Origin: a virus
Lineage: Duplodnaviria > Heunggongvirae > Uroviricota > Caudoviricetes
Length of the DNA stretch: 58,240 nucleotides
Virus record (IMG/VR): IMGVR_UViG_3300033075_001233
Location: 64,001 to 122,240 of that record
Direction: 5' to 3' (one strand)
How positions within the stretch are numbered: the stretch's first letter is position 1; each line of letters begins with the position of its first letter. The notes beneath the pieces are model-generated. The model did not search any database. It worked only from the letters and a program-made list of their open reading frames with translations, and was not told where the DNA came from. The translations under genes were made by a program, and so were the position numbers. Positions 1 to 58,240 of this stretch are shown here, piece after piece.

Positions 1-2
1 AT

Positions 3-2936
3 AAGGAAATTGATCCTAAACAAGTAGATGAGTATTCAAAAAAACTGAAACTTATAAACGACAATATCCACAAATATCAGTCTACTTATCAGTTATTCGA
101 TGAATTATATGGCGATAAAAATCTTACAGAATATCAGCAGGAAACCTATAATAAATTAGAAAGATTATCATTGGATAGTGGTAAGATTGCATCTAAAATT
201 AATACGGAATATATAAATTTTGTTAAGCAATATTATACGTCAAAAGAAGGACTTGATATATTAAAGACAGAAAAACCAATTCAAGGTTTACTAGATAGGT
301 CTATTCAAAGCTTATCTCGAATGCAAAATGTTGCTCTCCAATATCTTAGGAGTGTTACAGCTAGAGCAAACTTTCAAAAGCAAAGAGATGCAATAAAAAG
401 ACAGGAAGAACTTAGAAAATTACTAGATGCTTTCAAAAAAACAGCTCAGGCTAGAGGATTATCTCCTACAAAATATTTTACACTTCTTGTAGGTAAGAAT
501 AAGAAGGGTGATCCTATGAACCAACTTATTAAAAAGATCAAAACAGAATTCTATACAGAATTTGAAAAAGCAACAAAAGACGATCCTGATATAAACTGGA
601 TAAAACAAAATATAGACCTTGATAAGTATATTGAGGATAAACAAAAGGTGGTTCAGGAAATGTTCGATCAGGTTGATGCTAGTACGTATAGTTCTAATTC
701 CAAAGAAGATGCTAAACGTAAAGCTGAAAAGAAAGAAGATATTATAAAAATGTATTCTTTTGATACTCCAAATGCATTAGGATGGTATAGACAAGACCTC
801 AGATATTATATAAAAGATGAGGCTAAATGGGAAACAGGTGAATATAAACAAATGTCTAAGGATAAATCTATTTTAGACTTATACGATTTTATCATAAAGC
901 TCAATAAGGAAGCTAAAGATATGGGATATCATGATGACAAAACATCGTTGAGATTTCTCCCTTGGATGAGAGCCTCTATGCTCGACAGAATACGTACTTC
1001 TGGACTGTCAGCAATAGGCGATAGCATGGAATATCTATATAAACTTACTCCTGAAGAAGAAATCAGCTATTCTAAGGTTGATCCTAACACTGGAACAATT
1101 GAGAAATCTATTCCTGCATTTTTTACAAAAAACTTTGCTCCTGAAATAAGAGATGCTGATGGAAACATAGAAGGATATGATTTATCAGATGTATCTACAG
1201 ATTTAGGAGAAACCCTACCTATGTATATAGAAGCTTTATATGAATTTAAATCTTTATCAGATATTGAACAATCTGTAAAAGCTGTACGTGACGTAGAAGC
1301 CGCTAAAAAAGCGTTCCTTTTAGATGAAAAGGGTAGAATTGTTAAGGAAAAAGGAACAAATATAAACAAATTAGCTAATGATAATGAGGCAAATGTAAAA
1401 CTCTATGATAGTTTTGTGGAGGCTATTTTATATAAAAGAACATATGATAGTACAGCAAATCTGTCTACAGGGGCTACAAAAACCATCGAAAAAATGAACC
1501 AATACTTCAGATTGAAGGTGTTTGGTTTAAACATATTTACTCCAATCACCACATTTATTGGTGGTAATTTACAAGCTCTTATAAATTCAAGAAAGCTTTG
1601 GAGAGGACAGCAATTTTTAAAAAATGAAATGAAAATTGTCGGTAATCTGTTTAAAGGGGAAGAAGGTAATATAGAAAAAGGACTTATTGATTACTTTATA
1701 CCTTTTACTGAAAATAGGGCAAAACTGAATGCGGAAAGAATGTCTTTTGAGAAAATTCAAAGATTTTCATTTTCTGATTTCATCATGGCTCCTATCAGAA
1801 AGACGGATATAATGGTACAAATGGCTACATCTCTTACAATGCTTGAAAATACAGTGTTGATTGATGGTGAATTAGTAAATGCTCGTGAATATATCCTTAA
1901 CAGTAAAGAATATAGAGATCGCTATAAAGACTCATCTCAGTTAAAATCTTTAGAAAAAGACTTTGAAAAGAAAGTTAAAGAACTCGTTGATTCTAAAGGA
2001 GTTATGAAGTTTGCTAAGTTTAATAAGGACGGTCTTCTTGAAATAGAAGGAGTGTCAAGAGATTCTGATACTGTTAATAGATTGAGGCTCAGGATGTTAG
2101 ATGAAATTAAAAATCTTACAGGTAACTTAACAGAAGAAGACAAACGAGATGCAGATAGAAACATTCTCCTCAAATCAATAATGATGTTCAAAAACTGGAT
2201 TCCCAGACTTGCTGCTGTAAGATTTGGAGATTTGCAGAAAAACATTGATGCTAACCAATATGAAATGGGTAGGGTGAGAATGGTGTATCAAGTGATTAAA
2301 AATGGAGATGGTGGATGGATAAAAGGTTTATCTCATGGTATTCGTGATCTCAGAAACATGGTGGCAGGTAATGAGGAAGGTCTTAAAGCCCTCGCAAAAT
2401 ACTATGAGCGTACTGCTGAAAGTTATAAAAATAAGACAGGAAACGATCTGGAAATGACTCCTGAAGAGTTCTACGATATGACTCGTAGAGCAATAGAACA
2501 AACAGCCAAAGATGCTGCTCTTTTAGCTACATTTATGACTATGTTTATTTATGCAAAATCAGTACCACCAGACGATGACGACAGTGATGAAAACAAGAAT
2601 TTTTACAGAGTTTCTGTAAGAATGATGGATAAATTAACGGATGAAATTTCATTCTATTATAACCCTCTTTCCTTACAGCAAATTTCTACAGGTTCTTGGA
2701 TGCCATCCATAGGTATATTAACAGATGGTATTAAATTTTCAGGAAGTCTTATAAAAGAGGTTGGTGGACGTACATTTGGTGTTGAAAAATGGGAAGAAAC
2801 AGCACATCCCACCAAGAATTTTTTAAATATGTTCCCTATAGCCAATCAGTTTTCTAAGGTGTTTGTACCACTTATTGATCCTGATGTTGCTAAAGATTTG
2901 GATATACATGTATCTACAGAATCTCGTAGAAACTAA
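3..2936 (+). CDS. Large virion-associated/internal (cargo-type) protein, 5'-truncated by the window edge
   Basis: Frame is open from base 3, so the TTG at 171 is not the true start. Over 970 aa, helical and charged, directly upstream of fibre genes as in crAss-like structural modules. Function inferred from position only. Confidence 0.55.
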   Translation, partial: KEIDPKQVDEYSKKLKLINDNIHKYQSTYQLFDELYGDKNLTEYQQETYNKLERLSLDSGKIASKINTEYINFVKQYYTSKEGLDILKTEKPIQGLLDRSIQSLSRMQNVALQYLRSVTARANFQKQRDAIKRQEELRKLLDAFKKTAQARGLSPTKYFTLLVGKNKKGDPMNQLIKKIKTEFYTEFEKATKDDPDINWIKQNIDLDKYIEDKQKVVQEMFDQVDASTYSSNSKEDAKRKAEKKEDIIKMYSFDTPNALGWYRQDLRYYIKDEAKWETGEYKQMSKDKSILDLYDFIIKLNKEAKDMGYHDDKTSLRFLPWMRASMLDRIRTSGLSAIGDSMEYLYKLTPEEEISYSKVDPNTGTIEKSIPAFFTKNFAPEIRDADGNIEGYDLSDVSTDLGETLPMYIEALYEFKSLSDIEQSVKAVRDVEAAKKAFLLDEKGRIVKEKGTNINKLANDNEANVKLYDSFVEAILYKRTYDSTANLSTGATKTIEKMNQYFRLKVFGLNIFTPITTFIGGNLQALINSRKLWRGQQFLKNEMKIVGNLFKGEEGNIEKGLIDYFIPFTENRAKLNAERMSFEKIQRFSFSDFIMAPIRKTDIMVQMATSLTMLENTVLIDGELVNAREYILNSKEYRDRYKDSSQLKSLEKDFEKKVKELVDSKGVMKFAKFNKDGLLEIEGVSRDSDTVNRLRLRMLDEIKNLTGNLTEEDKRDADRNILLKSIMMFKNWIPRLAAVRFGDLQKNIDANQYEMGRVRMVYQVIKNGDGGWIKGLSHGIRDLRNMVAGNEEGLKALAKYYERTAESYKNKTGNDLEMTPEEFYDMTRRAIEQTAKDAALLATFMTMFIYAKSVPPDDDDSDENKNFYRVSVRMMDKLTDEISFYYNPLSLQQISTGSWMPSIGILTDGIKFSGSLIKEVGGRTFGVEKWEETAHPTKNFLNMFPIANQFSKVFVPLIDPDVAKDLDIHVSTESRRN

Positions 2937-2998
2937 GCTATAATAGCTTTAAAACCAATATCTTGTCTTTACTTTTACATAATTTAAATCTATATTTG
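2937..2998 (+). promoter_or_regulatory. Bacteroidota-type promoter (-7 TATATTTG at 2991-2998) with upstream GCTATAATAGC inverted repeat
   Basis: Match to the TAnnTTTG consensus 8 nt before the ATG at 3006; inverted repeat at 2937-2947. Confidence 0.6.
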
Positions 2999-3005
2999 CA
3001 CAATA

Positions 3006-3662
3006 ATGGTAAATAAAATTATTTACAAAACAGGACAAAAATTAGGAAATTTAGAATATATCTCTGAAGTAGATGCTCACGTTCGTCTCAATGGAGGAAC
3101 TAGAAGAAAAGCTATATTTAGATGCAATTGTGGGAAAGAATTTATATGTTTAATTGAAAGTATTAAGTATGGAAATACTACCTCTTGCGGATGTCTAGTA
3201 AATCGAAAAGGTGGTAAAACCACACATGGGCATACAACTAAAGTAAACAATCTAAGGACTACAGAATTTATTATATGGCAGGGTATGATTGCAAGATGTG
3301 GTGGTTATAAAACAGGTAGAAAGTATAAACGTTATGCTGCTAGGGGAATAAATGTATGTGAGAAGTGGTTAAATTCTTTTGATGATTTTTTAAAGGATAT
3401 GGGGTTTAGACCTAGTAAAAATCATAGCTTAGATAGGATAGATAATAATGGAAATTATTGTCCAGAGAACTGTAGATGGGCAACAATAAAAGAACAAAAT
3501 AGGAATAAATCTACTAACAGATTAGTTACTTTTAATGGCAAAACTCAATGTATTTCGGATTGGGCAGAAGAAATAGGTATAAATAGAGCTACATTATATG
3601 ATAGAATTGAAAATTGGCCAATAGAAAAGGCATTGACAACTCCATTAATGAGAAAAAAATAA
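3006..3662 (+). CDS. Free-standing HNH homing endonuclease
   Basis: WQGMIARC...RGINVCEKW...SLDRIDNNGNYCPENCRWAT..EQNRN, typical phage HNH core, with an N-terminal CxCG motif. Confidence 0.85.
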   Translation: MVNKIIYKTGQKLGNLEYISEVDAHVRLNGGTRRKAIFRCNCGKEFICLIESIKYGNTTSCGCLVNRKGGKTTHGHTTKVNNLRTTEFIIWQGMIARCGGYKTGRKYKRYAARGINVCEKWLNSFDDFLKDMGFRPSKNHSLDRIDNNGNYCPENCRWATIKEQNRNKSTNRLVTFNGKTQCISDWAEEIGINRATLYDRIENWPIEKALTTPLMRKK

Positions 3663-3671
3663 AAATATCGC

Positions 3672-6497
3672 ATGAATTGTAACACTATGCCAAATATAAA
3701 TAATCCATGTCCAATATACGTAAAAGCTAAATGTGTAGTGTATACAGGCCCAAATCTGGACTGTATAGAGGCTACTACTAACGAGCGTTTGGATGCAATT
3801 TTATCAAAAATTAATGATAAATTGTGTTCAATAGGGACAGGTACATACATATCTAATGGTACTGACATTTCTGTTACAGGAAATGGTACAGAATTTAATC
3901 CATATGTTATTGCCTCTACGTATTCAGGATGGAACATTAGTGGTAATAGTAATACAACTTCTGCTAACTTCTTGGGAACCACTGTTTTACAATCATTAAT
4001 CTTTAAGGTAAACAGTATTCAGGCAGGTTACATTACAGCTATGCCCGGAGCTGCATCACAAAGCTCAGGAACTGTAACACTAGGTCAGTTTGCTGGTCAG
4101 AACCTTGGTTTCAATAATGGTGCAAACACCCTAATTGGGCATGGTGCAGGTTCTTTTTTAGTATTTAATCCATCTAAAGGTAATCAAAATACATTTATAG
4201 GACTTTGGGCAGGACATGCTACTAAATATAACAGTGATCCTTCAGGTGGTCGTAGTGTATTGGTTGGACAATCTACAGGATTTAGAAACTATAATGGATC
4301 ATCACTTACTTATGTTGGAACATTTGCAGGAGAATTAAATAACCAAGGTAATAGTAATACAGGATTAGGTAGGGACGCACTTCGTTCAAATATTGATGGT
4401 AGTTTTAATATTGCAGTGGGGGGATTAGCTTCTTTATATAACACTACAGGTATTAAAACTATTGCAGTTACAAATGGGGGAAGTGGATATACATTTGCAA
4501 ATGTAACTATTTCTGCCCCTCCTGCAATAAGCCCCGGTGTATATCAGGTGACGGCAACTGCTACAGCTACTGTTTCCGGTGGACAAGTAACAGGTATAAC
4601 AATAACTAATGCCGGAGGTGGTTATTCTCTCCTTACAGGAGAAGGTGATTTTCATACAGGTATTACAGTAACTATTACAGGAGATGGTACAGGAGCAACC
4701 GCATCTGTCACTGAAACTAAATCAGGAATAGGTAATACTACTTTAGGATTTGCTGCCGGAATGAATAATAATTACGGCAGTTATAATGTAAACATTGGTT
4801 ATCTTACAGGAAATAGAACAGAAGATAGTTATACAACATTAGTAGGAACATCAGCAGGAATAGGATCAGGAGCACCGACCACTGTAACAGGCGCAATAGC
4901 AATTGGATATAATTCTAAAGTTTCCGCTGATTATACTATGGCCCTTGGTGGAACAGGCTCATATGCTGTAAATGTAGGTATCAACACTGAAACTGCCAGA
5001 AAAAAGCTTGATGTCGTTGGTGGGGATATCTTAGTACATGAACATACTATAGGTAGAGGTGCTGGTTCAATTGCTACAAATACCGTATTTGGTACAAACG
5101 CATTAACAGTTAATACAAGCTCTTCCCCAAATAATGTTATAATAGGATATGAAGCTTCTAATACAGGTAATGTATCATATGGATATAATACAATTTTAGG
5201 ATATAGAGCAAATTATAGTGGTAGTTATAGTGGAGCAGCTAATACTATTATTGGTGCTGAAGCAGCTTATCTAAATCACGCTCAACAAGCAGTTGCTATA
5301 GGATTTAGAGCAATGTATACACAAGGTAGTAACGGATCAATAGCCATAGGTGCTTATTCTCTCTATAATAACGTTCATAATGGATTTAGTTCCAGACAAT
5401 GGAATACTGCTATTGGAGAATATTCCTTCTATAATTATGGAGGAGCAGGTTTAGCTCAAACCAATACTGGATATGGTGCATATTCTGGATATGGTATTAC
5501 AGCAGGTGATTATAACACATCTATAGGTGCTCTATCAATGGGTAAGGGATGGAGTGGTGTAGGTACAGCTGGTTCATCAGGAGGACATAATGTAGCTTTA
5601 GGACATGCAGCATTGTATTATATAAATAACTCTACCGGTAATATTGGGATAGGTTTTGGAGCTTTTAATGGAGCTACCTTTGCTCCCACAGTAGGATATA
5701 ATATTGGTATTGGATATAATGTAGGTACTCTGTTGACAACAGGTAACTATAACGTACTGATAGGTAGTACAACAGGTGCAAGCTATGCTACACTTTCAAA
5801 TTATATGATATTTGCTGATGGTCAAGGTAATGAAAGGTTTAATGTAAACAATTCTGGAAAAATGAGAATTTTCTCATATGGAGTTGGAACACATACAGGA
5901 ACACCTACATATAATCTTTCTGTAGATACTAATGGTAATGTTATAGAAACAGCAATACCAGCTACATCCTATACTTTTGCAAATGGCCTTACCGAGACAT
6001 CTGGAACAGTACATTTAGGTGGAGTCTTAATTGAAGATACTACAATAGATGGTTCTGAAAATATCTATGATATGACATTTGCTAGTATAAAAGCATTTGC
6101 TATTCAAGATACTTTAGAATTTAATATAAATACACTTGCCAGTGTAAACCAAGGAACTTCAATCAGAGGTAAAATTGCAATTAAAGGAGCTTCATCTCCT
6201 GCACAAATTACCGCAGATCAGAATGATTATTCACCTACAGACTTAAATTTAAATTCAGTACTTCGTCTCTCATCTGATGCCTCCCGAACAATTACAGGAT
6301 TAAATTTAGGGTATGAAGGAAGAATTATATATATTTTCAATATAGGTACAAATAATATTATACTTTCTAACGAAAATATATTATCTACCGCAGCAAATAG
6401 ATTCAAAATCGGATCAGATATTACAATAGCTGCTGATAAAGGAGTACAATTATGGTATGACATAACATCTAGCAGATGGAGAGCAGTAGCCATTTAA
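3672..6497 (+). CDS. Tail/head fibre protein with Gly/Asn-rich beta-roll (NTxxGxxA) repeats
   Basis: Cys-rich N-terminal anchor (CPIYVKAKCVVYTGPNLDC), many NTxIGxxA-like repeats and a GGSGY-type insert. Confidence 0.75.
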   Translation: MNCNTMPNINNPCPIYVKAKCVVYTGPNLDCIEATTNERLDAILSKINDKLCSIGTGTYISNGTDISVTGNGTEFNPYVIASTYSGWNISGNSNTTSANFLGTTVLQSLIFKVNSIQAGYITAMPGAASQSSGTVTLGQFAGQNLGFNNGANTLIGHGAGSFLVFNPSKGNQNTFIGLWAGHATKYNSDPSGGRSVLVGQSTGFRNYNGSSLTYVGTFAGELNNQGNSNTGLGRDALRSNIDGSFNIAVGGLASLYNTTGIKTIAVTNGGSGYTFANVTISAPPAISPGVYQVTATATATVSGGQVTGITITNAGGGYSLLTGEGDFHTGITVTITGDGTGATASVTETKSGIGNTTLGFAAGMNNNYGSYNVNIGYLTGNRTEDSYTTLVGTSAGIGSGAPTTVTGAIAIGYNSKVSADYTMALGGTGSYAVNVGINTETARKKLDVVGGDILVHEHTIGRGAGSIATNTVFGTNALTVNTSSSPNNVIIGYEASNTGNVSYGYNTILGYRANYSGSYSGAANTIIGAEAAYLNHAQQAVAIGFRAMYTQGSNGSIAIGAYSLYNNVHNGFSSRQWNTAIGEYSFYNYGGAGLAQTNTGYGAYSGYGITAGDYNTSIGALSMGKGWSGVGTAGSSGGHNVALGHAALYYINNSTGNIGIGFGAFNGATFAPTVGYNIGIGYNVGTLLTTGNYNVLIGSTTGASYATLSNYMIFADGQGNERFNVNNSGKMRIFSYGVGTHTGTPTYNLSVDTNGNVIETAIPATSYTFANGLTETSGTVHLGGVLIEDTTIDGSENIYDMTFASIKAFAIQDTLEFNINTLASVNQGTSIRGKIAIKGASSPAQITADQNDYSPTDLNLNSVLRLSSDASRTITGLNLGYEGRIIYIFNIGTNNIILSNENILSTAANRFKIGSDITIAADKGVQLWYDITSSRWRAVAI

Positions 6498-6516
6498 TAT
6501 TAATTAAAATTTTTAT

Positions 6517-7056
6517 ATGAATTGGGTTGAACTTTTTGGAGAAATTTTCAAATTTTTTAATAATTTATTTCATCTTCCATCTCGTCAAATAAAAAGAATT
6601 GTATCAATATATGATACAATGCATAGAATTCTGGATGATACGGAAGTACAGCAGGTGCTAGTATTTAAAGTGCATAATGGAGGTGGGCTTATAAAACCCA
6701 ATTCTCCAATATTTGTTTCTGTTTTATATGAAGATTACACTACACCAATAAGAAGTATAAAAGATAGTTATCAGCGTCTTGAAGTAGATAGAGAATATTT
6801 GAAAATGTTATCTGAATTATATGAAAAGAAACATATAAAAGTAAAAACTAATAAGTTGATTCCCAAATCATTACAACATAGTTTGAATATTCTTGAAGGA
6901 ATTCAATATATGGAATTCTTTTTCTTGGGTCAGGATAGACGAAATGTATATTTTTGTGTATGCTCTTCCGTATGGGAAAATGGATGGAGTGAAAAACTAG
7001 ATCAAGATGCATTTGTAAAATTATCTATAAATTCTATAAAGAATAACATTAGATAA
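6517..7056 (+). CDS. Hypothetical protein, possibly holin-like with a GAF-like domain
   Basis: Short hydrophobic N-terminus followed by ILDDTEVQQVLVFKVHNGGG, reminiscent of GAF-like soluble domains of phage holins. Weak. Confidence 0.3.
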   Translation: MNWVELFGEIFKFFNNLFHLPSRQIKRIVSIYDTMHRILDDTEVQQVLVFKVHNGGGLIKPNSPIFVSVLYEDYTTPIRSIKDSYQRLEVDREYLKMLSELYEKKHIKVKTNKLIPKSLQHSLNILEGIQYMEFFFLGQDRRNVYFCVCSSVWENGWSEKLDQDAFVKLSINSIKNNIR

Positions 7057-7118
7057 GCTACAATAGCATTATTATTAGTATATTTCACTGGTTTTACCAA
7101 ATAATCATTGTATTTTTG
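7057..7118 (+). promoter_or_regulatory. Bacteroidota-type promoter (-7 TATTTTTG at 7111-7118) with upstream GCTACAATAGC inverted repeat
   Basis: Same architecture and same 54-nt spacing as 2937-2998. Confidence 0.6.
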
Positions 7119-7135
7119 CAAAAAAAATAACTACA

Positions 7136-7885
7136 ATGAAAATCTGTTGGATTACATGCTTTGCAGGAAGACACGATAAAGTCGAAAGAGTAATTAAGTG
7201 CTTTATTGATCAGGTGTATGATGAACCTATATATCTTCTTTTATACAATAATTCAAAAATTTCTCAGTATTTGGATTATATACAAATGCCTGAAAATAAG
7301 CAAATTATACTAGTTAATAACTATTTAGATAAAGAAACAGGACAAGAATATACTAATACAGGAGCTATATTCAGAGATGCTCTCACCTTTGTACCAACAG
7401 ATGTAAATGTTGTCACTTTTGCAGATAGTGATGATATATTTCTACCACTACATACAAGAGAAGGAATAGATGGATATAAACGTGCAATTTTATTGAATCC
7501 CCAATTTAAAGCGTATAAACCATTCTATTCATATTATATACATGATAATAATCAGGTAGATAAGGCTCATAATAATATGGAGCCTTCTATTTTTGTAAAT
7601 TTTGATTATGTGAAAAATACAGGATTTCATTATGTTCCTGCATCATACCATCAAAAATGGCTTACTCCTCTGCAAAGAAACTACGAAATTTATCAACCGT
7701 TAGACGGTGTACCTACATTCCTATATTGTTGGGAATCAGGTCATAATACACATAAAATATCAGGACTTGGTGATCATGCTGATAATTTTGCAAATCATCG
7801 AAAATTTGAATCAGATGATGGTGATGGTGTATTATCTCCAGCTTTAGACTATGAAGTGGAGAAATATTATACATTAATAAAATAG
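7136..7885 (+). CDS. GT-A fold (GT2-like) glycosyltransferase
   Basis: N-terminal ICWITCFAGRHDKVERVIKCFIDQ matches the GT2 start; DxDD motif FADSDDIFLP. Confidence 0.75.
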   Translation: MKICWITCFAGRHDKVERVIKCFIDQVYDEPIYLLLYNNSKISQYLDYIQMPENKQIILVNNYLDKETGQEYTNTGAIFRDALTFVPTDVNVVTFADSDDIFLPLHTREGIDGYKRAILLNPQFKAYKPFYSYYIHDNNQVDKAHNNMEPSIFVNFDYVKNTGFHYVPASYHQKWLTPLQRNYEIYQPLDGVPTFLYCWESGHNTHKISGLGDHADNFANHRKFESDDGDGVLSPALDYEVEKYYTLIK

Positions 7886-7892
7886 AAATAAA

Positions 7893-10800
7893 TTGCCAAT
7901 TTTAAATAACTTTGGTCCTATTGTTATATCGAATACAAATTCTACCTCAATTACTTTAGATAATTGTGCAGTAGAAAATGTCATTGGTGTAGGTAGTGCT
8001 AAAATATACGTTAATAATAAAATGAGTATTCTTGGAAAAGTTAAATTCCAAGATGCTAATAATGTATCTTTTGGTATGAATGGATCAGTTATTACAGCAT
8101 CTGCTCTAGCTGGATCAGGTGCTAATTTTGTTTTAAGTAATAGCAATGGTATCAGTTTTGGTACAACAGGTAGTGTAGTAACAGCAAGCTATACGTCTCC
8201 CACTGACTATTTTTCTTCAAATCAGTCAACACTTTTACAGCTCACTGCAAATAACAGTCTTTCTCTAGGTACTAGCTATACTTCTCACACACATAGTCAA
8301 TATTTAAATACCTCACAATCTACTCTGTTTTTAACAAATCAGAGTGTACAACCTATATCAATATCTGCCTCAAATATATCAACTATCCTAAGTATGTTAC
8401 AATTAGGTAGTGAAAATGGCCTAACTTTATATCTTAGCAATGGCTCTATATTAGGTAGTTATACGGATAGTGGAGGTGCTGGTGGAGATGGTATTAATAG
8501 AATATCAGCAGGTACACAAATAGCAGGACTTACACAAACTATTGTACTTAGTAATTCAAATAATGTAAGTTTTGGAATGTCTAATAACTCAGTGGTTACA
8601 GCCTCTGCAAGTTATTCACAACCAACTGATTATATATCTACAGCTCAAAGTAGTCTTTTCCAACAGACATCATTAATGTCTAATTATTTAGGAACAGATT
8701 ATACTTCACATAGTCATTCTCAATATATTAATACTTCTCAAAGTAGCTTATTTCAAGCCACTTCTGATAATTCTTTATCTTTAGGTACTGATTATACTAG
8801 TCATACACACTCTCAATATGTAAATACGTCTCAATCTTCTGTATTTCAGCAAACTTCCTTAATGAGTAATTATTTAGGAACTGCTGCTACTCAGTCATTT
8901 AGACATACTTCTGCGGATACACAATTATTATTTACATCTCAATCATCTCTTTTCCAAGCAACATCAGATAATTCTTTATCACTTGGAACAGGATATACTA
9001 CACACACTCATAGTCAGTATATAAATACTAACCAAAGCAGTTTATTTGCTCTCACTGCAAATGATTCGCTTTCTTTAGGTACAGGATACACTACACATAC
9101 TCACTCTCAATATCTGAATACTTCTCAATCTTCAATTTTTGAGCAGTCTTCACATACTACAGCATTTGCATTAGTGTCACATAGTCATGGTAATCCAACC
9201 CTTGCATTAACAAACATATCAGGCAGCACTGCCTCAAATTCAGGTGGATTTACTTTATCCCTGTCTGCTAATCCTGCGGGTGGTGCAGATGGATACAATA
9301 TTTTAGCTGCGGGTACACAAACTGCTAATACTACAGGTACTGTTGTTTTATCAAATAGTAATGGTATGTCTTTTGGTATGAGTAATAGTAGCATTATAAC
9401 TGCCTCATATACAGTGCCTACAGATTATATATCCACTGGACAATCATCTTTATTCTTTCAGACATCTAATTCATCTTTATTTGAATTATCGTCTCATACC
9501 ACTATATTTTTAACTACACAAAGCGGTCAGGCGTTTAGTGCAGGTGCAGCATCGTCTGTATTCCAAACTTTATCTTTCCAAGATAGTAATGGTGTATCTT
9601 TTAGCAATAATGCTGGTGGAATCAGAGTTTCACACGCTCTTCAGTTTACAAGTAATACATCAGCGATCACTGCAAATGCTATTAACACCTCTCAAAGTAG
9701 TCTTTTTCAGCACACTTCAGCTACATCAGCTATTACAAGTAATGCTCTAAATACTTCTCAGAGTTCATTATTTCAACATACTTCCGCAACTTCCGCAATT
9801 ACATCTAATGCATTAAATACCAGTGTTTCACGAGTTGTAAATATTGTAGCTGCGACAAATAATACTGGCGGTGGTACAGCTTCCCTGTCTAATAATGTAT
9901 CCTTTAGCAATGCTAATGGAATGACATTCTACACATCTGCCGGAAGTGCTATAGTTGCTAGTTATAGTGTACCTACTCTAACAAATAGCTCATTGACGAT
10001 GCAAGCAGGAGCATCAACGTTAAGCTCTGTCAGCAGAATTGCCTTTGTAGATAGCAATGGTGTATCATTTGGAGCTTCCACTTCAAATAATGGATCAATT
10101 ACTATAACCGCTACAGTAGCAACAACTTATGCTGCATCTAACCACTCACATGGTAACCCTACATTAGCGTTAACTAATCTGACTGGTACTACTGCTTCTG
10201 CGTCAAATGGATTTACCTTATCTCTTTCAGCAGCAGCACCGGGAGCTGGTGGTGGTATTGTATTGGCTAACTCACAAACAACTTACACTTCAGGTACAGT
10301 GAATTTATCTGGAGCTGGAGCAATCACAATTCAGTCTACTACAGGACAATCTTTCCAGATTAGTGTTCCTGCAACATCTTCATTGTCAGCAACTGGTATA
10401 GTTTCCATCTCAACAAATGGTTCCACAGTATCTATTGGAGCTTCTCAGAGTAACCAGAATATATCATTATATGCTCTTGGAAACACTACTCAAAACTCTT
10501 CTACTGTATTGAATGCCAGCGTTTTATCTCTGAATGGATTACAAGGTATTACAGTAGGATTCTCAAATGGTAGTATCCAACTTAGTGGTGCAACTGGTGG
10601 AACAGGTGGTGGAGGAGGTATAGCTTTAGCTAACTCTCAAACTACATACACATCTGGTACAGCCCACTTATCAGGTGCCGGTGCAATCACTATACAATCT
10701 ACAACAGGTCAGTCTTATATTGTGAGTGCTCCCGGATCATCATCTATTTCTGGAACAGGTCATGTATCTATTTCAGTTAATGCTTCAACAATTAGTATTG

Positions 10801-11573
10801 GCGCTCCTTCTCCTGCAATAAGTGGAAGTAATGGTTCATTTAGTTATTCTACACTTACCTTTGGTAATCTGAATAATGTATCATTCTACACATCGAATGG
10901 TAGTATGGTAGCTTCAATTAATGCTGCTGGTGGACCAACTTTATCTAATTTTCAGCATCCTGAAAACATGTGGACATCTTTAGGTGCTCTAGGTCAAGGC
11001 TCACTTTCTATAAAACACATGTATGTACCATTCAATGTAACTGGTACTCAAATGAATATAGGTATGTCCGTATCTGGTGCTACAAATACATCAGCTACTA
11101 CAGCTTCTGCTAACGTATCATTATGGATAGGTATCTACACATTAAATGGTTCCTCTTTATCACTTGCATCATCTGGTTCAGCTAACAACGGATTCCAGTG
11201 GTCACAATCAGCGTCATCTACAGGTAATACATCAATCAACTCAATGAGGCTGATGAGTGTTCCTATAAACGTGAATATGACTCCGGGTGAATATTGGATG
11301 GGTGTTGTTATCTCATCTGCCACTACATATACCAGTGCTGGTTTTACATTCTATGGTGGAAACCTTATTAATAACGCTGCTACTGCTGCTGTATTTGCAC
11401 CTATTGGTTCTGGTACAACAGCCTCATCAATGGCTATTCCGTTCCAAGGTATATATACTGCTGCAACAGCAGTAGGACCATCATCTATGTCAAAAGCACA
11501 TATTAACTTCTCTTCTGCATCCAACGTACAAAGAGCCAACCTATATTGTCAGATTTTAAATAACACTTATTAA
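7893..11573 (+). CDS. Very Ser/Thr-rich long fibre protein with internal repeats
   Basis: 1226 aa dominated by S/T/G/N/A; repeated SNSNGxSFG and YTxHxHSQY units; beta-rich C-terminal domain. TTG start is uncertain. Confidence 0.75.
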   Translation: MPILNNFGPIVISNTNSTSITLDNCAVENVIGVGSAKIYVNNKMSILGKVKFQDANNVSFGMNGSVITASALAGSGANFVLSNSNGISFGTTGSVVTASYTSPTDYFSSNQSTLLQLTANNSLSLGTSYTSHTHSQYLNTSQSTLFLTNQSVQPISISASNISTILSMLQLGSENGLTLYLSNGSILGSYTDSGGAGGDGINRISAGTQIAGLTQTIVLSNSNNVSFGMSNNSVVTASASYSQPTDYISTAQSSLFQQTSLMSNYLGTDYTSHSHSQYINTSQSSLFQATSDNSLSLGTDYTSHTHSQYVNTSQSSVFQQTSLMSNYLGTAATQSFRHTSADTQLLFTSQSSLFQATSDNSLSLGTGYTTHTHSQYINTNQSSLFALTANDSLSLGTGYTTHTHSQYLNTSQSSIFEQSSHTTAFALVSHSHGNPTLALTNISGSTASNSGGFTLSLSANPAGGADGYNILAAGTQTANTTGTVVLSNSNGMSFGMSNSSIITASYTVPTDYISTGQSSLFFQTSNSSLFELSSHTTIFLTTQSGQAFSAGAASSVFQTLSFQDSNGVSFSNNAGGIRVSHALQFTSNTSAITANAINTSQSSLFQHTSATSAITSNALNTSQSSLFQHTSATSAITSNALNTSVSRVVNIVAATNNTGGGTASLSNNVSFSNANGMTFYTSAGSAIVASYSVPTLTNSSLTMQAGASTLSSVSRIAFVDSNGVSFGASTSNNGSITITATVATTYAASNHSHGNPTLALTNLTGTTASASNGFTLSLSAAAPGAGGGIVLANSQTTYTSGTVNLSGAGAITIQSTTGQSFQISVPATSSLSATGIVSISTNGSTVSIGASQSNQNISLYALGNTTQNSSTVLNASVLSLNGLQGITVGFSNGSIQLSGATGGTGGGGGIALANSQTTYTSGTAHLSGAGAITIQSTTGQSYIVSAPGSSSISGTGHVSISVNASTISIGAPSPAISGSNGSFSYSTLTFGNLNNVSFYTSNGSMVASINAAGGPTLSNFQHPENMWTSLGALGQGSLSIKHMYVPFNVTGTQMNIGMSVSGATNTSATTASANVSLWIGIYTLNGSSLSLASSGSANNGFQWSQSASSTGNTSINSMRLMSVPINVNMTPGEYWMGVVISSATTYTSAGFTFYGGNLINNAATAAVFAPIGSGTTASSMAIPFQGIYTAATAVGPSSMSKAHINFSSASNVQRANLYCQILNNTY
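8270..9200 (+). repeat. Five degenerate coding repeats GTxYT(S/T)H(T/S)HSQY(L/I/V)NT
   Basis: Five copies read directly in the translation, synonymously diverged at DNA level. Confidence 0.85.
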
Positions 11574-12118
11574 TGGCAGGAACAGCTTCAATATATTGGA
11601 TATCACAGACTGGAGGAGGTGGCTCCTGTCCATATAATGCTACCTTTTCAACTACCCTAAACTGGACAGAATCTCCAGCAGGTACATGGATACCTATATC
11701 TGGAAATAATGGTGAGGGATTTCAGGGAACATTATCAATAGGTGGGGATGGATATATTTACTCTACATACGATGGTACGGTAGATACATTAACTACAGCT
11801 ATTTTCCTAACCCCCAATGAAAGTCCAACTACACCATATTATGAAAATGTAGAATATGGAATATATATAAACTCAAGTGAAAATTATGCAACTGCTATAA
11901 TGGGAGTATATACTGATTTGGCTGTACCTGCTGTATCTGGAGACTTATTTGGAATAAGTAGAACAGGAACAACAGTAATTGCCAGATACTTTAGAGGTGG
12001 CTCATGGACAACTTTACACACATATACTGCTGCTGAGTCTTCAGCCCTTTATTATGGAGCAAGCAGTGCTGACCCCGGATGGGTAGTAAAATGTGTAAAT
12101 CCTAAATATTGTAATTAA
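11573..12118 (+). CDS. Hypothetical beta-rich protein, probably fibre-associated
   Basis: ORF coupled to the fibre gene (TAATG overlap); G/S/T/Y/W-rich. Confidence 0.5.
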   Translation: MAGTASIYWISQTGGGGSCPYNATFSTTLNWTESPAGTWIPISGNNGEGFQGTLSIGGDGYIYSTYDGTVDTLTTAIFLTPNESPTTPYYENVEYGIYINSSENYATAIMGVYTDLAVPAVSGDLFGISRTGTTVIARYFRGGSWTTLHTYTAAESSALYYGASSADPGWVVKCVNPKYCN

Positions 12119-12122
12119 TTAC

Positions 12123-13367
12123 ATGGCAACTTATTATTTATCACCTTCAGGAAATGATTCTACAGGTACTGGTGCAATTGGAAGTCCTTGGAAAACCTTA
12201 AATAAAGCTTGGACTGCTGTTGCAGCCGGAGATACCATCTATTTACGTGGTGGAACCCATGCTTATGACCACATGCAATATCTCCAATTAAGGAATGGCA
12301 CAGCAGGTAATCTTATTAAGATATGGGGATATCCCGGAGAGACAGCAGTGATTACAAGATCAGGTTCCTATGCGGTAGTTCCCGGAGTAGATCAGGACTT
12401 AATTTATTGTGAAGGAAACTATCTTCACTGGCAAGATTTGGAGATAGCTAATTTTGCTCAACTGGTGGGTGAAACAACTTGGTCAGCTTTTAGATTTGGT
12501 GATAGTAGTAACTGTATTTTTAGACGTATTAATTACCATGATAATATGGCAAGCATGTCTATAAGAGGAGCTTCGAGTAATAACTTAATCGAAGATTGTG
12601 ATTTCTACCGGAACTCTGACCCTTATGGTTCTGATGGACTTGGAACTGATGCTTGGGACGGTGCAGATGGTTTACAAATTAACTTCTGCTCAGGTAATGG
12701 AAATATAATAAGAAATTGCAGAGCTTGGTGGAATTGTGACGATGGTTTTGATGTTTGGGAAAATCTTGGGATGGTTACAATAGAAAATTGTTGGTCATTT
12801 TATAATGGATATAAACCGGGAACATTTGATACTGCCGGTAATGGGTCAGGTATAAAACTAGGCAGTACTACTGGAACTGATATAAATACTAAGTATCGTA
12901 CTGTAACAAACTGTATTGTTCATAAAAATAGATCATTTGGAATTGTTGAAAATCAACTACTTGGAAAATCTGATATTTTTAACAATACTGTCTCAGAATC
13001 AGGTGTTTATGGATTCTGGTTTGGTTCATGGAATGCATCAGTAGCTAGTATTACAAACAATATATCATACAATGATGCTGCTAATGAAATTGTAGGAAAT
13101 GCTGTAACTACAACAAATAGCTGGCAAGGAGCCCTATCCCTTACTTCTGAAGACTTCCAGAGTTTGGATGATAGTCAACTGGATAATGCCAGAAATGGTG
13201 ATGGAACTCTACCTACAATAACTTTTATGAAACTGGCTGCTGGATCAGACTTGATAAATGCAGGTACAAATGTTGGATTACCTTATACAGGACCAGCCCC
13301 AGATTTAGGATATGCCGAATATGCTGCTTCTGGTTCAAATACAGCAAGTTTAGCATGGCTTTTCTAA
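12123..13367 (+). CDS. Right-handed beta-helix polysaccharide lyase, PL9 (PelL)-like
   Basis: YYLSPSGND...PWKT...GDTIYLRGGT N-terminus; DGADG, RAWWNCDDGFD and GNGSGIKLG match PL9 calcium-binding and catalytic-Lys motifs. Confidence 0.8.
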   Translation: MATYYLSPSGNDSTGTGAIGSPWKTLNKAWTAVAAGDTIYLRGGTHAYDHMQYLQLRNGTAGNLIKIWGYPGETAVITRSGSYAVVPGVDQDLIYCEGNYLHWQDLEIANFAQLVGETTWSAFRFGDSSNCIFRRINYHDNMASMSIRGASSNNLIEDCDFYRNSDPYGSDGLGTDAWDGADGLQINFCSGNGNIIRNCRAWWNCDDGFDVWENLGMVTIENCWSFYNGYKPGTFDTAGNGSGIKLGSTTGTDINTKYRTVTNCIVHKNRSFGIVENQLLGKSDIFNNTVSESGVYGFWFGSWNASVASITNNISYNDAANEIVGNAVTTTNSWQGALSLTSEDFQSLDDSQLDNARNGDGTLPTITFMKLAAGSDLINAGTNVGLPYTGPAPDLGYAEYAASGSNTASLAWLF

Positions 13368-13374
13368 TAAAAAA

Positions 13375-13406
13375 TTTGTTTTTTAACTAAATACTTTTTA
13401 TCTTTG
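13375..13406 (+). promoter_or_regulatory. Bacteroidota-type promoter (TTTG ... TATCTTTG)
   Basis: TTTG at 13375 and TATCTTTG at 13399-13406, upstream of the ATG at 13428. Confidence 0.6.
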
Positions 13407-13427
13407 CATTAAAACCAAACAGGAAAA

Positions 13428-14177
13428 ATGAGTAACGAAGCAAAAATACACTTTGATCCCTTATATAGCTATGCTGGATATCATAATTCAAATCCGGAAA
13501 CAGCTAAAAGGCTCTCAAAATCAAAGAGTTATGAAGATTTATCTACAATATGTATAGTACCTTGTATTGGTGGTATTCCTCCAAAAATAGTTCAATCATG
13601 GAGAGGAATGATGACACCAATGAATCAAAGGTTTATTATGCTTATGGTGGAGAAAATGGAAGTGGGACAAGCGTATTCAACTACAATTGAACAAATTCTT
13701 GCAAATCCTGAACTTTCTAAATGGAAATACATATTAACAATCGAACATGATAATGCTCCTCCTCCTGATGGACTTCTCAAACTATATGAGAATATGGATA
13801 AGTATGATGGTATAGGAGGATTGTATTTTACAAAAGGTGAAGCTGGTCAACCTATGTGTTATGGTAGGCCAAATTCATTCCCTGTTAATTTTATTCCATT
13901 TATGCCTGATCCTGAGACAGTTACACCGTGTAGAGGTATCGCTATGGGATTTTCTCTTTTTAAAATGGAAATGTTTAAGGATAAACGTCTACCAAGACCT
14001 TTATTTGAAACAAAACAAGAATATACTCCCGGTGTAGGTGCTCAAGCTTATACCCAAGACCTCGCTTTTTGTGAAGCTGCGGGAAAGTTGGGCTACAAAT
14101 TCGCAGTAGATTCCCGTGTTAGGGTTGGTCACTATGATTATACTGGAACAGCAGGTATACCAGACTTTATGTGGTAA
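13428..14177 (+). CDS. GT-A fold glycosyltransferase-like protein
   Basis: ILTIEHDN (DxD-like position), GIAMGFSLFK and VDSRVRVGHYD resemble small phage GT2-like enzymes. Confidence 0.6.
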   Translation: MSNEAKIHFDPLYSYAGYHNSNPETAKRLSKSKSYEDLSTICIVPCIGGIPPKIVQSWRGMMTPMNQRFIMLMVEKMEVGQAYSTTIEQILANPELSKWKYILTIEHDNAPPPDGLLKLYENMDKYDGIGGLYFTKGEAGQPMCYGRPNSFPVNFIPFMPDPETVTPCRGIAMGFSLFKMEMFKDKRLPRPLFETKQEYTPGVGAQAYTQDLAFCEAAGKLGYKFAVDSRVRVGHYDYTGTAGIPDFMW

Positions 14178-14188
14178 ATATTTTTAAT

Positions 14189-14590
14189 ATGGGAAAGAAA
14201 TATACATTAATGACTCCTGAAGAAAAGGAAAAAGTCAAAATTTACCAAAAAGCTTGGAGAGAAAGAAATAGAGAAAAAGATAATAAATATAAAAGAGAAT
14301 CATATCTTAGAAATAAAGAAAAATTTATTTTATTAGAAAGAGATAGACAATATAAAAAAAGATATGGTATTTCTTTAGATGATTACAATAAGCTTTTAAA
14401 AGAACAAAATGGTGAGTGTAAAATATGTAAAACTACAATATCTGGGCCTAAAACTAATAATTTTGCTGTAGATCATGACCATAACACAGGTTACGTTAGA
14501 GGCTTATTATGTATAAAATGTAACGGAGCTTTAGGATGGTACGAAAAATATAAAGAAGGAATTGAAAAGTATATGATTGACAATCAATGA
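14189..14590 (+). CDS. Endonuclease VII-like HNH homing endonuclease
   Basis: CKIC...AVDHDHNTGYVRGLLCIKCNGALG; likely ATG at 14189. Confidence 0.85.
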   Translation: MGKKYTLMTPEEKEKVKIYQKAWRERNREKDNKYKRESYLRNKEKFILLERDRQYKKRYGISLDDYNKLLKEQNGECKICKTTISGPKTNNFAVDHDHNTGYVRGLLCIKCNGALGWYEKYKEGIEKYMIDNQ

Positions 14591-14593
14591 GTT

Positions 14594-14776
14594 ATGAAAT
14601 GTATAAATTGTAAAAAAGAACATGATGGGTTTAGCTGGTTTTGTAAGGATTGTTATGAATTAAAAGAAAAAGCTTATGCTAAAGCTAAAGAATTAGGGCT
14701 TAATAACCATCTTGAAATTATGAATTTAAGAGACAAAGCTCTATCAGATTATTTAAAAAATAAAACAAACCAATAA
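14594..14776 (+). CDS. Small hypothetical protein with two CxxC motifs
   Basis: CINC...CKDC; tightly packed between neighbours. Confidence 0.5.
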   Translation: MKCINCKKEHDGFSWFCKDCYELKEKAYAKAKELGLNNHLEIMNLRDKALSDYLKNKTNQ

Positions 14777-14779
14777 ATA

Positions 14780-15382
14780 ATGGCAACTAAAAAAACCAAA
14801 AAAGAAGAAAAAGTATCAGAGGTATTGGAAATAGTACCCGTAAAACCGGTAAGAATTGACTTTGGATGTGGTCAAAACTGTACAGTGGGTGAAGATGGTG
14901 AAAAATATATAGGAGTAGATTTTGTAAAATGTGAAGGTGTTGATATAGTGCACGATTTAACTAGTTTTCCCTATCCTTTTGAGGATAATAGTGTAGATGA
15001 AATCGTAAGTAGTCACTTTGTAGAACACCTTACAGGTGAAGATTTCATGAAACATATGGATGAATGTTGGAGAATTCTAAAACCTAATGGTAAGATGAGA
15101 CTCATACACCCTTATTGTTTTTCAGAAAGAGCTTTCCAAGACCCCACTCATAAGACATTTATTCCTTCAGCTCGTTATCTTTATTTTGATAAAAACTGGA
15201 GACAAATTAATAAATTAGATCACTATCCAATTAAGAGTGATTATAGTTTTGAAGTGCATGTATCATTCCATAATGATAAAGGTGAAAATTGGACAATGAG
15301 GGAAGAAAAATTCAGAAATTACGCTATGGCACATTATATCAATGTAGTAGCTGATTTAATTGTTTACCTAACTAAACGCTAA
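14780..15382 (+). CDS. Class I SAM-dependent methyltransferase
   Basis: RIDFGCG, GVD, FEDNSVDEIVSSHFVEHL, RILKPNG. Confidence 0.85.
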   Translation: MATKKTKKEEKVSEVLEIVPVKPVRIDFGCGQNCTVGEDGEKYIGVDFVKCEGVDIVHDLTSFPYPFEDNSVDEIVSSHFVEHLTGEDFMKHMDECWRILKPNGKMRLIHPYCFSERAFQDPTHKTFIPSARYLYFDKNWRQINKLDHYPIKSDYSFEVHVSFHNDKGENWTMREEKFRNYAMAHYINVVADLIVYLTKR

Positions 15383-15383
15383 T

Positions 15384-16490
15384 ATGAGAGAATATAGTAT
15401 AATTTCATGTGTAGAGGATAATGAGCGATTTATTTGGGAAACTACTGTTCAATTACATAATGCTAGAAAATATAATCTTTCTGATAAATTTAGAATATTA
15501 GTATTTTTACCAGCATATAATTTATCCAGAGGATTATCTCCAAAATGGAAAGAATTAGCTAATATATTTAAAGAAACTAAATTCTTTTTCTTTGTAGATA
15601 AAACAGCAAGCGTGACAGATTTAGCTGTAGAATATCAATATATACCTATTCATAGGTTATGTTCATTAGAACAACATTTTAAAGATTTCCCAGAGCTTGA
15701 AAAACAGGCTATATTATATATAGATAGTGATGTTATTTTTACATCTACTCCTAAATTTTTAGATTATTTAGAGGATGATGTAAATTATTTATCAGATACA
15801 CATACTTATTTAAATCATGAATATCTAGCATCAAAAGAAAAAGATATAGTTAAAGGAAAAGAAGAAGAGTATAAAAAAGCAAATGTAATAGCTAAAGCAG
15901 CATCATTTGCAAAACTTACAGAAGAAGATTTAAAACAAAACAATAATAATACTGGAGGAGCACATTATTTATTTAAAAATATCACATCTAAATTTTTCTC
16001 CTCATGTATAGAAACTTGTTTACTGGTAAGAATGTATTTCCAAGTCGTAAATCAACAGTTTTTTCCCGGAGATTTGCCTCTCGAAAGAGAAAACAACGGT
16101 ATACAAAGCTGGTGCGCAGATATGTGGTCCATTCAATGGAACTTATGGAGATTCAAATTACCATCAGAAACACCAAGCTGGATGGACTTCACTTGGGCCA
16201 CAGAAGAAACATCAAAATTAGATAAACGTTTCTGGATGCATAATGCTGGAGTTACTGCTGATTCTAAAATAAGAATAGTTGACAATTTAAAATCTAAAAA
16301 AGATGAAGAAGGAAAGCTAATTATCATAGATGCACCTGCTTTCTATAAAGAAAGTTACAAAAATAGATCAGTATTTGATGATATTGAAAATCTTCAAAAA
16401 ATACTAGATCATCCTGAATCTATTAAATATTGTACTTCGGTATACGTTCAGGAAATTATAGATACATACAATTCACTAATAAAAAAATAG
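15384..16490 (+). CDS. GT-A fold glycosyltransferase
   Basis: ILYIDSDVIF DxD motif, GGAHYL, WCADMW and a C-terminal HNAG motif. Confidence 0.7.
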   Translation: MREYSIISCVEDNERFIWETTVQLHNARKYNLSDKFRILVFLPAYNLSRGLSPKWKELANIFKETKFFFFVDKTASVTDLAVEYQYIPIHRLCSLEQHFKDFPELEKQAILYIDSDVIFTSTPKFLDYLEDDVNYLSDTHTYLNHEYLASKEKDIVKGKEEEYKKANVIAKAASFAKLTEEDLKQNNNNTGGAHYLFKNITSKFFSSCIETCLLVRMYFQVVNQQFFPGDLPLERENNGIQSWCADMWSIQWNLWRFKLPSETPSWMDFTWATEETSKLDKRFWMHNAGVTADSKIRIVDNLKSKKDEEGKLIIIDAPAFYKESYKNRSVFDDIENLQKILDHPESIKYCTSVYVQEIIDTYNSLIKK

Positions 16491-16493
16491 AAA

Positions 16494-16901
16494 ATGAATA
16501 ACAGAACAAAACTTTTTACACGTTTGGATGCCAAGAAAAATCGTATCCCCGGTTCATCTGTACAACGCAAAAATAAGCCTAAAGTAGGTGATTGGGTTGA
16601 AGAAGATGTAAACGTATGTTGTGCACCATATGTACTGCTTACTGCTACGCCAGCAGACGTTACAGATGATGTATTTAACGTAGTTATCTCTTGCAGTGCT
16701 TCCCCTGTACTTACTCAGGTGGTAACATTAGCATCAGCTACAACCACTATTCAAGATGTAGTAGACGGTTTAAACAGTAAAGCATCCCATCTTGGTACAT
16801 TCCAAGTAGACGGAAGTAACATACTTTTAAAGTTGAAGCAAGACGTAGCAGACACATTATGTGCTGATTCTGCTAATCTCACTTTGGCAATCACCGTATA
16901 A
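16494..16901 (+). CDS. Hypothetical, possibly structural protein
   Basis: Basic N-terminus ending in CC, followed by a beta-rich domain. Confidence 0.45.
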   Translation: MNNRTKLFTRLDAKKNRIPGSSVQRKNKPKVGDWVEEDVNVCCAPYVLLTATPADVTDDVFNVVISCSASPVLTQVVTLASATTTIQDVVDGLNSKASHLGTFQVDGSNILLKLKQDVADTLCADSANLTLAITV

Positions 16902-16911
16902 ATAAACTTTT

Positions 16912-17322
16912 ATGGCAATTTTACTCGAAGGAGATAGTTCTTCTTCTGGCTCATTGACTATTGAACAAATAGCGTCAAAGCTTTCGCATTTCTATGAACA
17001 GATACATCTGTTACATTGGCAAACTACATCAATTGCAGAACACCAATCTTTAGGATCACTATATGAAAAATTAGTAGATTTTAAAGACGAAATTGTTGAA
17101 AAATTGATGGGATATATGTCTAAGCGACCTAATGCTTTTAAAATAGAGCCCCTTATCAATTATGGACAAGGTGTTCCCCAAAAAGTGGTAAAAGCGTTAG
17201 CTATATTTGCTACACAACTAGAAGATTGGGCTGAAGGACAGGAATTTTGTGATGTAGAACAAATAGCTCAGACATTAAATGGAGAAGCTAATAAGACATT
17301 ATATCTTTTAACTCTAAGTTAA
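16912..17322 (+). CDS. Ferritin-like/Dps-like four-helix protein (DUF5856-like)
   Basis: IHLLHWQT..IAEHQSLGSLYEKLVDFKDEIVE pattern of H/E/D ligands; ends KTLYLLTLS. Confidence 0.65.
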   Translation: MAILLEGDSSSSGSLTIEQIASKLSHFYEQIHLLHWQTTSIAEHQSLGSLYEKLVDFKDEIVEKLMGYMSKRPNAFKIEPLINYGQGVPQKVVKALAIFATQLEDWAEGQEFCDVEQIAQTLNGEANKTLYLLTLS

Positions 17323-17324
17323 AT

Positions 17325-17606
17325 ATGGAAATATCCTATAAGAACTTTACAAAAGATCATATTCCAGATAATGAGGCTCATTATTTTGATTTGTTGGAAA
17401 CCCTTATTGATAGTATGGACAGTAATTCCTACTTCACGATAATCAAAAATCCTGAAGATTATACATTTCGTCTTAGCCTATCTATTAGAAAAATAGATCA
17501 TATTATAAGTCATATAAACTCTCTTAATAACGCATGGGGTATAAAAGCTGATTTTTCTAAATCTATGCGATCTGGAAATATTTTTTGGAAAATCCATATA
17601 AACTAA
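17325..17606 (+). CDS. Hypothetical protein
   Basis: ORF packing and codon usage. Confidence 0.55.
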   Translation: MEISYKNFTKDHIPDNEAHYFDLLETLIDSMDSNSYFTIIKNPEDYTFRLSLSIRKIDHIISHINSLNNAWGIKADFSKSMRSGNIFWKIHIN

Positions 17607-17637
17607 TTATCTTTACACTATAAAACCAAAAAGAAAA

Positions 17638-18066
17638 ATGAAAACAGTTAAATTAAAAACTAAATATCTTGATAATTATTTAGTTGAAATTTTCGGATCA
17701 GACAGGGTACAAGACCCACTTCTTTTGAAGAATATTTCTCAAAAGACTAAATTCCATCTTAAAAAGTTAGGAAATGCTATTCAGACAGAATATCGTCAAG
17801 TGATTGATCAAATTAAAGAACTCTATGATGAATATCATGAAGAGTATATTCCAGAAGGAGAAACTACTCCTAAAAAGAAAATTAAAGAAGGAATGGAAGA
17901 AGAATTTCGTAAGAAATTAAATGAATTAGATGAAATTGATATTGAAGTACAAACAGTAGAATTCACCGAAAAAGACTTTACAGATGTTGTTACAAAAGAT
18001 GTCGTTGCAGGGAGCATATATTACAATATTCTCGATATCCTGTTATGGGATGAAAAAATTGATTGA
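17638..18066 (+). CDS. Hypothetical acidic/coiled-coil protein
   Basis: ORF with an A-rich leader; last gene of the + block. Confidence 0.6.
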   Translation: MKTVKLKTKYLDNYLVEIFGSDRVQDPLLLKNISQKTKFHLKKLGNAIQTEYRQVIDQIKELYDEYHEEYIPEGETTPKKKIKEGMEEEFRKKLNELDEIDIEVQTVEFTEKDFTDVVTKDVVAGSIYYNILDILLWDEKID

Positions 18067-18085
18067 TTACGTTGTTGATATAAGA

Positions 18086-18114
18086 AAAAAAGCCCCTAAT
18101 TAAAGGGGCTTTTT
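18086..18114. terminator. Bidirectional intrinsic terminator at the block convergence
   Basis: AAAAAGCCCCT-AATTAA-AGGGGCTTTTT, with A and T runs on either side. Confidence 0.85.
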
Positions 18115-19701
18115 CGTTTGTGGCCAAGTATTAACATATTCCCGCAAGGATTTCTTTGACATTCCTCTTATTTTCTCTAATTCTTCATAATTCTTACCGA
18201 ACATAGGGTTTGATCCTCCACTATCAGGCCCACACCAATGATCTATATGATATACTATTCCTTTGATTCTCAGGATTTTATATCCTAATTTATTAAATCT
18301 TTCATACCTTTCCACATCTTCTGGGCCATAGCTTATAAAATTCTCATTTTCTCCTCCTCCCTCAAAAAACCTCTCTCTATTCCATATAATAATATGTCCT
18401 ACACTCTTAGGATCAAATGGCCGTGTTCCTTTAAACACTGTACTACCTAATATACCCACATCTCCTCCTGTATCCCTCAATTTACGATACCATTCTACTC
18501 TGTTCAATCGAGCTACTCTACCATCATAAGGATACACCATATCTGCTTCTTCTCGCATAATAGCATCTACACCAAGTTTCATTTGTAGAATTGAACATAT
18601 ATTATCACAATCGAAGTTTATTACAATTTTACATTGATTTAATACTTCACTTGCCATTTCATTTAACATTTTTGTACGATGAAATATATCACCTTTAAAA
18701 AATGAAAATCCATAGCAACCATATGAATTTTTAAACATTGTACTTCCACCCTGTTCAGATATATAAGTATATGTTATAAAGTTTTTATTAATCCAGTCTA
18801 AACATAACTTTAAATTTTCTACTCTATCAGAATGATCATACTTAGTAGGAATTGTAAAAGCAACATCATTAAAATTAAATCTTTCACCTCTATAATCATA
18901 TGATATCCAATCTTCCGGCCAAAAATCTTTTGTACTATGTGTTTCTTGTAAATATCCTTTAAAATATTTAGAAGGATATATAACAACACTATCTGGTTTT
19001 TGTCCAAGATAAGCTTGCCACCATGAAAATGTGCTATTAGGTATAATAAAATGATCGCAGAATGTACCTAAACAGAGCTGTTCTATATCAGATAATCCTT
19101 CTGCAAAATAGATACTTTCGTGACAATCTAAATGTCGCTTAGCATAGTCATAATTATCACTAAATACAATGATGTTATTTTCCTGTTCCCAATTTGGGAA
19201 ATATTTATATAAAGCACCAAGTTGATATTTAATATCTAAAATTTCATAATTTCCATTATCTACATAATCTTCTGCTACACGTATACCAATTAATATTGTA
19301 TGTTTATTATTGGAAAATATATGACTATATTGTTCATACAATCTATATTTAAATTCAGGTGTAAAATTAAATAATAAACCACTTATATCAGACCTATAAT
19401 GTGCCCAATATTTAGGAGATTGTAACCATCCTGTAACGCTAACGTGATCTTTTCCTTCAAATTGCTTCTTCCAATAATCCCATCCAGAAAATGAATAAGA
19501 TGGTTCAGCTATATCTTCTTTAAAATCTCCCCTCGGTATAATATCTATATTTGATGTAAAATATTCAGCATAATTCCACTCAGGAAGTGCTAATTTTCTA
19601 TTAAATCGTTTTGACATTCCATATAAAGAAGCTAGTTGGAACATTGAATTCCCAAGCCTACCCATACGCCGTCCAAATTTAGAATAAGAAATAGTTTTCA
19701 T
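18100..19701 (-). CDS. Bifunctional glycosyltransferase: GT11 (alpha-1,2-fucosyltransferase-like) fused to a GT-A galactosyltransferase-like domain
   Basis: GRLGNSMFQ, FSDNYDYAK and DHFIIPNSTFSWW are GT11 motifs; NFDCD and GGGENENFISYGPEDVE resemble the GT7/GT2 C-terminal motif. Confidence 0.8.
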   Translation of the reverse strand: MKTISYSKFGRRMGRLGNSMFQLASLYGMSKRFNRKLALPEWNYAEYFTSNIDIIPRGDFKEDIAEPSYSFSGWDYWKKQFEGKDHVSVTGWLQSPKYWAHYRSDISGLLFNFTPEFKYRLYEQYSHIFSNNKHTILIGIRVAEDYVDNGNYEILDIKYQLGALYKYFPNWEQENNIIVFSDNYDYAKRHLDCHESIYFAEGLSDIEQLCLGTFCDHFIIPNSTFSWWQAYLGQKPDSVVIYPSKYFKGYLQETHSTKDFWPEDWISYDYRGERFNFNDVAFTIPTKYDHSDRVENLKLCLDWINKNFITYTYISEQGGSTMFKNSYGCYGFSFFKGDIFHRTKMLNEMASEVLNQCKIVINFDCDNICSILQMKLGVDAIMREEADMVYPYDGRVARLNRVEWYRKLRDTGGDVGILGSTVFKGTRPFDPKSVGHIIIWNRERFFEGGGENENFISYGPEDVERYERFNKLGYKILRIKGIVYHIDHWCGPDSGGSNPMFGKNYEELEKIRGMSKKSLREYVNTWPQTKKPL

Positions 19702-19702
19702 A

Positions 19703-20416
19703 TTATTTAGTTTTTCTATATTTAAAACTAATTATTTGTGAGATATATCCGGGGTCTAAATTATATTCTTTTGCTAAATTAACTTGGGAGTAATTTCCAG
19801 TATTATATTTATCTCTAATGTCACAAACATTTTTCCAAGATAGCTTACAAAAATAATGTTCTTCTCCTTGAATTTTCTTCCTAGTTCCATTATCATATCC
19901 TTCTTTTATTGCTTTTGAAGTTTTTTTCAAAACTTCTTCTGGAATCTTTTTACCTGTTAATTTTAAAGATATTTTGTCTCTAGTAACCTGATCTACAAAA
20001 TGTCCCGCAGATATTTTTAAGGCTTCGCTTATCTTTTTTCTAGTTTCATTAGAAACTTTTTTACCTAAATTTGCTTCTCTTAATTTTTGCTTGGAAAATT
20101 CATTCATAGCCCCATTATGACCCCCTCCTTTTACATTCATCATGCCAATACTTAATTCTTTATAACACTCAATATAAAAAATTTCATAATTATTTAAAAT
20201 TTCCTGAGAAACATCTGTGGGTAATTCATGAACTATTTCAAATATATGAGTTTCAATTTCATATTTTCTAAAAGAGTTATATAAAATCGGCGAAGATAGA
20301 CTCGTTTTGCTTTTATACCTATGTTTTATAAATCTTTGCTTTACATTTCTGCTCTGACCTATATAAACTTTACCTGTTGGAGAAGTTATTTTATATATTC
20401 CACAAATTTTAGACAT
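19703..20416 (-). CDS. GIY-YIG homing endonuclease with NUMOD3-like repeats
   Basis: CGIYKITSPTGKVYIGQS; SNETRKKISEA-type repeats. Confidence 0.9.
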   Translation of the reverse strand: MSKICGIYKITSPTGKVYIGQSRNVKQRFIKHRYKSKTSLSSPILYNSFRKYEIETHIFEIVHELPTDVSQEILNNYEIFYIECYKELSIGMMNVKGGGHNGAMNEFSKQKLREANLGKKVSNETRKKISEALKISAGHFVDQVTRDKISLKLTGKKIPEEVLKKTSKAIKEGYDNGTRKKIQGEEHYFCKLSWKNVCDIRDKYNTGNYSQVNLAKEYNLDPGYISQIISFKYRKTK

Positions 20417-20420
20417 ATTT

Positions 20421-20972
20421 TTATTTTTGAAATATCATTAAAGTATCACGAAAATATGAAGTATGATTATCTACATGTTCACGTATCTCTAAAGAATCGT
20501 CTACTAAAAATTTCATGCCTTTTTTTTGAAGTTGGTCTATTATATAAATATTGTGTTGACAATTTACATGTCCAATTCCCTCTTGTCCCCTTTTAGCCCA
20601 ACTAAGAATTAATTTATTTTGTGTATTATTTACTAAATTGTCTATAAATATATGCTCATATTTTTTATCAATATGTTCTCCTACTTCTAAACATAGGCTA
20701 TTCCCTATTGAATCTTTTATAAATGGAACAGTAAGGTCTTGCACAGTAATATTACTATACTCAAAAGCTGGAAAGTTTGTACCCTCCACCCCATATAATT
20801 GCTTAAATCCTATATCATGAAAATATTTTAAATATGTAGCTCTACCACAGCCAAAATCTATAAGAGACTCTTCTTTTGAGAGATAACTTCCTATAAATTT
20901 AGCTAATCTATAACTGAAATCGTGATAGGCTAACGCTTCATCTATTGTCCATATTCCTGTTTCTGTAGGCAT
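20421..20972 (-). CDS. SAM-dependent methyltransferase
   Basis: LIDFGCGRATY, GVEG, SLCLEVGEHI, GQEGIGHVN. Confidence 0.8.
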   Translation of the reverse strand: MPTETGIWTIDEALAYHDFSYRLAKFIGSYLSKEESLIDFGCGRATYLKYFHDIGFKQLYGVEGTNFPAFEYSNITVQDLTVPFIKDSIGNSLCLEVGEHIDKKYEHIFIDNLVNNTQNKLILSWAKRGQEGIGHVNCQHNIYIIDQLQKKGMKFLVDDSLEIREHVDNHTSYFRDTLMIFQK

Positions 20973-20973
20973 G

Positions 20974-21381
20974 TTATTCTTTATATTCTAAGTTATATTT
21001 ACTATAATGTTTATCCCAGAGTTCTTTATCTTTCTGTTTTTCATATTCTCTAATCAAAGCTCGTTCACGATCATAATCGAATAATTTATTAAGCATATCA
21101 CGAAGAGAATCTATTGTAAGATTAGTATTTACAGGCTTTTCTTTCATTTGTTCATATATACCTTTCGTTGATGATTTAAAATCAGGTTTAGGATACTTTT
21201 CTGCAAAATAAGCATCATGTACTTCTTGAGGGATAGATTTATATTTATGCTCCCAAGGAAACCATTCTGGATATTTATCAATAATTATACGTACTCTTTC
21301 CATTGTTTCTCTACCTACATATTTTACATAGTTATACACCATTACTTCCTGTACTTCAGTAGGAATCATAGAAGTTATCAT
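20974..21381 (-). CDS. Hypothetical protein
   Basis: Overlap-coupled ORF. Confidence 0.55.
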   Translation of the reverse strand: MITSMIPTEVQEVMVYNYVKYVGRETMERVRIIIDKYPEWFPWEHKYKSIPQEVHDAYFAEKYPKPDFKSSTKGIYEQMKEKPVNTNLTIDSLRDMLNKLFDYDRERALIREYEKQKDKELWDKHYSKYNLEYKE

Positions 21382-22028
21382 TTCTTTTCAATTACAATTA
21401 ATTCTTTATAAAAAGATATAGCTGCTATCATATCTTTATATTTCTCCAATCCTCCATAATTTTGCGTATTACTAATATGTTCAAAATTAAGAACATCAGT
21501 GAGACGCTTAAAAAAGTTCATTGTAGTGTTTATATAAGGATCACCATTATCATCACCTTGATATTCTTCACTATCCCAATAGCTTGTATGGACATCTTCT
21601 ACAATATAATATCCATTTTCGTTCAATAGAGGAAATAATATTTCAAAAGATCGTATAGTTTTTTGATTGTTATGACTAGCATCATCAATAATAATATCAA
21701 ATCCTGTTGCTGATTTATGTAACTTTTTAAGAAATTTTTCATCATTCTGATCACCTATATGTGTTTCTATTCTATTAGGAATGTTTAGAAATTCCTTTTT
21801 GTATATATCTACACCTATTATTTTTGCTTTTGGTAGATAATCAGCAAATGCCTTTAAATCACCACCACCCCTATCTTCATAATGGTATCCACCTACGCCT
21901 AATTCTAACAAAGTAAATTTATTATATTGTATAGGATTTAGTATCCTCTCATATATAGGAGTATAGTTGTGATGGTTACTCCCCTTATCGCTTTCGTATT
22001 TATTAAATAATTCGTCTAAAAAACTCAT
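21378..22028 (-). CDS. MycE/TylE-like sugar O-methyltransferase
   Basis: SDKG..HHNYTPIYE, LLELGVGGY, GDQND, IIIDDASH, YIVEDVHTSYW. Confidence 0.8.
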   Translation of the reverse strand: MSFLDELFNKYESDKGSNHHNYTPIYERILNPIQYNKFTLLELGVGGYHYEDRGGGDLKAFADYLPKAKIIGVDIYKKEFLNIPNRIETHIGDQNDEKFLKKLHKSATGFDIIIDDASHNNQKTIRSFEILFPLLNENGYYIVEDVHTSYWDSEEYQGDDNGDPYINTTMNFFKRLTDVLNFEHISNTQNYGGLEKYKDMIAAISFYKELIVIEKK

Positions 22029-22285
22029 GGTTTATAGTTTAATTGCAATCCATATTTTTTGAAATATTCATTAATTAGATTAAAATCATGCGTCCTTTTC
22101 CAGATACGTTTTAATCTACGGCAATGATTTACGGGATGTTCTTCCCATTCTCCTATAAGCTGTTGTTTCTTTTCATTAAAATGAGTTCCCGGCCAGTATT
22201 TATGAAATGCATAATACTCGTCAGGAGGAAGTTTATTACCTTCTTGTCTAATCCATTTAAAAATATCTTTATTTCCTATTGTCAT
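22025..22285 (-). CDS. Hypothetical protein
   Basis: ATGA-type overlaps with both neighbours. Confidence 0.55.
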   Translation of the reverse strand: MTIGNKDIFKWIRQEGNKLPPDEYYAFHKYWPGTHFNEKKQQLIGEWEEHPVNHCRRLKRIWKRTHDFNLINEYFKKYGLQLNYKP

Positions 22286-22659
22286 ACTAATATATTTTTA
22301 GCTTTTAAAATTGTTTCCACCTTATACCAATCTACAAATGGTTTTTTTCCTTCATTTACATAACTTAAAGGACAACCTAACGCATTATCATCTATGTATA
22401 AATTAGCATATACTTTTGGGCTACTTGTCCAACTTGATTGTTCGGGATTATTATTTATTCCAAATAATATTATGTCATTTTTAGTAAGGTAGTCAACAGC
22501 TTCTTGTAATTTTTCCCCTGAACGCATTGTATACAATATTAATTTACATCCTTGGGACTGTAATTTTTTCATAGTTTCCAATGCATTAGGTACTCTTGTT
22601 CCAATATTTGGATATTCGTGTGTTACTATAGTACCATCAAAATCTATAGCTATAATCAT
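22282..22659 (-). CDS. Small HAD-superfamily hydrolase
   Basis: IAIDFDGTI (motif I), LYTMR (motif II), K..ANLYIDD (motifs III/IV). Confidence 0.85.
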   Translation of the reverse strand: MIIAIDFDGTIVTHEYPNIGTRVPNALETMKKLQSQGCKLILYTMRSGEKLQEAVDYLTKNDIILFGINNNPEQSSWTSSPKVYANLYIDDNALGCPLSYVNEGKKPFVDWYKVETILKAKNILV

Positions 22660-23006
22660 AATTCTCCTTTTTCGTGTAAAGATAGTAATTTTTTATATTC
22701 AGCATATTGTTTCGGTGCTTTTTCTGGAAATTCTGAAAATTGGGTATGTGCATCAGGATGTACAATTTTAACATTCCATTCACAAAACTTATATTGGGGG
22801 TATTTAATTTTCTCTTTTGGTAATATATGGCTATATACAGTACTTAATCCTCTATACTTATCTCTGTATAATCTTTTTCCTGTCTCAAAACATACGACAA
22901 ATGTATTGCCAAAGTGATCCATTAATTCCCTACTATCCCATAGAGAAAAGAAAAAATCCCACATTTTTTCACTTTCAGCTTTTTTTTCTTCCTTTGTTTT
23001 CTTCAT
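22656..23006 (-). CDS. Degenerate HNH/NinG-like protein
   Basis: CFETG...SHILPK...N...HPDAH pattern. Confidence 0.45.
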   Translation of the reverse strand: MKKTKEEKKAESEKMWDFFFSLWDSRELMDHFGNTFVVCFETGKRLYRDKYRGLSTVYSHILPKEKIKYPQYKFCEWNVKIVHPDAHTQFSEFPEKAPKQYAEYKKLLSLHEKGEL

Positions 23007-23293
23007 TATACCCTTTTATAAATTTCCCTAAAATTCTTATTAAAGTAGTCAATCATATTATTTGTCACTTTTCTCCATCTCTTATACAAATGTGTACGTT
23101 TATCAGGTACATTTTCTGTATAATTTTCAATAAGTTCCATCAATTCACCAGCACTAATATCCTTCATAAATGTACCATTACCAATATATTGTGGTCCTAA
23201 TGGTTTGTCTTCTTGATTATCATATTCATCCAAATTTGGTTTTTTACTCATATTCTTCTTCATATATCTCAAGTTTTTTGTTGATATATTCAA
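23006..23293 (-). CDS. Hypothetical protein
   Basis: Coupled ORF; the true start may be a downstream Met. Confidence 0.5.
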   Translation of the reverse strand: MNISTKNLRYMKKNMSKKPNLDEYDNQEDKPLGPQYIGNGTFMKDISAGELMELIENYTENVPDKRTHLYKRWRKVTNNMIDYFNKNFREIYKRV

Positions 23294-23374
23294 GTTTCAT
23301 TTTTTGATTTTTAGTTATATCTACTATATCAGTATAAAAATCAAGAAGCCAAACTAAATGTATGTAATATTGCA

Positions 23375-23749
23375 TTATTTTATTGTAGTGATTACACCAT
23401 TTTTAATTGTACATGTATGTTCTCCAATTCCAATTGGAAATTCTGCATTTCCAAGCACTTTCCACATTCTAATAAGTTCATCAGTGATTACTTTATTCTC
23501 AATATCATTTACATCTATAAGTTCAACTCTTTCTAAAAATCTTAATTTAGCATGTTCACTTAATACAAGTTTATCTTTTGTCATATCAGCTATCTGAGCT
23601 TTTAAACTATTTACATTTCTACTATGTTTTTTTATAGTTTCAACGATTTCACATCGTTGTTTTTCTAGCACTCCCAATTCAGCTTTCTCCTTTTCAAGCC
23701 TTGAATATAACGATTTTAACGTTACTTCAGATTTTATAGATTTATCCAT
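23375..23749 (-). CDS. Coiled-coil protein with a C-terminal LSEHAKLRFLER domain
   Basis: Heptad-rich N-terminus; C-terminus resembles small RelE/DUF4258-like folds (weak). Confidence 0.5.
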   Translation of the reverse strand: MDKSIKSEVTLKSLYSRLEKEKAELGVLEKQRCEIVETIKKHSRNVNSLKAQIADMTKDKLVLSEHAKLRFLERVELIDVNDIENKVITDELIRMWKVLGNAEFPIGIGEHTCTIKNGVITTIK

Positions 23750-23755
23750 AATTCA

Positions 23756-24805
23756 TTAGTCATTTATTTCAATATTTTTTGTTTTAATGTATTCTTTTAC
23801 TTTTCCTTCAAGTTCTACTAAATATTCAGGATTATCTTTTAAAAACTGTTTCACACCATCTTCACCTTGAAGTTTTGTTTCACCCACTGTATACCAAGCA
23901 CCACCTTTTGTGATTTCTCCCATTTCAAGAGCCAAATCGATTATTTCCTGAACCCTTTGAATTCCTTTACCAAATTCTACATAGTATTCAAATGTCTTAT
24001 AAGGAATACCGATTTTAGATTTTGTAATTTTACCTTTTACATGTATTCCATATGCGCCATTTGCATCCTTATCTACACTTTTACTTATTTCAATTTTAAG
24101 AGATTGTAAATATTTCCAAGCCTCTCCACCGGGTTCTGTAAGAGGTACATACCCACCCGGATTCATTCTATACTGATTAAGATATACAAACCCACTAGTA
24201 CTGGCACTCAATGCCCCATTTACAGCCCTATACGCTTTAGCCATCATAGATGCTACGCCTGCAAGTCTACCACCTGAAATACCATTTGCTATCTCTACAG
24301 CAGGGATTAGTGCAGCCACGCTATCCATTACCACCACACCATACAAATTACTTTGTAACACTTTACATAAAAATTCAAGCCATTCTTCACCAGATAATAA
24401 CTCCCTATCTTTAATTCCTAAATGTTTCAGAAGTGATTCTCTATCAACAAGATGTAATTTTGATAAATCTACACCAATTGATTGAGCGTATTCTAAATCA
24501 ATAGTTCCTTCTACATCAAGAAAAGCACATAAATTTCCTTTTCTTTGTTCTTCAGCGATTATATGCAAAGCCAATGTAGTTTTACTACTACTTTCCTTGC
24601 CTATAATACAGGTACATTTACCACCTTTTGGAATACCATTCCCACCAGTAGCAGCGTCTAATGTAAGACTACCCGTACTACACCATTCTTTCACTTCATC
24701 CACCTGTCTTTCAGATGCTCTAATCATTACACCTTTTCCAAAAAGTTCTTCAAATTTCTTGAAAGTTTCATCAACTTGAGATTCATCTAGTTTCTTTTTT
24801 GCCAT
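23756..24805 (-). CDS. recA: RecA/UvsX-like recombinase
   Basis: STGSLTLDAATG.GIPKG, GKESSSKTT P-loop, AFLDVEG, VVMDSVAAL, NQYR, PGG, KSKIGIPYK, GGAWY. Confidence 0.95.
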   Translation of the reverse strand: MAKKKLDESQVDETFKKFEELFGKGVMIRASERQVDEVKEWCSTGSLTLDAATGGNGIPKGGKCTCIIGKESSSKTTLALHIIAEEQRKGNLCAFLDVEGTIDLEYAQSIGVDLSKLHLVDRESLLKHLGIKDRELLSGEEWLEFLCKVLQSNLYGVVVMDSVAALIPAVEIANGISGGRLAGVASMMAKAYRAVNGALSASTSGFVYLNQYRMNPGGYVPLTEPGGEAWKYLQSLKIEISKSVDKDANGAYGIHVKGKITKSKIGIPYKTFEYYVEFGKGIQRVQEIIDLALEMGEITKGGAWYTVGETKLQGEDGVKQFLKDNPEYLVELEGKVKEYIKTKNIEIND

Positions 24806-24817
24806 ATGTTTTTATTT

Positions 24818-24825
24818 CAAAGATA
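24818..24825 (-). promoter_or_regulatory. -7 element TATCTTTG upstream of recA
   Basis: Exact TAnnTTTG 13 nt before the ATG. Confidence 0.6.
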
Positions 24826-24852
24826 AGAAATATCTCTGAAATAAAAAAATTA

Positions 24853-24880
24853 AAGTCCCCCTATAGAAATAGGAGGACTA
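24853..24880 (-). terminator. Intrinsic terminator
   Basis: AGTCCTCCTAT-TTCT-ATAGGGGGACT followed by a T-rich tract on the - strand. Confidence 0.7.
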
Positions 24881-24921
24881 TTATCAGATTGTAATCAGGA
24901 TTAAAACCCAAAAAGACATCC

Positions 24922-25437
24922 TTAAAATGTCTCGTTTTTAGTTTTATGTTGTTCTGATAATTCGTTTATATGTTTTAAAAATCTCTTATATAATTCTCTA
25001 TTATCAGGATTAGTTGCAAAACTCCTTGTAAATGAGAGTCTTACATTTGATGCATAACTTCTATTTGTAGTACCCACATATTCAGCGAGTAGCACTCCAG
25101 TTATTCCACTCTCCATACCATATTTGATAAAAAGACTTCGTGATATATTATAATCATTTGTCTTTTTATCCACACTATTTTTTACATCAAATCCTGTAAA
25201 ACAAGCCACTGCATTAGCAATAGCTATCGTTTGAATTCGTCTTTTGTCAATATCAACCATTTTTCTCCTCCAAAGGTCTAACCTATTGTTTATAGTTTTA
25301 ACTGCCTTTTTATATTCTTCTGGTGCTTTTTTTCGTTCTTCTACACCATATTTAAGTCTTAACTGTTCTCTTCTTTTAACGTATGTCCATATTTTCGATT
25401 GAATTTCATTTTTGTTTTCCCATTTATATACTTTCAC
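24922..25437 (-). CDS. Hypothetical basic protein
   Basis: The GTG start overlaps the stop of the spliced upstream gene (GTGA). Confidence 0.6.
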   Translation of the reverse strand: MKVYKWENKNEIQSKIWTYVKRREQLRLKYGVEERKKAPEEYKKAVKTINNRLDLWRRKMVDIDKRRIQTIAIANAVACFTGFDVKNSVDKKTNDYNISRSLFIKYGMESGITGVLLAEYVGTTNRSYASNVRLSFTRSFATNPDNRELYKRFLKHINELSEQHKTKNETF

Positions 25438-26499
25438 ACAATTTCTTTTAAAGATTTAATTCTTTTAAAACCAACATCATAACGTTGATTGTGAGGAGCA
25501 TCAAATAAAAATGTACAAATTCCAGCATTATTTAATTCTACAAAATTTTCATATCTCTAAGTTGTTATCATAAAAGCTCTTTATCTTTTATTTCTATAGT
25601 TTTTTATATTTCTATAGTCCAGACTATATCTTCGTCCTTATTAAGGCGTTCTCCCGCTTTCTTGGAGGATTTTATAGCATTTTACAGCATCACCTCTAGT
25701 CGTTAGGCATTTACAAATATTTCTACTTGATTTAGCACGAGATTGTCCATTTCACTATGGAGTTTCCCCGTTTAACGGAATTTTAAGATGACAGATTATG
25801 AAGTTTATATTTCATACATTTTTTATCATCTACAAATATCTCTATTCCACTTTTTCTAGCTACATCAATTTTACTCTCTCCAAAACCAACACTATATACA
25901 GGCATTGTAGGAAATCCATTTTTATCAAGCCATTCTTCTGTCCATTCTTTAGGAATACTACGAGAAGTAATATAACAATGTGGTTCAAAATTAATTTCAG
26001 ATGGGGGCGTTTTTACAGGAATAGAAAGCCAAAATTCCTTATCTTCAGCCAGAAGTTTAAATTTATCTCCTATATGACGATCAAAATTCCAAGTTTCAGG
26101 TACTTCCTGACCATGATGTTTTGTCCAATGTCCCACCCAATCTGCAAGCACTTCATCTATATCAAGTCCTATTTTAGGACGATTTAAATATCTATGTGCT
26201 CTATCATCCCCTTGAGGATATATTTTATAATATGCTGTTAAAAAATGAACATTACAGGCTAAATGAGCAGCATGTAATTCTCCAGATTCAGCATCAAAAT
26301 CTTCACCTTTTTCAATAGCAGCAAGATGGCGTTTAAGTGATGATATTACATTACTCCATACCATTCCTTTTTCCCAATTTCTAGGAGCATATTTTTCAGC
26401 ACCTTTGGTAATTACTTTAACCATTTGTTCATGTGCCCAAGGATGTACTAAATCGTACCTCAGCTTACCTTCATTATATCTTAATCCTTCTCCACTCAT
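25434..26499 (-). CDS. Spliced gene (exons 26499-25825 and 25556-25434): dATP/dGTP diphosphohydrolase-like domain fused to a HAD 5'(3')-nucleotidase domain, 265 aa
   Basis: GKLRYDLV...KGAEKYAPRNWEKG...HLACN N-domain; IGLDIDEVLADW HAD motif I. Removing the intron restores IFVDD-RYENFVELNNAGICTFLFDAPHN, the expected HAD C-terminus. Confidence 0.85.
25557..25824 (-). mobile_element. Group I intron, 268 nt, no internal ORF
   Basis: 5' exon ends in U and the intron ends in G. IGS GUCAUC (25792-25787) pairs with exon GAUGAU with a U.G wobble at the splice site; adjacent AUCU pairs with 3' exon AGAU (P10). Core-like AAUUCCGUUAAACGGGGAA, AAUCUCGUGCUAAA, CCUAACGACUAG and AAGAUAUAGUCU are present. Splicing is in frame. 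Confidence 0.92.
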
Positions 26500-26879
26500 C
26501 GTTGACCATTTAATTCTAAATATTTTCTTGTTTCAGCTACACTAAGTTCATGACTAGGTAGGATGGTAGGTAATTCAAATACTATTTTACCTTGATTTTC
26601 AGCGTATTGTATTTCTTTCCATACACCTGCTGGTATTTTACCATCAACATGTCTTCTAAATGCAAATATATCGCATTCTCCAATTAAATAGTCAAAAAAT
26701 AGCATATATTCTTTATCTTGAAAATCCGCTTGCCATTTTCTAAATTGTTCTTGTATATGTTTATCGCTAGGATTTAACACTATATATCCTAATAATTCTA
26801 ATGTTTCTATATCTCTCTCTTCTTGAGCAGTTCCATATAGATGCATTGAGTGTGCGTAATATACTTTTTTTCTATCCAT
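26496..26879 (-). CDS. Nucleoside 2-deoxyribosyltransferase-like protein
   Basis: KVYYAHS...GYIVLNP...CDIFAF...AGVWKEIQYA..QGK.V matches the NDT/Rcl-like fold including the catalytic-position Glu. Confidence 0.7.
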   Translation of the reverse strand: MDRKKVYYAHSMHLYGTAQEERDIETLELLGYIVLNPSDKHIQEQFRKWQADFQDKEYMLFFDYLIGECDIFAFRRHVDGKIPAGVWKEIQYAENQGKIVFELPTILPSHELSVAETRKYLELNGQR

Positions 26880-26882
26880 AAT

Positions 26883-27260
26883 TTATTGTTTTTCAAGTAT
26901 TTCAAATGCTTTTTTAAATCCTTCTATTTCACACATTATTCTACTACTAGCAAGAGCAGCGTTATCATTATAAGTTTCATCAGCAGTACGAATCTGCCAA
27001 GACCATCCATGCATTTCATCAGGCCCATCTAAAAGTACTATAATATATTGTTTATCAAAAAATTCATATAACTGTCTGAAATTGAATAATATACTACCAT
27101 ATATAAGATCATCTGTTAATTCAGGAAGATCGGCTTGTGTATACCCCTCTCCTTGTTGTAACAATGTTCTTCCATAATTTACCAATTGTTCTCTAGTAAA
27201 TTCTTCCAATTTCTTATACGAATTGGGATATTCTTTTTTTATTAATTTTATATCAATCAT
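26883..27260 (-). CDS. Hypothetical protein
   Basis: ORF packing. Confidence 0.6.
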   Translation of the reverse strand: MIDIKLIKKEYPNSYKKLEEFTREQLVNYGRTLLQQGEGYTQADLPELTDDLIYGSILFNFRQLYEFFDKQYIIVLLDGPDEMHGWSWQIRTADETYNDNAALASSRIMCEIEGFKKAFEILEKQ

Positions 27261-27469
27261 GCGTCAAATGTCTTTTTTATTGATTTTGAAAATTCATCTA
27301 ACATTTCTATCTCCATCACTTCTAATAATCTCTTTACTTTCTCTTTATCTATAATACCAGATGGTTTACTGCTATCTTTATATACAAGTTCTATCTGGTC
27401 TAATTTATCTAACGCTTTTTGTAACGGACTTTTTTCCATTTCCTGTAGTTTTAATTTTTTCAATATCAA
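27257..27469 (-). CDS. Hypothetical protein
   Basis: Short ORF overlapping the upstream gene; the start is probably MEKSP. Confidence 0.45.
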   Translation of the reverse strand: MILKKLKLQEMEKSPLQKALDKLDQIELVYKDSSKPSGIIDKEKVKRLLEVMEIEMLDEFSKSIKKTFDA

Positions 27470-27992
27470 GAGTTTCTTTATCCATATCTGGAATGCTCCA
27501 GAGTTCTGCGTCTTTATCTAATTCAACATCAAGAAATAACTCTATCTCTTTTCTAAATTTCTCATTTTGAGAAAACACATCCCACTGAAAAGTAGGAATG
27601 TGTTTCATATATACTTTTACGGTTTTATCATAGCAACCTTTAATAAATTTGGAAAGTTTTGAATATTTACCTTGTTTAAATAATTCAAAATCCTTTTGTA
27701 AGTGGTCTGGTATTTTGTATATTAATACAACATATCCACCAGCATAATCATAATCCTCTTTAAAGTGGATATTTTCAAATTCCTGAGCGTTTAAAAATTG
27801 CTCAAATTGTTCAAAATCATGAGGTTTAAATAATATATACATATTATCTCCCCCATCTTCTTCTCTTAGTTTATCTTTAAGGTATGAATTAATTAATCCA
27901 TATTCGTTTTCAAGGTACGAGAAGTTCGATCCTGTTATAGGTTTTAGCAGAAATAGTGTACTGCAATTATGTTTAAAAAGTTCGTCGATCAT
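27405..27992 (-). CDS. Hypothetical protein
   Basis: ORF coupled to the exonuclease gene (TAATG). Confidence 0.6.
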   Translation of the reverse strand: MIDELFKHNCSTLFLLKPITGSNFSYLENEYGLINSYLKDKLREEDGGDNMYILFKPHDFEQFEQFLNAQEFENIHFKEDYDYAGGYVVLIYKIPDHLQKDFELFKQGKYSKLSKFIKGCYDKTVKVYMKHIPTFQWDVFSQNEKFRKEIELFLDVELDKDAELWSIPDMDKETLDIEKIKTTGNGKKSVTKSVR

Positions 27993-29122
27993 TAATTATA
28001 GTTTTCTAAAGCTATTATACCATTTTGTTCGTATGCCTTTTTACTGATATTCCAAATTTTACTTTCATTAGCCCATATAATATTATCAACTAATTCTTTT
28101 ATACCTCTAAATTTAGAAGAATTTATTGAAAATCCTTCCCAAGCATCATTAAGATGTTGATCGTTTAGTTTATAAATTAATGGTCTTCTGTTATTTTTAG
28201 AAGTATCTGCTGATATAAATTGATACGGTTCTAATTTATAATCGCTCAGTCCGTTGTTCATCATAAATGATGTAGCACCAACACTATACCAACCTCCCTG
28301 AATATAATATCTATTTTTTATATAATTAAATGGAAATAATGTATTATCATATGTTGATTTTAAATCATATGGGAATACAGATTTCTTATTATGATCTACA
28401 ATTAATAAATCTATTTCACATTTTCCTTTAATACTACCATTTTCACCTTTATACACAAAATCTATTGGAAATTTTGGTAATTTTTCAATTCCATCCACTT
28501 CATTCGTTAAATCTAATAATGATTTTGTAAAATCATCTTGAAGAAGGTATGATGAAATTTCTAGTGCTCTAAGTTTAAGTCCTTCACTTACAACAAGTTT
28601 GCCTATATTATCCATTTTGGATTTAAAATATTCAGCAGGACTCATTCCTGACTTATTTTTAGTATTAAAATCTTCTATCGCCCATTCTACAGTTTTACCT
28701 TTATATTTACCAGCTCTTTGAATATTTTCAAAGGCTTCTCTAAACCTAGGTTCAAATTCTTCTGTTACTTCTCCACTTACTATTGATCTCTTTGTTATCT
28801 TAAAGAGTTCATCAGCCAGCATGAATCCTTGCGCACTAGAAGAAGGTTCTCCTGTTAAAAGAGCATATCTATCACTAAATATTTGCTCAAATTCTGTAGC
28901 GTCTCCCTTAGCTGTAAGGAGTATATCATCAATTAAATTACCTAACAATGAGGAACTTGTATCCTCATCATCTTTTGGAAGTCCTAATATGAATTCTTCA
29001 TAGAATTTTACAGGACTTTTATCAAAAGTAACAATGCTACTATAATTTAATGCCTCGATTTTACGATATTCTACATCAGGTGTAGCTATTCTTTCACGCT
29101 TTAATTCCCCTTGTGCTCCCAT
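27992..29122 (-). CDS. PD-(D/E)XK exonuclease (RecE/ExoVIII-like)
   Basis: LNYSSI, LLGNLID..L, KCEIDLL...YDLKST, YYIQGGWY. Likely ATG at 29122. Confidence 0.8.
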   Translation of the reverse strand: MGAQGELKRERIATPDVEYRKIEALNYSSIVTFDKSPVKFYEEFILGLPKDDEDTSSSLLGNLIDDILLTAKGDATEFEQIFSDRYALLTGEPSSSAQGFMLADELFKITKRSIVSGEVTEEFEPRFREAFENIQRAGKYKGKTVEWAIEDFNTKNKSGMSPAEYFKSKMDNIGKLVVSEGLKLRALEISSYLLQDDFTKSLLDLTNEVDGIEKLPKFPIDFVYKGENGSIKGKCEIDLLIVDHNKKSVFPYDLKSTYDNTLFPFNYIKNRYYIQGGWYSVGATSFMMNNGLSDYKLEPYQFISADTSKNNRRPLIYKLNDQHLNDAWEGFSINSSKFRGIKELVDNIIWANESKIWNISKKAYEQNGIIALENYN

Positions 29123-29537
29123 GTTCAAATGTTGTTATTTTAACGAATCTATTACTTAATTTTGCATCTATTAATTTTGTATAGTTGCTAGGATATATAA
29201 GAAATGGATATATTTGAAATGTTGATTTTCTATATGAAAAAAAGTTATTATTACACCATTCTAAAAAACATTTCTTAGGCGTAGCTGGATTATCAATGGT
29301 TATACTTATAACGTTAGGATGATAATATACACGATTGTGTTCTACAACTAAAACAGTACGTGTTTCTCTATATTTTTCATATACTTTCCTAGCTAAAGCT
29401 TTTGTAAATTGATCCTTTTTACTACATTTTAAAATAAAAATATGTAATTTAGTCGGAGATTCTTCATCTACTTCAGCAAAAATAGCTAATCTTTTTCCTT
29501 TTTCATCGTATTTTGATAAATTACTAAAATATTTCAT
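29094..29537 (-). CDS. Hypothetical protein
   Basis: ORF packing. Confidence 0.5.
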   Translation of the reverse strand: MKYFSNLSKYDEKGKRLAIFAEVDEESPTKLHIFILKCSKKDQFTKALARKVYEKYRETRTVLVVEHNRVYYHPNVISITIDNPATPKKCFLEWCNNNFFSYRKSTFQIYPFLIYPSNYTKLIDAKLSNRFVKITTFEHGSTRGIKA

Positions 29538-30007
29538 AGTTTTTTTAATTTTTCTTTATCTTCTTTTGTTTTAGCATCATGACATGGATTACAAAGTACT
29601 TGTAAACCATCCACTTCACAAAATAATTTTTCTACAAATTCTGGGAGATCAGATGCTTGTCTTAATATACCCGCAGGTTCGATGTGGTCAACAGTGATAT
29701 TCTTTCCAGAAAACCACTCTTTACACATATTACACTGATACTCAAACTTTTGTCTCTTATTTGGACCAGAATAATTCCTTCTGGATTTATCTCTACATAC
29801 AGATATTGGTTTCCAATATATTGTACGTCTACGTAAAGCAGACCGAATCATTGTCCAAAATTCAGATTCTGTCCAAGTATTATGATTCCTAGTTCTAGGT
29901 AATCCTTTTCTTTTCTTTGTAAGAGCTTTTTTCTTTACAGCTATGGTTCTTCTCTTTTTTGGTGAAGTATCGCTCCTCACTTTGTTGTTCTTTTGTTTTT
30001 TTCTCAT
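29534..30007 (-). CDS. HNH endonuclease
   Basis: CNMC...VDHIEP...LQVLCNPCHDAKT. Confidence 0.85.
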   Translation of the reverse strand: MRKKQKNNKVRSDTSPKKRRTIAVKKKALTKKRKGLPRTRNHNTWTESEFWTMIRSALRRRTIYWKPISVCRDKSRRNYSGPNKRQKFEYQCNMCKEWFSGKNITVDHIEPAGILRQASDLPEFVEKLFCEVDGLQVLCNPCHDAKTKEDKEKLKKL

Positions 30008-30291
30008 ATTTCGTCTATTGATTTAATCTCAATATCTAACACACTATCATCACACGCCTGAATATGATCTTCTATTAATCCCGCAATACTTTTCGCAGCA
30101 TTACGTAACTCACTGATTGTTTGCTCTTTAGATAATGGTCCTTTTACGCATACACCTACTCTTACTCTTATAACTATATCAAATTCGCCATCTATATCAT
30201 TCCAAGGTGCTCCATAGCTACCTTCTGTCAGATCGGGAGGAAGATTACTACTCATAAGTACAAATTTAAAGAACCTAGAAATAATATCCAA
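30004..30291 (-). CDS. Hypothetical protein
   Basis: SSNLPPDLTEGSYGAPWND; start uncertain. Confidence 0.5.
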   Translation of the reverse strand: MDIISRFFKFVLMSSNLPPDLTEGSYGAPWNDIDGEFDIVIRVRVGVCVKGPLSKEQTISELRNAAKSIAGLIEDHIQACDDSVLDIEIKSIDEI

Positions 30292-30321
30292 ATATTTCTA
30301 GGTTCTTGTTATAAAAATTAT

Positions 30322-31491
30322 TTAAAATCCTGATTCTTCACCTAAAGATGAAGGGGGAAATACAGGATCAACTGCCGCTATATATCTAATTTCAGGCATT
30401 GGACTACTATCACTAAAATATGTAGTTCTAATCGTATAATCAAGGGCTATATTAGAACCGTGATCCGATGCTACCACTGATGGTGAAGATGATTCTAATA
30501 CATCTTCTGCCCATTTCACTACATATTCAGTAGTATTACCAAAACTGGTTTTCATATATTCACCAAATTCCCTAATCAATTCATCTAATTTCTTATTGAT
30601 TTCCCTACTTGATTTACCTGTCACTTTATGTTTTTTAACAAAACAATTATCCAGTATAAACTGTTGAGGTACATTCCAAGTTTGATATCCTTTAGAAATA
30701 AGCTTATCTAACATTGATTTATGATATTTACGTACACTTTGACTACCACTAAATGATACATGATCTACATCATCATTTACTAAAATAATTACTTTAGAAG
30801 CATCCACTTTACCAGTAGCTAATATATGATATTTTTGATATAGATAATTCTCAGGAAGTACCACTGATATGTATGTAGGTATTGGTGGTACAGGCGATTC
30901 TATCATCTCATAATATAATGAATTATGAATATTAGTTAAACGAATAGTTCTACCTCTATATCTATATCTACCACAATAATCAGAAAATCCCATAAAATTA
31001 TTTATATCACCTATACTACGTGTATATGCATCAAAATAAGCATTTAAAGGAACCATATCTGAAATACTAATATATTTTTTTACATTTTCAGCTAATTTTG
31101 CAATTATTGTATCTAATGAAGAGCTATGACCTACTGTATGCAAATATCTACAAAACATATTTGGTAATACTTCGTTCTCTTTACTTTGTAATTTATAAAA
31201 ATTATGAGAATTACCTAAAATATAATTAATATCTGGTTTACTTAAAAAATCATTATCTAAGGTTAAAAATAGATAACTTAATGGTATAAAATCAGTATAT
31301 ACATTAATTAATCTTTCACTACCAAATTCGTCATCATCAACATTTACCTTTACCATAGTATTTAGATAATTGAGAGCTATATCTGAAGGAATTACATCTT
31401 CCTTATGACGTTTAAAGAATATACTTCTTTTTTTTGGTGCTCTCTTTTTAACCTCTTTTACAGGTTCTGCTAAAATGGTTTCGTCTGACAT
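30322..31491 (-). CDS. Hypothetical protein directly downstream of E1/ThiF
   Basis: 389-aa ORF overlapping the E1 3' end; no motif recognised. Confidence 0.6.
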   Translation of the reverse strand: MSDETILAEPVKEVKKRAPKKRSIFFKRHKEDVIPSDIALNYLNTMVKVNVDDDEFGSERLINVYTDFIPLSYLFLTLDNDFLSKPDINYILGNSHNFYKLQSKENEVLPNMFCRYLHTVGHSSSLDTIIAKLAENVKKYISISDMVPLNAYFDAYTRSIGDINNFMGFSDYCGRYRYRGRTIRLTNIHNSLYYEMIESPVPPIPTYISVVLPENYLYQKYHILATGKVDASKVIILVNDDVDHVSFSGSQSVRKYHKSMLDKLISKGYQTWNVPQQFILDNCFVKKHKVTGKSSREINKKLDELIREFGEYMKTSFGNTTEYVVKWAEDVLESSSPSVVASDHGSNIALDYTIRTTYFSDSSPMPEIRYIAAVDPVFPPSSLGEESGF

Positions 31492-32207
31492 AATTCTACA
31501 TCTTTAAGTTTATAATCAAAAATAGGAAGATACATTCTCTGATGAAAAGGTACATCCCTAAATTCCATAGCTAATTTACAATTTGTAAGAAAATTACATA
31601 AAACTGACGTTATTAATCCTCCAATAATCATAGCACTAAATGTAGTTTGCTTACTTGTACAATCTAAATCTGGAACATCTTTATCTTCAAAAAGCCATTT
31701 CTCCTGATATTCCTTTATAGCATCTTTATTATCATAATCCACCGCAAATATTTCAAGCGTTTCTAATAATAATCTGCCATCTATGAAAATGGCAGGCATA
31801 GGAGCTATATGTTTTCTTTCAGTTTCTACAAAAGACATCCAAGAATTAAATGCATTTTTTCTGGTTTCCATATTATCTAATGCACTTATACAAATACTAT
31901 CCATTTGTTCAGCATCTTCAAAATAATCAGCTATTGTAATTATATCATTACTACATCCAAGTTCAAGTATATTTTTTTTTACACATTCAACTTTTGGTTC
32001 ACCAATATTAGACTTTTTGTAAAATTGACCTCCTTTTACATTCGTTACATCTACAATATCTGGATCAATAATAGTAATATTGTGTCCTATTCTGGATAAA
32101 GCTAATGCTGTCCAACTACCTATACCTCCTACACCAATTAATGTAATATCTGTTTGCTGATCTGCCCAATCAGCACCACTCCATCTTGTTCCTTCGGCAA
32201 CACTCAT
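31470..32207 (-). CDS. E1-like (ThiF/MoeB/HesA) adenylating enzyme
   Basis: LIGVGGIGSW (GxGxxG), DPDIVDVTNV..Q, ISALDNMETR, FIDGR, and a Cys in DLDCTSKQ at the E1 catalytic-loop position. Confidence 0.9.
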   Translation of the reverse strand: MSVAEGTRWSGADWADQQTDITLIGVGGIGSWTALALSRIGHNITIIDPDIVDVTNVKGGQFYKKSNIGEPKVECVKKNILELGCSNDIITIADYFEDAEQMDSICISALDNMETRKNAFNSWMSFVETERKHIAPMPAIFIDGRLLLETLEIFAVDYDNKDAIKEYQEKWLFEDKDVPDLDCTSKQTTFSAMIIGGLITSVLCNFLTNCKLAMEFRDVPFHQRMYLPIFDYKLKDVELCQTKPF

Positions 32208-32209
32208 AA

Positions 32210-33532
32210 TTATATAATTTTATTTATTAATTCAATTTCTTCAGATATTACAGTAATCATTTCTGTTATCAGTCTTGATCTGAAAGAATATGGAAATAAA
32301 TAATCTTTAGTAATTTCCAGCAATTCGACAAAATCATCTGTACATTTATGAATATGAATTATGTCAAAATGTTCTGTCATAAGCATCTGAAAATCAATAA
32401 GATATGCATCCAATGCATCTTTTGTTAATAAAAGTTTATCTTGTTCAACAATCTTATCTATACAATCTCTGTAATCATCACCCAAATATGTAGAATCAAG
32501 AATAGAATTGAGAAAAGCTTTAGCGTGCCTTAATTCAAATGTAGGCTTTTTCTTTTTTTTCTGCTCTTTTTGATCTTTTTCAAATACATCTTTTGCAGCT
32601 TCCTCTTGTTCCCACCATTCTTTATCTGTCAACTCCATTATTTTCTTGGATTTTTTACGTCCATCCTTATCATATTTAGGACTGAGACTATATTCTTTAT
32701 CCACTTGATCTCCACTATCTTCGCTAAAATCAGGAAACATACTTCCTTGCATGAGTTTTCTTTGATATGCACTTCCTCCAGTACTTCCTCCATAATAACC
32801 TCCATATGACGGATATTTCTTTTTGTAAGCTTCCTCTTTCTTTTTCTTTTCCTCTTCGATCGCTGCTTTTACAACATTAAATCTTTCTTCAAATTCAGCA
32901 TCAACTGGAATATTTTTTTCTACTTCTATTCTGCAATCCATTACAACAAGTACTTCATTATCTTTTTCTCCAGATAATGTTAAAGGTTCAAAACCATCAG
33001 CATTATTTACAAAATGTAAACTTGTTCCTTTATCTGCTTCTTTTTTGCCCTTAAAAGCAACTTTTGCGCACCAATTACCATCAAAATTCACAATAAGCAT
33101 AAGGAAGTAATTACTTACCAGTGCTCTATCTTCAAGATTTTCCCAATCTGTACCACTAAAAAATGTAGTCATTCGGTGATGGGTGTGAATATGATGTAAT
33201 TTTTGTTTTCCTTCAAGAATATCAGGAAATTTATCGTATAATTCTATAATATCAGAGCTTTTAAATCCTGCTTTACCTACCTCATATCCAGTAAATCCGG
33301 ATGTACCTATATCAGCAAGAAACATATCTTCCGCTATTATAGTCCATTTATCTAAATCGTTAATTGTTCCTTCCTCTCTTGTTATTAATTCTCCACTCCA
33401 TTCAAAAGCTCCTACCTTATCATGTAAAAAATTAATTTTATTAACTAATGATTCAGTAATAATTAACTTAGGCTTGTTTGACAGTGGAAACCTCTCCAAA
33501 GATTTTTTCATAATTCCTTTGCTTGTACTCAT
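32210..33532 (-). CDS. JAB/JAMM (MPN+) metalloprotease with a long C-terminal extension
   Basis: Upstream Glu (FEWSG) and an exact HxH-x7-S-x2-D motif: HTHHRMTTFFSGTD. Confidence 0.88.
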   Translation of the reverse strand: MSTSKGIMKKSLERFPLSNKPKLIITESLVNKINFLHDKVGAFEWSGELITREEGTINDLDKWTIIAEDMFLADIGTSGFTGYEVGKAGFKSSDIIELYDKFPDILEGKQKLHHIHTHHRMTTFFSGTDWENLEDRALVSNYFLMLIVNFDGNWCAKVAFKGKKEADKGTSLHFVNNADGFEPLTLSGEKDNEVLVVMDCRIEVEKNIPVDAEFEERFNVVKAAIEEEKKKKEEAYKKKYPSYGGYYGGSTGGSAYQRKLMQGSMFPDFSEDSGDQVDKEYSLSPKYDKDGRKKSKKIMELTDKEWWEQEEAAKDVFEKDQKEQKKKKKPTFELRHAKAFLNSILDSTYLGDDYRDCIDKIVEQDKLLLTKDALDAYLIDFQMLMTEHFDIIHIHKCTDDFVELLEITKDYLFPYSFRSRLITEMITVISEEIELINKII

Positions 33533-34706
33533 CTTTTGTTTTTTTTAAATTAAATATTTCAAATTCTTCATATATAACTTTTGCATATTTTTCTATGACA
33601 GATACATCAAGTTTTGATTTTTCTGTTGTAATATCATTATACGCTCTAAACTTTATAACTTCACCATTTTTCCACGGTAGAATTGATGATCTCCTCTCTT
33701 CATTTATTATTTTTACCATTTCATCCGCTTCTTCTTTTTTATATCCTGAACCCCTTCTTAATTCTGAATATTTATCAAAATAATCATATACATCACTAAC
33801 ATCTTTTAATGATAATGTATCACCATCATATTGCCAATTTTTTCTATCAATTCCTTGTATTATATTTGATAAACATTTTCTAACTATAGCATCATCTATT
33901 GTTCTGGAATAAGTAATATCCCTCATAAATTTATAGGGGCCACCTTCTATACTTTCCCATTTAAGATAGTTTTCCAAAGACATAAACATTAAATTCCAGC
34001 AAGTTTCACTCATTTCCAGTTTAACATCCATAATTAAACGTGCAAAATCACTACTTCCAAGACAAAATGTTTCAAAACCATGTATAGCACTTCTAGATAA
34101 ATGACTATGTGCATAAGAAGATTCATATTCCTTTAAAGATGCAGTTAATCTTCTTCCTTGCATTTCAATATAACAACGATCAAATGAGCTATCAAGATTT
34201 ATTGTAAATTTAACATACAAATCCTGCATTTCATGTTTATCACCCCATGTGTTAGTTATATTTAAAACAGGGAAATGAATATATATACTATAAACTAAAT
34301 CATTATAGAATCTATCAATTTGTTCTTTAGAAATATATACACGATCTTCTCCAAAAATATCATTAACAATTGGTAAAATATCGTCAGGATGTACTAATTT
34401 ACCCTTTATACGAAGTGCTTCTATTGCATTTAGAACTTTTTTATTCCGAGATTTAAAAAATTTATCTATTTCGCTTCGCTCTTTAACAAATTCTTTAATT
34501 TGTGAATATTCAATAACTTTACTTATAGCACCTGTTTCAGGAATTTCAAAATTAAATATTTGACTAGCATCAGAAAATGCATTTACCTTATATATAGCAT
34601 CTTTAACTGCTATTCCTGATTGTATTAATTCACAATCATCATTTAATCGTATAAATATACCTATATCTATACTATAATCATTTAATTGTAATTTATCTTC
34701 TTCCAT
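33468..34706 (-). CDS. Prokaryotic E2/UBC-like protein
   Basis: Beta-meander then YAHSHL...TFCLGS (His upstream of a CL(G) Cys, as in E2 HPN...ICL), followed by WESIEGGPY; lies between the Ubl and JAB genes. Confidence 0.65.
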   Translation of the reverse strand: MEEDKLQLNDYSIDIGIFIRLNDDCELIQSGIAVKDAIYKVNAFSDASQIFNFEIPETGAISKVIEYSQIKEFVKERSEIDKFFKSRNKKVLNAIEALRIKGKLVHPDDILPIVNDIFGEDRVYISKEQIDRFYNDLVYSIYIHFPVLNITNTWGDKHEMQDLYVKFTINLDSSFDRCYIEMQGRRLTASLKEYESSYAHSHLSRSAIHGFETFCLGSSDFARLIMDVKLEMSETCWNLMFMSLENYLKWESIEGGPYKFMRDITYSRTIDDAIVRKCLSNIIQGIDRKNWQYDGDTLSLKDVSDVYDYFDKYSELRRGSGYKKEEADEMVKIINEERRSSILPWKNGEVIKFRAYNDITTEKSKLDVSVIEKYAKVIYEEFEIFNLKKTKDEYKQRNYEKIFGEVSTVKQA

Positions 34707-34721
34707 TCAATATTTTTAAAA

Positions 34722-34758
34722 TTAAAAAAAAAGCGGAAGATATTATATCTCCCGCTTT
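34722..34758 (-). terminator. Intrinsic terminator between the Ubl and E2 genes
   Basis: AAGCGGGAGATA-TAA-TATCTTCCGCTT followed by a long T run on the - strand. Confidence 0.8.
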
Positions 34759-34780
34759 ATCTTTTTTTTGAAAAAATCTA

Positions 34781-35212
34781 TTACATCATTGAACGAGCTT
34801 CATTCAGAGCTTCGTTACATTGAGCGCACTGCTCATCACTCAAATCTACATCGAAAAAATCTTCAATTACTTCTACGATTTCAGATTTCAATGCATTAAC
34901 TTCTTCGTTTGTAGCTTTAGATGCAGCTATAACAATTGCTTCAGCAATATCAGCACCAAGTTGTCTGGCTTGTGCTTCTGTCATACCAGCTTTATTTTTA
35001 GTAGGGATCAAATACACCCTGAAGTCGGTATCAGGAAGAGTAGCGTCATCCCTTGTGAGAGTAACGTTACCGGGTTTCAATACTGCTTCTACATCACCTG
35101 TAAGAAGGTCTGCAATTTGTTTTTTAAATTCACCCCACGTTGTTGCTGATGTGGATACTTGTTTTGCTTTGTTTGAAGCTGCGCTTGCTACGATTACATT
35201 TCTTGTTGACAT
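34781..35212 (-). CDS. Ubiquitin-like (beta-grasp) precursor: Ubl ending ..PTKNKAG76 plus a 67-aa helical extension
   Basis: Strand-strand-helix-strand pattern (RNVIV, KQVSTSATTWGEFKKQI, TLTRDDATLP, FRVYLIP) ending in Gly76; first gene upstream of E2-JAB-E1. Confidence 0.7.
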   Translation of the reverse strand: MSTRNVIVASAASNKAKQVSTSATTWGEFKKQIADLLTGDVEAVLKPGNVTLTRDDATLPDTDFRVYLIPTKNKAGMTEAQARQLGADIAEAIVIAASKATNEEVNALKSEIVEVIEDFFDVDLSDEQCAQCNEALNEARSMM

Positions 35213-35229
35213 AAGTTTTTTTTTAATTT

Positions 35230-35245
35230 TGTGTAAATATACACA
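35230..35245 (-). promoter_or_regulatory. Inverted repeat TGTGTA-N4-TACACA overlapping a TATATTTA -7-like element upstream of Ubl
   Basis: Perfect 6-bp arms 18 nt before the ATG. Confidence 0.4.
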
Positions 35246-35300
35246 TTTGTTGTTAATAGAAAAATATTTTTTTAAGGATTACGGTGTTAAAAACGGTTTG

Positions 35301-35510
35301 TTAAAAAATCTCAGACTGTCTTAACGTTTTTATATTATTTGTTTGTTGTTGAGAATCAATATTATATCTTTTTTGAAGTTGTTTTACAAATGACATAATA
35401 TCTGATTCTTTCCCTTTAAGTTCTTGTAAATCATTCATTACCCACCAAAAGGCACGATGTTTAAATAGATCAGCTTTCGCTTCGATTATATCTTGTTCTC
35501 TTGTTTTCAT
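35301..35510 (-). CDS. Hypothetical protein
   Basis: TAATG coupling to UDG. Confidence 0.5.
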   Translation of the reverse strand: MKTREQDIIEAKADLFKHRAFWWVMNDLQELKGKESDIMSFVKQLQKRYNIDSQQQTNNIKTLRQSEIF

Positions 35511-36292
35511 TAAAATGGAAGAGATTTGTCTAAAAATTCATTATAATCCCAATATATCTCTATATCGTTATTAGCTTTTAGAATTTTAGCGGTTTTTGAA
35601 AATACATTATCTGCAAGCCATTCTTCATTTCTATTCCTCGCTGCAAAAGAAGGATGGTCTGTTTCTAGTATATAGTTACCTAATGGATTTATATACTTTT
35701 TTAATTTTCTAGCATACGCTCCCATTAGTATATACACTATACCAGTAGTACTATATAAAGCATTCTGAAATAAATGTTTCTGAAAAGATTCCCATAAATT
35801 AGCTGTAGGAAATACATCTTTACTTAGTTTTAGATGACTTTCTATTCTATTTTTTTCAACAGTAAGGCTTGTATTTAACAATAATACACCTTGTTCAGAT
35901 AAAAAATCTAAATTTGTTGAATATTTTAAATTTTCTAATTTAAGATCATTCTGTATTCCATGCCATAAATATTTCAAGGATGGTTGCATCTCTATATCTC
36001 CAGTGTAACTATTACTAAAGGCTAAGCCATCAGCTATAATTTTTCCATTTTTCACTGTAGAATATGGTTCCATACCTATAATTACAACACTCAATTCATT
36101 ATATTTACATTTATTAAATGCATTATATGTATCGGCATATATAGGAAATATATCAATTCCTTTATTACTACGAAACTTTAAATATTGATATATATTATAT
36201 GCATCCTCAGTTTCAAAGAAATCCTTCATTTTAGGCCACCACGATTCATGAAATTTTGGCTCAAATTTGCTTATATCCAGCTTATTACTCAT
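35510..36292 (-). CDS. ung: Family-1 uracil-DNA glycosylase-like protein
   Basis: VVIIGMEPY (GQDPY variant), DGLAFS, QPSL, QGVLLLNTSLTV, HPS. Confidence 0.88.
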   Translation of the reverse strand: MSNKLDISKFEPKFHESWWPKMKDFFETEDAYNIYQYLKFRSNKGIDIFPIYADTYNAFNKCKYNELSVVIIGMEPYSTVKNGKIIADGLAFSNSYTGDIEMQPSLKYLWHGIQNDLKLENLKYSTNLDFLSEQGVLLLNTSLTVEKNRIESHLKLSKDVFPTANLWESFQKHLFQNALYSTTGIVYILMGAYARKLKKYINPLGNYILETDHPSFAARNRNEEWLADNVFSKTAKILKANNDIEIYWDYNEFLDKSLPF

Positions 36293-37272
36293 ATTACTCC
36301 TTTATTAATTAAACATTCTTTCCACGCATCTCTACCAAATCTTTTTTCCAAACTATAAGGATCGTTTATATCTGGAAGTAGTGATTTAGGAGGATTTACC
36401 CAATTCCATCCATATTCTTGTGTAAGAATAACAGATTGCTCAACTCCTTGAGGATCAGAGCCAAATGCTACCCATATATTATCTGCAAGATTATTAATCT
36501 GATCAGCTACAGACATAGTTATTTTAGCACTTTCATTTTGTGTTGCAATAACACATTCTGTAAATATAGAAGTACAAAGTAGGTCTTTCATACTCTTTAT
36601 AAGTACAAGTTTATTACAATGTCCTATATTATTAATATTCCATAGGTAATTATTAGGTACATTTCCTCTAAATTTCTCACCTTTTTCTCTTTCGGGAAAG
36701 TATATCTTCACTTTATCAATATCTTCAGCGTAGTAAGCAAATACCACCTCATTATCACCAATTCTCACTCTTCGTCTATTAATAGCTAACTCTTTGACAG
36801 CAAATGTGTTATATTTTCTTGCATGTTGTTCATCTACATCTGTACCTTCCCAGAATTGATAATGTTCTTTTCTCCACTTTTTTTCAGAAAATCCAATGTG
36901 TATTTCGCTAGGTTCATATATTGGAGCTTTATCTATAATTTGTATAGGGCGATATTCTCTCGTTGTTTGGGATATTCCCAAATCCTGACATATCTTATCT
37001 ATAGCCTCTCTATTTGAGAGAGAATACTTCTTTTTTACAAATTTTAATGCGTCACCAGCATCATCGTTTGAGAAATCTTTGTACATCCATATATTATCTC
37101 TTGAAAAGATAGTAAAGGATGGATGTCTGTCTCGTCTTAAAGGACTTGGAAAAGCCCTACTCACTGGAAATTTACTAATTTCAATAAAAAATACATCCCA
37201 TCCACCACTAGTGACAGATAGGATGTATTCCCATGTTATAGGAGATTGTTTTATTTCTCCTTTTGCTCCCAT
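36289..37272 (-). CDS. DNA primase (DnaG-like, crAss-type)
   Basis: SPLRRDRHPSF...YKDF N-domain, KIYFP, TOPRIM-like KSMKD...SDPQG, KDP-like NDP. ATG at 37272 lies 1 nt after the upstream stop. Confidence 0.8.
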   Translation of the reverse strand: MGAKGEIKQSPITWEYILSVTSGGWDVFFIEISKFPVSRAFPSPLRRDRHPSFTIFSRDNIWMYKDFSNDDAGDALKFVKKKYSLSNREAIDKICQDLGISQTTREYRPIQIIDKAPIYEPSEIHIGFSEKKWRKEHYQFWEGTDVDEQHARKYNTFAVKELAINRRRVRIGDNEVVFAYYAEDIDKVKIYFPEREKGEKFRGNVPNNYLWNINNIGHCNKLVLIKSMKDLLCTSIFTECVIATQNESAKITMSVADQINNLADNIWVAFGSDPQGVEQSVILTQEYGWNWVNPPKSLLPDINDPYSLEKRFGRDAWKECLINKGVI

Positions 37273-37273
37273 T

Positions 37274-37678
37274 TTAAATATATCTTTTAACCATTTTTTG
37301 AATAAATGAATCAATATCTCTTATATCGCCATCAATAGTACCAATATGAATATCGTCTATTATAGTAGATAAACTAGGTACGGGTTTTATATAACTATCC
37401 TGTAAATATAACTTAATTCTGGAAATAAGATTATCATCAATTTGATGACAATATGTAATCTTATAATCATCTTTAAACTTTGCAACCAACATCTTTTTTA
37501 AAACACTTATTTCTTCATCTATTTTATTTTTTTGACTAACTAGCTTATTAATTCTATCAATTCTTCTAGCCATAAATTCTTCATCTTTTTTTGGAAGTTG
37601 TCTTTTTGGAGACTCTAATAAAAGACGATCCTGTATCCTTTTAGCTAATGCTTTTGTCTGATTACTATTCAGTTTCAT
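37274..37678 (-). CDS. Hypothetical protein
   Basis: ORF packing. Confidence 0.55.
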   Translation of the reverse strand: MKLNSNQTKALAKRIQDRLLLESPKRQLPKKDEEFMARRIDRINKLVSQKNKIDEEISVLKKMLVAKFKDDYKITYCHQIDDNLISRIKLYLQDSYIKPVPSLSTIIDDIHIGTIDGDIRDIDSFIQKMVKRYI

Positions 37679-37690
37679 AATTATTTATTT

Positions 37691-38611
37691 TTAATAATCA
37701 TCACCTACCTCAGATGCAGGTTGTTTTGCTGTTTGACTTGCTGCTACATCATTTGCTGCATCATATTCAGATACAGGTGCTAATGGTGCATATCCACTTG
37801 GAGGATAATTTTTATGTGTTTCTTTATACTTATTCCAACGAGTTGTCATATATCCTTTAGGGAATTGACAATTATTGTTAATAAATTTAACAGAATCCTT
37901 ACTTAGTGTAGGCACTCCAAAATTGTTATTTGGAATCCATAATTTTTCATAATGTTCAGTGCCCTCTTTTGAGGTAGCTACTTGTAACATTACAACAAAG
38001 GGACGGAATAATTCACTCGTTAAATCTGCATAAAATTCCTGAACATTTCCTGTAAATAATTTCTTATAATTATAATTTAATTCTGCACTTGGTTTGTCAT
38101 AATCAAGTGCTAATGCTTCTCTCAAAAATCGAACAAGCATATCTTCACCTTTTAAACATTTTCTGAATGTTTTCTTATCATCTGTACTCTCATACCTTTT
38201 CTCATCATCATTCCATTTTTGGAAATACTTAAACCAATCAGGAAGCTCATCTTCAGATGGTACTTTTACCAATTGACCCACTTGATTTACAAATACGTAC
38301 AAATCAGGATTTCCATCCTTACCCTCAACAATAGCCGGTGTATTTTCTAAGAAAATACGATGTTTACGAGGTGTACTATCTTTAACATTTATTCGATAAT
38401 AAATGTCAAAATTAAGCTTATCATCACCTGCATCATTCTTACCCGTGTACTTAATGTCTTCACTCTCATCTGTAAGTTCATAGTTATACATTTTAGCTTT
38501 CTCTTCTTTTGTTGGATTGATTGCTACAATCTCCTCAACCAAAGCTAATCCTGCATACACTTTAAATCCATCTAATGCCTTACTTTGTTTTACATCTCCT
38601 TTTGCGCCCAT
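37691..38611 (-). CDS. Probable single-stranded DNA-binding protein
   Basis: Position between the AAA ATPase and primase; beta-rich core with aromatic residues; flexible acidic tail (..EVGDDY). Confidence 0.55.
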   Translation of the reverse strand: MGAKGDVKQSKALDGFKVYAGLALVEEIVAINPTKEEKAKMYNYELTDESEDIKYTGKNDAGDDKLNFDIYYRINVKDSTPRKHRIFLENTPAIVEGKDGNPDLYVFVNQVGQLVKVPSEDELPDWFKYFQKWNDDEKRYESTDDKKTFRKCLKGEDMLVRFLREALALDYDKPSAELNYNYKKLFTGNVQEFYADLTSELFRPFVVMLQVATSKEGTEHYEKLWIPNNNFGVPTLSKDSVKFINNNCQFPKGYMTTRWNKYKETHKNYPPSGYAPLAPVSEYDAANDVAASQTAKQPASEVGDDY

Positions 38612-38629
38612 AATTTTTTCCTTTTCTTT

Positions 38630-39295
38630 TTATGAATAATATTCGTTTATTTTATCAACAACAATTTGTAAGTTGTTGTCTATCTTTAAATCCGTAAACA
38701 TATCAATAGGTGATTTTGCAGGATATTTCTTATATCTATTTGTAGTGAAGAAATATTCAGTTTTATCTCCTTTTGATTCAGTGAGTGCATATAACACCAC
38801 TGTAAATAATCCTTCCATTTTGATCTGAGAATCAATCATTTTACCAGCAGTTTTCAGCTTATAATTTACCACTTCCCCACTATCTTCTACTTCTTCCAAA
38901 TGTGAAAAATAGAAAATATTCAGATCATCCCTTAACTTTTTGGCTTCCTGAATAAGATTCACCATATCCTGAGCCATCACTGAAAACTTAGTGTATCCTA
39001 CTTCGGTGGCTTTAGATACAAGATTAAAAGCCATAATGTAGTTCCCATCCTCAATAATAACATTTTTGATATGTGTAGCTTTTTCAGAAATCGTTTTTAA
39101 CAATTTTAAAATTTCCTTAGCGCCACTTATATCCTTATAATTCTTATTATCAGAATTATATAATTTACCACTACCTCTAAAAGGTAATTCTTTTCCAGCT
39201 ACATTAATAATGTAAGTTGTCTTAGGGTCTAAATACTTAATACTTGTGGACTTACCACTACCAGTATCACCAACAATTGCAATTACTTTACTCAT
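38630..39295 (-). CDS. AAA_24/Sak4-like P-loop ATPase
   Basis: IVGDTGSGKST, INVAGKELPF, IIEDGNY, SHLEE, KTAGKMID. ATG at 39295. Confidence 0.8.
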   Translation of the reverse strand: MSKVIAIVGDTGSGKSTSIKYLDPKTTYIINVAGKELPFRGSGKLYNSDNKNYKDISGAKEILKLLKTISEKATHIKNVIIEDGNYIMAFNLVSKATEVGYTKFSVMAQDMVNLIQEAKKLRDDLNIFYFSHLEEVEDSGEVVNYKLKTAGKMIDSQIKMEGLFTVVLYALTESKGDKTEYFFTTNRYKKYPAKSPIDMFTDLKIDNNLQIVVDKINEYYS

Positions 39296-39318
39296 TATAT
39301 TTTTATTTTTGTACAAAT

Positions 39319-40005
39319 TTAGTCTAAATCTATGATATTTCCAAAAGAAGTTAATCCTTTATCAAATCTTCCATCTTCTACACACGTTGCATTTGAAAAT
39401 ATAGTAGGAATATCACTAAATGTAGAAACACCCTGATTATTAATATCTTTAAAATTATGTATATGTCCAAAACACATAAGTTTAGGTGTTGTTCTATATA
39501 CAGCTTTTAATAAAGCTCTATCTCCACAAAATTCAAGTTCATTTGATACACTATATGATAAATCCCTAACTCCTCTGGGAGGCCCATGTACTATGAGTAC
39601 ATCAAGTCCATAAGGAATATCTTCCCAATATCTTCCTATTTTATCACGAGCTTTCATAAAACTCCATTCTCCATATGTAGGTGTATAAGGACTACCAAAT
39701 ATGTATAATCCATTGAGATATCTAGCTTCATGTTCAAGATAACTAATACCAACATCTTCAAACTGCTCTCTTTTTATAATTTTTCTCTCAATACTAGTAT
39801 CATGATTACCAGCTACAAATATCTTATATTTTATAGGAACATTCTTATACCATTCTATAAAATTCAATACTTCGTCTTTATTTTTATAAGTTTCTCTATA
39901 GTTAGAGCAGTCCCCTGAATGTATCACCATATCTATTCCTTCAAATCTATGATCTGGAAATATTCCATGATTTGCATGAGTATCGCTAATATGCAGTATT
40001 TTCAT
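39319..40005 (-). CDS. Metallophosphoesterase (MPPED-like)
   Basis: HISDTH, HSGD, AGNHD, HGPP, FGHIH. Confidence 0.9.
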   Translation of the reverse strand: MKILHISDTHANHGIFPDHRFEGIDMVIHSGDCSNYRETYKNKDEVLNFIEWYKNVPIKYKIFVAGNHDTSIERKIIKREQFEDVGISYLEHEARYLNGLYIFGSPYTPTYGEWSFMKARDKIGRYWEDIPYGLDVLIVHGPPRGVRDLSYSVSNELEFCGDRALLKAVYRTTPKLMCFGHIHNFKDINNQGVSTFSDIPTIFSNATCVEDGRFDKGLTSFGNIIDLD

Positions 40006-41137
40006 AATCTTTTATATATTTATTATCAATATGTTGTAATGCTTTCTTCAAATATCTTTCATCAGCAGTGTTTTTACAATAGAGAATATATAGTTCTGGA
40101 CTATCTGCTCTCATTGATCTGCCTGTTTTCTGAATAAACGAATTTCCATCATCTTCTCCACTATCAAGCTGTACTACTATTCCAGCTTCTATATCTTCGA
40201 GGTTCAATCCCTCTCTTCCCATGTTGTTTACATATATATCATTGATTTCTAATGAATTAAATGCTTTTAGTGTGGTGAGGTTATGCTTTTTCCCTTTTTT
40301 GGAATGTATTGCATGATTCCCACCTAATTCATCAGCTTGTTCAATACTACCTGTAAAACAAATAAATCGTTTACCGTATATTTGATTAATTAATTTCTTT
40401 GTAGCTTCTGTTTTCAAGGATGCTAAGAATTTCTTCCTAACACTTCCTAAAGCTACCATTTTTCCGATATTCCATTCCTCTCCGGTTTGTGCATATCGTG
40501 TTTGCCAATACTTTATATCTTTATCAAGCTTGTCAGAGTATTGTCTATCTGTAAGCTGAAATGCTTTTTTTGGTACAGGATTACGTTTAATTTTATCATC
40601 TAACTCTATAGGAATCAAATAGATGGATGGTTCTGGCAATATACCTTCTGCTATTGCTTTTTTCAATGGTATATCATATTCCAAATAAGGATATATATCA
40701 AAAAGTCTACTTTTTACAACATCTGGTATTTTAGCCCCATCTGATATAATTTGATCAAATTTAATAGTGGATATAATATCTTCACGTAAATCACTCACTT
40801 TTTGAGCTTCATTTAGGGCCAGATTTAAGTCTCTATTTTTAAAATTAACCAAACTGGCATAACATATTATTCCTTCAAGCTTATCTTTAAGTTTTTCAGA
40901 TAAATCGTATTTCTCTATTTCTTTATTCCAGTTTTCTACTTGTAATACTTCAGGGCATACTATAAGCCATTTTTTCTCACTTTTCGATGCTAATATACAT
41001 CGTAATACAGCAAGTCCTTTACCGCATCCTGTAGCCCATTGTAGTAGTAAATGTCTATGTTGTAAACTTAGTTCTTCTGCAATATATTGAATTTCAGCCT
41101 TTTTCTTATTGCTTATTTCCCTATTAAAATCAGTCAT
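39986..41137 (-). CDS. SF2 helicase-like protein with a degenerate motif II
   Basis: ATGCGKG, LNEAQ in place of DExH, GREGLNL, QKTGRSMR. Confidence 0.75.
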   Translation of the reverse strand: MTDFNREISNKKKAEIQYIAEELSLQHRHLLLQWATGCGKGLAVLRCILASKSEKKWLIVCPEVLQVENWNKEIEKYDLSEKLKDKLEGIICYASLVNFKNRDLNLALNEAQKVSDLREDIISTIKFDQIISDGAKIPDVVKSRLFDIYPYLEYDIPLKKAIAEGILPEPSIYLIPIELDDKIKRNPVPKKAFQLTDRQYSDKLDKDIKYWQTRYAQTGEEWNIGKMVALGSVRKKFLASLKTEATKKLINQIYGKRFICFTGSIEQADELGGNHAIHSKKGKKHNLTTLKAFNSLEINDIYVNNMGREGLNLEDIEAGIVVQLDSGEDDGNSFIQKTGRSMRADSPELYILYCKNTADERYLKKALQHIDNKYIKDYENTAY

Positions 41138-42215
41138 TTGTTAAAAAATATGTATTACTAAAGATATCTTTATAATTTTCCCCATTCCAATTTTCACGAA
41201 TATATGAACTTTTTGGTAATTCTTTAAAAATTCCACATTCTCCTTGAAAAGCTGTACCTATAGACGCATCATCAATACCATATGAGTTCTTTAATACTTT
41301 AATATTTCTAAAATATTTATGACCTGATTCTGGTGATTTAAACGTTGATACATCACCATAAAACTTATCATTTGTATTATATCTCAAAGGATCAAATACA
41401 CTTATTACTACATCTGCTGCCTCCGCTGTTGTACCACTTTCTTTAGCGTTATCTAAATGTGGCTCAAAGCTATCTAATTTTGTATAAATTGGACTACTTA
41501 AATCTCTATTCAATTGATTTACAGCTATTGTTGACCACCCTAAATGATCTCTAAAATATTGAAAATTCTCAACAGTACGATCAATAGCTTGTTTTTTAAC
41601 CGGATAGTCTTTTCCCACTTTTATCAATCCTAGGTGATCTCCTGCTACAATAACGTCTTCATTTGGATCAGAAGCAGTGTAAATTTTCTTAAACTCACTT
41701 ACTTTTTCCTCTTTTCCATGTGTTTCTGCATATTCCTTACCTATCCTGAATATATCATTTGGACTTCTTCCTCCTTCATATAGGTCTATTCTACTCTCAA
41801 GGAATACAAAATAGTCCTCATATTGATCTATAAGCGATAGGGCATCTTCTGTTAGCTTATCTCCATACCAATTCATCAATGTATGCATAGGAATGATCTT
41901 CCCTGTATCGAGGAATATACGCCGTATAAGCCATTTAGCATGGATATAGGTTTTACTCCTTTCCATTGAAAAAAGGATATATTTTAGCTTCTTATCGGTG
42001 TCTTTTACTTTAGATAATGATTCTAAAGGGTTGAGAATGAACGCATCATACAATAAACTACTCTTTCCTGATCCACTAGACCCCATAATTACATAGAACA
42101 TCTTCTTTCTCAAGGAGATATATCTATCCAATCTAGGTAGGCCCAAAGAATATCCTTTATTTTTCCCTTCTATACCATCATTAATGGCCTGTCTTAAATC
42201 TCCAAAGAAACTCAT
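41130..42215 (-). CDS. DnaB-like (SF4) replicative helicase
   Basis: MGSSGSGKS, FSMER, DHLGL, VNQLNR, KESG..AEAADVV, KVLKN. Confidence 0.85.
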   Translation of the reverse strand: MSFFGDLRQAINDGIEGKNKGYSLGLPRLDRYISLRKKMFYVIMGSSGSGKSSLLYDAFILNPLESLSKVKDTDKKLKYILFSMERSKTYIHAKWLIRRIFLDTGKIIPMHTLMNWYGDKLTEDALSLIDQYEDYFVFLESRIDLYEGGRSPNDIFRIGKEYAETHGKEEKVSEFKKIYTASDPNEDVIVAGDHLGLIKVGKDYPVKKQAIDRTVENFQYFRDHLGWSTIAVNQLNRDLSSPIYTKLDSFEPHLDNAKESGTTAEAADVVISVFDPLRYNTNDKFYGDVSTFKSPESGHKYFRNIKVLKNSYGIDDASIGTAFQGECGIFKELPKSSYIRENWNGENYKDIFSNTYFLTND

Positions 42216-42823
42216 ATTTCAAAATCTCCTCCGCTTTTAGCTGCTGTTTGTTTTGTTTTATACAATTTAATATAAGGTTCAAAATATCTTTCTCTCAGAT
42301 ATCTTTCAGAATTCGGAATAAAACTCACTTGATTTTCTCTACGTTTCAAGCTTAATTCCATAGCCGTTTGTAAGTGATGTTTTGTTGCCATTATAACATC
42401 ATCAGGATCAAACTCTGAGGAACACATTACATTAAATAATTTTTTACAATCCTCCTTTTTAATACGTTTATTTTGTGTTCCTTTAAAATCAGTGTTCTGA
42501 ATCGTAAAATTGTTCGTAGCAGGATATACTTCCCACCATTCATCGAATTTCTCACCATTCACTCTAGGTCTTCTTTTGGTTTTTACTTCCGTAACCACCT
42601 CGTTTTTCATAGATTCGTATAATTCTTCTCCATATTGAGTAAGATTATTACGTATATCTATATATCCTTTACGCTGAAGACGCTGAATGAATGGTAGAAA
42701 TTCCTCATTATCAATATCTTGTTCCTCTTTAATCATTTCAAGTATAAATACACAATCAAGAGGAACTTTTTGTCTACATAGGGACGAATAATGCGCTTGT
42801 GTAAAATTAAATAGTTTAGTCAT
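42212..42823 (-). CDS. Hypothetical replication-associated protein
   Basis: wHTH-like N-terminus and FDEWWEVYP...NSERYL, as seen in phage replication-initiator C-termini; adjacent to DnaB. Confidence 0.45.
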   Translation of the reverse strand: MTKLFNFTQAHYSSLCRQKVPLDCVFILEMIKEEQDIDNEEFLPFIQRLQRKGYIDIRNNLTQYGEELYESMKNEVVTEVKTKRRPRVNGEKFDEWWEVYPATNNFTIQNTDFKGTQNKRIKKEDCKKLFNVMCSSEFDPDDVIMATKHHLQTAMELSLKRRENQVSFIPNSERYLRERYFEPYIKLYKTKQTAAKSGGDFEI

Positions 42824-42825
42824 AT

Positions 42826-43035
42826 TTAAAAAGGAAGGGGTTTATCCTTCACTGCAAATTTAGGGTTATTTATTCTATTTTTCGTTCTAATTTTATTAAA
42901 AAATAACCTCTTTTTTGCAGAATCATCTTTAAATCTTTGTAAATATTCAATTTCCTTATTATATATTTCTTCTTGTAAATCAATATTATCTTGCAGTTCT
43001 TCTTCTCTTATCTGCTCAAATAGTTGTTTATTCAC
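42826..43035 (-). CDS. Hypothetical protein ending KPLPF
   Basis: ORF packing. Confidence 0.5.
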   Translation of the reverse strand: MNKQLFEQIREEELQDNIDLQEEIYNKEIEYLQRFKDDSAKKRLFFNKIRTKNRINNPKFAVKDKPLPF

Positions 43036-43192
43036 ATTTATTTTATTAAATCTTTAGTGTAAAATACTACTGGAAACATTCCAAATAAATAATAAACTAT
43101 ACTATAATCCCACCCACTTAAAATCATTCTTCCATCTGGAATGTCAGTTAATATTTGACAATATTTTGTTGGAGATAATTTTATCATAATAT

Positions 43193-43513
43193 TTAATTTA
43201 AAAATTCACTAGTTACTTCAATATCTTCTATTTTTATAAATAAATCTATACCAAAAGAACTATTAGCACTAATTATATATGCATATTTAGTACCCATTAT
43301 TTTAGCTATTTTATCATGTTTCCCATCTAAAGATTTGTTATTTCCACCTAAATATAGAAATCCATTACGAAAATCACTTAAATTAAAATCACCTCTTTCA
43401 TCATTTACACATCCTACTATTAGAGGTACATATTTCTTTGATTGTATACGGAAAACTTCTTTTCCTTCATATTTAACTAATTCATCATATGATTTTATCT
43501 TAACATAACTCAT
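43193..43513 (-). CDS. Small hypothetical protein (C-terminal SEFLN)
   Basis: ORF with an A-rich leader. Confidence 0.6.
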   Translation of the reverse strand: MSYVKIKSYDELVKYEGKEVFRIQSKKYVPLIVGCVNDERGDFNLSDFRNGFLYLGGNNKSLDGKHDKIAKIMGTKYAYIISANSSFGIDLFIKIEDIEVTSEFLN

Positions 43514-43527
43514 TTTAAAATAATTTT

Positions 43528-43845
43528 TTAATTAATAAATGATTCATCTACTTCAATTATATTCTCAGGAACAGCTAGTTTTAATAGTTTAGGAAAATCA
43601 GTACTTTTAGGTTTACCACCTTTGCCTATATTACACACCCATGACTTTTTCCATCCCTTTTTGTTTTTTGGAGAGCTTCCATTGTCGCCATTATTAAAGA
43701 GAACAAAGAAAGTAATTTGAGATGAATTTTGTGTTATTTGTGTTATTTCTCCATCTTGCTCTTCTTTATGACTGCTAATTATTACTCTCACTTTCGATCC
43801 TTCTGTAAAAGTTTGTCCGTTATATATAAACGATAAATTTTCCAT
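43528..43845 (-). CDS. Small hypothetical protein (C-terminal ESFIN)
   Basis: ORF with an A-rich leader. Confidence 0.6.
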   Translation of the reverse strand: MENLSFIYNGQTFTEGSKVRVIISSHKEEQDGEITQITQNSSQITFFVLFNNGDNGSSPKNKKGWKKSWVCNIGKGGKPKSTDFPKLLKLAVPENIIEVDESFIN

Positions 43846-43852
43846 AATTTTT

Positions 43853-44137
43853 TTAATTTAAAAATAAAGGTTCGTTGTCAATTGATTTACCTAAAATAAA
43901 ATGTAGAAATTCCTCTCTTGTAATTTTTTCGGAATGTTCTCTTATTCCTGAAAAAGTTAGTTGTGGATTTTTAGTAGTACCTATTTTAATATTATCATCA
44001 TTATGTGAAGAAATATATTCAAAAGTTCCACGAGTATATGTACCAGTTACTGTATTTACTTGTTTATTAAACCATATGCCTGCTTCAGGAACTTCTGTAG
44101 TGTTTATATACCACCTATCCGGTAATGATTCTCTCAT
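43853..44137 (-). CDS. Small hypothetical protein (C-terminal EPLFLN); MRE.LP..W start shared with 50854-51135
   Basis: MRESLPDRWY vs MREKLPEKWC, and ITREEF vs LTMEEF. Confidence 0.6.
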   Translation of the reverse strand: MRESLPDRWYINTTEVPEAGIWFNKQVNTVTGTYTRGTFEYISSHNDDNIKIGTTKNPQLTFSGIREHSEKITREEFLHFILGKSIDNEPLFLN

Positions 44138-44475
44138 TTGTAATGATTTAAAATGTTATCAAAATTTATAATTTCTCCAGAAATAATATTTCTAGTTCTC
44201 CATTCTCTTCCTTGTAAATACGGAGATGCATATTCATGTCGTATTTGACTTAATATATGATCCTTTGCTCCAGATGAAGTTCTAAATTTAGAATTCCACG
44301 AATCTTCAGTCCATTCATCTGTATATTCTTTTTTAGACATCCATCCTTTAGGATATTTCTCAAAATCTACACGAGAAATCCATTTATATTCTATCACCCA
44401 ATTCTTTTCTTTTTTTCTCTTCGATGGAGCACCAGCGTCTATTTCTCTTATAATTCGTTTTATATATTTTCTCAT
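44134..44475 (-). CDS. Hypothetical protein
   Basis: ORF packing. Confidence 0.55.
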   Translation of the reverse strand: MRKYIKRIIREIDAGAPSKRKKEKNWVIEYKWISRVDFEKYPKGWMSKKEYTDEWTEDSWNSKFRTSSGAKDHILSQIRHEYASPYLQGREWRTRNIISGEIINFDNILNHYK

Positions 44476-44478
44476 AAT

Positions 44479-46446
44479 TTAAAATAAATTAATTTGATTA
44501 GGGTCTTTTTTAATATTTTTTGGCTTTTTACCTGTACTAAGTCTATATATAAGCTTTTTGATCTCATCTATATACCATTCTCTATCTACTTTCTCTAAAT
44601 GTTCTTTATGAGTACTAGGCATAAGACTATTACATATAATTTTTTTATGTTCAGCAGGTCTGATATTAGCATCTGAGGCATTTGTATCGTTATCTTCTCG
44701 TACTATTTTCATCACTTTCACACCCTGTTTAGATACATAATATCTAATAAGTTTTGGTAAGGATTTCCACTTTTTCTCTTCTATATCATAATACTGATGA
44801 TAGTATGTATCTCCTGCTGTACTTCTTCCGCAAAAATGGAATATATTATCAAAAGAACTAACAAATTCTTCAGGTTGTACATTATTTATAAAATATTCAG
44901 ATAGTCCTAAAGGAATCACTCTGAAACTCTTGTTTTTATGCAACTCTGTATCAATTAAGAAATCACCTTTTCTTTTTACTTCACCGTCCATCTTAACAGC
45001 TAAATAATCATTCACTGTTAAAAACCACATATCTTTAAATTCTGCAAATTCTAGTGCATAACTTGTTAATTCACACCATTTTTTACATATTTCATAAAAT
45101 TTATCAATTTCTGTACGTTTTACCAAGAATGTAGCACCATCTGTATTACTCATAATACATTGATTTCTAGCTAATTCTTGGTCTTCGATTAGCATAAGGA
45201 TTGACATTTCTCCTGCTATACATATATTTAATCTGCATTGAGGGTCGTATAACCAATTACTCATATCTCCTGTTTTACCATAAACAGAATTTCCCATATT
45301 TTTGTACCCACTAACAATACCTTTTATCTTTTTATCTTTCTTAGATTCAGGTTTTAATCTTTCTCTTTCTTCAACTCCCCATTTATACGCATTTATAAAT
45401 GATTCTTTATTCAAATGAGCAGGAGAAAATTTATTATTTATAATAGTTCTTGCGTAGTATCCCGTTACGTCTGCGTCTATAATAATATATTCATCATCAG
45501 AATGATATTGCTTATTTTCAATAACATTATGAATTCCCCCAAGACCAACAGTATGTATCTGATTAAATACTCTTACAGATTCCTCAAATTCTTCAGCGGC
45601 TCCTATTTTTTTAGCTTTCATTCTTTGTAAAAACTCCTGTAATTCAGGAGTTTTAAAAGAGACATATTTAGGAATTCCCCACTTGAATTCTACAAATTTC
45701 CTAAAAGTTCCCTTTTTAGGAAGATTTGTATATGAAATATTATTATGTTCACAATAAAGTTTTTTAATTATTTCATCTCCCAATTTAGAATCAGAGTAAT
45801 TTAAACAATTAAATCCAAATTTTTCAGATATTGCTTCTCTTATTTCTATCTGATGATTACCTTTATATATAGTGTTATCAACCTCGCCTATTACATAAAG
45901 ATAATTTCTATAAGTGTTTAAAACGTCATTGTGGCAATAATAAATGAGGTCTTCCACTTCCTCTTGAGTAAAATCTTCTTTTAAATGACTAATCTTCATT
46001 TCTCGAACATCTTCTGCATCCATTTCATATTCAAGTCTTTTTAATCCTACTCTTCGATTTTTATTATCGAAGTGTTGAATCTTAAAGACATCAATAGGTT
46101 TAAAAGTTAATTGATCTTCACGAAAAGGCGGAAAACCTCCATTATTAGTTGCGTCTATTACATCTTGAGCATATTCCCATATTAGTGCAGCAATCTCCCT
46201 ACCTGATAATTTTTCCCATTTCTCATAATTTCTATAAATCCATTCGATCACTTGACCGTCAAATGTTAAATTATTAAATCCTACAAAATAATAGTAACTA
46301 TTATCATCTAAAAACTTAATAAGTTTATATAAATCATTTTGATATTGATTTATAATGAAATCAATCCATTTTCCTGTTTCAGGAACAAACACACTTATCA
46401 AAAAACAACCTTTTGGGGTTTCTATATCATGCACTAATATCTTCAT
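44479..46446 (-). CDS. Family B DNA polymerase with 3'-5' exonuclease
   Basis: Exo motifs HDIET, GFNNLTFD and YCHND; Pol motifs DADVTGYYA, KNMGNSVYGK and SNTDG. Confidence 0.92.
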   Translation of the reverse strand: MKILVHDIETPKGCFLISVFVPETGKWIDFIINQYQNDLYKLIKFLDDNSYYYFVGFNNLTFDGQVIEWIYRNYEKWEKLSGREIAALIWEYAQDVIDATNNGGFPPFREDQLTFKPIDVFKIQHFDNKNRRVGLKRLEYEMDAEDVREMKISHLKEDFTQEEVEDLIYYCHNDVLNTYRNYLYVIGEVDNTIYKGNHQIEIREAISEKFGFNCLNYSDSKLGDEIIKKLYCEHNNISYTNLPKKGTFRKFVEFKWGIPKYVSFKTPELQEFLQRMKAKKIGAAEEFEESVRVFNQIHTVGLGGIHNVIENKQYHSDDEYIIIDADVTGYYARTIINNKFSPAHLNKESFINAYKWGVEERERLKPESKKDKKIKGIVSGYKNMGNSVYGKTGDMSNWLYDPQCRLNICIAGEMSILMLIEDQELARNQCIMSNTDGATFLVKRTEIDKFYEICKKWCELTSYALEFAEFKDMWFLTVNDYLAVKMDGEVKRKGDFLIDTELHKNKSFRVIPLGLSEYFINNVQPEEFVSSFDNIFHFCGRSTAGDTYYHQYYDIEEKKWKSLPKLIRYYVSKQGVKVMKIVREDNDTNASDANIRPAEHKKIICNSLMPSTHKEHLEKVDREWYIDEIKKLIYRLSTGKKPKNIKKDPNQINLF

Positions 46447-46452
46447 GTTCTC

Positions 46453-47295
46453 TTATTTTAACAACTTTTCTAAATTCAGAAGCTCATCATCATCCATATT
46501 ATTAAATTCAACACCCTCATTTCTAATTGTATCACATAATTCAATAAATTCGTTTACGTTTTTAAATTGACCTGAACTTACAACTTTTGTGAGCAATTTC
46601 TGAATATCGTTAATAATGTTATCACCGTAATCTTCTCTGATTGTTATTAATGTATCCAGAGTGTTAGAATCGTCATAATCTTTAAGTACATCAATAAATA
46701 CACCAGCCTGCCCTTTTTTCATCCTAACACTACCACATCCAAAACTTACTGTGTCTTTTGTTACAGTGACAGAATGACCTTCTACTGTTACCATTTTATG
46801 AGCATTAATAATAGCAATCTGTCTTTTATCTTTTACAATTTCAAATGTAGAGAAACCAAAAGCATCTTTTATGGTTTGTGTTTTTATATCCCAACTTTCT
46901 TCCTGATATGTAGGAAATCCGTGAAAAGCATCAGCGTCTTCATTTTCTTCAACTAAATTTGTTCCAGCTAAAACAGCAATATCTTCATAATAATCAGTGA
47001 CAACACCGCAACATTTTGCAGCATTGCCTCTTACACCTTTTTTAGTAGCGATAAAATAGTCACCATCTTTAATTTTTATCACTTCCAGTTTTTTAGCAGG
47101 AGCTTTATATAGATCAAATCTATCAACATCCACAAATTCATTAACAGCACGTTCACCTGTTACATAGATATAATCAGTACCTGTAACTTTTACTACTTTT
47201 CCAATCCATCCCGGTTTTGTAATAGTATAACAACTAGCTAACTGATTGCCAACCACTTGATCACCCACTTTAAATTTTGCAACTTTTTTTGCCAT
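46453..47295 (-). CDS. Hypothetical protein with an N-terminal KOW/SH3-like segment
   Basis: KFKVGDQVVG...GKVVKV. Confidence 0.6.
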   Translation of the reverse strand: MAKKVAKFKVGDQVVGNQLASCYTITKPGWIGKVVKVTGTDYIYVTGERAVNEFVDVDRFDLYKAPAKKLEVIKIKDGDYFIATKKGVRGNAAKCCGVVTDYYEDIAVLAGTNLVEENEDADAFHGFPTYQEESWDIKTQTIKDAFGFSTFEIVKDKRQIAIINAHKMVTVEGHSVTVTKDTVSFGCGSVRMKKGQAGVFIDVLKDYDDSNTLDTLITIREDYGDNIINDIQKLLTKVVSSGQFKNVNEFIELCDTIRNEGVEFNNMDDDELLNLEKLLK

Positions 47296-47314
47296 TTTTT
47301 TAACTTTTTAATTA

Positions 47315-47710
47315 TTAATTAATTTTTGCATATATTTTGTCCACATAATCAGGAAAATAATTGAGAAGGCAGGGACAAAGCCATCCTTCAATATCAGTAC
47401 CATCTAATAAATACATTCCTTCTACATCGGAATTTTTAATTCTACTCAAACTGAGTGTAAAGTTAGGAATAATATCTTTAGAAATATAAATTTCTAATGA
47501 TTTTTTACCATTTGAGTACATATCAATCATAACATTAATATCTCCTACAAATGGTTCACCCACAATACCTAGATCATCATCATCAAATGACCATACGCCA
47601 TACTTGTTTCTTTTTGGATAAATTACATTTACTTGATTATTAGCCTTGGTTTTCTGAATAGTACCACCTCCAGATGGACCATCTAATAAAATGTCATAAT
47701 TTTTTTTCAT
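47315..47710 (-). CDS. Conserved phage hypothetical protein (DUF6717-like)
   Basis: IYP..NKYGVWSFDD..GIVGEPFVG, ending GWLCPCLLNYF. Confidence 0.55.
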   Translation of the reverse strand: MKKNYDILLDGPSGGGTIQKTKANNQVNVIYPKRNKYGVWSFDDDDLGIVGEPFVGDINVMIDMYSNGKKSLEIYISKDIIPNFTLSLSRIKNSDVEGMYLLDGTDIEGWLCPCLLNYFPDYVDKIYAKIN

Positions 47711-47924
47711 AATTTTTAATTAATATATAAAGAAAATTCATCAACTGTTATTTCAAATATAGGTACAAACTTACCAGCTTGAATACAAGCTAAAAGCCAA
47801 TTACATTCTTTTTCTGTAGCTGGTTCATATTCTGTATCAGAAAAATATCCATTTTTATACCATCATTTATTCTGTCAATTAACATTTGTAAAGGCGTGTT
47901 CATGTGTTTAGTTTTTAGTGTTTA

Positions 47925-48167
47925 AAGATTCCCGATGTAGACATAACGGGAGTTTGCTATATGTCCACCGTATGAAAAAAAATACCGTCTGTCAATCAGG
48001 AGTTTTACCTAAGTAGTGATTTCTCGTTCCTGCTAATTGCATATCGCTTAGGGCTTGCTGCATAATTGCAGATGGTAAAAGAACTTAGGTAGCGTATTCG
48101 TGCCAACTTTGCTGCCTCCGTTGTTAATTTCACTCAGTTATGAGTGTAGCACTTATTTTCACCCGTT
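47925..48167 (-). ncRNA. Candidate structured non-coding RNA of unknown class
   Basis: ORF-free, GC-richer than the flanks, with nested complementary segments (TAACGGG/CCCGTTA, TACCTAAGT/ACTTAGGTA, CACTCA/TGAGTG, CTGCA/TGCAG). Strand assumed from the neighbours. Confidence 0.45.
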
Positions 48168-48170
48168 AAT

Positions 48171-48422
48171 CTATTTTATAGTTAAATATTCCGCAATTAA
48201 CCTAATTTCTTGATTATCAGCATCTTCTTTACTTAATCCTGCAAAAATAATTTCTTTAATTACTTCCTTCCAGTCATATTTTACTATAGTATTATGTAAA
48301 AGTGGTTGTCTTTTAGTTTGCTTTTTTTCATATTGCTTAAATCTTTTGGTTAAGTTAGTAGACTGACCAATGTAAACTTTCCCATTAGGAAAGGTTAATT
48401 TATATATAATGTAGCTTTTCAT
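48171..48422 (-). pseudogene. Truncated GIY-YIG endonuclease (catalytic domain only)
   Basis: YIIYKLTFPNGKVYIGQS...EIRLI, stopping at 83 aa; own TAGCTTTG element at 48433-48426. Confidence 0.65.
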
Positions 48423-48463
48423 GCTACAAAGCTAAGTAAAAGAAATGGTATTACCAAATATAT

Positions 48464-48757
48464 TTAAGAAAAATTAATCATTTCTTTTACTTTCAAAATA
48501 GATTCTTTATTAATTGTAGAACCTATAATTATATCAGGATTGTGATAATTACTACAACTTATACAAGGGCCACGATATGGAGTATGATCGTCACAATTTG
48601 GACGAGTTAAATCTTTTGTTTCAGCTTCTTCAGCACATTTATCTATCACTGCTTCTACTATTTCTTTAATAGCTGCTTTTACATACATAGTTGTATGATC
48701 TACAAGGGGGTATGGTAGATGTTTATCAAGAATTGCTTCTATATTAATGTTTTCCAT
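48464..48757 (-). CDS. Hypothetical protein with a Cys/His insert
   Basis: ORF; CDDH...CISC. Confidence 0.55.
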   Translation of the reverse strand: MENINIEAILDKHLPYPLVDHTTMYVKAAIKEIVEAVIDKCAEEAETKDLTRPNCDDHTPYRGPCISCSNYHNPDIIIGSTINKESILKVKEMINFS

Positions 48758-48892
48758 ACTAAATAAGTTTATTCATCATCATCATCATGAGAACATACAC
48801 AATTATAGTATATTCTACCACAATCAAGACAATAATTTCCAGAACTATCTGGTCTGAAAAAGTTTTTTATTTTTTTAAATAATATTATCATG

Positions 48893-49069
48893 TTAAGAAA
48901 GTTTTAACTTTGGAAATAAGAGCTTTCTGTCTTTAGGCCACATATTTGCAATGTATTCCTTTTGAACTTGTTTCAATGTCTTTGTATCAGTTTCAGACAA
49001 TCTGTCATATTGAGCTTTCAATACAGCTTTCTTATAAGCTGGATTAGCGTTTCTTGCAAATTTTGCCAT
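48893..49069 (-). CDS. Small basic hypothetical protein (58 aa, not in the ORF track)
   Basis: MAKFARNANPAYKKAVLKAQY...KLKLS-stop, read by hand. Confidence 0.5.
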   Translation of the reverse strand: MAKFARNANPAYKKAVLKAQYDRLSETDTKTLKQVQKEYIANMWPKDRKLLFPKLKLS

Positions 49070-49234
49070 GTTAAATAAGTTTTAATGTTTCTTCAATAGC
49101 TTTATTCCAAGCCTTTTCTCTTGTTGGAAATTCTCCTTGAGCAAATATAATTTTTTCATATTATAATTTAAAAAGTTTATTAAAATAATACTCTACCCAC
49201 ATTATAAAAGCTACTATTCTTTTTGTAAACTTTG

Positions 49235-49471
49235 TCATGTAATATTTTCTTTTGGATTATAATACTTCATTTTAGTTTTATTAGGATTTCTACCTGATAA
49301 CATTGCACAAAGTGTACTGCTTACTACATTAATGCTTTTAGCTGCTTGTTTTATAGAATTAAATATTTCTTCAGTTTCAGTATTTTCATATTTTACTTTA
49401 AACAGCCATTTAATAAAAATGCTTAAAACAATTGCAACAGATGCAATAAATGTAATAATTTCTAATATCAT
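49235..49471 (-). CDS. Chimeric ORF: N-terminal TM segment plus a NUMOD1-like remnant
   Basis: TEEIFNSIKQAAKSINVVSSTLCAMLSGRNPNKT resembles homing-endonuclease C-terminal HTH domains. Confidence 0.5.
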   Translation of the reverse strand: MILEIITFIASVAIVLSIFIKWLFKVKYENTETEEIFNSIKQAAKSINVVSSTLCAMLSGRNPNKTKMKYYNPKENIT

Positions 49472-49491
49472 ATTTTAAAATTTTTTAATTG

Positions 49492-49830
49492 CTATATCCA
49501 ATATTTGTCATAGAATTGTTTGTCTATTAATATATTATCTAACTTTTTCTTCGCTACATCTATAGCAATATCGTAAGATTTGTTAGGATAAGCTGGTGAT
49601 TTCTTTATATTTTCAAGTTCAGATATATCATAATTTGATACTTTTGACCAAAATTTATCGTCAATTTTATATTCTGGAGTACCTGAAAATATAAATAAGC
49701 TACTTACACTAAATTCGATACATCCTTGTGGTATTTTTGTAATTCCTGTAATACCTACTCTATTTTTATATTCTATATAACGAAGAGTAACTAAATCAAA
49801 TAATTCTGGAGGTAATTCTTTAAGTTTCAT
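49492..49830 (-). CDS. Paralogue 3 of the KxLPxEL...TPE..FW...YPxS...FYxKYWI family
   Basis: Shared motifs with the two upstream copies; ATG at 49830 overlaps the upstream TGA. Confidence 0.7.
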   Translation of the reverse strand: MKLKELPPELFDLVTLRYIEYKNRVGITGITKIPQGCIEFSVSSLFIFSGTPEYKIDDKFWSKVSNYDISELENIKKSPAYPNKSYDIAIDVAKKKLDNILIDKQFYDKYWI

Positions 49831-50129
49831 ATCCAATATTTATCGTAAAATTCTTTATCTGATATATTTGATCCTGATTTAGGATAACATGACATTTCTC
49901 TAGCTTCATCTAGTTTATCATCATGGACTATGCTCCAAAAAGTACCTCCTTCTGGGGTTTCACTTCAAGTAAATAAATTAAATACATTATCTTCAAGAAT
50001 ATCATGCCTTGGTATAATATCTGCTACATTGTATATTCTTCCTGTTCTTCGTAATTTATATATCTCACATTCCTTATATCTCAATATAGCAAGATCACGT
50101 AATTCCGGTGGAAAATCTTTAATTCTCAT
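49827..50129 (-). pseudogene. Paralogue 2 of the same family, interrupted by an in-frame TGA at codon 55
   Basis: MRIKDFPPELRDL...LFT*SETPEGGTFW...CYPKS...EFYDKYWI; TGA at 49967-49965 aligns with Trp in paralogue 1. Confidence 0.75.
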
Positions 50130-50455
50130 ATCCAATATTTATTATAAAAATCAATTTCAGTTATTTGTTTATCTATTTCATCATCATCAAAGAATGCTTT
50201 ACGAGCAGATTTAGGATATGCTGGAGATTTAAATACATAACTCATATTACCCTCATTTACTTTACTCCAAAAATTATAGTCTATACCATGTTCAGGAGTT
50301 TCTCTCCATGTAAATAAACAGCCTACATTCCATTCATATGATTCCGAAGGTAGGCTATTACAAGAAAGATTACCTTCTCTTCTTTTTTGTTGAACATATC
50401 TTGCTTCTATCAACGCAATTAATTCAGATGGTAGGTCTTTAATTGGTGTCGCCAT
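50126..50455 (-). CDS. Paralogue 1 of the same family
   Basis: IKDLPSEL...LFTWRETPE...FW...AYPKS...FYNKYWI. Confidence 0.7.
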   Translation of the reverse strand: MATPIKDLPSELIALIEARYVQQKRREGNLSCNSLPSESYEWNVGCLFTWRETPEHGIDYNFWSKVNEGNMSYVFKSPAYPKSARKAFFDDDEIDKQITEIDFYNKYWI

Positions 50456-50629
50456 ATATCATAAATTTATAATATAATAATTTCTTTCAGTGATAAATTT
50501 AAAAGTATATCCACAATCTTTCAGTTCTTCTTTTTCAGATTCTGTAAGTGTCTTAATTGTTATATTTTTGATTCCTTTAATCTTAGCAGTGTTTAGTTTA
50601 TACTTTAATTTTTCACAAATCATAGATAA

Positions 50630-50857
50630 TTAATTTTCAAATTGATATAATGGGTCTTTTAGTTTGTTATACTCAACCAACAAAGCGTCATAATCATTTT
50701 TAAGTAAATAATAGTCATCTTCGAGTGATGAAAGTTCATCGTTTATAGAATCTAGCTTTTTTTCCAATTCTTCATTCTCTTTTTTTAAATCTGCAATTTG
50801 ATTTTCAAGATCATCAATATGTGATCTTACGTCATCAAGTATATCCATAAATATCAA
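50630..50857 (-). CDS. Small coiled-coil protein
   Basis: Continuous heptads. Confidence 0.55.
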   Translation of the reverse strand: MIFMDILDDVRSHIDDLENQIADLKKENEELEKKLDSINDELSSLEDDYYLLKNDYDALLVEYNKLKDPLYQFEN

Positions 50858-51135
50858 TTTAAAAATTCAGGAATAGGATCATTATCTTGTATATGAAGCA
50901 CTAATCTTTTAAATTCTTCCATTGTTAATTCTTCATATCCTTCACGAATAACTGGACAACTATAAATCCTAGCCCAATGTCTAGATAGTTCTAATGCAGA
51001 ATGAAAATATCTACCATTATAGACTTTATGTTTTACATAATCACTTGATGCATTAGGCATTGTTAAAAAGAACTTTTGTACAATTTTTGTGTTATCTGCT
51101 TTTACACACCATTTTTCGGGAAGTTTCTCTCTCAT
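50854..51135 (-). CDS. Small hypothetical protein (C-terminal PEFLN)
   Basis: ORF; related to 43853-44137. Confidence 0.6.
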   Translation of the reverse strand: MREKLPEKWCVKADNTKIVQKFFLTMPNASSDYVKHKVYNGRYFHSALELSRHWARIYSCPVIREGYEELTMEEFKRLVLHIQDNDPIPEFLN

Positions 51136-51150
51136 AATAATTTTAATTTA

Positions 51151-51187
51151 AAAAATAGTGCCCCAGAATCTATCTGAGGCACTATTT
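51151..51187 (-). terminator. Intrinsic terminator
   Basis: AAATAGTGCC...GGCACTATTT stem with a T-rich tail on the - strand. Confidence 0.8.
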
Positions 51188-51209
51188 AAAAGTTTAATAA
51201 AATGCAAAA

Positions 51210-51572
51210 TTATGCATCAACTTCAGCGGAAGCTTCTTTCAGCAGACCTTCAAAGAATTCAATTGAATCTTTAGTTGCTGTCAGGGTATCCTGCGCTGTT
51301 TGCAGCCTTTCATAATAAATTTTCACATTCTGTACGAATGCCTTATTATCATTAATAACTGTTTTGGGGTACTTAGCTTTGTTGTAGTTTTCCTGAGCTT
51401 CTTCTACATTTACTTCATCATCCACGAGTTTTGCTCTCAAAGCTGCGAGTTGGCTGCTATAAGCAGAATCAGCTTTACGGGCATTACGCAGGGCGATTTC
51501 AGTGTTTTCATCACCTTTCAATTGGGCCAGCACTTGTTTTGCGAAGTTTGTTACTTTTTGTGTTGTTGTCAT
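51210..51572 (-). CDS. Helical hypothetical protein with high-expression codon usage
   Basis: CTG/CGT/ATC/AAC codons; followed by a terminator. Confidence 0.7.
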   Translation of the reverse strand: MTTTQKVTNFAKQVLAQLKGDENTEIALRNARKADSAYSSQLAALRAKLVDDEVNVEEAQENYNKAKYPKTVINDNKAFVQNVKIYYERLQTAQDTLTATKDSIEFFEGLLKEASAEVDA

Positions 51573-51616
51573 TTTGTTTGTTTTTTAAATGATTAATAAA
51601 AAATGAAAAATTTTTG

Positions 51617-53422
51617 TTATAATATTACCAATTTTTGCTTTTTTGGTGTGGTTTTTACAATCATAGGAGACTGAAATTCAAGACCATCATCTACATCACT
51701 ATATGATATCCCACTACTTAATTTTGAAGGATATGAACCATCATCATGTATATATTCAGAGGTTTTAGATTCAGCTTTTCTAAATTTCCTTAAATTATAG
51801 TATGAATAAAAACCATTAGCTTTTATGAAAAACAATCCTCTGTCTGATGTACCACTATCAATTCCATAGCATATATACCCATCAATAATTGCAATTTTAT
51901 GTATAACAACCTTAGATAGCCATATACCAATTCCGCTAACCCATCTTGGATTACCAGCTTGATTATAAAATTGATTACCTATTATATTACTATACTCATT
52001 AACTATATTCCCATCTAAGTTATCACCTATATTGAATCCACCATGTGCCGTTATACTTAGATAACTCACTCTTGATACTGTGGTTGTTGGTGATGATGGT
52101 GGTGATTTATGTACTACTTCATCATCAAAAGATTTTAAAAATTTAACATATCCTTCAGCTAATATCCACACATTTGAAGTACCAGATACAAGAAAACACA
52201 CTTTATCTTCTATCATTCCTATTTTTGCGACATGTCTATCTCCTATAAAATGGCTTGAACCTACTCCTATAAATGAAGAACCATCATAATAGTTTTTATA
52301 TTGAGATACCCATTTATTTAAATCTTTTGCATAAAGTATAGACCCCACTACATATCCATCATAACTGTCTAATGTCATCATACTATCTTCTTTTTTAGCT
52401 GGTTCATCTGCTGGAATAAGAAACTTTTCAGGAAAATATTTCCTTTCTGCTTTTTCTATTTCTGAAGGTGTAGCAGGTCTTAGATTAGATTTCTTCCAAC
52501 AAGCACCTGAGCATGTAGTTTTTTCCGATGCATAATACATATCACCACTAAACCCTTTCTTTCCATCATATTGAAATACATGACCTATCACTCCACTATA
52601 TGCGCCACCGTTTGGGTCTATAAGATTATCTATGACATACCAATTATTATGAATCATTTCAAAGCTGGAAGGTTTTGATGCAATATAAGTGGTAGGACTA
52701 AATCCTTCAGGCATTAATTCTACACTTCTCTCTCTAAAAGATTCTTCTGCTTTGTCCTTTGATACATATGTAAATTTACCAGCATAATCAAATATATACA
52801 CTGATGTACCATCATCTTTCTTTATTTCGTAATATTGTCCTTCTTTTACAGCAGCTCGATTTGCATTATCTTTTAATGCTTTAAGATATCTTCCTACAAA
52901 TGATGATGATGTCTTTTCAGGAACTTTTTCTACACTTTTTTCAGGTGGTGTAAATCCAATTGGCATTATTCTGAATCCTCGTATTTCTTCTCCAGCTAAA
53001 AATCTTGGTGTTTCAGATTCATTTCCTAAATAATTACCATTTTTTAATTTATAGAAACCAAAATGCGTATCAAAGCTGTCAATTTGAACATAATCACCTT
53101 TTTTTACCATATAACCATCCACTGTACATCCATTTGCACCATATACTAAGCATTCAAACCATCTTCCTATAATTGATGCTGATGTTGATATTTTATCAGG
53201 ATGTCCATCAGGTAGGAATTTAGAATATTCTTCGGGAGAAGCTTCACTAAGATAATAAGTTCCTCCCCATGAACCATATTCTTTAGAATAACCACCTTTA
53301 TATATTCTTTCATCATAATCTATATTTTCTCCATCAACACCGTCTCTTTTGGCTTTGCAAAAATCATGTTGAGTTGACCACGATGTATTTTTATACCATT
53401 TTCCTTTTACATAATTTGCCAT
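51617..53422 (-). CDS. Large mosaic hypothetical protein of short aromatic-rich modules
   Basis: 601-aa ORF with modules separated by S/P/K linkers. Confidence 0.7.
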   Translation of the reverse strand: MANYVKGKWYKNTSWSTQHDFCKAKRDGVDGENIDYDERIYKGGYSKEYGSWGGTYYLSEASPEEYSKFLPDGHPDKISTSASIIGRWFECLVYGANGCTVDGYMVKKGDYVQIDSFDTHFGFYKLKNGNYLGNESETPRFLAGEEIRGFRIMPIGFTPPEKSVEKVPEKTSSSFVGRYLKALKDNANRAAVKEGQYYEIKKDDGTSVYIFDYAGKFTYVSKDKAEESFRERSVELMPEGFSPTTYIASKPSSFEMIHNNWYVIDNLIDPNGGAYSGVIGHVFQYDGKKGFSGDMYYASEKTTCSGACWKKSNLRPATPSEIEKAERKYFPEKFLIPADEPAKKEDSMMTLDSYDGYVVGSILYAKDLNKWVSQYKNYYDGSSFIGVGSSHFIGDRHVAKIGMIEDKVCFLVSGTSNVWILAEGYVKFLKSFDDEVVHKSPPSSPTTTVSRVSYLSITAHGGFNIGDNLDGNIVNEYSNIIGNQFYNQAGNPRWVSGIGIWLSKVVIHKIAIIDGYICYGIDSGTSDRGLFFIKANGFYSYYNLRKFRKAESKTSEYIHDDGSYPSKLSSGISYSDVDDGLEFQSPMIVKTTPKKQKLVIL

Positions 53423-53435
53423 TGTTTTTTAAAAT

Positions 53436-53747
53436 TTAATAATGAAAACTTAAAAATTTGTACAAAGTACTCTCCTTTGGAATTACAAATTCAGGAGTTG
53501 TACTTTTCTTAACAGGAGCTTTTCCCAACATTAACATTTCTCTGATTTCCTGTTTTCTTGCTTCAGAGTACTTATATCCATATTTAAGATAATTTTTAAG
53601 TGTATTATTCTTATCACATGGAGATTTGTTAAACACTTTTGTTTCTACAGGAATAATTTGACCTGTATGAAAATTGATTCTTGGTTGAAACCGGTATATA
53701 ACTCTTGTATATCCGAGTTTTTGGATTGGGGAGAGTGTTCTTTTCAT
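53436..53747 (-). CDS. Hypothetical protein
   Basis: ORF. Confidence 0.5.
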   Translation of the reverse strand: MKRTLSPIQKLGYTRVIYRFQPRINFHTGQIIPVETKVFNKSPCDKNNTLKNYLKYGYKYSEARKQEIREMLMLGKAPVKKSTTPEFVIPKESTLYKFLSFHY

Positions 53748-53815
53748 ATTTAGATTTATTTAATGTGTCCATTAATCATCCATGAATATAAACAAATTAC
53801 AAGTAGCATTCCTAT

Positions 53816-53846
53816 AAAAGGAAGCACCCAACTTAACGGGTGCTTC
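53816..53846 (-). terminator. Hairpin/terminator
   Basis: GAAGCACCC-N8-GGGTGCTTC. Confidence 0.6.
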
Positions 53847-53883
53847 ATGTTGTCATATTTGCTTACGGTCCTTTTTTTCATTG

Positions 53884-54156
53884 TTAATTAGTTATCCTTA
53901 TAGGAGTCTCCAATTGGTATTGAGGTATATTCAGCACCTTTTTTGGAACATTTCCTTTAAAGTGGTGTCTTAAAAATAGTTTGTGTTTATATTTTGCAGC
54001 AGCTTTATCCAATTTCTCCTCTTTTGTATGTTTAAACACGCTGTAATCTACAGCATTTGTAAAAGCAGGTGTTCCTATACTAATCGGAGCATACCCATCA
54101 TTAAAGGTATTGAATCTCTGCCTGATTGTGATTTCACTGATTGAGCCTCTTGACAT
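53884..54156 (-). CDS. Hypothetical basic protein
   Basis: ORF with an A-rich leader. Confidence 0.55.
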   Translation of the reverse strand: MSRGSISEITIRQRFNTFNDGYAPISIGTPAFTNAVDYSVFKHTKEEKLDKAAAKYKHKLFLRHHFKGNVPKKVLNIPQYQLETPIRITN

Positions 54157-54194
54157 AATTTTAAATTTTAAAAGTTATTTAATTGAAAATTGTT

Positions 54195-54491
54195 TTAACG
54201 GAAGGATGTTACAAAAACAACCTGATATCCGCAGTATTTGGAAAGAAAATCAATCTTTCCCTTACTTTTATTACCAATATCACCCTTTCCATTGGGTTCT
54301 TTTAAAATTTCAATTTTCTTGTTGGCTCCGCTAACACGACAGTCGTGTTTTTGATTAAGTGCATGTACTACACTTGTTTCTTCATAATTTCTCTGTTTCA
54401 TCGTTTTTTTAGTTTTAAAAACTTTACACAGAATGTGTATAATTTTAGTTAATAAATAAGGGTTCTGTTTCTCTTGGTTGTGCCAATTCAA
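54195..54491 (-). CDS. Hypothetical protein (start probably MKQRNY)
   Basis: KGKIDFLSKYCGY C-terminus; the track start is probably over-extended. Confidence 0.5.
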   Translation of the reverse strand: MNWHNQEKQNPYLLTKIIHILCKVFKTKKTMKQRNYEETSVVHALNQKHDCRVSGANKKIEILKEPNGKGDIGNKSKGKIDFLSKYCGYQVVFVTSFR

Positions 54492-54708
54492 TACATCCTC
54501 CTTCTATAAGAGAATCTAATGACCAACCTCCGTTTTTTATAGAAATGGCTATATGATTTCCTCTGTTAATCATATCTTCAATAATTGCCTCAAAAGGATA
54601 CGTTACACGATCTCTTACATCCATAAAAAATCCGGGTCCTGATGACCATTGTTTAGGTCTTTTAATAATTCTTACTAAATCGCCTTTTTTAAAATCACTT
54701 GTTATCAT
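54445..54708 (-). CDS. Small KOW/SH3-like protein (C-terminal EPLFIN)
   Basis: FKKGDLVRII. Confidence 0.6.
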   Translation of the reverse strand: MITSDFKKGDLVRIIKRPKQWSSGPGFFMDVRDRVTYPFEAIIEDMINRGNHIAISIKNGGWSLDSLIEGGCIELAQPRETEPLFIN

Positions 54709-54854
54709 AATAATTTTTTTAAAACTAAACTATAGTATCATAGGCCAAATAGGACTAAATTTACAAAGCCCTTGCTCAAATGATTTTATGAGCGCATCTT
54801 GGGTTATATGATTCCCTCATCTCTTATTTCATAGAAATACTACAATTTAGTTAA

Positions 54855-55127
54855 TTAGTTTATAAATAGAGGTTCGTCCTCCGTTTCTTCAAGAAATTCA
54901 AAAGCATTATGTATTATACACCCTCTTTCAACACCCTGTTCACGAGTATTCCATCCACATCCAGTAGAATAGAGATATATAGTATTGTAACCATGCTCCA
55001 TATATCTACCTATTGCAAAATGATGAGGATTAATTAAATGAGCAATATCATCAAACTCTTTTGCATTTTTGCAGTAGATACCATTTTTACCATCTGCTGT
55101 TTTATAGTCATTTACATTTTTCTTCAT
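54855..55127 (-). CDS. Small hypothetical protein (C-terminal EPLFIN)
   Basis: ORF. Confidence 0.6.
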   Translation of the reverse strand: MKKNVNDYKTADGKNGIYCKNAKEFDDIAHLINPHHFAIGRYMEHGYNTIYLYSTGCGWNTREQGVERGCIIHNAFEFLEETEDEPLFIN

Positions 55128-55141
55128 AGTTAAAAAGAATT

Positions 55142-55177
55142 AAAAAAAGGAGGGTGAAAATAACACCCTCCCCTTTT
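55142..55177 (-). terminator. Intrinsic terminator
   Basis: GGAGGGTG-AAAATAA-CACCCTCC flanked by A/T runs. Confidence 0.8.
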
Positions 55178-55207
55178 ATTCATACAATTCAACACAATTT
55201 CAGACAA

Positions 55208-55669
55208 TTACCCGGCGAATTTTTCCATTTTCTTCAGGAGAAGAGCTTTACGATCTTCTTTATCCATCAGTTCTTCAGCTTCTTTCTTCAGAGCATTCAG
55301 TTCATCGAGCTGGTCTTTCTGTTCGATGATTTCAATGCGGAGCTGGATATCACTTTTCCATTCTTCAACAGTACCACCATCAATTTTTACTACAGGGTAG
55401 TTGGTGATGCCCAGTACTTCATAAGCCTGTTCCATAGACTGAGCACGAACAAGGATACCAGAAAAGGCTTTCACCAGTTCAGCGGGGCTTGTTTGTGTTT
55501 TAATGTCCATTTCACCGGATGCTGTTCTCACTTTACCATTTGTTTTGTAAACACTGTCAGCGATATGTTTCATACGGCTGATTTTTTGGTTGAGTGATGT
55601 CAGGAATTCAGGTACTGAAGAATCAGGACGGAGTGCAATTGCTGTTTCTTTTTTGTCGTTCTTTGCCAT
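55208..55669 (-). CDS. Helical hypothetical protein with high-expression codon usage
   Basis: CTG/CTC/CGT/ATC codons; followed by a terminator. Confidence 0.7.
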   Translation of the reverse strand: MAKNDKKETAIALRPDSSVPEFLTSLNQKISRMKHIADSVYKTNGKVRTASGEMDIKTQTSPAELVKAFSGILVRAQSMEQAYEVLGITNYPVVKIDGGTVEEWKSDIQLRIEIIEQKDQLDELNALKKEAEELMDKEDRKALLLKKMEKFAG

Positions 55670-55716
55670 TTTGATTTGATTTTTAAAATTATTAATAATT
55701 GTGAAAAAAGATGTTT

Positions 55717-55920
55717 TTAATTAAGAAATTCCATAGGTACAGAATTATCTAAAGATATATCTATCAATAAGAAAAACAAAGGATCATATTCACCACCAAC
55801 TTCCATTAAATATAAACTAGGTCCATTTTGATACTTCACTGTATATATAGAACCTATTTTTACATAGGCATAATCACTGCTAGTTCTAATAACTTTTTGT
55901 CCATTTTTAAATTCTGCCAT
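55717..55920 (-). CDS. Small SH3-like protein (C-terminal MEFLN)
   Basis: FKNGQKVIR...G.IYTV...YDP..F.L. Confidence 0.65.
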   Translation of the reverse strand: MAEFKNGQKVIRTSSDYAYVKIGSIYTVKYQNGPSLYLMEVGGEYDPLFFLLIDISLDNSVPMEFLN

Positions 55921-55926
55921 AAAAAA

Positions 55927-56148
55927 TTAATTTATAAATTGTATTAATATATCTTCATGAGATACATTCTCTTCTTTTTTAGAAACGAGTGTAAAAAATG
56001 AAGGTTCATAGCTACTACCAACATTAACTAATAATAAAGTGCTAGTAGTACACATTTCTACAGTGTAGATTTCACCTTTTTTAACACAACCTCTGTCATC
56101 TTCTATCCTTAATACTCTGTCTCCGGGATTGAATAATGGTTTTCTCAT
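55927..56148 (-). CDS. Small SH3-like protein (C-terminal QFIN)
   Basis: FNPGDRVLR...GEIYTV...YEP..F.L; paralogous to its neighbours. Confidence 0.65.
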   Translation of the reverse strand: MRKPLFNPGDRVLRIEDDRGCVKKGEIYTVEMCTTSTLLLVNVGSSYEPSFFTLVSKKEENVSHEDILIQFIN

Positions 56149-56151
56149 AAA

Positions 56152-56478
56152 TTAATTTATAAATTCATTAAACATTTCAACATTAGTATTAGAAGTTGGA
56201 GATTTTCTCCAAGGAGGCTCAGTGTATTCACCTGTTTCAATACAGTTAAAAAACCAGTTCATCGTATCCACATCCGTTACTTCTTCAAATTCTACACTCG
56301 GAGATGTAAGATGTATCTCAGATTTAACAGTTGTAAATACATCCTTTTTATGCGTATGTATTATGTTTTCAGTACCATATTGCTTTTGGAAATAAGATAG
56401 TCCTGAACCATACTTTGATGTTTCTATAGGAAACTTTGCAATATATATAACATGATCAATTGTTGATTCTTTTTTCAT
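56152..56478 (-). CDS. Small hypothetical protein (C-terminal NEFIN)
   Basis: ORF. Confidence 0.6.
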   Translation of the reverse strand: MKKESTIDHVIYIAKFPIETSKYGSGLSYFQKQYGTENIIHTHKKDVFTTVKSEIHLTSPSVEFEEVTDVDTMNWFFNCIETGEYTEPPWRKSPTSNTNVEMFNEFIN

Positions 56479-56484
56479 TTTTAT

Positions 56485-56682
56485 TTAATTTAAAAATTCA
56501 GGAATAAACGTAGAATCAGAAGATTCTACTACTATAAAAGCACTTGCATCATAGCTTCTATAATTATCTTCTACTAAACATAATACATTATTAGAAGCGA
56601 CACTAGCTACTGTATATATTTCTCCATATTGAGCTATTCCAAATGAATCTTTTATTCTTTTTATTTTATCTCCGGGTTTCAT
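56485..56682 (-). CDS. Small SH3-like protein (C-terminal PEFLN)
   Basis: MKPGDKIKR...GEIYTV...YDA..F. Confidence 0.65.
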   Translation of the reverse strand: MKPGDKIKRIKDSFGIAQYGEIYTVASVASNNVLCLVEDNYRSYDASAFIVVESSDSTFIPEFLN

Positions 56683-56927
56683 ATTATTTTAGTTGTTATA
56701 GATGAATAATATTGATTTAATTTCTCTGTATATATTGAATTGGGAATGTAAACATGATTTTTCGAGAAAATTACAGCCACTTTAGGAATAAGAAAATCCA
56801 GTTTTTCTGTAATTATTCTATATACAGCAGGGTAATCATCAGAATAATAACAATTTGTTTTCTTAATGCGAATTTTTGCATTAGATGGATAATTGAAATA
56901 TAATTTTGTTGTAGATGATCCACTCAT
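56679..56927 (-). CDS. Hypothetical protein
   Basis: ATGA overlap. Confidence 0.45.
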   Translation of the reverse strand: MSGSSTTKLYFNYPSNAKIRIKKTNCYYSDDYPAVYRIITEKLDFLIPKVAVIFSKNHVYIPNSIYTEKLNQYYSSITTKII

Positions 56928-57080
56928 AAAATGATTTTTTAGATTAAATACGATTTATCTCCCTCTGTATCTTCATCAATACTCTCAGTAATTTCTTGTG
57001 CTATGTAAATTGCTAATAATATAACAATTATACATAAAATTATTTTGGCAAGCATAAGTAATTGAATTTTAATAGATTAT

Positions 57081-57120
57081 AAAAAGAAAAGCAGCCCTAG
57101 ATTAACTAGAGCTACTTTTT
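57081..57120 (-). terminator. Intrinsic terminator
   Basis: AAAAGTAGCTCTAG-TTAAT-CTAGGGCTGCTTTT plus a T tract on the - strand. Confidence 0.75.
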
Positions 57121-57133
57121 CTGTTCCCCATCC

Positions 57134-57385
57134 TTATACCCGTTGTTCCAATATAGTTATTTCATTTTTGATTCGGGCGATATCCTTTGCTGTAAGCAGT
57201 ACGGCGAGGGCTTTTTTACCTTCCTCATCATACATCAGTTCTTCCGGTTTATAGGAAGATACAGCACCTTTAATAGGTTTTACGCCAGCTTCAAGCTGTT
57301 CTTTTAAAGCCTTTAAAGCTTTTTTCCTTCTGGCTACAGTCTTAGGATCAGTAGCAAACTTCTTTGACATTGTTGTTGTCTCCAT
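57134..57385 (-). CDS. Small basic hypothetical protein
   Basis: ORF followed by a terminator. Confidence 0.6.
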   Translation of the reverse strand: METTTMSKKFATDPKTVARRKKALKALKEQLEAGVKPIKGAVSSYKPEELMYDEEGKKALAVLLTAKDIARIKNEITILEQRV

Positions 57386-57407
57386 TTGATTTTGTTTTAT
57401 TGATTTA

Positions 57408-58130
57408 TTAAAAAGATTTTATAGTGATCTCATTATCAATAACATATAGATATTCTTTAGATGTTCCCTGACAATCAATTAAGTAATATTGCCCCTTTGT
57501 ATGCTCATGACTAGCTATACGTTTCATTGTAGTATGACCAACCACTTGAATTATTCCTGCTTTTGCTATTAATTCTGCATCTTTCATAAGACTTCTTGGT
57601 CTTATCCATATAGGAGTTTGACCAATATTATCACCAGTGGATTCAAATCCATTGAAACAGAATGCTTTAGGATGATGTTTCCATACATCATTTACAGCAT
57701 CTGCTATATATTGTGCTGATAATGGTGTATCTACTTCAGGTGTATTTTCTGTAAACCATTGAATACCTACACCAGCATGTGTACAAAGAATATTGTCAAA
57801 AGCATATGCCATTTGTAAATGTTCTCTGTTTTCATCAATCACTTGATTTATATTATGAGCTACACCAGATTGATATCCAGATGTACCTGTATAACCTATT
57901 TCAGGGTAATAATGGCAATCATGATTTCCTATAAGTAATATAACTTCTTTTTCGGATGTTTTCTTAAATTCAACAATTTCTTTAAAATTATGAATTTGTT
58001 CAACTCCAGATATATCTTGATATGCATCAAAATAATCCCCAATAAATATAAATCTGTCAAACTGTTCTGTATCCTTTATATATTTCCAAAAACTCTTCCC
58101 ATGCGTATCCCCAAGTATTATTGTATTCAT
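57408..58130 (-). CDS. Calcineurin-like metallophosphoesterase
   Basis: LGDTHG, IGDYFD, GNHD, THAG, VGHT. Confidence 0.9.
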   Translation of the reverse strand: MNTIILGDTHGKSFWKYIKDTEQFDRFIFIGDYFDAYQDISGVEQIHNFKEIVEFKKTSEKEVILLIGNHDCHYYPEIGYTGTSGYQSGVAHNINQVIDENREHLQMAYAFDNILCTHAGVGIQWFTENTPEVDTPLSAQYIADAVNDVWKHHPKAFCFNGFESTGDNIGQTPIWIRPRSLMKDAELIAKAGIIQVVGHTTMKRIASHEHTKGQYYLIDCQGTSKEYLYVIDNEITIKSF

Positions 58131-58240
58131 TTATTATTTTTTTAAATTACCGTGAGGTTGACAACGGTTAGCACGCCGTTTGGTTCCCGGTTATTTCTGG
58201 TTTAATCCCTTCGTATTCGTTTAGTGATTGTTTGATTTTC

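Follow-up and report, generated by a model that had tools for sequence, protein, structure and literature searches.

A td-like group I intron, probably shortened by loss of its endonuclease gene, in a phage nucleotide-hydrolase gene

A gene for a predicted nucleotide hydrolase is split by a group I intron of 268 nt in the window, which is the whole 58,240-nucleotide stretch of phage DNA analyzed here. The intron lies on the minus strand, at positions 25824-25557. Judging from its sequence and its relatives, it is very probably a genuine phage intron of the td-like type (subgroup IA), which would still be able to splice itself and would have lost its endonuclease by a deletion.

The split gene and its product

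The first-pass annotation, made from the letters of the sequence, had proposed the 268-nt intron, both exons and a GAT|AGA junction. All of these features were located at the positions given there, as follows:

25825..26499, minus strand: exon 1, 225 codons, 5' of the intron, ending in GAU GAU
25557..25824, minus strand: group I intron of 268 nt, td-like (subgroup IA type), without P2 and without an intact ORF (RF00028, family model R1, covariation, and a conserved protein restored by excision)
25434..25556, minus strand: exon 2, 40 codons and a stop, starting with AGA UAU and encoding RYENFVELNNAG...KEIV, colinear with homologues

Exon 1 codes for a MazG-like dATP/dGTP diphosphohydrolase N-terminal domain (PF18909, dGTP_diPhyd_N; 103.6 bits over residues 3-100, cut-off 27) and, after it, for the larger part of a HAD phosphatase domain of the NT5C type. 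Its residues are covered by homologues, and motif I (DIDEV) and motif IV (DD) can be read in the translation. The gene is split directly 3' of the Asp-Asp of motif IV: when the intron is removed, the protein reads ...FVDD|RYENFVELNNAG..., and exon 2 (RYENFVELNNAG...PHN...) completes the HAD core with its last helix and strands. The precise excision gives back a conserved, uninterrupted coding sequence. The spliced product of 265 amino acids aligns over its whole length with 30 of the best database homologues, and ...DD is joined directly to the exon-2 sequence in 32 out of 32 uninterrupted viral loci. The exon-2 tail, for which the first-pass annotation had suggested a comparison with intron-less homologues, is thus present and colinear in these 30 database proteins as well as in the 32 viral loci.

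The ligated sequence stays the same when both boundaries are moved by 1 nt; the boundaries given here were chosen on the group I rules only (a U before the 5' splice site and a G before the 3' splice site). An intein, a group II intron and a translational bypass were ruled out, as the insert contains stops in the exon frame and a group I core. Furthermore, it has no coding capacity for an intein or a reverse transcriptase.

If the intron is not removed, the frame terminates in KKCMKYKLHNLSS*, and it is this truncated product of 238 amino acids that gene callers report. No NT5C (PF06941) match is found in the unspliced product, and in homologues the match to this profile crosses the exon junction. 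With a cut-off of 24.8 bits, NT5C scores are 25.5 bits for protein P0013, 25.2 bits for P0027 and 23.4 bits for the protein of the uninterrupted locus L005, which is 89% identical. The AlphaFold model of the L005 protein has a mean pLDDT of 69.7; HAD phosphatases account for all of its best Foldseek matches, which are weak (E 0.015 or weaker), and a sequence search of solved structures with the same protein gave no match. The real product of the window gene is predicted to be a 265-amino-acid fusion of a MazG-like and an NT5C-type phosphatase domain, putatively a bifunctional nucleotide hydrolase.

Compared with the uninterrupted L005 allele, exon 2 shows 17 synonymous codon differences and a single nonsynonymous one, and the four alleles, although they differ by synonymous changes, agree in all of its first 26 residues. 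On this codon pattern, purifying selection acts on exon 2 both in alleles with the intron and in uninterrupted ones, which indicates that exon 2 is normally expressed.

The uninterrupted target site reads GTAGATGAT|AGATATGAA. In most uninterrupted alleles, 26-31 of its 33 nt are identical (31 at the L007 and L009 junctions), as would be expected for a homing site placed in a catalytic motif. The remark of the first-pass annotation that this gene is no usual intron target agrees with the literature searched, in which no such case was found. Within that literature, the nucleotidase gene, struck at catalytic motif IV, is a target not previously listed and adds to the nucleotide-metabolism genes in which introns reside.

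Structure and family of the intron RNA

The following RNA elements were recognized:

25825..25831, minus strand: 5' strand of P1, AGAUGAU, the last 7 nt of exon 1 (fold, coordinates, exon/guide covariation in other family members)
25786..25796, minus strand: internal guide sequence, AUCU (P10 guide, 25796-25793), then GUCAUCU (3' strand of P1, 25792-25786) (fold, coordinates)
25652..25780, minus strand: catalytic core, P3-P7.1 (RNAalifold on a structure-blind MAFFT alignment; pair counts with controls)
25780-25774 with 25658-25652, minus strand: P3, in the core
25771-25766 with 25742-25737, minus strand: P4, in the core
25762-25757 with 25750-25745, minus strand: P5, in the core
25736-25707, minus strand: P6/P6a, in the core
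within 25707-25696, minus strand: 5' strand of P7, in the core
25696-25693 (GAGG) with 25668-25665 (CCUC), minus strand: extra helix of the P7.1 type, covarying
25570..25648, minus strand: 3' half of the structure, with P8, the 3' strand of P7, P9 and P9.1 (Rfam alignment, RNAalifold, pair counts)
25648-25643 with 25639-25633, minus strand: P8 (pairing from the sequence and the Rfam alignment)
25629-25621, minus strand: 3' strand of P7, AUAUAGUCU
25617-25612 with 25599-25594, minus strand: P9
25591-25585 with 25576-25570, minus strand: P9.1
25557..25569, minus strand: 3' tail, GAUAACAACUUAG, with the terminal G at 25557 (a GAUAAC...G tail is kept in family members)

In the minimum-energy fold, P1 is formed between the exon (25831-25825) and the guide (25792-25786), and the last U of the exon makes a U.G pair at the 5' splice site. 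The adjacent P10 guide is able to pair with the AGAU of exon 2. An identical guide is present in loci L006 and L068, whose introns are inserted at the same site as the one in the window. P7 can be formed between GACUA (within 25707-25696) and UAGUC (within 25629-25621), two strands that do not vary among 13 copies; this helix is accordingly backed by conservation and not by covariation. The P7 motif AAGATATAGTC, with 1 mismatch allowed, is no more frequent than in shuffled sequence. The P1, P10, terminal G and P7-type strand on which the first-pass annotation had built its case are therefore all there, and they support a group I intron with the splice sites that it had named.

Covariation was clear in the family. 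Double compensatory changes occur in 27 out of 40 pairs in the structure-blind MAFFT alignment of 13 copies. In an alignment of 37 distinct copies, fitted to the model, 39 out of 40 modelled pairs covary and 92.5% of the cells are paired, a value that none of 500 shuffles reached and that compares with 36-45% in slid controls. In seven insertion contexts besides this one, the P1 guide itself covaries with the exon upstream of it, for example, GACGAU/GUCGUC in L059, AGAGGAU/GUCCUCU in L048 and L051, and ACGACGU/GCGUCGU in L045.

The search with group I models proposed in the first-pass annotation found the intron in a short local search only: over 801 nt, RF00028 matched along the full model (1-253) with 40.9 bits and an E-value of 6.9e-9. 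This is below the gathering cut-off of 50 bits, a curated score and not a structural criterion, and neither RF00028 at the gathering threshold nor whole-window scans by E-value detected the intron. The shortfall is due to the lack of P2 and to a P7.1 insert that the Rfam model does not contain, as the alignment shows. A family model built from 13 relatives (R1), on the contrary, gave 222.3 bits for the window intron, which is mid-range for the family. The same model gave 92 bits for the intron in the thymidylate synthase gene (td) of the T4-like Salmonella phage GRNsp7, and 85-96 bits for those in the RNR gene of an Enterococcus phage and in the helicase gene of the crAss-like Bacteroides phage PhiCrAssBcn14, with 96 bits for the latter. 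By the td match and the covarying GAGG/CCUC helix between the 5' strand of P7 and P3', the intron is classified as td-like, subgroup IA.

A full-model R1 scan of the window and the whole 73-kb record found no copy but this one. A 20-bit R1 match at 45604-45669, inside a long ORF, was taken as chance. The candidate structured element at 47925-48167, beside a truncated GIY-YIG gene, matched no Rfam family and did not match R1. The gene and its intron have matches in Cellulophaga and crAss-like phage records, and a megablast search of the phage collection with 20 kb of the window gave no match.

Judging from this anatomy, splicing would proceed as follows. Folding of the pre-mRNA would pair the end of exon 1 with the guide, placing the U.G pair of P1 at the cleavage site, a guanosine would be bound in P7 of the P3-P9 core, and exon 2 would be positioned by P10 (AUCU/AGAU) and the terminal G. 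Ligation would then give GAU GAU|AGA UAU and the open frame of the MazG-like/NT5C-type fusion.

Endonuclease remnant and mobility

Four further features bear on the origin and mobility of the intron:

25735..25824, minus strand: relic of a LAGLIDADG homing-endonuclease ORF (its 3' end), reading KKCMKYKLHNLSS, a stop codon and NSVKRGNSIVKWTISC; it overlaps P1, P3, P4 and P5
25818..25820, minus strand: deletion junction with the 3-nt microhomology AAT, where the endonuclease-bearing segment of the P1 loop is missing (river-metagenome contigs)
19703-20416: GIY-YIG/NUMOD3 endonuclease gene, full-length, free-standing, more than 5 kb from the intron
48171-48422: GIY-YIG gene, truncated, free-standing, more than 5 kb from the intron

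The intron had been described as having no ORF. This holds for an intact one: no complete LAGLIDADG (PF03161) ORF is present. The first 90 nt (25824-25735), however, are a C-terminal relic of 30 codons with one internal stop, 80% identical to residues 241-270 of the L006 endonuclease. Members of this endonuclease family, including those in introns at other sites, keep the motif CM(K/T)YKL at their C-terminus or close to it. L006 and L068, which are more distant relatives, carry introns of 1024 nt and 1031 nt at the identical site, with the LAGLIDADG gene located in the P1 loop (a PF03161 ORF with E 3e-34 in L006, an intact ORF in L068). These two same-site introns of ~1 kb are new here, as is an endonuclease-bearing version in river-metagenome contigs. 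The latter contigs match the window at 25000-25820, with 1 mismatch in 821 nt, and at 25818-25872; beyond these stretches, they continue with homologues of either end of the L006/L068 endonuclease segment. The breakpoint is thereby resolved to 3 nt; apart from it, the genomes differ by ~0.1% across the 821 nt that were compared. As for the exact endonuclease of the river variant, none of the LAGLIDADG homologues examined ends in DYVIECMKYKL.

As the KKCMKYKLHNLSS tail is what is left of the 3' end of an endonuclease gene, the intron most likely derives from an endonuclease-bearing form by a recent deletion. The family to which it belongs is common in uncultured phage contigs, crAss-like and other, with a LAGLIDADG homing endonuclease encoded in the P1 loop; the last ~20-30 codons of that gene overlap P1, and in the longest forms also P3 to P5. 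The window copy would have arisen by deletion of ~0.75 kb of the P1 loop between the 3-nt repeats, with the ribozyme and the 30 relic codons kept.

The reverse order, in which the ORF-less form is ancestral and a LAGLIDADG gene entered the P1 loop later, is very improbable. The invasion of pre-existing introns by endonuclease genes is an accepted route, and the data give two states, not the order of events. But the ORF-less copy already holds 13 in-frame codons of the endonuclease C-terminus (30 through one stop), including CMKYKL, whereas an incoming gene would find no C-terminus of its own ready, and 3-nt microhomology at the junction is typical of a deletion.

A deletion of this kind also changes the reading of exon 1. 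In the endonuclease-bearing versions, the exon-1 frame stops after 2-8 codons; in the window copy, it continues for 13 codons into the intron, through the guide, to a stop at 25785-25783. Ribosomes reading through the guide could hence interfere with P1, and the splicing efficiency might drop. Taken to its end, this would make the intron a dead relic, with the endonuclease gone, splicing inefficient and the gene effectively cut to 238 amino acids, a MazG-like domain and a broken HAD domain. One P4 pair is, moreover, weakened to G-U, where the family has G-C. The recent date of the deletion would have left exon 2 without time to decay, so the conservation of exon 2 is by itself no proof that the shortened intron still splices. 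All modelled helices are nevertheless intact in the window copy, and its 222 bits lie within the middle of the family range. The deletion affected P1-loop sequence only and left P1, the extension hairpin and the guide untouched, and ORF-less relatives with equally short P1 loops exist, such as L059. A dead intron is thus improbable. About as doubtful is a regulatory version, in which translation and P1 would compete to set a tunable mix of two products, the truncated protein with the MazG-like domain only and the complete bifunctional enzyme. The intron would then persist as a passenger that is not autonomous and depends for its spread on the LAGLIDADG enzyme of co-infecting sibling phages, acting in trans.

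The first-pass annotation had suggested that one of the free-standing nucleases of this genome mobilizes the intron in trans (collaborative homing) and that splicing gates the phosphatase domain. The two GIY-YIG genes do exist, precedent is known from other phages, such as the psbA intron of cyanophage S-PM2 with F-CphI, and an unspliced mRNA would yield the 238-amino-acid product. Both genes are, however, distant from the intron, unlike those of the known collaborative pairs, and they belong to another nuclease family than the enzyme associated with this intron. The locus has no adjacent, co-occurring free-standing endonuclease gene: the upstream neighbor has no Pfam nuclease domain, and the downstream flanking gene also adjoins the uninterrupted L005 allele. 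In the same-site relatives, the co-occurring enzyme is a LAGLIDADG protein encoded inside the intron; the remnant is the only trace of a LAGLIDADG gene in the 73-kb record, from which the HNH_3 family is absent as well. There is also no sign of regulation rather than plain parasitism, and the proposal is accordingly given very little credence. For the self-splicing, endonuclease-deleted intron favored here, the only routes of spread would be recombination and the cutting of uninterrupted alleles by a co-infecting sibling that has the endonuclease. Trans mobilization by the cognate LAGLIDADG enzyme of such a sibling would be possible.

Comparison with known systems

The T4 td intron (IA2), which self-splices and encodes the GIY-YIG endonuclease I-TevI in P6a, has a nearly identical P3-P4-P5-P6-P7 core (UAAACGGGGAA...GACAAUCCCGUGCUAAAU...GUAAAUGCCUAACGACUA...GAUAUAGUCUG). 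It shares with the window intron the extra helix between P7 and P3' and a host gene in nucleotide metabolism. ORF-less variants are known for td as well; the td intron of GRNsp7 is ~250 nt long. In contrast to the T4 td intron, the window intron lacks P2 and resides in another gene, at another insertion site, and the endonuclease of its family is a LAGLIDADG protein encoded in the P1 loop and not a GIY-YIG protein encoded in P6a.

The psbA intron of cyanophage S-PM2 is another ORF-less phage group I intron, mobilized by the free-standing F-CphI in collaborative (trans) homing. The window intron would likewise need an endonuclease in trans to spread, but has no free-standing endonuclease gene next to it.

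Selfish introns are said to pass through a homing cycle of invasion, endonuclease decay and intron loss, reportedly set out by Goddard and Burt in 1999. With its endonuclease deleted and its ribozyme kept, the window intron would be at the 'endonuclease lost' stage. Close relatives show the same site in uninterrupted (32 loci), endonuclease-bearing (L006, L068 and the river contigs) and endonuclease-deleted (the window) form, and the locus is a natural snapshot of the cycle. Unlike the decay in that cycle, the endonuclease was probably lost here by one clean deletion and not by point mutations. All in all, this is a well-supported, ordinary case of a known kind of selfish element, which leaves the current understanding of group I introns unchanged.

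In crAss-like phages, group I introns with LAGLIDADG endonucleases were found via the endonuclease domains, in the genes for MCP, PolB, primase, ATP_43b and TerL (Yutin et al. 2021, PMC7886860). Their endonucleases are of the family considered here; the window copy differs in residing in a nucleotidase fusion gene and in having no endonuclease, and would for the latter reason escape an approach based on endonuclease domains. Such surveys and the default thresholds of Rfam alike miss group I introns that have no ORF and lie in AT-rich phage genomes; hence, the number of introns carried by crAss-like and related phages is probably underestimated.

Intron boundaries and host gene

The minus-strand reading frame that starts at 26499 stops at 25785-25783, and its translation ends in KKCMKYKLHNLSS. 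A further 40 codons, translated as RYENFVELNNAGICTFLFDAPHNQRYDVGFKRIKSLKEIV, are present on the same strand at 25556-25434, and joining 25825 to 25556 gives a protein of 265 aa. Among the best database homologues, 30 align with this protein gap-free across the junction; all are of 262-273 aa and all have ...FVDD RYENF.... Relatives are encoded in 35 IMG/VR loci; 33 of these reach the junction, and in 32 the exon-2 sequence follows straight after the DD, uninterrupted. The alignment to intron-less homologues, proposed as a check in the first-pass annotation, thus finds the exon-2 tail (RYENF...) continuous after DD. The gap-free junction and the 32 uninterrupted loci confirm that the intron is real and that its limits had been correctly set. 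The ribozyme elements predicted with it are likewise all present at the proposed coordinates.

Elements of the intron
25831-25825 with 25792-25786, minus strand: P1, AGAUGAU paired with GUCAUCU, U.G at the cleavage site
25796-25793, minus strand: P10 guide, AUCU, pairing with exon-2 AGAU
25629-25621, minus strand: P7 3' strand, AUAUAGUCU
25557, minus strand: terminal G

The N-terminal 100 residues of the host protein match the MazG-like domain PF18909 (103.6 bits), and the C-terminal domain carries the HAD motifs DIDEV and DD. A match to the NT5C profile appears only once exon 2 is attached; in uninterrupted homologues it scores 23.4-25.5 bits, on either side of the cut-off of 24.8, and crosses the junction. 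In the AlphaFold model of the protein of the uninterrupted allele L005 (89% identical; mean pLDDT 69.7, 77-88 around the junction), the intron site is predicted directly after the motif-IV strand, with exon 2 contributing a helix and one more strand of the core; the best Foldseek matches of this model are HAD phosphatases, although weak ones. Without exon 2, the protein would probably have no phosphatase activity. Introns of the td type in nucleotide-metabolism genes are classical. The host gene had not been recognised as a usual target, and our literature search turned up no 5'-nucleotidase/MazG-like fusion gene reported to be split by an intron, which makes this case a modest novelty.

An ATGA overlap between the upstream gene (26496-26879, minus strand, 127 aa) and the beginning of the nucleotidase gene suggests that the two are translationally coupled. 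The upstream gene matches no Pfam family, and a search of 34 related loci turned up no homologue of it beside the nucleotidase gene. A full-length RecA homologue (23756-24805, minus strand; PF00154, 180 bits, plus RecA_C) is encoded two genes downstream of the split gene.

Endonuclease-bearing alleles and probable loss of the enzyme

Two related loci, L006 (exon 1 84% identical to that of the window) and the further relative L068, are interrupted at the identical position, between GTAGATGAT and AGATATGAA, by introns of 1024 and 1031 nt. In the P1 loop of each intron, after the 5' splice site and before the guide sequence, a LAGLIDADG_2 endonuclease of 263-270 aa (PF03161, E 3e-34) with an N-terminal helix-turn-helix is encoded. 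The two ribozyme cores share 76-81% identity with that of the window and show compensatory changes. The endonuclease ORF ends in ...CM(T/K)YKLH(N/D)LSSL(N/K)SVKRGNS(L/I)VK(R/W)TIPC, and hence its last 20-30 codons (L006:4449-4515; the ORF end in L068) overlap the P1 3' strand, P3, P4 and P5, so that both protein sequence and RNA structure constrain this stretch.

Throughout this endonuclease family, the CM.YKL motif is kept at the C-terminus or close to it. In the window, the KKCMKYKLHNLSS tail and the 16 codons past its stop share 80% identity with residues 241-270 of the L006 enzyme. Because of this identity and the conserved motif, the tail, initially dismissed as spurious, is instead a relic of the endonuclease C-terminus.

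Apart from one mismatch, Logan contigs of two river metagenomes agree with the window over 25000-25820; beyond this they carry ...TILIKDYVIE ahead of CMKYKL. A second Logan contig matches 25818-25872 and continues with AAATTTGGAAATG..., a sequence with homology to the 5' end of the intron in L006 and L068. The endonuclease-bearing form is thus present in a nearly identical phage, and the window would be a deletion derivative, roughly 0.75 kb having probably been lost between two AAT triplets (25818-25820). We read the direction as loss of the endonuclease rather than gain, since the ORF-less copy keeps the enzyme's own conserved C-terminal codons. This evolutionary story is neat but expected.

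Indirect evidence suggests that the window copy probably still splices. All modelled helices are intact in it, the deletion is limited to the P1 loop, and relatives with a similarly short P1 loop and no ORF exist (e.g., L059). Strong purifying selection acts on exon 2: it differs from that of L005 by 17 synonymous codons and one nonsynonymous codon, and although synonymous changes are numerous, none of its first 26 residues varies among the four alleles compared, of which three contain the intron. In the window, the exon-1 frame extends 13 codons into the intron, across the guide sequence, so ribosomes might disturb P1; in the endonuclease-bearing forms it closes after 2-8 codons.

Mobility

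Neither a LAGLIDADG gene nor a further intron of this family was found in the 73-kb record. Mobilisation in trans by free-standing nucleases of the genome had been proposed, and two such genes are present.

Free-standing endonuclease genes
19703-20416, minus strand: GIY-YIG + NUMOD3 endonuclease, 237 aa, Seg/I-TevI-like
48171-48422, minus strand: truncated GIY-YIG gene, 83-aa ORF, GIY-YIG catalytic domain at 30.7 bits

The second is considered truncated because its ORF holds the catalytic domain alone; the segment just downstream (47925-48167) matches neither an Rfam family nor R1, the covariance model of the intron family built here. The first sits among glycosyltransferase and methyltransferase genes. 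Both are far from the intron and of another family than LAGLIDADG, and the gene directly downstream of exon 2 also adjoins the uninterrupted L005 allele; the arrangement is therefore not one of collaborative homing, which speaks against the proposal. The target site is identical at 26-31 of 33 nt in most empty alleles, and on co-infection the cognate enzyme of an endonuclease-bearing sibling phage could make breaks that are repaired from the window copy. The first exon-2 codon (25556-25554 in the window) is AGA in all three intron-bearing alleles, fitting the P10 guide; in uninterrupted alleles this Arg/Lys position is AGA, AGG, CGG, CGC, CGT, AAG or another codon. Codon choice here may matter for an allele's ability to receive the intron.

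Group I identity and relatives

At the Rfam default thresholds, the intron was not detected. A local search with the group I model RF00028 covers the whole model at 40.9 bits (E 6.9e-9), below the curated cut-off of 50 bits; in the alignment, the shortfall traces to the missing P2 and a big unmodelled insert between P7 and P3'. Another 24 viral contigs share an 18-mer of J6/7-P7. The RNAalifold consensus of 13 cores, aligned structure-blind with MAFFT, recovers P3, P4, P5, P6/P6a, an extra helix after the P7 5' strand, P3', P9 and P9.1 in canonical order, with double compensatory changes in 27 of 40 pairs.

R1, made from this consensus, scores 222 bits on the window. Among 37 distinct copies, 92.5% of cells are paired and covariation is seen at 39 of the 40 pairs (all 500 shuffles lower; slid registers 36-45%), in an alignment that is model-fitted and thus biased towards structure, a bias from which the 13-core alignment is free. 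In seven other contexts the P1 guide changes in step with the upstream exon, with a terminal U.G every time; P7 is invariant in the family, so its support is conservation alone. The original group I assignment is thus upheld by the RF00028 and R1 scores and by covariation.

Other R1 matches are a crAss-like helicase intron (96 bits), the thymidylate synthase intron of the T4-like Salmonella phage GRNsp7 (92 bits), a ribonucleotide-reductase intron of an Enterococcus phage (85 bits) and a tail-gene intron of a Clostridium phage (74 bits). In five loci (L048, L054, L059, L064, L002), the exon junctions read ...(E/D)D/(I/V)KESG(D/N)...(A/C)D(L/V), the slash after the first D marking the junction, like the DnaB motif RESGxIEQDAD, and several family members appear to occupy a single site in a DnaB-like replicative helicase; the gene split in PhiCrAssBcn14 is annotated as a replicative helicase. 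Three further loci (L046, L050, L052) have three to five matches each. In L045, matches at 4055-4312 and 4343-4566, on one strand and only about 30 nt apart, suggest tandem introns with a micro-exon between them.

In crAss-like phages, group I introns with LAGLIDADG endonucleases are described in MCP, PolB, primase, ATP_43b and other genes (PMC7886860). The P3-P7 core of the td intron is nearly letter-for-letter the same as that of the window, and we conclude that the window's intron is a td-like group I intron (subgroup IA-type) without P2.

Follow-up and report, generated by a model that had tools for sequence, protein, structure and literature searches.

A putative ubiquitin-like activation and conjugation cassette in the replication-gene block of crAss-like phages

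Current descriptions of ubiquitin-like protein (Ubl) conjugation in bacteria present it as a weapon against phages, wielded by the Bil, Bub and type II CBASS systems, and in the literature that could be searched complete sets of the Ubl-E2-JAB-E1 type appear only as bacterial defences against phages. The locus studied here raises the question of whether a bacterial virus can encode such a set itself. The stretch of DNA analysed (the window, 58,240 nucleotides) derives from an uncultured crAss-like phage. A first-pass annotation, made from sequence alone, had proposed that four consecutive minus-strand genes at 31470–35212 encode a Ubl, an E2-like protein, a JAMM protease and an E1. On re-reading the window, we found four tightly packed ORFs on that strand at exactly these coordinates, and the codon positions given for Gly76, Cys215 and Cys183, along with a 67-aa extension of the Ubl, all held. 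What had been missed was a conserved fifth gene, an invariant serine (Ser201) in the E2-like protein and an invariant tyrosine (Tyr167) in the E1. The features are:

34781..35212, minus strand: putative Ubl precursor, 143 aa ORF
35212–34985, minus strand: beta-grasp domain of the Ubl, residues 1–76, ending T-K72-N-K74-A-G76
34984–34784, minus strand: helical pro-tail of the Ubl, residues 77–143, 67 aa after Gly76
33468..34706, minus strand: E2-like protein, 412 aa ORF
32210..33532, minus strand: predicted JAB/JAMM metallopeptidase, 440 aa ORF (the database call begins at M8, giving 433 aa)
31470..32207, minus strand: minimal E1 (ThiF fold), 245 aa ORF
30322..31491, minus strand: fifth cassette gene, function unknown, 389 aa ORF

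In cassette order, the junctions are a 74-nt gap, a 65-nt overlap, a 2-nt gap and a 22-nt overlap of the fifth ORF with the E1 stop, an arrangement that appears operon-like, as inferred from sequence alone. The cassette sits inside the DNA-replication genes of the phage, with primase/UDG on one side and a PD-(D/E)XK nuclease on the other. We favour the view that it is a phage-encoded Ubl activation and conjugation cassette at the core of the crAss-like replication-gene block, with a probability of approximately 0.65 and in the absence of experimental or expression evidence; no RNA run contains the locus.

Synteny was examined across 80 independent related viral loci. The Ubl-E2-JAB-E1 order was found in 71 of these, and in the other nine it holds as far as the DNA reaches, the gaps being accounted for by contig ends or the profile threshold. 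The cassette never lacks the E2-like gene, which always lies between the Ubl and JAB genes, and it always includes an E1 whose adenylation residues are intact and whose cysteine is invariant. Gly76 of the Ubl (n = 26 homologues), Cys215 of the E2-like protein (n = 102), Cys183 of the E1 (n = 43–63) and the JAMM residues (n = 36) are invariant or nearly so. The cassette and its motifs are far beyond chance. Found in thousands of diverse phages, the cassette belongs to the core of crAss-like phages and is not peculiar to one. It is present in cultured crAss001 (Gp79–76) and in Flavobacterium phage FpV4, where the public labels read ‘thiamine biosynthesis’ protein, ‘metalloprotease’ or ‘hypothetical’. 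The first-pass annotation could not say whether relatives had been described; we found no publication describing the phage cassette in the literature that could be searched.

The strongest new evidence comes from the Ubl. The AF2 model of the 143-aa protein (pLDDT 82) shows a beta-beta-alpha-beta-beta-beta arrangement over residues 4–70 and three tail helices, with a flexible linker at 71–78 and low confidence at 73–75. Foldseek matches were nearly all beta-grasp or Ubl proteins (MoaD, ubiquitin, DIX, UBL4B, RnfH and ISG15), which supports the earlier description of the protein as beta-grasp-like. Gly76 (codon GGT, 34987–34985) is invariant in 26 homologues, as are P70, K72, N73 and K74. Ubiquitin ends in R72-L-R74-G-G76, and the phage Ubl shares with it the basic residues at 72 and 74 and the terminal Gly76. 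Across 70+ relatives the domain ends in K-x-K-[SA]-G and is followed by 0 to 266 residues. The long tails are partly conserved, a [ST]-[YF]-x-[ED]-[LI]-[RK] motif recurring just past the glycine; in 13 loci the tail is only 0–5 aa and the full cassette is kept. Because the domain end is constant and the tail varies in length, the pattern expected of a Ubl precursor, we take the protein to be processed at Gly76, although cleavage itself is inferred.

The 440-aa protein meets the zinc-site criterion of JAMM/MPN+ peptidases (E...H-x-H-x7-S-x2-D), from which peptidase activity is inferred. The motif is exact, as first noted (E44...H116-T-H118-x7-S126-x2-D129), and is kept in all full-length homologues. 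An MPN+ domain (approx. 1–220) is followed by a low-complexity linker and then a helical C-terminal domain. Pfam does not detect the 440-aa protein itself; eight of 36 family members match Prok-JAB (PF14464, best E 2.9e-4), and an Atlas feature search gave the JAB a score of 0.95 to Prok-JAB clusters. Group I introns were observed at the JAMM-motif-coding region in two relatives (L052 and L078).

The 245-aa protein is a ThiF-fold E1 in which all adenylation residues are conserved; adenylation itself is inferred. It consists of one ThiF domain (PF00899, E 6.4e-17, passing the curated Pfam cut-off), and its homologues in related loci are mostly 220–260 aa. A PDB profile search yielded UBA5, MccB, TcdA, ThiF, MoeB and UBA3 at E ~1e-12, with Cap2 also matched, and PADLOC matched Cap2-type ‘E1-E2’ models over the E1 part only. 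The protein carries G25-x-G27-G28-x-G30, R39, D48, D50, N56, Q61, K72, D111, R116 and D143-G-R145, among which G25, G27, D50, N56, Q61, K72, D111, R116 and R145 are invariant over 63 and 43 homologues. Tyr167 and Cys183 (codon TGT, 31661–31659), in the presumed crossover-loop region, are invariant over the same homologues, and the GxGxxG motif and loop cysteine originally reported were both upheld.

The E2 assignment of the 412-aa protein is made at the level of predicted structure, with no Pfam, PADLOC or PDB match to 102 members or to the family profile. The AF2 model is of high confidence (pLDDT 93, pTM 0.85). The protein comprises an N-terminal SH3-like domain (approx. 8–80), a UBC-fold core (approx. 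95–265) and a C-terminal helical region, helices continuing from the core to approximately 355. E2, RWD and UEV structures filled approximately 20 of 50 rows in a wide VIA-align search and approximately 45 of the 50 top rows in a second look, the core aligning with Z 4.8–5.9 and rmsd 3.1–4.7 Å over 118–137 of approximately 150 residues. A VIA-align Z under 8 may reflect a common arrangement, and 5.9 was the best obtained here. AFDB cluster matches were to RWD, RBR and UBC proteins. We conclude that a UBC (E2) fold, in which an N-terminal helix and a four-strand meander precede the active-site loop and further helices, is predicted by the model with moderate Z and without sequence-level support, and the earlier E2-like claim holds to that extent.

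The UBC core carries H200-S201-H202, Cys215 (codon TGT, 34064–34062) and W250-E-S-x-E-G-G-P257. The order of H-S-H and then Cys215 is that of the HPN and then Cys of E2s, and thioester formation is inferred. The family numbers 3221 clusters at 50% identity and includes members from crAss001 and Flavobacterium psychrophilum phages; among 102 very diverse sequences, Y198, S201, H202, C215, W250, E251, S252 and P257 are invariant and His200 is invariant or nearly so. This conservation of Cys, His and Ser residues suggests catalysis rather than a passive scaffold, and we regard the protein as a probable transfer enzyme, with Ubl transfer inferred. Since Ser201 of this protein and Tyr167 of the E1 are both invariant, Bub-like oxyester chemistry is not excluded. 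Prediction of a complex of E1 dimer, Ubl and E2 gave no verdict. On our reading of the AF2 model, only approximately five residues separate Cys215 from the helix that follows, a shorter spacing than canonical E2s have.

Immediately downstream of the E1 gene, related loci carry 66 distinct ORFs, 47 of which are BLAST-linked into one family that includes the window ORF and FpV4 gp49. Only P70 and Y112 are near-invariant. The fifth protein has no Pfam, PDB or Atlas match (Pfam checked on 36 members), and its family has no invariant Ser or His and no conserved catalytic residues.

The folds, catalytic motifs, conservation, fixed gene order and precursor pattern at Gly76 are thus shown in silico, while the chemistry at each step, the thioester route and the targets are inferred. 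In the mechanism we propose, the Ubl would start out as a precursor in which Gly76 is blocked by the C-terminal tail. The JAB/JAMM peptidase would cut right after K-x-K-[AS]-Gly76, freeing the glycine carboxylate, and may also undo conjugates. The E1, probably a ThiF/UBA5-type homodimer, would adenylate Gly76 with ATP, and the Ubl would move to Cys183 before being handed to Cys215 of the UBC-fold protein, which would place it on target lysine(s). Target recognition may rely on the extra SH3-like and C-terminal domains of the UBC-fold protein, or the fifth protein may assist. The cassette lies between the primase/UDG and recombination nuclease genes, and for this reason we favour as targets phage proteins of replication or recombination, or host proteins encountered early in infection. 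JAB cleavage, E1 adenylation and E2 conjugation, as claimed in the first-pass annotation, are supported by folds and motifs, with cleavage, thioester and conjugation remaining inferences; its suggested purposes, subversion of host defence or regulation of the replisome, are still guesses, as is the target. A bolder reading, for which we see no clear balance of evidence either way, is that crAss-like phages run their own complete Ubl conjugation pathway as a core function of the replication module, a 76-residue modifier released from variable precursors tagging replisome, recombination or host proteins.

If this is true, a complete E1-E2-DUB-Ubl cascade is encoded by bacterial viruses and is a likely evolutionary partner or source of Bil and Bub; the phage side would use the same chemistry, perhaps for controlling its own replication or for acting on the host. 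crAss-like phages are among the most abundant human gut viruses and are common in water, and the availability of crAss001 and FpV4 as cultured phages makes the cassette open to direct testing.

Several alternatives deserve consideration. The first, which we consider unlikely, is an E2-independent system in which the Ubl, JAB and E1 act as set out above but conjugation is carried out by the E1 itself, as in archaeal SAMP/UbaA or Thermus TtuB/TtuC. The 412-aa protein would then not be a transfer enzyme but a target, adaptor or unrelated enzyme on a UBC/RWD-like scaffold. In its favour, the E2 call is structurally moderate and lacks sequence support, UBC-like folds include the non-catalytic RWD and UEV domains that are also among the matches, and complex prediction was uninformative. 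Against it stand the near-complete invariance of Cys215, His200, His202 and Ser201 across such diverse sequences and the constant presence of the E2-like gene between the Ubl and JAB genes, the position of the Bil E2.

It is also unlikely that the Ubl is a sulfur carrier of the ThiS/MoaD/CysO type, adenylated and thiocarboxylated at Gly76 to supply sulfur for thio-modification of phage DNA, tRNA or a cofactor, with the JAB as a maturing peptidase (as Mec+ for CysO) and the Cys/His protein using the sulfur. ThiF, MoeB and TcdA are among the best E1 matches, MoaD is among the top Ubl fold matches, relatives are publicly annotated ‘thiamine biosynthesis protein’ and, by inference, a DNA-metabolism block often houses phage DNA-modification genes. 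However, the Ubl ends in K-x-K-[AS]-G and not in the Gly-Gly with which ThiS and MoaD end, its partner has a UBC fold, and the genes run in the same order as in conjugating Bil operons. The earlier claim that sulfur-transfer genes are absent nearby held: neither rhodanese (PF00581) nor cysteine desulfurase (PF00266) was found in the 73-kb record (approx. 63% complete), and neither is fused to the E1. The sulfur-carrier reading is not excluded, since the record is incomplete and host sulfur-transfer enzymes could act in trans.

A mainly counter-defence role, in which the cassette interferes with host Bil, Bub or type II CBASS in place of tagging targets of its own, is very unlikely. On this reading, host Ubl or cGAS conjugates could be removed by the phage JAB, or the phage Ubl, E1 and E2 could compete with host components. 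In Bil, the tagged protein is the central tail fibre of the phage (10.1101/2023.09.04.556158), and Cap2 conjugates cGAS (PMC10557695). Host systems do fight phages by conjugation, with the same parts and order as the cassette. However, the JAB alone would suffice for a pure eraser; the cassette belongs to the fixed core of thousands of diverse phages, lying among replication rather than variable accessory genes; and PADLOC found no sequence similarity to JAB, E2 or Ubl models of CBASS or other defence systems. The idea that the Ubl is a cleavable chaperone that assists folding or delivery of its tail, the JAB-released tail being the functional product, without conjugation, as proposed for lambda/T1 tail-assembly protein I and the JAB of protein K, draws on the long, partly conserved tails with their recurring motif and on that phage Ubl and JAB precedent (PMC1779556), but is all but excluded by the 13 relatives that keep the full cassette with tails of 0–5 residues and by the ever-present E1, its adenylation residues intact and its Cys invariant.

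We therefore return to the conjugation cassette and its likeness to known systems. The lambda/T1 Ubl (protein I) and JAB (protein K; PMC1779556) also comprise a phage-encoded Ubl, with a conserved C-terminal Gly and then another domain, and an adjoining JAB, but this pair lacks E1 and E2, belongs to the tail-assembly module and is considered to do no more than processing. ThiS-ThiF, MoaD-MoeB and archaeal SAMP-UbaA-HvJAMM1 share an E1 of approximately 250 aa with a loop Cys (in ThiF, Cys184) and a small beta-grasp substrate, to which the archaeal system adds a JAMM partner; they differ in lacking a UBC-fold partner, in carriers ending Gly-Gly and in linked sulfur-transfer or cofactor genes. 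Type II CBASS Cap2/Cap3 uses E1, E2 and JAB chemistry, inferred for the phage, whose E1 matches Cap2-type models. Cap2, however, is a fused E1-E2 that conjugates the C-terminus of a cGAS-like enzyme and not a Ubl, and a beta-grasp substrate gene is absent.

Bil (BilABCD, Types I and II; PMC10557695; 10.1101/2023.09.04.556158) has the identical four parts in the same Ubl-E2-JAB-E1 order, a Ubl with a conserved Gly and extra residues that its JAB removes, and an E2 Cys with a nearby His. In both Bil and Bub, the system's own JAB cuts the Ubl right past the conserved Gly (PMC10557695; PMC11601596). As an E3 gene is absent, the E2 is thought to choose targets in Bil and in the phage cassette alike. 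The Bil E1 is large, with inactive and active adenylation domains and a Cys domain (PMC11601596), whereas the phage E1 is a single domain of 245 aa; the post-Gly tail is at most 9 residues in Bil against 67 aa here and 0–266 in phage relatives. Bil lies in bacterial defence islands with CapH/CapP regulators, the cassette in a lytic-type phage replication block with an extra conserved fifth gene. PADLOC gave no match supporting Bil homology of the Ubl, E2 or JAB (the presence of Bil models in PADLOC 2.0 is unconfirmed), and the JAB and E2 families had no PDB sequence or profile match, though Bil structures have been solved.

Type I Bub (6E.1/DUF6527; BubAB, BubCD, BubE; PMC11601596) shares a minimal homodimer-type E1 adjoining the JAB, a Ubl extended far beyond its C-terminal Gly and a fifth component. 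Further shared features are a Tyr that is invariant in the loop region of the E1 and a Ser-His that is invariant in the E2-like protein. Bub has Ubl-E2 and JAB-E1 fusions, whereas the phage genes are four separate ORFs, each with its own start and stop, likewise in the 80 loci. The Bub E1 lacks the loop Cys and its E2 has Ser for Cys (oxyester), while the phage proteins keep Cys183 and Cys215 without exception; BubE is a DUF6527 Ser-His protease, unlike the fifth phage protein with its lack of conserved catalytic residues or a Pfam match. The phage proteins have no sequence-level membership in Bil or Bub, and their E1 is as minimal as that of Bub or UBA5 yet keeps its Cys. For the origins of Ubl systems, the phage version is of interest as a mixture: its gene order resembles Bil, its minimal E1 resembles Bub or UBA5, and its Cys residues are of the classical kind.

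The first-pass annotation had read four consecutive genes as a ubiquitin-like protein (Ubl), an E2, a JAB protease and an E1, together forming a conjugation set. The placement of the four minus-strand ORFs held, as did the codons assigned to Gly76 of the Ubl (GGT at 34987-34985), Cys215 of the E2 (TGT at 34064-34062) and Cys183 of the E1 (TGT at 31661-31659), and the exact JAMM motif of the JAB (E44...H116-T-H118-x7-S126-x2-D129). By synteny, the source genome is an uncultured crAss-like phage. The cassette and its flanks are laid out as follows:

34781-35212, minus strand: Ubl precursor ORF, 143 aa
33468-34706, minus strand: E2-like ORF, 412 aa
32210-33532, minus strand: JAB ORF, 440 aa
31470-32207, minus strand: E1 ORF, 245 aa
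30322-31491, minus strand: fifth ORF, 389 aa
35510-36292: UDG, flanking the cassette
36289-37314, minus strand: DnaG-type primase, flanking the cassette
27992-29128, minus strand: PD-(D/E)XK nuclease, flanking the cassette

An HNH protein also flanks the cassette. The genes show operon-like packing, separated in turn by a 74-nt gap, a 65-nt overlap and a 2-nt gap, with a 22-nt overlap between the E1 gene and the fifth ORF. The only public runs containing this stretch are of river and wastewater DNA, and none is an RNA run.

Gene order was compared across 80 viral contigs (given labels such as L001) retrieved through the E2-like protein. The order Ubl-E2-JAB-E1 was found on one strand in 71 of these; of the nine exceptions, four end at the contig edge and two begin inside the E2 gene. 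On inspection, two of the remaining three (L033 and L059) proved to have a Ubl precursor upstream that was missed by the profile threshold, while the third (L035) shares gene coordinates with L033 and was not inspected separately for the Ubl. The same four-gene set, adjoining primase and UDG, is present in the cultured phages crAss001 (Gp79-Gp76) and Flavobacterium phage FpV4 (gp53-gp50); the crAss001 products are annotated, respectively, as hypothetical, hypothetical, ‘metalloprotease’ and ‘thiamine biosynthesis protein ThiF’. Most loci have a fifth gene behind E1, and a single family, to which the window's 389-aa ORF belongs, makes up 47 of the 66 distinct ORFs downstream of E1. We found no fold, recognisable domain or invariant catalytic-type residues for this family.

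The Ubl precursor was modelled using AlphaFold (pLDDT 82), giving the beta-beta-alpha-beta-beta-beta order of a beta-grasp domain over residues 4-70, then a low-confidence linker (73-75) and three helices. Foldseek comparison of this model with the PDB yielded almost only beta-grasp proteins, including MoaD, ubiquitin, DIX and Dsk2-Ubl (probability ~1.0, E ~3e-3, TM by target 0.5-0.64). The best matches among Swiss-Prot models were UBL4B, the TBCB Ubl domain, RnfH and ISG15, the top three with E <1e-3. Ubiquitin has 76 residues and ends R72-L-R74-G-G76; the phage Ubl likewise carries basic residues at positions 72 and 74 and has its terminal Gly at 76. In an alignment of 26 homologues of approximately 145 aa, P70, K72, N73, K74 and G76 are invariant, and indels cluster immediately behind Gly76. 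The domain ends in K-x-K-[SA]-G in every Ubl relative from the 80 loci, a pattern shared by crAss001 Gp79 (KKIKSG) and FpV4 gp53 (PKQVKSG). The number of residues after the glycine is 0-5 in 13 loci (e.g. KNKAG-K, KVKSG-F), 22-23 in some and 50-120 in many, with a maximum of 266. A domain end that stays fixed while the part behind it varies freely is expected if the glycine is the mature, reactive C-terminus. This series of tail lengths is the most telling result on the Ubl, maturation itself being inferred from sequence alone.

Many long tails (examples are the precursors at L067:4782-5396, L072:3542-4153, L002:3775-4644 and L033:4760-5626) share a recurring helix motif, [ST]-[YF]-x-[ED]-[LI]-[RK], right behind the conserved glycine, as in SYNELRSLG, TYNDLRSH, SYKEIKSAIK and SYKQLRAAI. 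The motif suggests a conserved small tail domain. A SAP/HeH DNA-binding motif was considered for the long tails and rejected, as Pfam gave no SAP/HeH or other match. In the clade of the window, the tail (residues 77-143, 34784-34984) is predicted to form three helices and carries an I-E-D-F-F-G-V block and a mostly conserved C-P-E-C pair, which reads C-A-Q-C (C129, C132) in the window itself. One locus, L005, has two tandem Ubl precursor genes (4793-5239, 148 aa, and 5311-5784, 157 aa), both with the domain end TKNKAG; only one E2-JAB-E1 set follows downstream of them.

The window JAB falls below detection in a Pfam scan, PADLOC likewise gave no real match, and no solved MPN structure was found for the family by sequence and profile searches of the PDB. 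Its assignment rests on the exact conserved motif, on direct matches of 8 of 36 sampled relatives to Pfam Prok-JAB (best E 2.9e-4) and on an Atlas feature search that grouped the first 230 residues with Prok-JAB clusters (0.95). The JAMM motif is kept in every full-length member of the 36-sequence sample. Inserts of 0.4-1.2 kb split the JAB or E1 gene in 13 of the 80 loci (L005, L006, L009, L010, L022, L029, L036, L047, L050, L051, L052, L061 and L078). Rfam identified a complete group I intron in two of these, L052 (7295-7550, 83 bits) and L078 (7209-7662, 80 bits), located where the JAB gene encodes the JAMM motif; the remaining inserts are unidentified. The JAMM-coding region is a conserved, functionally important site of the type favoured by group I introns.

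The E1 matches Pfam ThiF (E 6.4e-17). Comparison of its profile with the PDB yielded UBA5, MccB, TcdA, ThiF, MoeB and UBA3 about equally (E ~1e-12), with matches spanning only the nucleotide-binding half; it is thus a minimal E1 with a single domain that falls into no particular known subfamily. ThiF has 251 aa with its cysteine at position 184, and the window E1 (245 aa, Cys183) is alike in both respects. G25, G27, S31, D50, N56, Q61, K72, D111, R116, R145, Y167, C183 and K186 are invariant in a 43-homologue alignment, and 98% of a set of 63 distinct homologues keep Cys183, which lies inside LF-D-x-E-x5-C-[ST]-x-K-x-T. Some homologues are of approximately 380 aa (L001:7197-8348, which is crAss001 Gp76, L059:7983-9137 and L065:7998-9143) and carry about 150 additional residues on the N-terminal side of the ThiF domain, which the 245-aa E1 of the window lacks.

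The E2 identity was the weakest claim of the first-pass annotation; the UBC fold is backed by structure only, and moderately so. Pfam and PADLOC scans of the protein gave nothing real, PDB sequence and profile searches with the family gave nothing, and no E2 model matched in a Pfam scan of 102 family members. The family is very large: grouping at 50% identity gives 3221 clusters, of which 2834 have E <1e-10. A very confident model from a 102-sequence alignment (pLDDT 93, pTM 0.85) gave only weak rows in Foldseek on the PDB and was uninformative in an Atlas fold search. When 48,161 chains were searched by a method independent of Foldseek, the model was divided in two: an SH3-like domain at the N terminus (~8-80, Z up to 6.6) and a second stretch (~90-350), for which E2, RWD or UEV structures took up about 20 of the 50 rows listed (Z 4.5-5.7). 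A second look, confined to the top 1000 chains from Foldseek, returned canonical E2 enzymes in about 45 of 50 rows (Z 4.8-5.9), including UBE2S, UbcH8, UbcH7, Rad6, Ubc13, UbcH5b and Cdc34, aligned with rmsd 3.1-4.7 Å over 118-137 residues, most of a 150-residue UBC domain. AFDB clusters yielded RWD, RBR and UBC proteins, the best matches at probability 0.98-1.00, and Atlas feature matches to Prok-E2_D clusters (0.84-0.88) provide leads only.

In the model, a helix (107-118) and strands (138-151, 157-171, 178-186 and 188-190) are followed by Y198-x-H-S-H202, Cys215 and helices from 220. This predicted order is that of a UBC domain, with HSH in place of HPN. All 102 sequences share Y198, S201, H202 and C215, as well as the block W250-E-S-x-E-G-G-P257. 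With Z values no better than moderate, and with the search tool's warning that Z <8 may reflect a common arrangement, we go no further than to say that the 412-aa protein probably has a UBC fold, and hold its E2 function somewhat less firmly. A complex prediction of an E1 dimer with Ubl(1-76) and E2(95-412) scored 0.01 for the E2 as partner, neither for nor against. The SH3-like domain (34467-34685) is often lacking or replaced in relatives, judging by profile matches that often start near position 104; a role as a target-binding module is conceivable.

Our preferred reading is a classical thioester conjugation route, every chemical step of which is inferred. The JAB would mature the Ubl precursor at Gly76; the E1 would adenylate the Ubl and form a thioester at Cys183; the Ubl would pass to Cys215 of the E2; and an isopeptide bond would then form to a lysine of the target. 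Because the cassette encodes no E3, as in the bacterial anti-phage operons BilABCD (Bil), the extra domains of the E2 or the fifth protein may pick the target. E1 Tyr167 and the His-flanked E2 Ser201 are invariant too, and Tyr and Ser-His residues of exactly this kind serve oxyester intermediates in Bub systems (PMC11601596), so that thioester and oxyester chemistry cannot be distinguished from sequence. The position in a replication/recombination block and the near-universal presence favour a core rather than accessory role, of undetermined purpose, in the infection cycle.

Three replication/recombination proteins flanking the cassette start with the peptide MGA(K/Q)G(E/D)xK:

38608, minus strand: 306-aa protein
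37269, minus strand: primase, at an internal Met
29119, minus strand: PD-(D/E)XK nuclease

This internal Met is probably the true start of the primase ORF. The idea that the peptide serves as a Ubl acceptor tag found no support, since neither crAss001 nor FpV4 has it on the corresponding proteins.

Among alternatives, a Ubl system operating independently of an E2 is unlikely, but it cannot be dismissed, as only structural evidence of moderate strength speaks for the E2. Less likely still is a sulfur-carrier pathway: the phage Ubl ends in [AS]-G, its partner has a predicted UBC fold, the gene order is Bil-like and the 73-kb, ~63% complete record has no rhodanese or desulfurase gene, although host enzymes could supply that function in trans. 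A pure counter-defence eraser is very unlikely, having no need of an E1, E2 or Ubl, and a Ubl acting only as a chaperone is all but excluded by the natural near-tail-less variants.

The literature searched gave no account of this cassette for crAss-like phages; the sole mention is a passing one, in a 2026 gut-virome preprint, of a phage protein family that is E1-like. Bil operons have the same four parts in the same order (PMC10557695), and by analogy the phage cassette may work in the Bil manner. However, the E1 architecture is different, many phage Ubl tails greatly exceed those of Bil in length, we detected no sequence homology and the phage genes sit in a replication module, and for these reasons we do not regard the cassette as a Bil member. 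Type I Bub operons (BubAB, BubCD, BubE) resemble it in their minimal E1, long cleaved extension (cleavage being inferred in the phage) and fifth component, but the features that define them are not those of the phage set: gene fusions, an E1 without Cys, a Ser E2 and a DUF6527 protease. The only phage precedent found is the lambda/T1 pair of Ubl and JAB, which lacks E1 and E2 (PMC1779556).

Follow-up and report, generated by a model that had tools for sequence, protein, structure and literature searches.

A recurrent F-[LI]-N ending on mostly unrelated small proteins of a crAss-like phage looks like an address tag for one partner

Why should ten small phage proteins with otherwise differing sequences all end on nearly the same three residues? 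The question is raised by a 58,240-nucleotide stretch of DNA (the window) from an uncultured crAss-like phage, in which ten genes close on F-[LI]-N followed directly by the stop codon (Table 1). A first, sequence-only reading offered two answers: a shared C-terminal tag for docking, degradation or sorting that sends varied small domains to one partner, for example a host protease, PDZ-like receptor or phage scaffold, or selection on the AT-rich bases as the initiation region of the next gene. The matter has some reach, as the Crassvirales rank with the most abundant of known phages, and a function has been assigned to only a minority of their small early genes. On the evidence assembled below, F-[LI]-N looks like an undescribed address tag for one partner; we found no published description of such tails in the literature.

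Table 1. Genes of the array, with and without the F-[LI]-N ending, and one further gene discussed in the text; positions are those of the window
Protein	Coordinates	Strand	C-terminal end	Remarks
440 aa	32210..33532			
106 aa	43193..43513	-	SEFLN	singleton body
105 aa	43528..43845	-	ESFIN	singleton body
94 aa	43853..44137	-	EPLFLN	family B
93 aa	50854..51135	-	IPEFLN	family B paralogue; stop TGA
68 aa	54195..54401	-	without tail	inside array; 50% identical match in G003
87 aa	54445..54708	-	EPLFIN	family C; Asn = AAC
90 aa	54855..55127	-	EPLFIN	family C; Asn = AAC
153 aa	55208..55669	-	without tail	phrog_2574; model mostly helical, with one beta-hairpin
67 aa	55717..55920	-	MEFLN	family A, small beta-barrel; Leu = CTT
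73 aa	55927..56148	-	IQFIN	family A
108 aa	56152..56478	-	NEFIN	singleton body
65 aa	56485..56682	-	IPEFLN	family A; barrel 1-52, linker and tail 53-65

The ending itself is real. All ten open reading frames were confirmed on the minus strand, with the low coordinate of each marking its stop codon, as were their size range of 65-108 aa, their individual endings and the acidic or proline-containing approach to the motif (glutamate at position -4 in five tails, proline at -5 in five). The statement that no gene of the plus-strand block ends this way also held, and it extends to every other called gene of the whole 73,225-bp genome; F-[LI]-N closes just one further open reading frame, an antisense frame of 71 aa at 46355-46570. 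The earlier description of the proteins as largely different in sequence was partly right, in that the ten include three small paralogue groups (A, B and C) beside three singletons and thus amount to about six independent bodies, among which sequence comparison detects no mutual similarity. An enrichment check had been proposed and was run: the genome's own amino-acid frequencies predict 0.046 F-[LI]-N ends among 96 genes, or about 0.05 against the ten observed, and the Poisson probability of at least six independent events is ~1e-11. At the nucleotide level, both strands together contain 20 copies of the 12-nt tail pattern, compared with 5-7.5 in Markov simulations, and the excess corresponds exactly to the ten gene ends. 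One extra copy, at 51143, is not a gene end and was set aside: it consists of an intrinsic terminator's T-run and the AAATTAA that comes after it.

None of the tailed proteins has an informative family in Pfam or PHROGs. Queries with single small proteins against IMG/VR and a phage collection, and with the phage polymerase against JGI metagenomes, returned zero matches, and relatives were retrieved only through profile searches. Where orthologues or homologues of individual genes could be compared, the ending persists and its surroundings shift. EPLFLN is retained in five homologues of the 94-aa protein at 62-66% identity; its 93-aa paralogue has homologues ending IVEFLN or INEFLN, one of which (in locus L008) uses TTC for the phenylalanine; orthologues of the 106-aa protein in L001 and L007 end GNEFLN after an altered linker; and those of the 105-aa protein end DTLFIN.

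Structure prediction puts the motif outside the folded part of the protein. In the AlphaFold2 model of the 65-aa protein, pLDDT is ~96 across the barrel and 55-66 over the last 13 residues, which are coil without secondary structure, and linker length varies by 9-19 residues within family A. The tail is thus modelled on a low-confidence, flexible linker beyond the fold. The family A barrel itself weakly resembles KOW/SH3-like barrels (E ~0.01, TM 0.66).

Codon-level comparison shows that the tail is kept by selection on protein and not on DNA. Across 33 genes from five related phages it is encoded by ten distinct 12-mers, drawing on TTT and TTC for phenylalanine, TTA, CTT, CTC, ATA and ATT for the aliphatic residue, AAT and AAC for asparagine, and TAA and TGA as stops, in proportions that match the codon usage of the genome. 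The bases are always read in a single frame, though a stop is present in their frame 3 as well. Phenylalanine and asparagine are retained in 24 of 24 orthologue comparisons, with leucine and isoleucine exchanged in three, while body identity ranges from 31 to 92% and pN/pS from 0.33 to 0.86; the 7-residue linkers share anywhere from none to all seven positions, and upstream glutamate and proline residues are conserved as amino acids. The proposed check on synonymous variation therefore comes out in favour of the peptide, the residues being kept across synonymous and multi-base codon changes. One orthologue pair illustrates the latter: the 73-aa protein ends IQFIN and its counterpart in L011 ends TEFLN, with ATA replaced by CTC in the aliphatic codon.

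The same logic appears to operate, with different letters, in other crAss-like genomes, whose small proteins carry [LI]FN, NYEI[FY], YSIF, INFLP or IFESL, one type per genome. There are 21 genes ending [LIM]FN in the genome G002, 12 ending Y[ED]I[FY] in the complete genome G003 and five ending SIF in G004; the genes are clustered in each case, and the tail type is the commonest C-terminal tripeptide of its genome. Tail-trimmed bodies cluster across loci, whereas the tails differ by genome. Family A, with 187 matches, includes single-domain members elsewhere that carry other recurrent tails, and the DLPxEL family and a third cluster likewise show one domain with a different tail in another lineage. 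Weak remote similarity of family B to genes of L015 and L017 (hhalign probability 50-56%) was not counted as evidence. F-[LI]-N thus appears to be this lineage's variant of a broader scheme, in which related phages each carry, on 2 to 21 small proteins, a tail type peculiar to their genome. Codon changes, fixed frame, conservation, position and tail swapping together bear out the earlier proposal of a shared, protein-level C-terminal tag on varied small domains.

The explanation that we consider probable is that F-[LI]-N-COOH is a linear peptide tag on small non-structural proteins, most likely one that docks them all onto one partner. The motif, usually preceded by P-E or E-P-L, would hang on the flexible C-terminal linker of many unrelated proteins, and would bring all of these modules to a shared partner; that there is a single reader is the inferred part of the scheme. 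If true, a shared, lineage-specific tag would tie at least a tenth of a genome's non-structural genes, ten in this phage and as many as 21 in a relative, into one system with a single point of attack. Identification of the reader would give dozens of orphan families a role at once, and the tag offers a simple experimental handle, through peptide pull-downs and tail swaps between lineages.

In sequence, a degron or a sorting signal would look no different from a docking tag, and these readings have to be weighed on other grounds. The better of the two, though one we regard as improbable, is a C-terminal degron read by a Clp-, Lon- or Tsp-type host protease, through which the early proteins would be cleared together later. 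An exposed hydrophobic peptide at the end of a modelled flexible linker is what such a protease would find on these small proteins of the non-structural block, and C-terminal degrons of this logic are established in the ssrA tag and in lambda proteins. The strict terminal asparagine is one difficulty: the known bacterial C-terminal degrons end, to our knowledge, in non-polar residues, and the tails lack the L-A-A-COOH type of end seen in ssrA-like signals. Tail type also shifts sharply between related phages, whereas the rules of housekeeping proteases are conserved.

Somewhat less probable still is that the bases matter and the peptide is incidental, the motif being a DNA or RNA junction signal, that is, a recombination seam or an AT-rich stop and restart site in a host without Shine-Dalgarno sequences. 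The motif is AT-rich and includes its own stop, a start codon follows within 3-14 nt after seven of the ten tails, and homology blocks meet inside it, as described below. Those seven start codons stand in no fixed register, however, and after the other three tails 43-146 nt pass without a start codon (43 nt separate the 87-aa gene from the next start, and 146 nt the 90-aa gene from the next gene). Nothing is conserved 3' of the tail stop, and three AT-only terminal codons occur in only 8 of 88 other genes. This irregular spacing, the average codon usage and the rarity of AT-only ends elsewhere leave the initiation-region alternative of the sequence-only reading without support. Together with the ten 12-mers, the preserved residue class, the constant frame and the conserved upstream glutamate and proline, and with the quite different bases that encode the hydrophobic or aromatic tails of other lineages, they largely refute a junction signal as the primary cause.

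The tail-coding DNA nevertheless appears to act also as a recombination seam for gene gain and loss. The window differs in gene content from L008 by three genes and from L010 by one, and its homology blocks with these two loci overlap only in 16-29 tail-coding nucleotides; the gene missing in L010 is that for the 73-aa protein, with breakpoints within tail-coding bases. Breakpoints in tail-coding DNA show that these bases also have a part in genome dynamics. Each gene junction offers 12-30 tail-coding bases that could serve as microhomology for the gain or loss of whole genes, whether as a by-product of the tag or as a further function, and incoming modules would pick up the resident tag through such a seam; the breakpoints thus suggest a route by which new genes could be enrolled into the tagged system. 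The PeSL cassettes of T4-type phages, which are reportedly mobile, non-coding regulatory units of a promoter and a stem-loop conserved as DNA, offer a partial parallel, in that short repeats between small early genes lie where genes are gained or lost. Breakpoints and motif do coincide here as well. Unlike PeSLs, the F-[LI]-N repeat is coding and synonymously variable, with conservation confined to the final few codons of the genes, and its ten 12-mers, single frame and unconserved flank show none of the frame-independent nucleotide conservation, continuing into non-coding DNA, that would mark a PeSL-like element.

Less probable than either of these is a sorting or packaging signal that would load the small proteins into a phage assembly, be it the virion or some other. 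Crassviruses are known to package cargo proteins (PMC10136315), and a packaging signal would account for many unlike proteins with one short terminal peptide in one version per phage lineage. The tagged genes lie instead in the minus-strand replication and early block, by those for the polymerase, helicase and RecA and away from the structural genes, and the tail is present on zero structural proteins. Inheritance of all ten genes from one ancestor, with the tail as the last recognisable remnant, is very improbable despite the three paralogue groups and tandem arrays, as the six body groups share no detectable similarity, the same bodies bear other tails in other genomes and the tail is far better kept than the bodies.

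If the tag does dock its carriers onto one partner, the reader could be a host protein, a prospect that we rate at somewhat under even. The best single candidate, tentative and a little less probable, is the untailed 153-aa protein, on the basis of gene association and divergence. The sequence-only reading had passed over this gene, as it had the breakpoints in tail-coding DNA. It has homologues in or adjoining the tail arrays of all lineages examined, and ten loci show this: the window, L008, L011, L013, L014, L015, L016, L017, L018 and L020. The 153-aa protein itself served to retrieve three of the loci, an ascertainment bias, and family A, not this protein, led to L013 and L014; a marginal homologue in L019 (E 3.7e-5) has no array alongside. 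Only 13 proteins of the genome G000 have a match in the distant genome G003, and the two of these that lack a known function, the 153-aa and 68-aa proteins, are both inside the array. Tail type tracks similarity within the 153-aa family. The association could be plain conserved gene order, and the parallel divergence of family and tail type is as expected from shared descent alone. The remaining odds fall to a conserved replication protein or to the 68-aa protein, which has no Pfam family and would be a second and weaker candidate partner.

Structural comparison did little to narrow the function of the 153-aa protein, which has no informative family in Pfam or PHROGs. Its model gave no convincing fold match in a Foldseek search of the PDB (best E 0.8), only generic helical hairpins in a wide VIA search (best Z 5.8), two proteins of ~150 aa with no name or a doubtful one in the AlphaFold DB and no usable match in the ESM Atlas. 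Complex prediction with the 65-aa tailed protein scored 0.00 in a single run without controls, and was taken neither for nor against the pairing. The 153-aa protein has an internal VPEFLTSLN close to its own N-terminus; this was dismissed as chance, as other lineages have no counterpart there resembling their local tail. We also considered, as a general reader, a ubiquitin-like cassette of the phage whose putative E1-like enzyme we take to be the 440-aa protein, and dropped this link because G003 has an array and no match to that protein. The boldest version of the docking scheme is one that we think unlikely: the 153-aa protein would be a dedicated receptor for changing effector modules, tag and receptor would co-evolve and the seam would plug in new modules, making a plug-and-play platform without a described phage counterpart.

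Several known systems share parts of this arrangement. Phage T4 internal proteins carry a capsid targeting sequence, which is N-terminal and cleaved, and encapsulin cargo carries loading peptides; both resemble the F-[LI]-N tails in placing one short terminal peptide on several unrelated proteins, but they serve structural compartments, whereas the F-[LI]-N genes belong to a non-structural block. C-terminal tails are also common to phage proteins of different function, such as T4 gp43, gp33 and gp55, whose tails bind the gp45 clamp, and T7 gp2.5 and gp4, whose acidic tails end in Phe and dock on gp5. In each case one phage-encoded partner reads the tail. These systems have two or three carriers rather than ten to twenty-one, and, unlike theirs, the F-[LI]-N type of tail changes between related lineages.

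The bacterial single-stranded DNA-binding protein (SSB) tip, D-D-D-[IL]-P-F, and the beta-clamp-binding motifs Q-L-[SD]-L-F and Q-L-x-L-x-L likewise present, close to or at the C-terminus, a short hydrophobic or aromatic peptide preceded by a flexible, acidic linker, and let many unlike proteins reach one partner, as is proposed for F-[LI]-N. The carriers differ, being here small proteins of unassigned function and not replication enzymes, and so do the sequences. The tails read [PE]-[EL]-F-[LI]-N, with no glutamine at position 1 and no terminal L-F as in clamp motifs, and they end in asparagine in 33 of 33 cases with no P-F, as opposed to the [IL]-P-F-COOH of the SSB tip. Clamp-like or SSB-like ends do occur separately in this phage, on its polymerase (which terminates in QINLF), its UDG (KSLPF) and a 69-aa protein (KPLPF).

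The best explanation for the shared ending of ten small proteins in the window is that F-[LI]-N is a C-terminal short linear tag on many small modules, which it would dock on one common reader. The ten open reading frames named in the sequence-only reading are all real: each lies on the minus strand, encodes 65–108 aa and ends in F-[LI]-N-stop, a terminus absent from every other called gene in the genome, plus-strand block included. The genome's amino-acid frequencies predict 0.046 such ends in 96 genes, against 10 observed. The 12-nt tail pattern occurs 20 times on the two strands versus 5–7.5 times in Markov-simulated sequence, and the surplus copies are exactly the ten gene ends, placing the tail far above chance. 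All-against-all BLAST joins the ten bodies into three small groups of paralogues and leaves three as singletons, which makes about six independent bodies; even counted as six events, the Poisson probability is ~1e-11. One GC-rich hairpin runs into a stretch of T and looks like an intrinsic terminator; by chance, that T-run together with AAATTAA mimics the tail-coding 12-mer. A degron, marking the carriers for degradation, and a sorting signal, directing them to a destination, are both possible functions of the tail.

By genomic association only, the best candidate for the reader is a tail-less 153-aa protein encoded inside the tail array. Two loci, L013 and L014, were fetched independently of this gene through family A (55717, 55927 and 56485). 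In both, a homologue immediately follows the tailed genes, which in L014 are three ending in INFLP (30% identity, E 2.5e-20) and in L013 carry ELIFESL (E 3e-4). A search seeded with the 153-aa proteins yielded 49 homologues and led to further loci in which tailed genes immediately surround the homologue: 21 with [LIM]FN in L015 (genome G002), 12 with Y[ED]I[FY] in L016 (G003), five with SIF in L017 (G004), five with INFLP in L018 and two with YSIF in L020. The tail is by far the most frequent C-terminal tripeptide of G002, G003 and G004, and tail type tracks similarity among the 153-aa proteins. No tail array lies beside the marginal homologue of L019. In the complete 164-kb genome G003, tblastn matched only 13 proteins of this phage: virion RNA polymerase, cargo protein, a 179-aa protein, glycosyltransferase, metallophosphatase, RecA, UDG, primase, an SSB-like protein, DnaB-like helicase, polymerase, a 68-aa protein and the 153-aa protein. 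Of these, only the 68-aa and 153-aa proteins lack a known function, and both are encoded within the array. The 153-aa protein is modelled as a helical structure with a single hairpin, and structure searches found no convincing relative for it.

Family A aligns well save in the linker, whose length varies by 9–19 residues. In an AlphaFold2 model of its 65-aa member (54 sequences), residues 1–52 form a five-stranded small barrel (pLDDT ~96), weakly similar to KOW/SH3-like domains, and the final 13 residues are coil (pLDDT 55–66). The family profile matched 187 proteins among 1.8 billion representatives; its matches include multi-repeat proteins with up to 10 matched stretches. Close relatives end in EFLN; more distant single-domain members have other recurrent tails (for example ELIFESL, E[DE]LFTL, INFLP, YELW, x-W-L and Y-x-I-[FY]). 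When bodies were clustered after removal of the last eight residues from every ORF of seven loci, three clusters (family A, a 'DLPxEL' family and one other) united genes of different loci, and every member bore its own genome's tail. The tail is modular.

Two of three window paralogues with DLPxEL near their start end in FY[DN]KYWI and lack F[LI]N; shorter homologues in L015 and L017 bear those genomes' tails (PQIFN and NEYSIF). On visual inspection, a 280-aa and a 601-aa protein of the same gene block seem to include repeats of a G-D-x-V-type small barrel resembling families A and C (54445 and 54855). The early block of L008 includes a 104-aa gene with a precomputed Pfam match to MIB_HERC2, a small barrel domain of eukaryotic E3 ligases.

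A purely DNA-level signal is unlikely, as is pure paralogy, in which the tail would be shared simply by descent. Codons in the window tails (Leu, TTA ×4 and CTT ×1; Ile, ATT ×2 and ATA ×3; Asn, AAT ×8 and AAC ×2; stop, TAA ×9 and TGA ×1) have the proportions of the whole genome. Four fragments of related phages were found via the polymerase (L001, genome G001) or profile matches to family B, 43853 and 50854 (L007, L008 and L010); L011 was also included. These loci and the window account for 33 tailed genes, in which ten distinct 12-mers specify the tail, some using TTC for Phe or CTC for Leu, and one orthologue pair has ATA versus CTC at the aliphatic position. Across 24 orthologue comparisons, bodies are 31–92% identical (pN/pS 0.33–0.86) and the seven residues preceding the tail have 0–7 positions in common; F and N are kept in 24/24, with an L/I swap in 3. 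The sequence-only reading's alternative, an AT-rich initiation region for the next gene, fails because the frame is constant, no downstream sequence is conserved, the next start lies 3–146 nt away, 3/10 tails have no start codon inside 43 nt, and three AT-only codons close just 8/88 of the remaining genes.

Gene gain and loss take place at the tail-coding sequence. L008 is missing 56152, 55927 and 55717, and the only stretch shared by its two blocks of homology to the window is 16 bases that encode the tail; in L010, which has no 55927, the corresponding overlap spans 29 bases covering tail, stop and start. Such events are a possible route for unrelated genes to take up the resident tag.

SSB-tip and clamp-binding peptides, T4 gp45-binding tails and T7 acidic tails share a comparable logic. 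The tail here would follow similar logic but matches none of them in sequence; unlike those systems, its carriers are numerous orphan proteins and it differs from lineage to lineage. We found no published description of such tails. A second class of C-terminal tail, apart from F[LI]N, is carried by the DNA polymerase, UDG and a 69-aa protein; these ends resemble beta-clamp-binding or SSB-tip peptides and are kept in G001 and L007. A 306-aa protein with no Pfam family has an acidic, aromatic C-terminus, GDDY, resembling the T7 gp2.5 tail.

Coordinates of features in the window and related loci
Feature	Sequence	Position	Strand
Tailed genes (stop codon)	window	43193, 43528, 43853, 50854, 54445, 54855, 55717, 55927, 56152, 56485	-
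153-aa gene	window	55208-55669	
68-aa gene	window	54195-54401	
DNA polymerase end, QINLF	window	44479-44496	-
UDG end, DKSLPF	window	35510-35527	-
69-aa protein end, DKPLPF	window	42826-42843	-
306-aa protein	window	37691-38611	-
DLPxEL paralogue	window	49492-49836	-
DLPxEL paralogue, truncated	window	49965-50135	-
DLPxEL paralogue	window	50126-50455	-
280-aa protein	window	46453-47295	-
601-aa protein	window	51617-53422	-
Hairpin and T-run	window	51146-51190	-
Genes flanking hairpin	window	51210-51572; 50854-51135	
Region matched in riverine runs	window	54000-57000	
Polymerase interruption (~325 nt)	L001	3161-3485	
Helicase insert	L001	7371-8333	
104-aa gene	L008	2188-2502	

The window corresponds to bases 703–58942 of a 73,225-bp virus record, read on the reverse strand. 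Two giant ORFs (3417 and 2306 aa), ~30% G+C and the absence of Shine-Dalgarno sites upstream of gene starts are consistent with a crAss-like phage. In G001, the polymerase ORF is interrupted, and an insert with a 264-aa GIY-YIG-like ORF divides the ORF of the DnaB-like helicase; because the window has unbroken copies of both genes, these are probably insertions of introns or homing endonucleases. Finally, 22–74% of sampled words from the array region are present in public riverine metagenome runs, all from one study, which points to a freshwater habitat.
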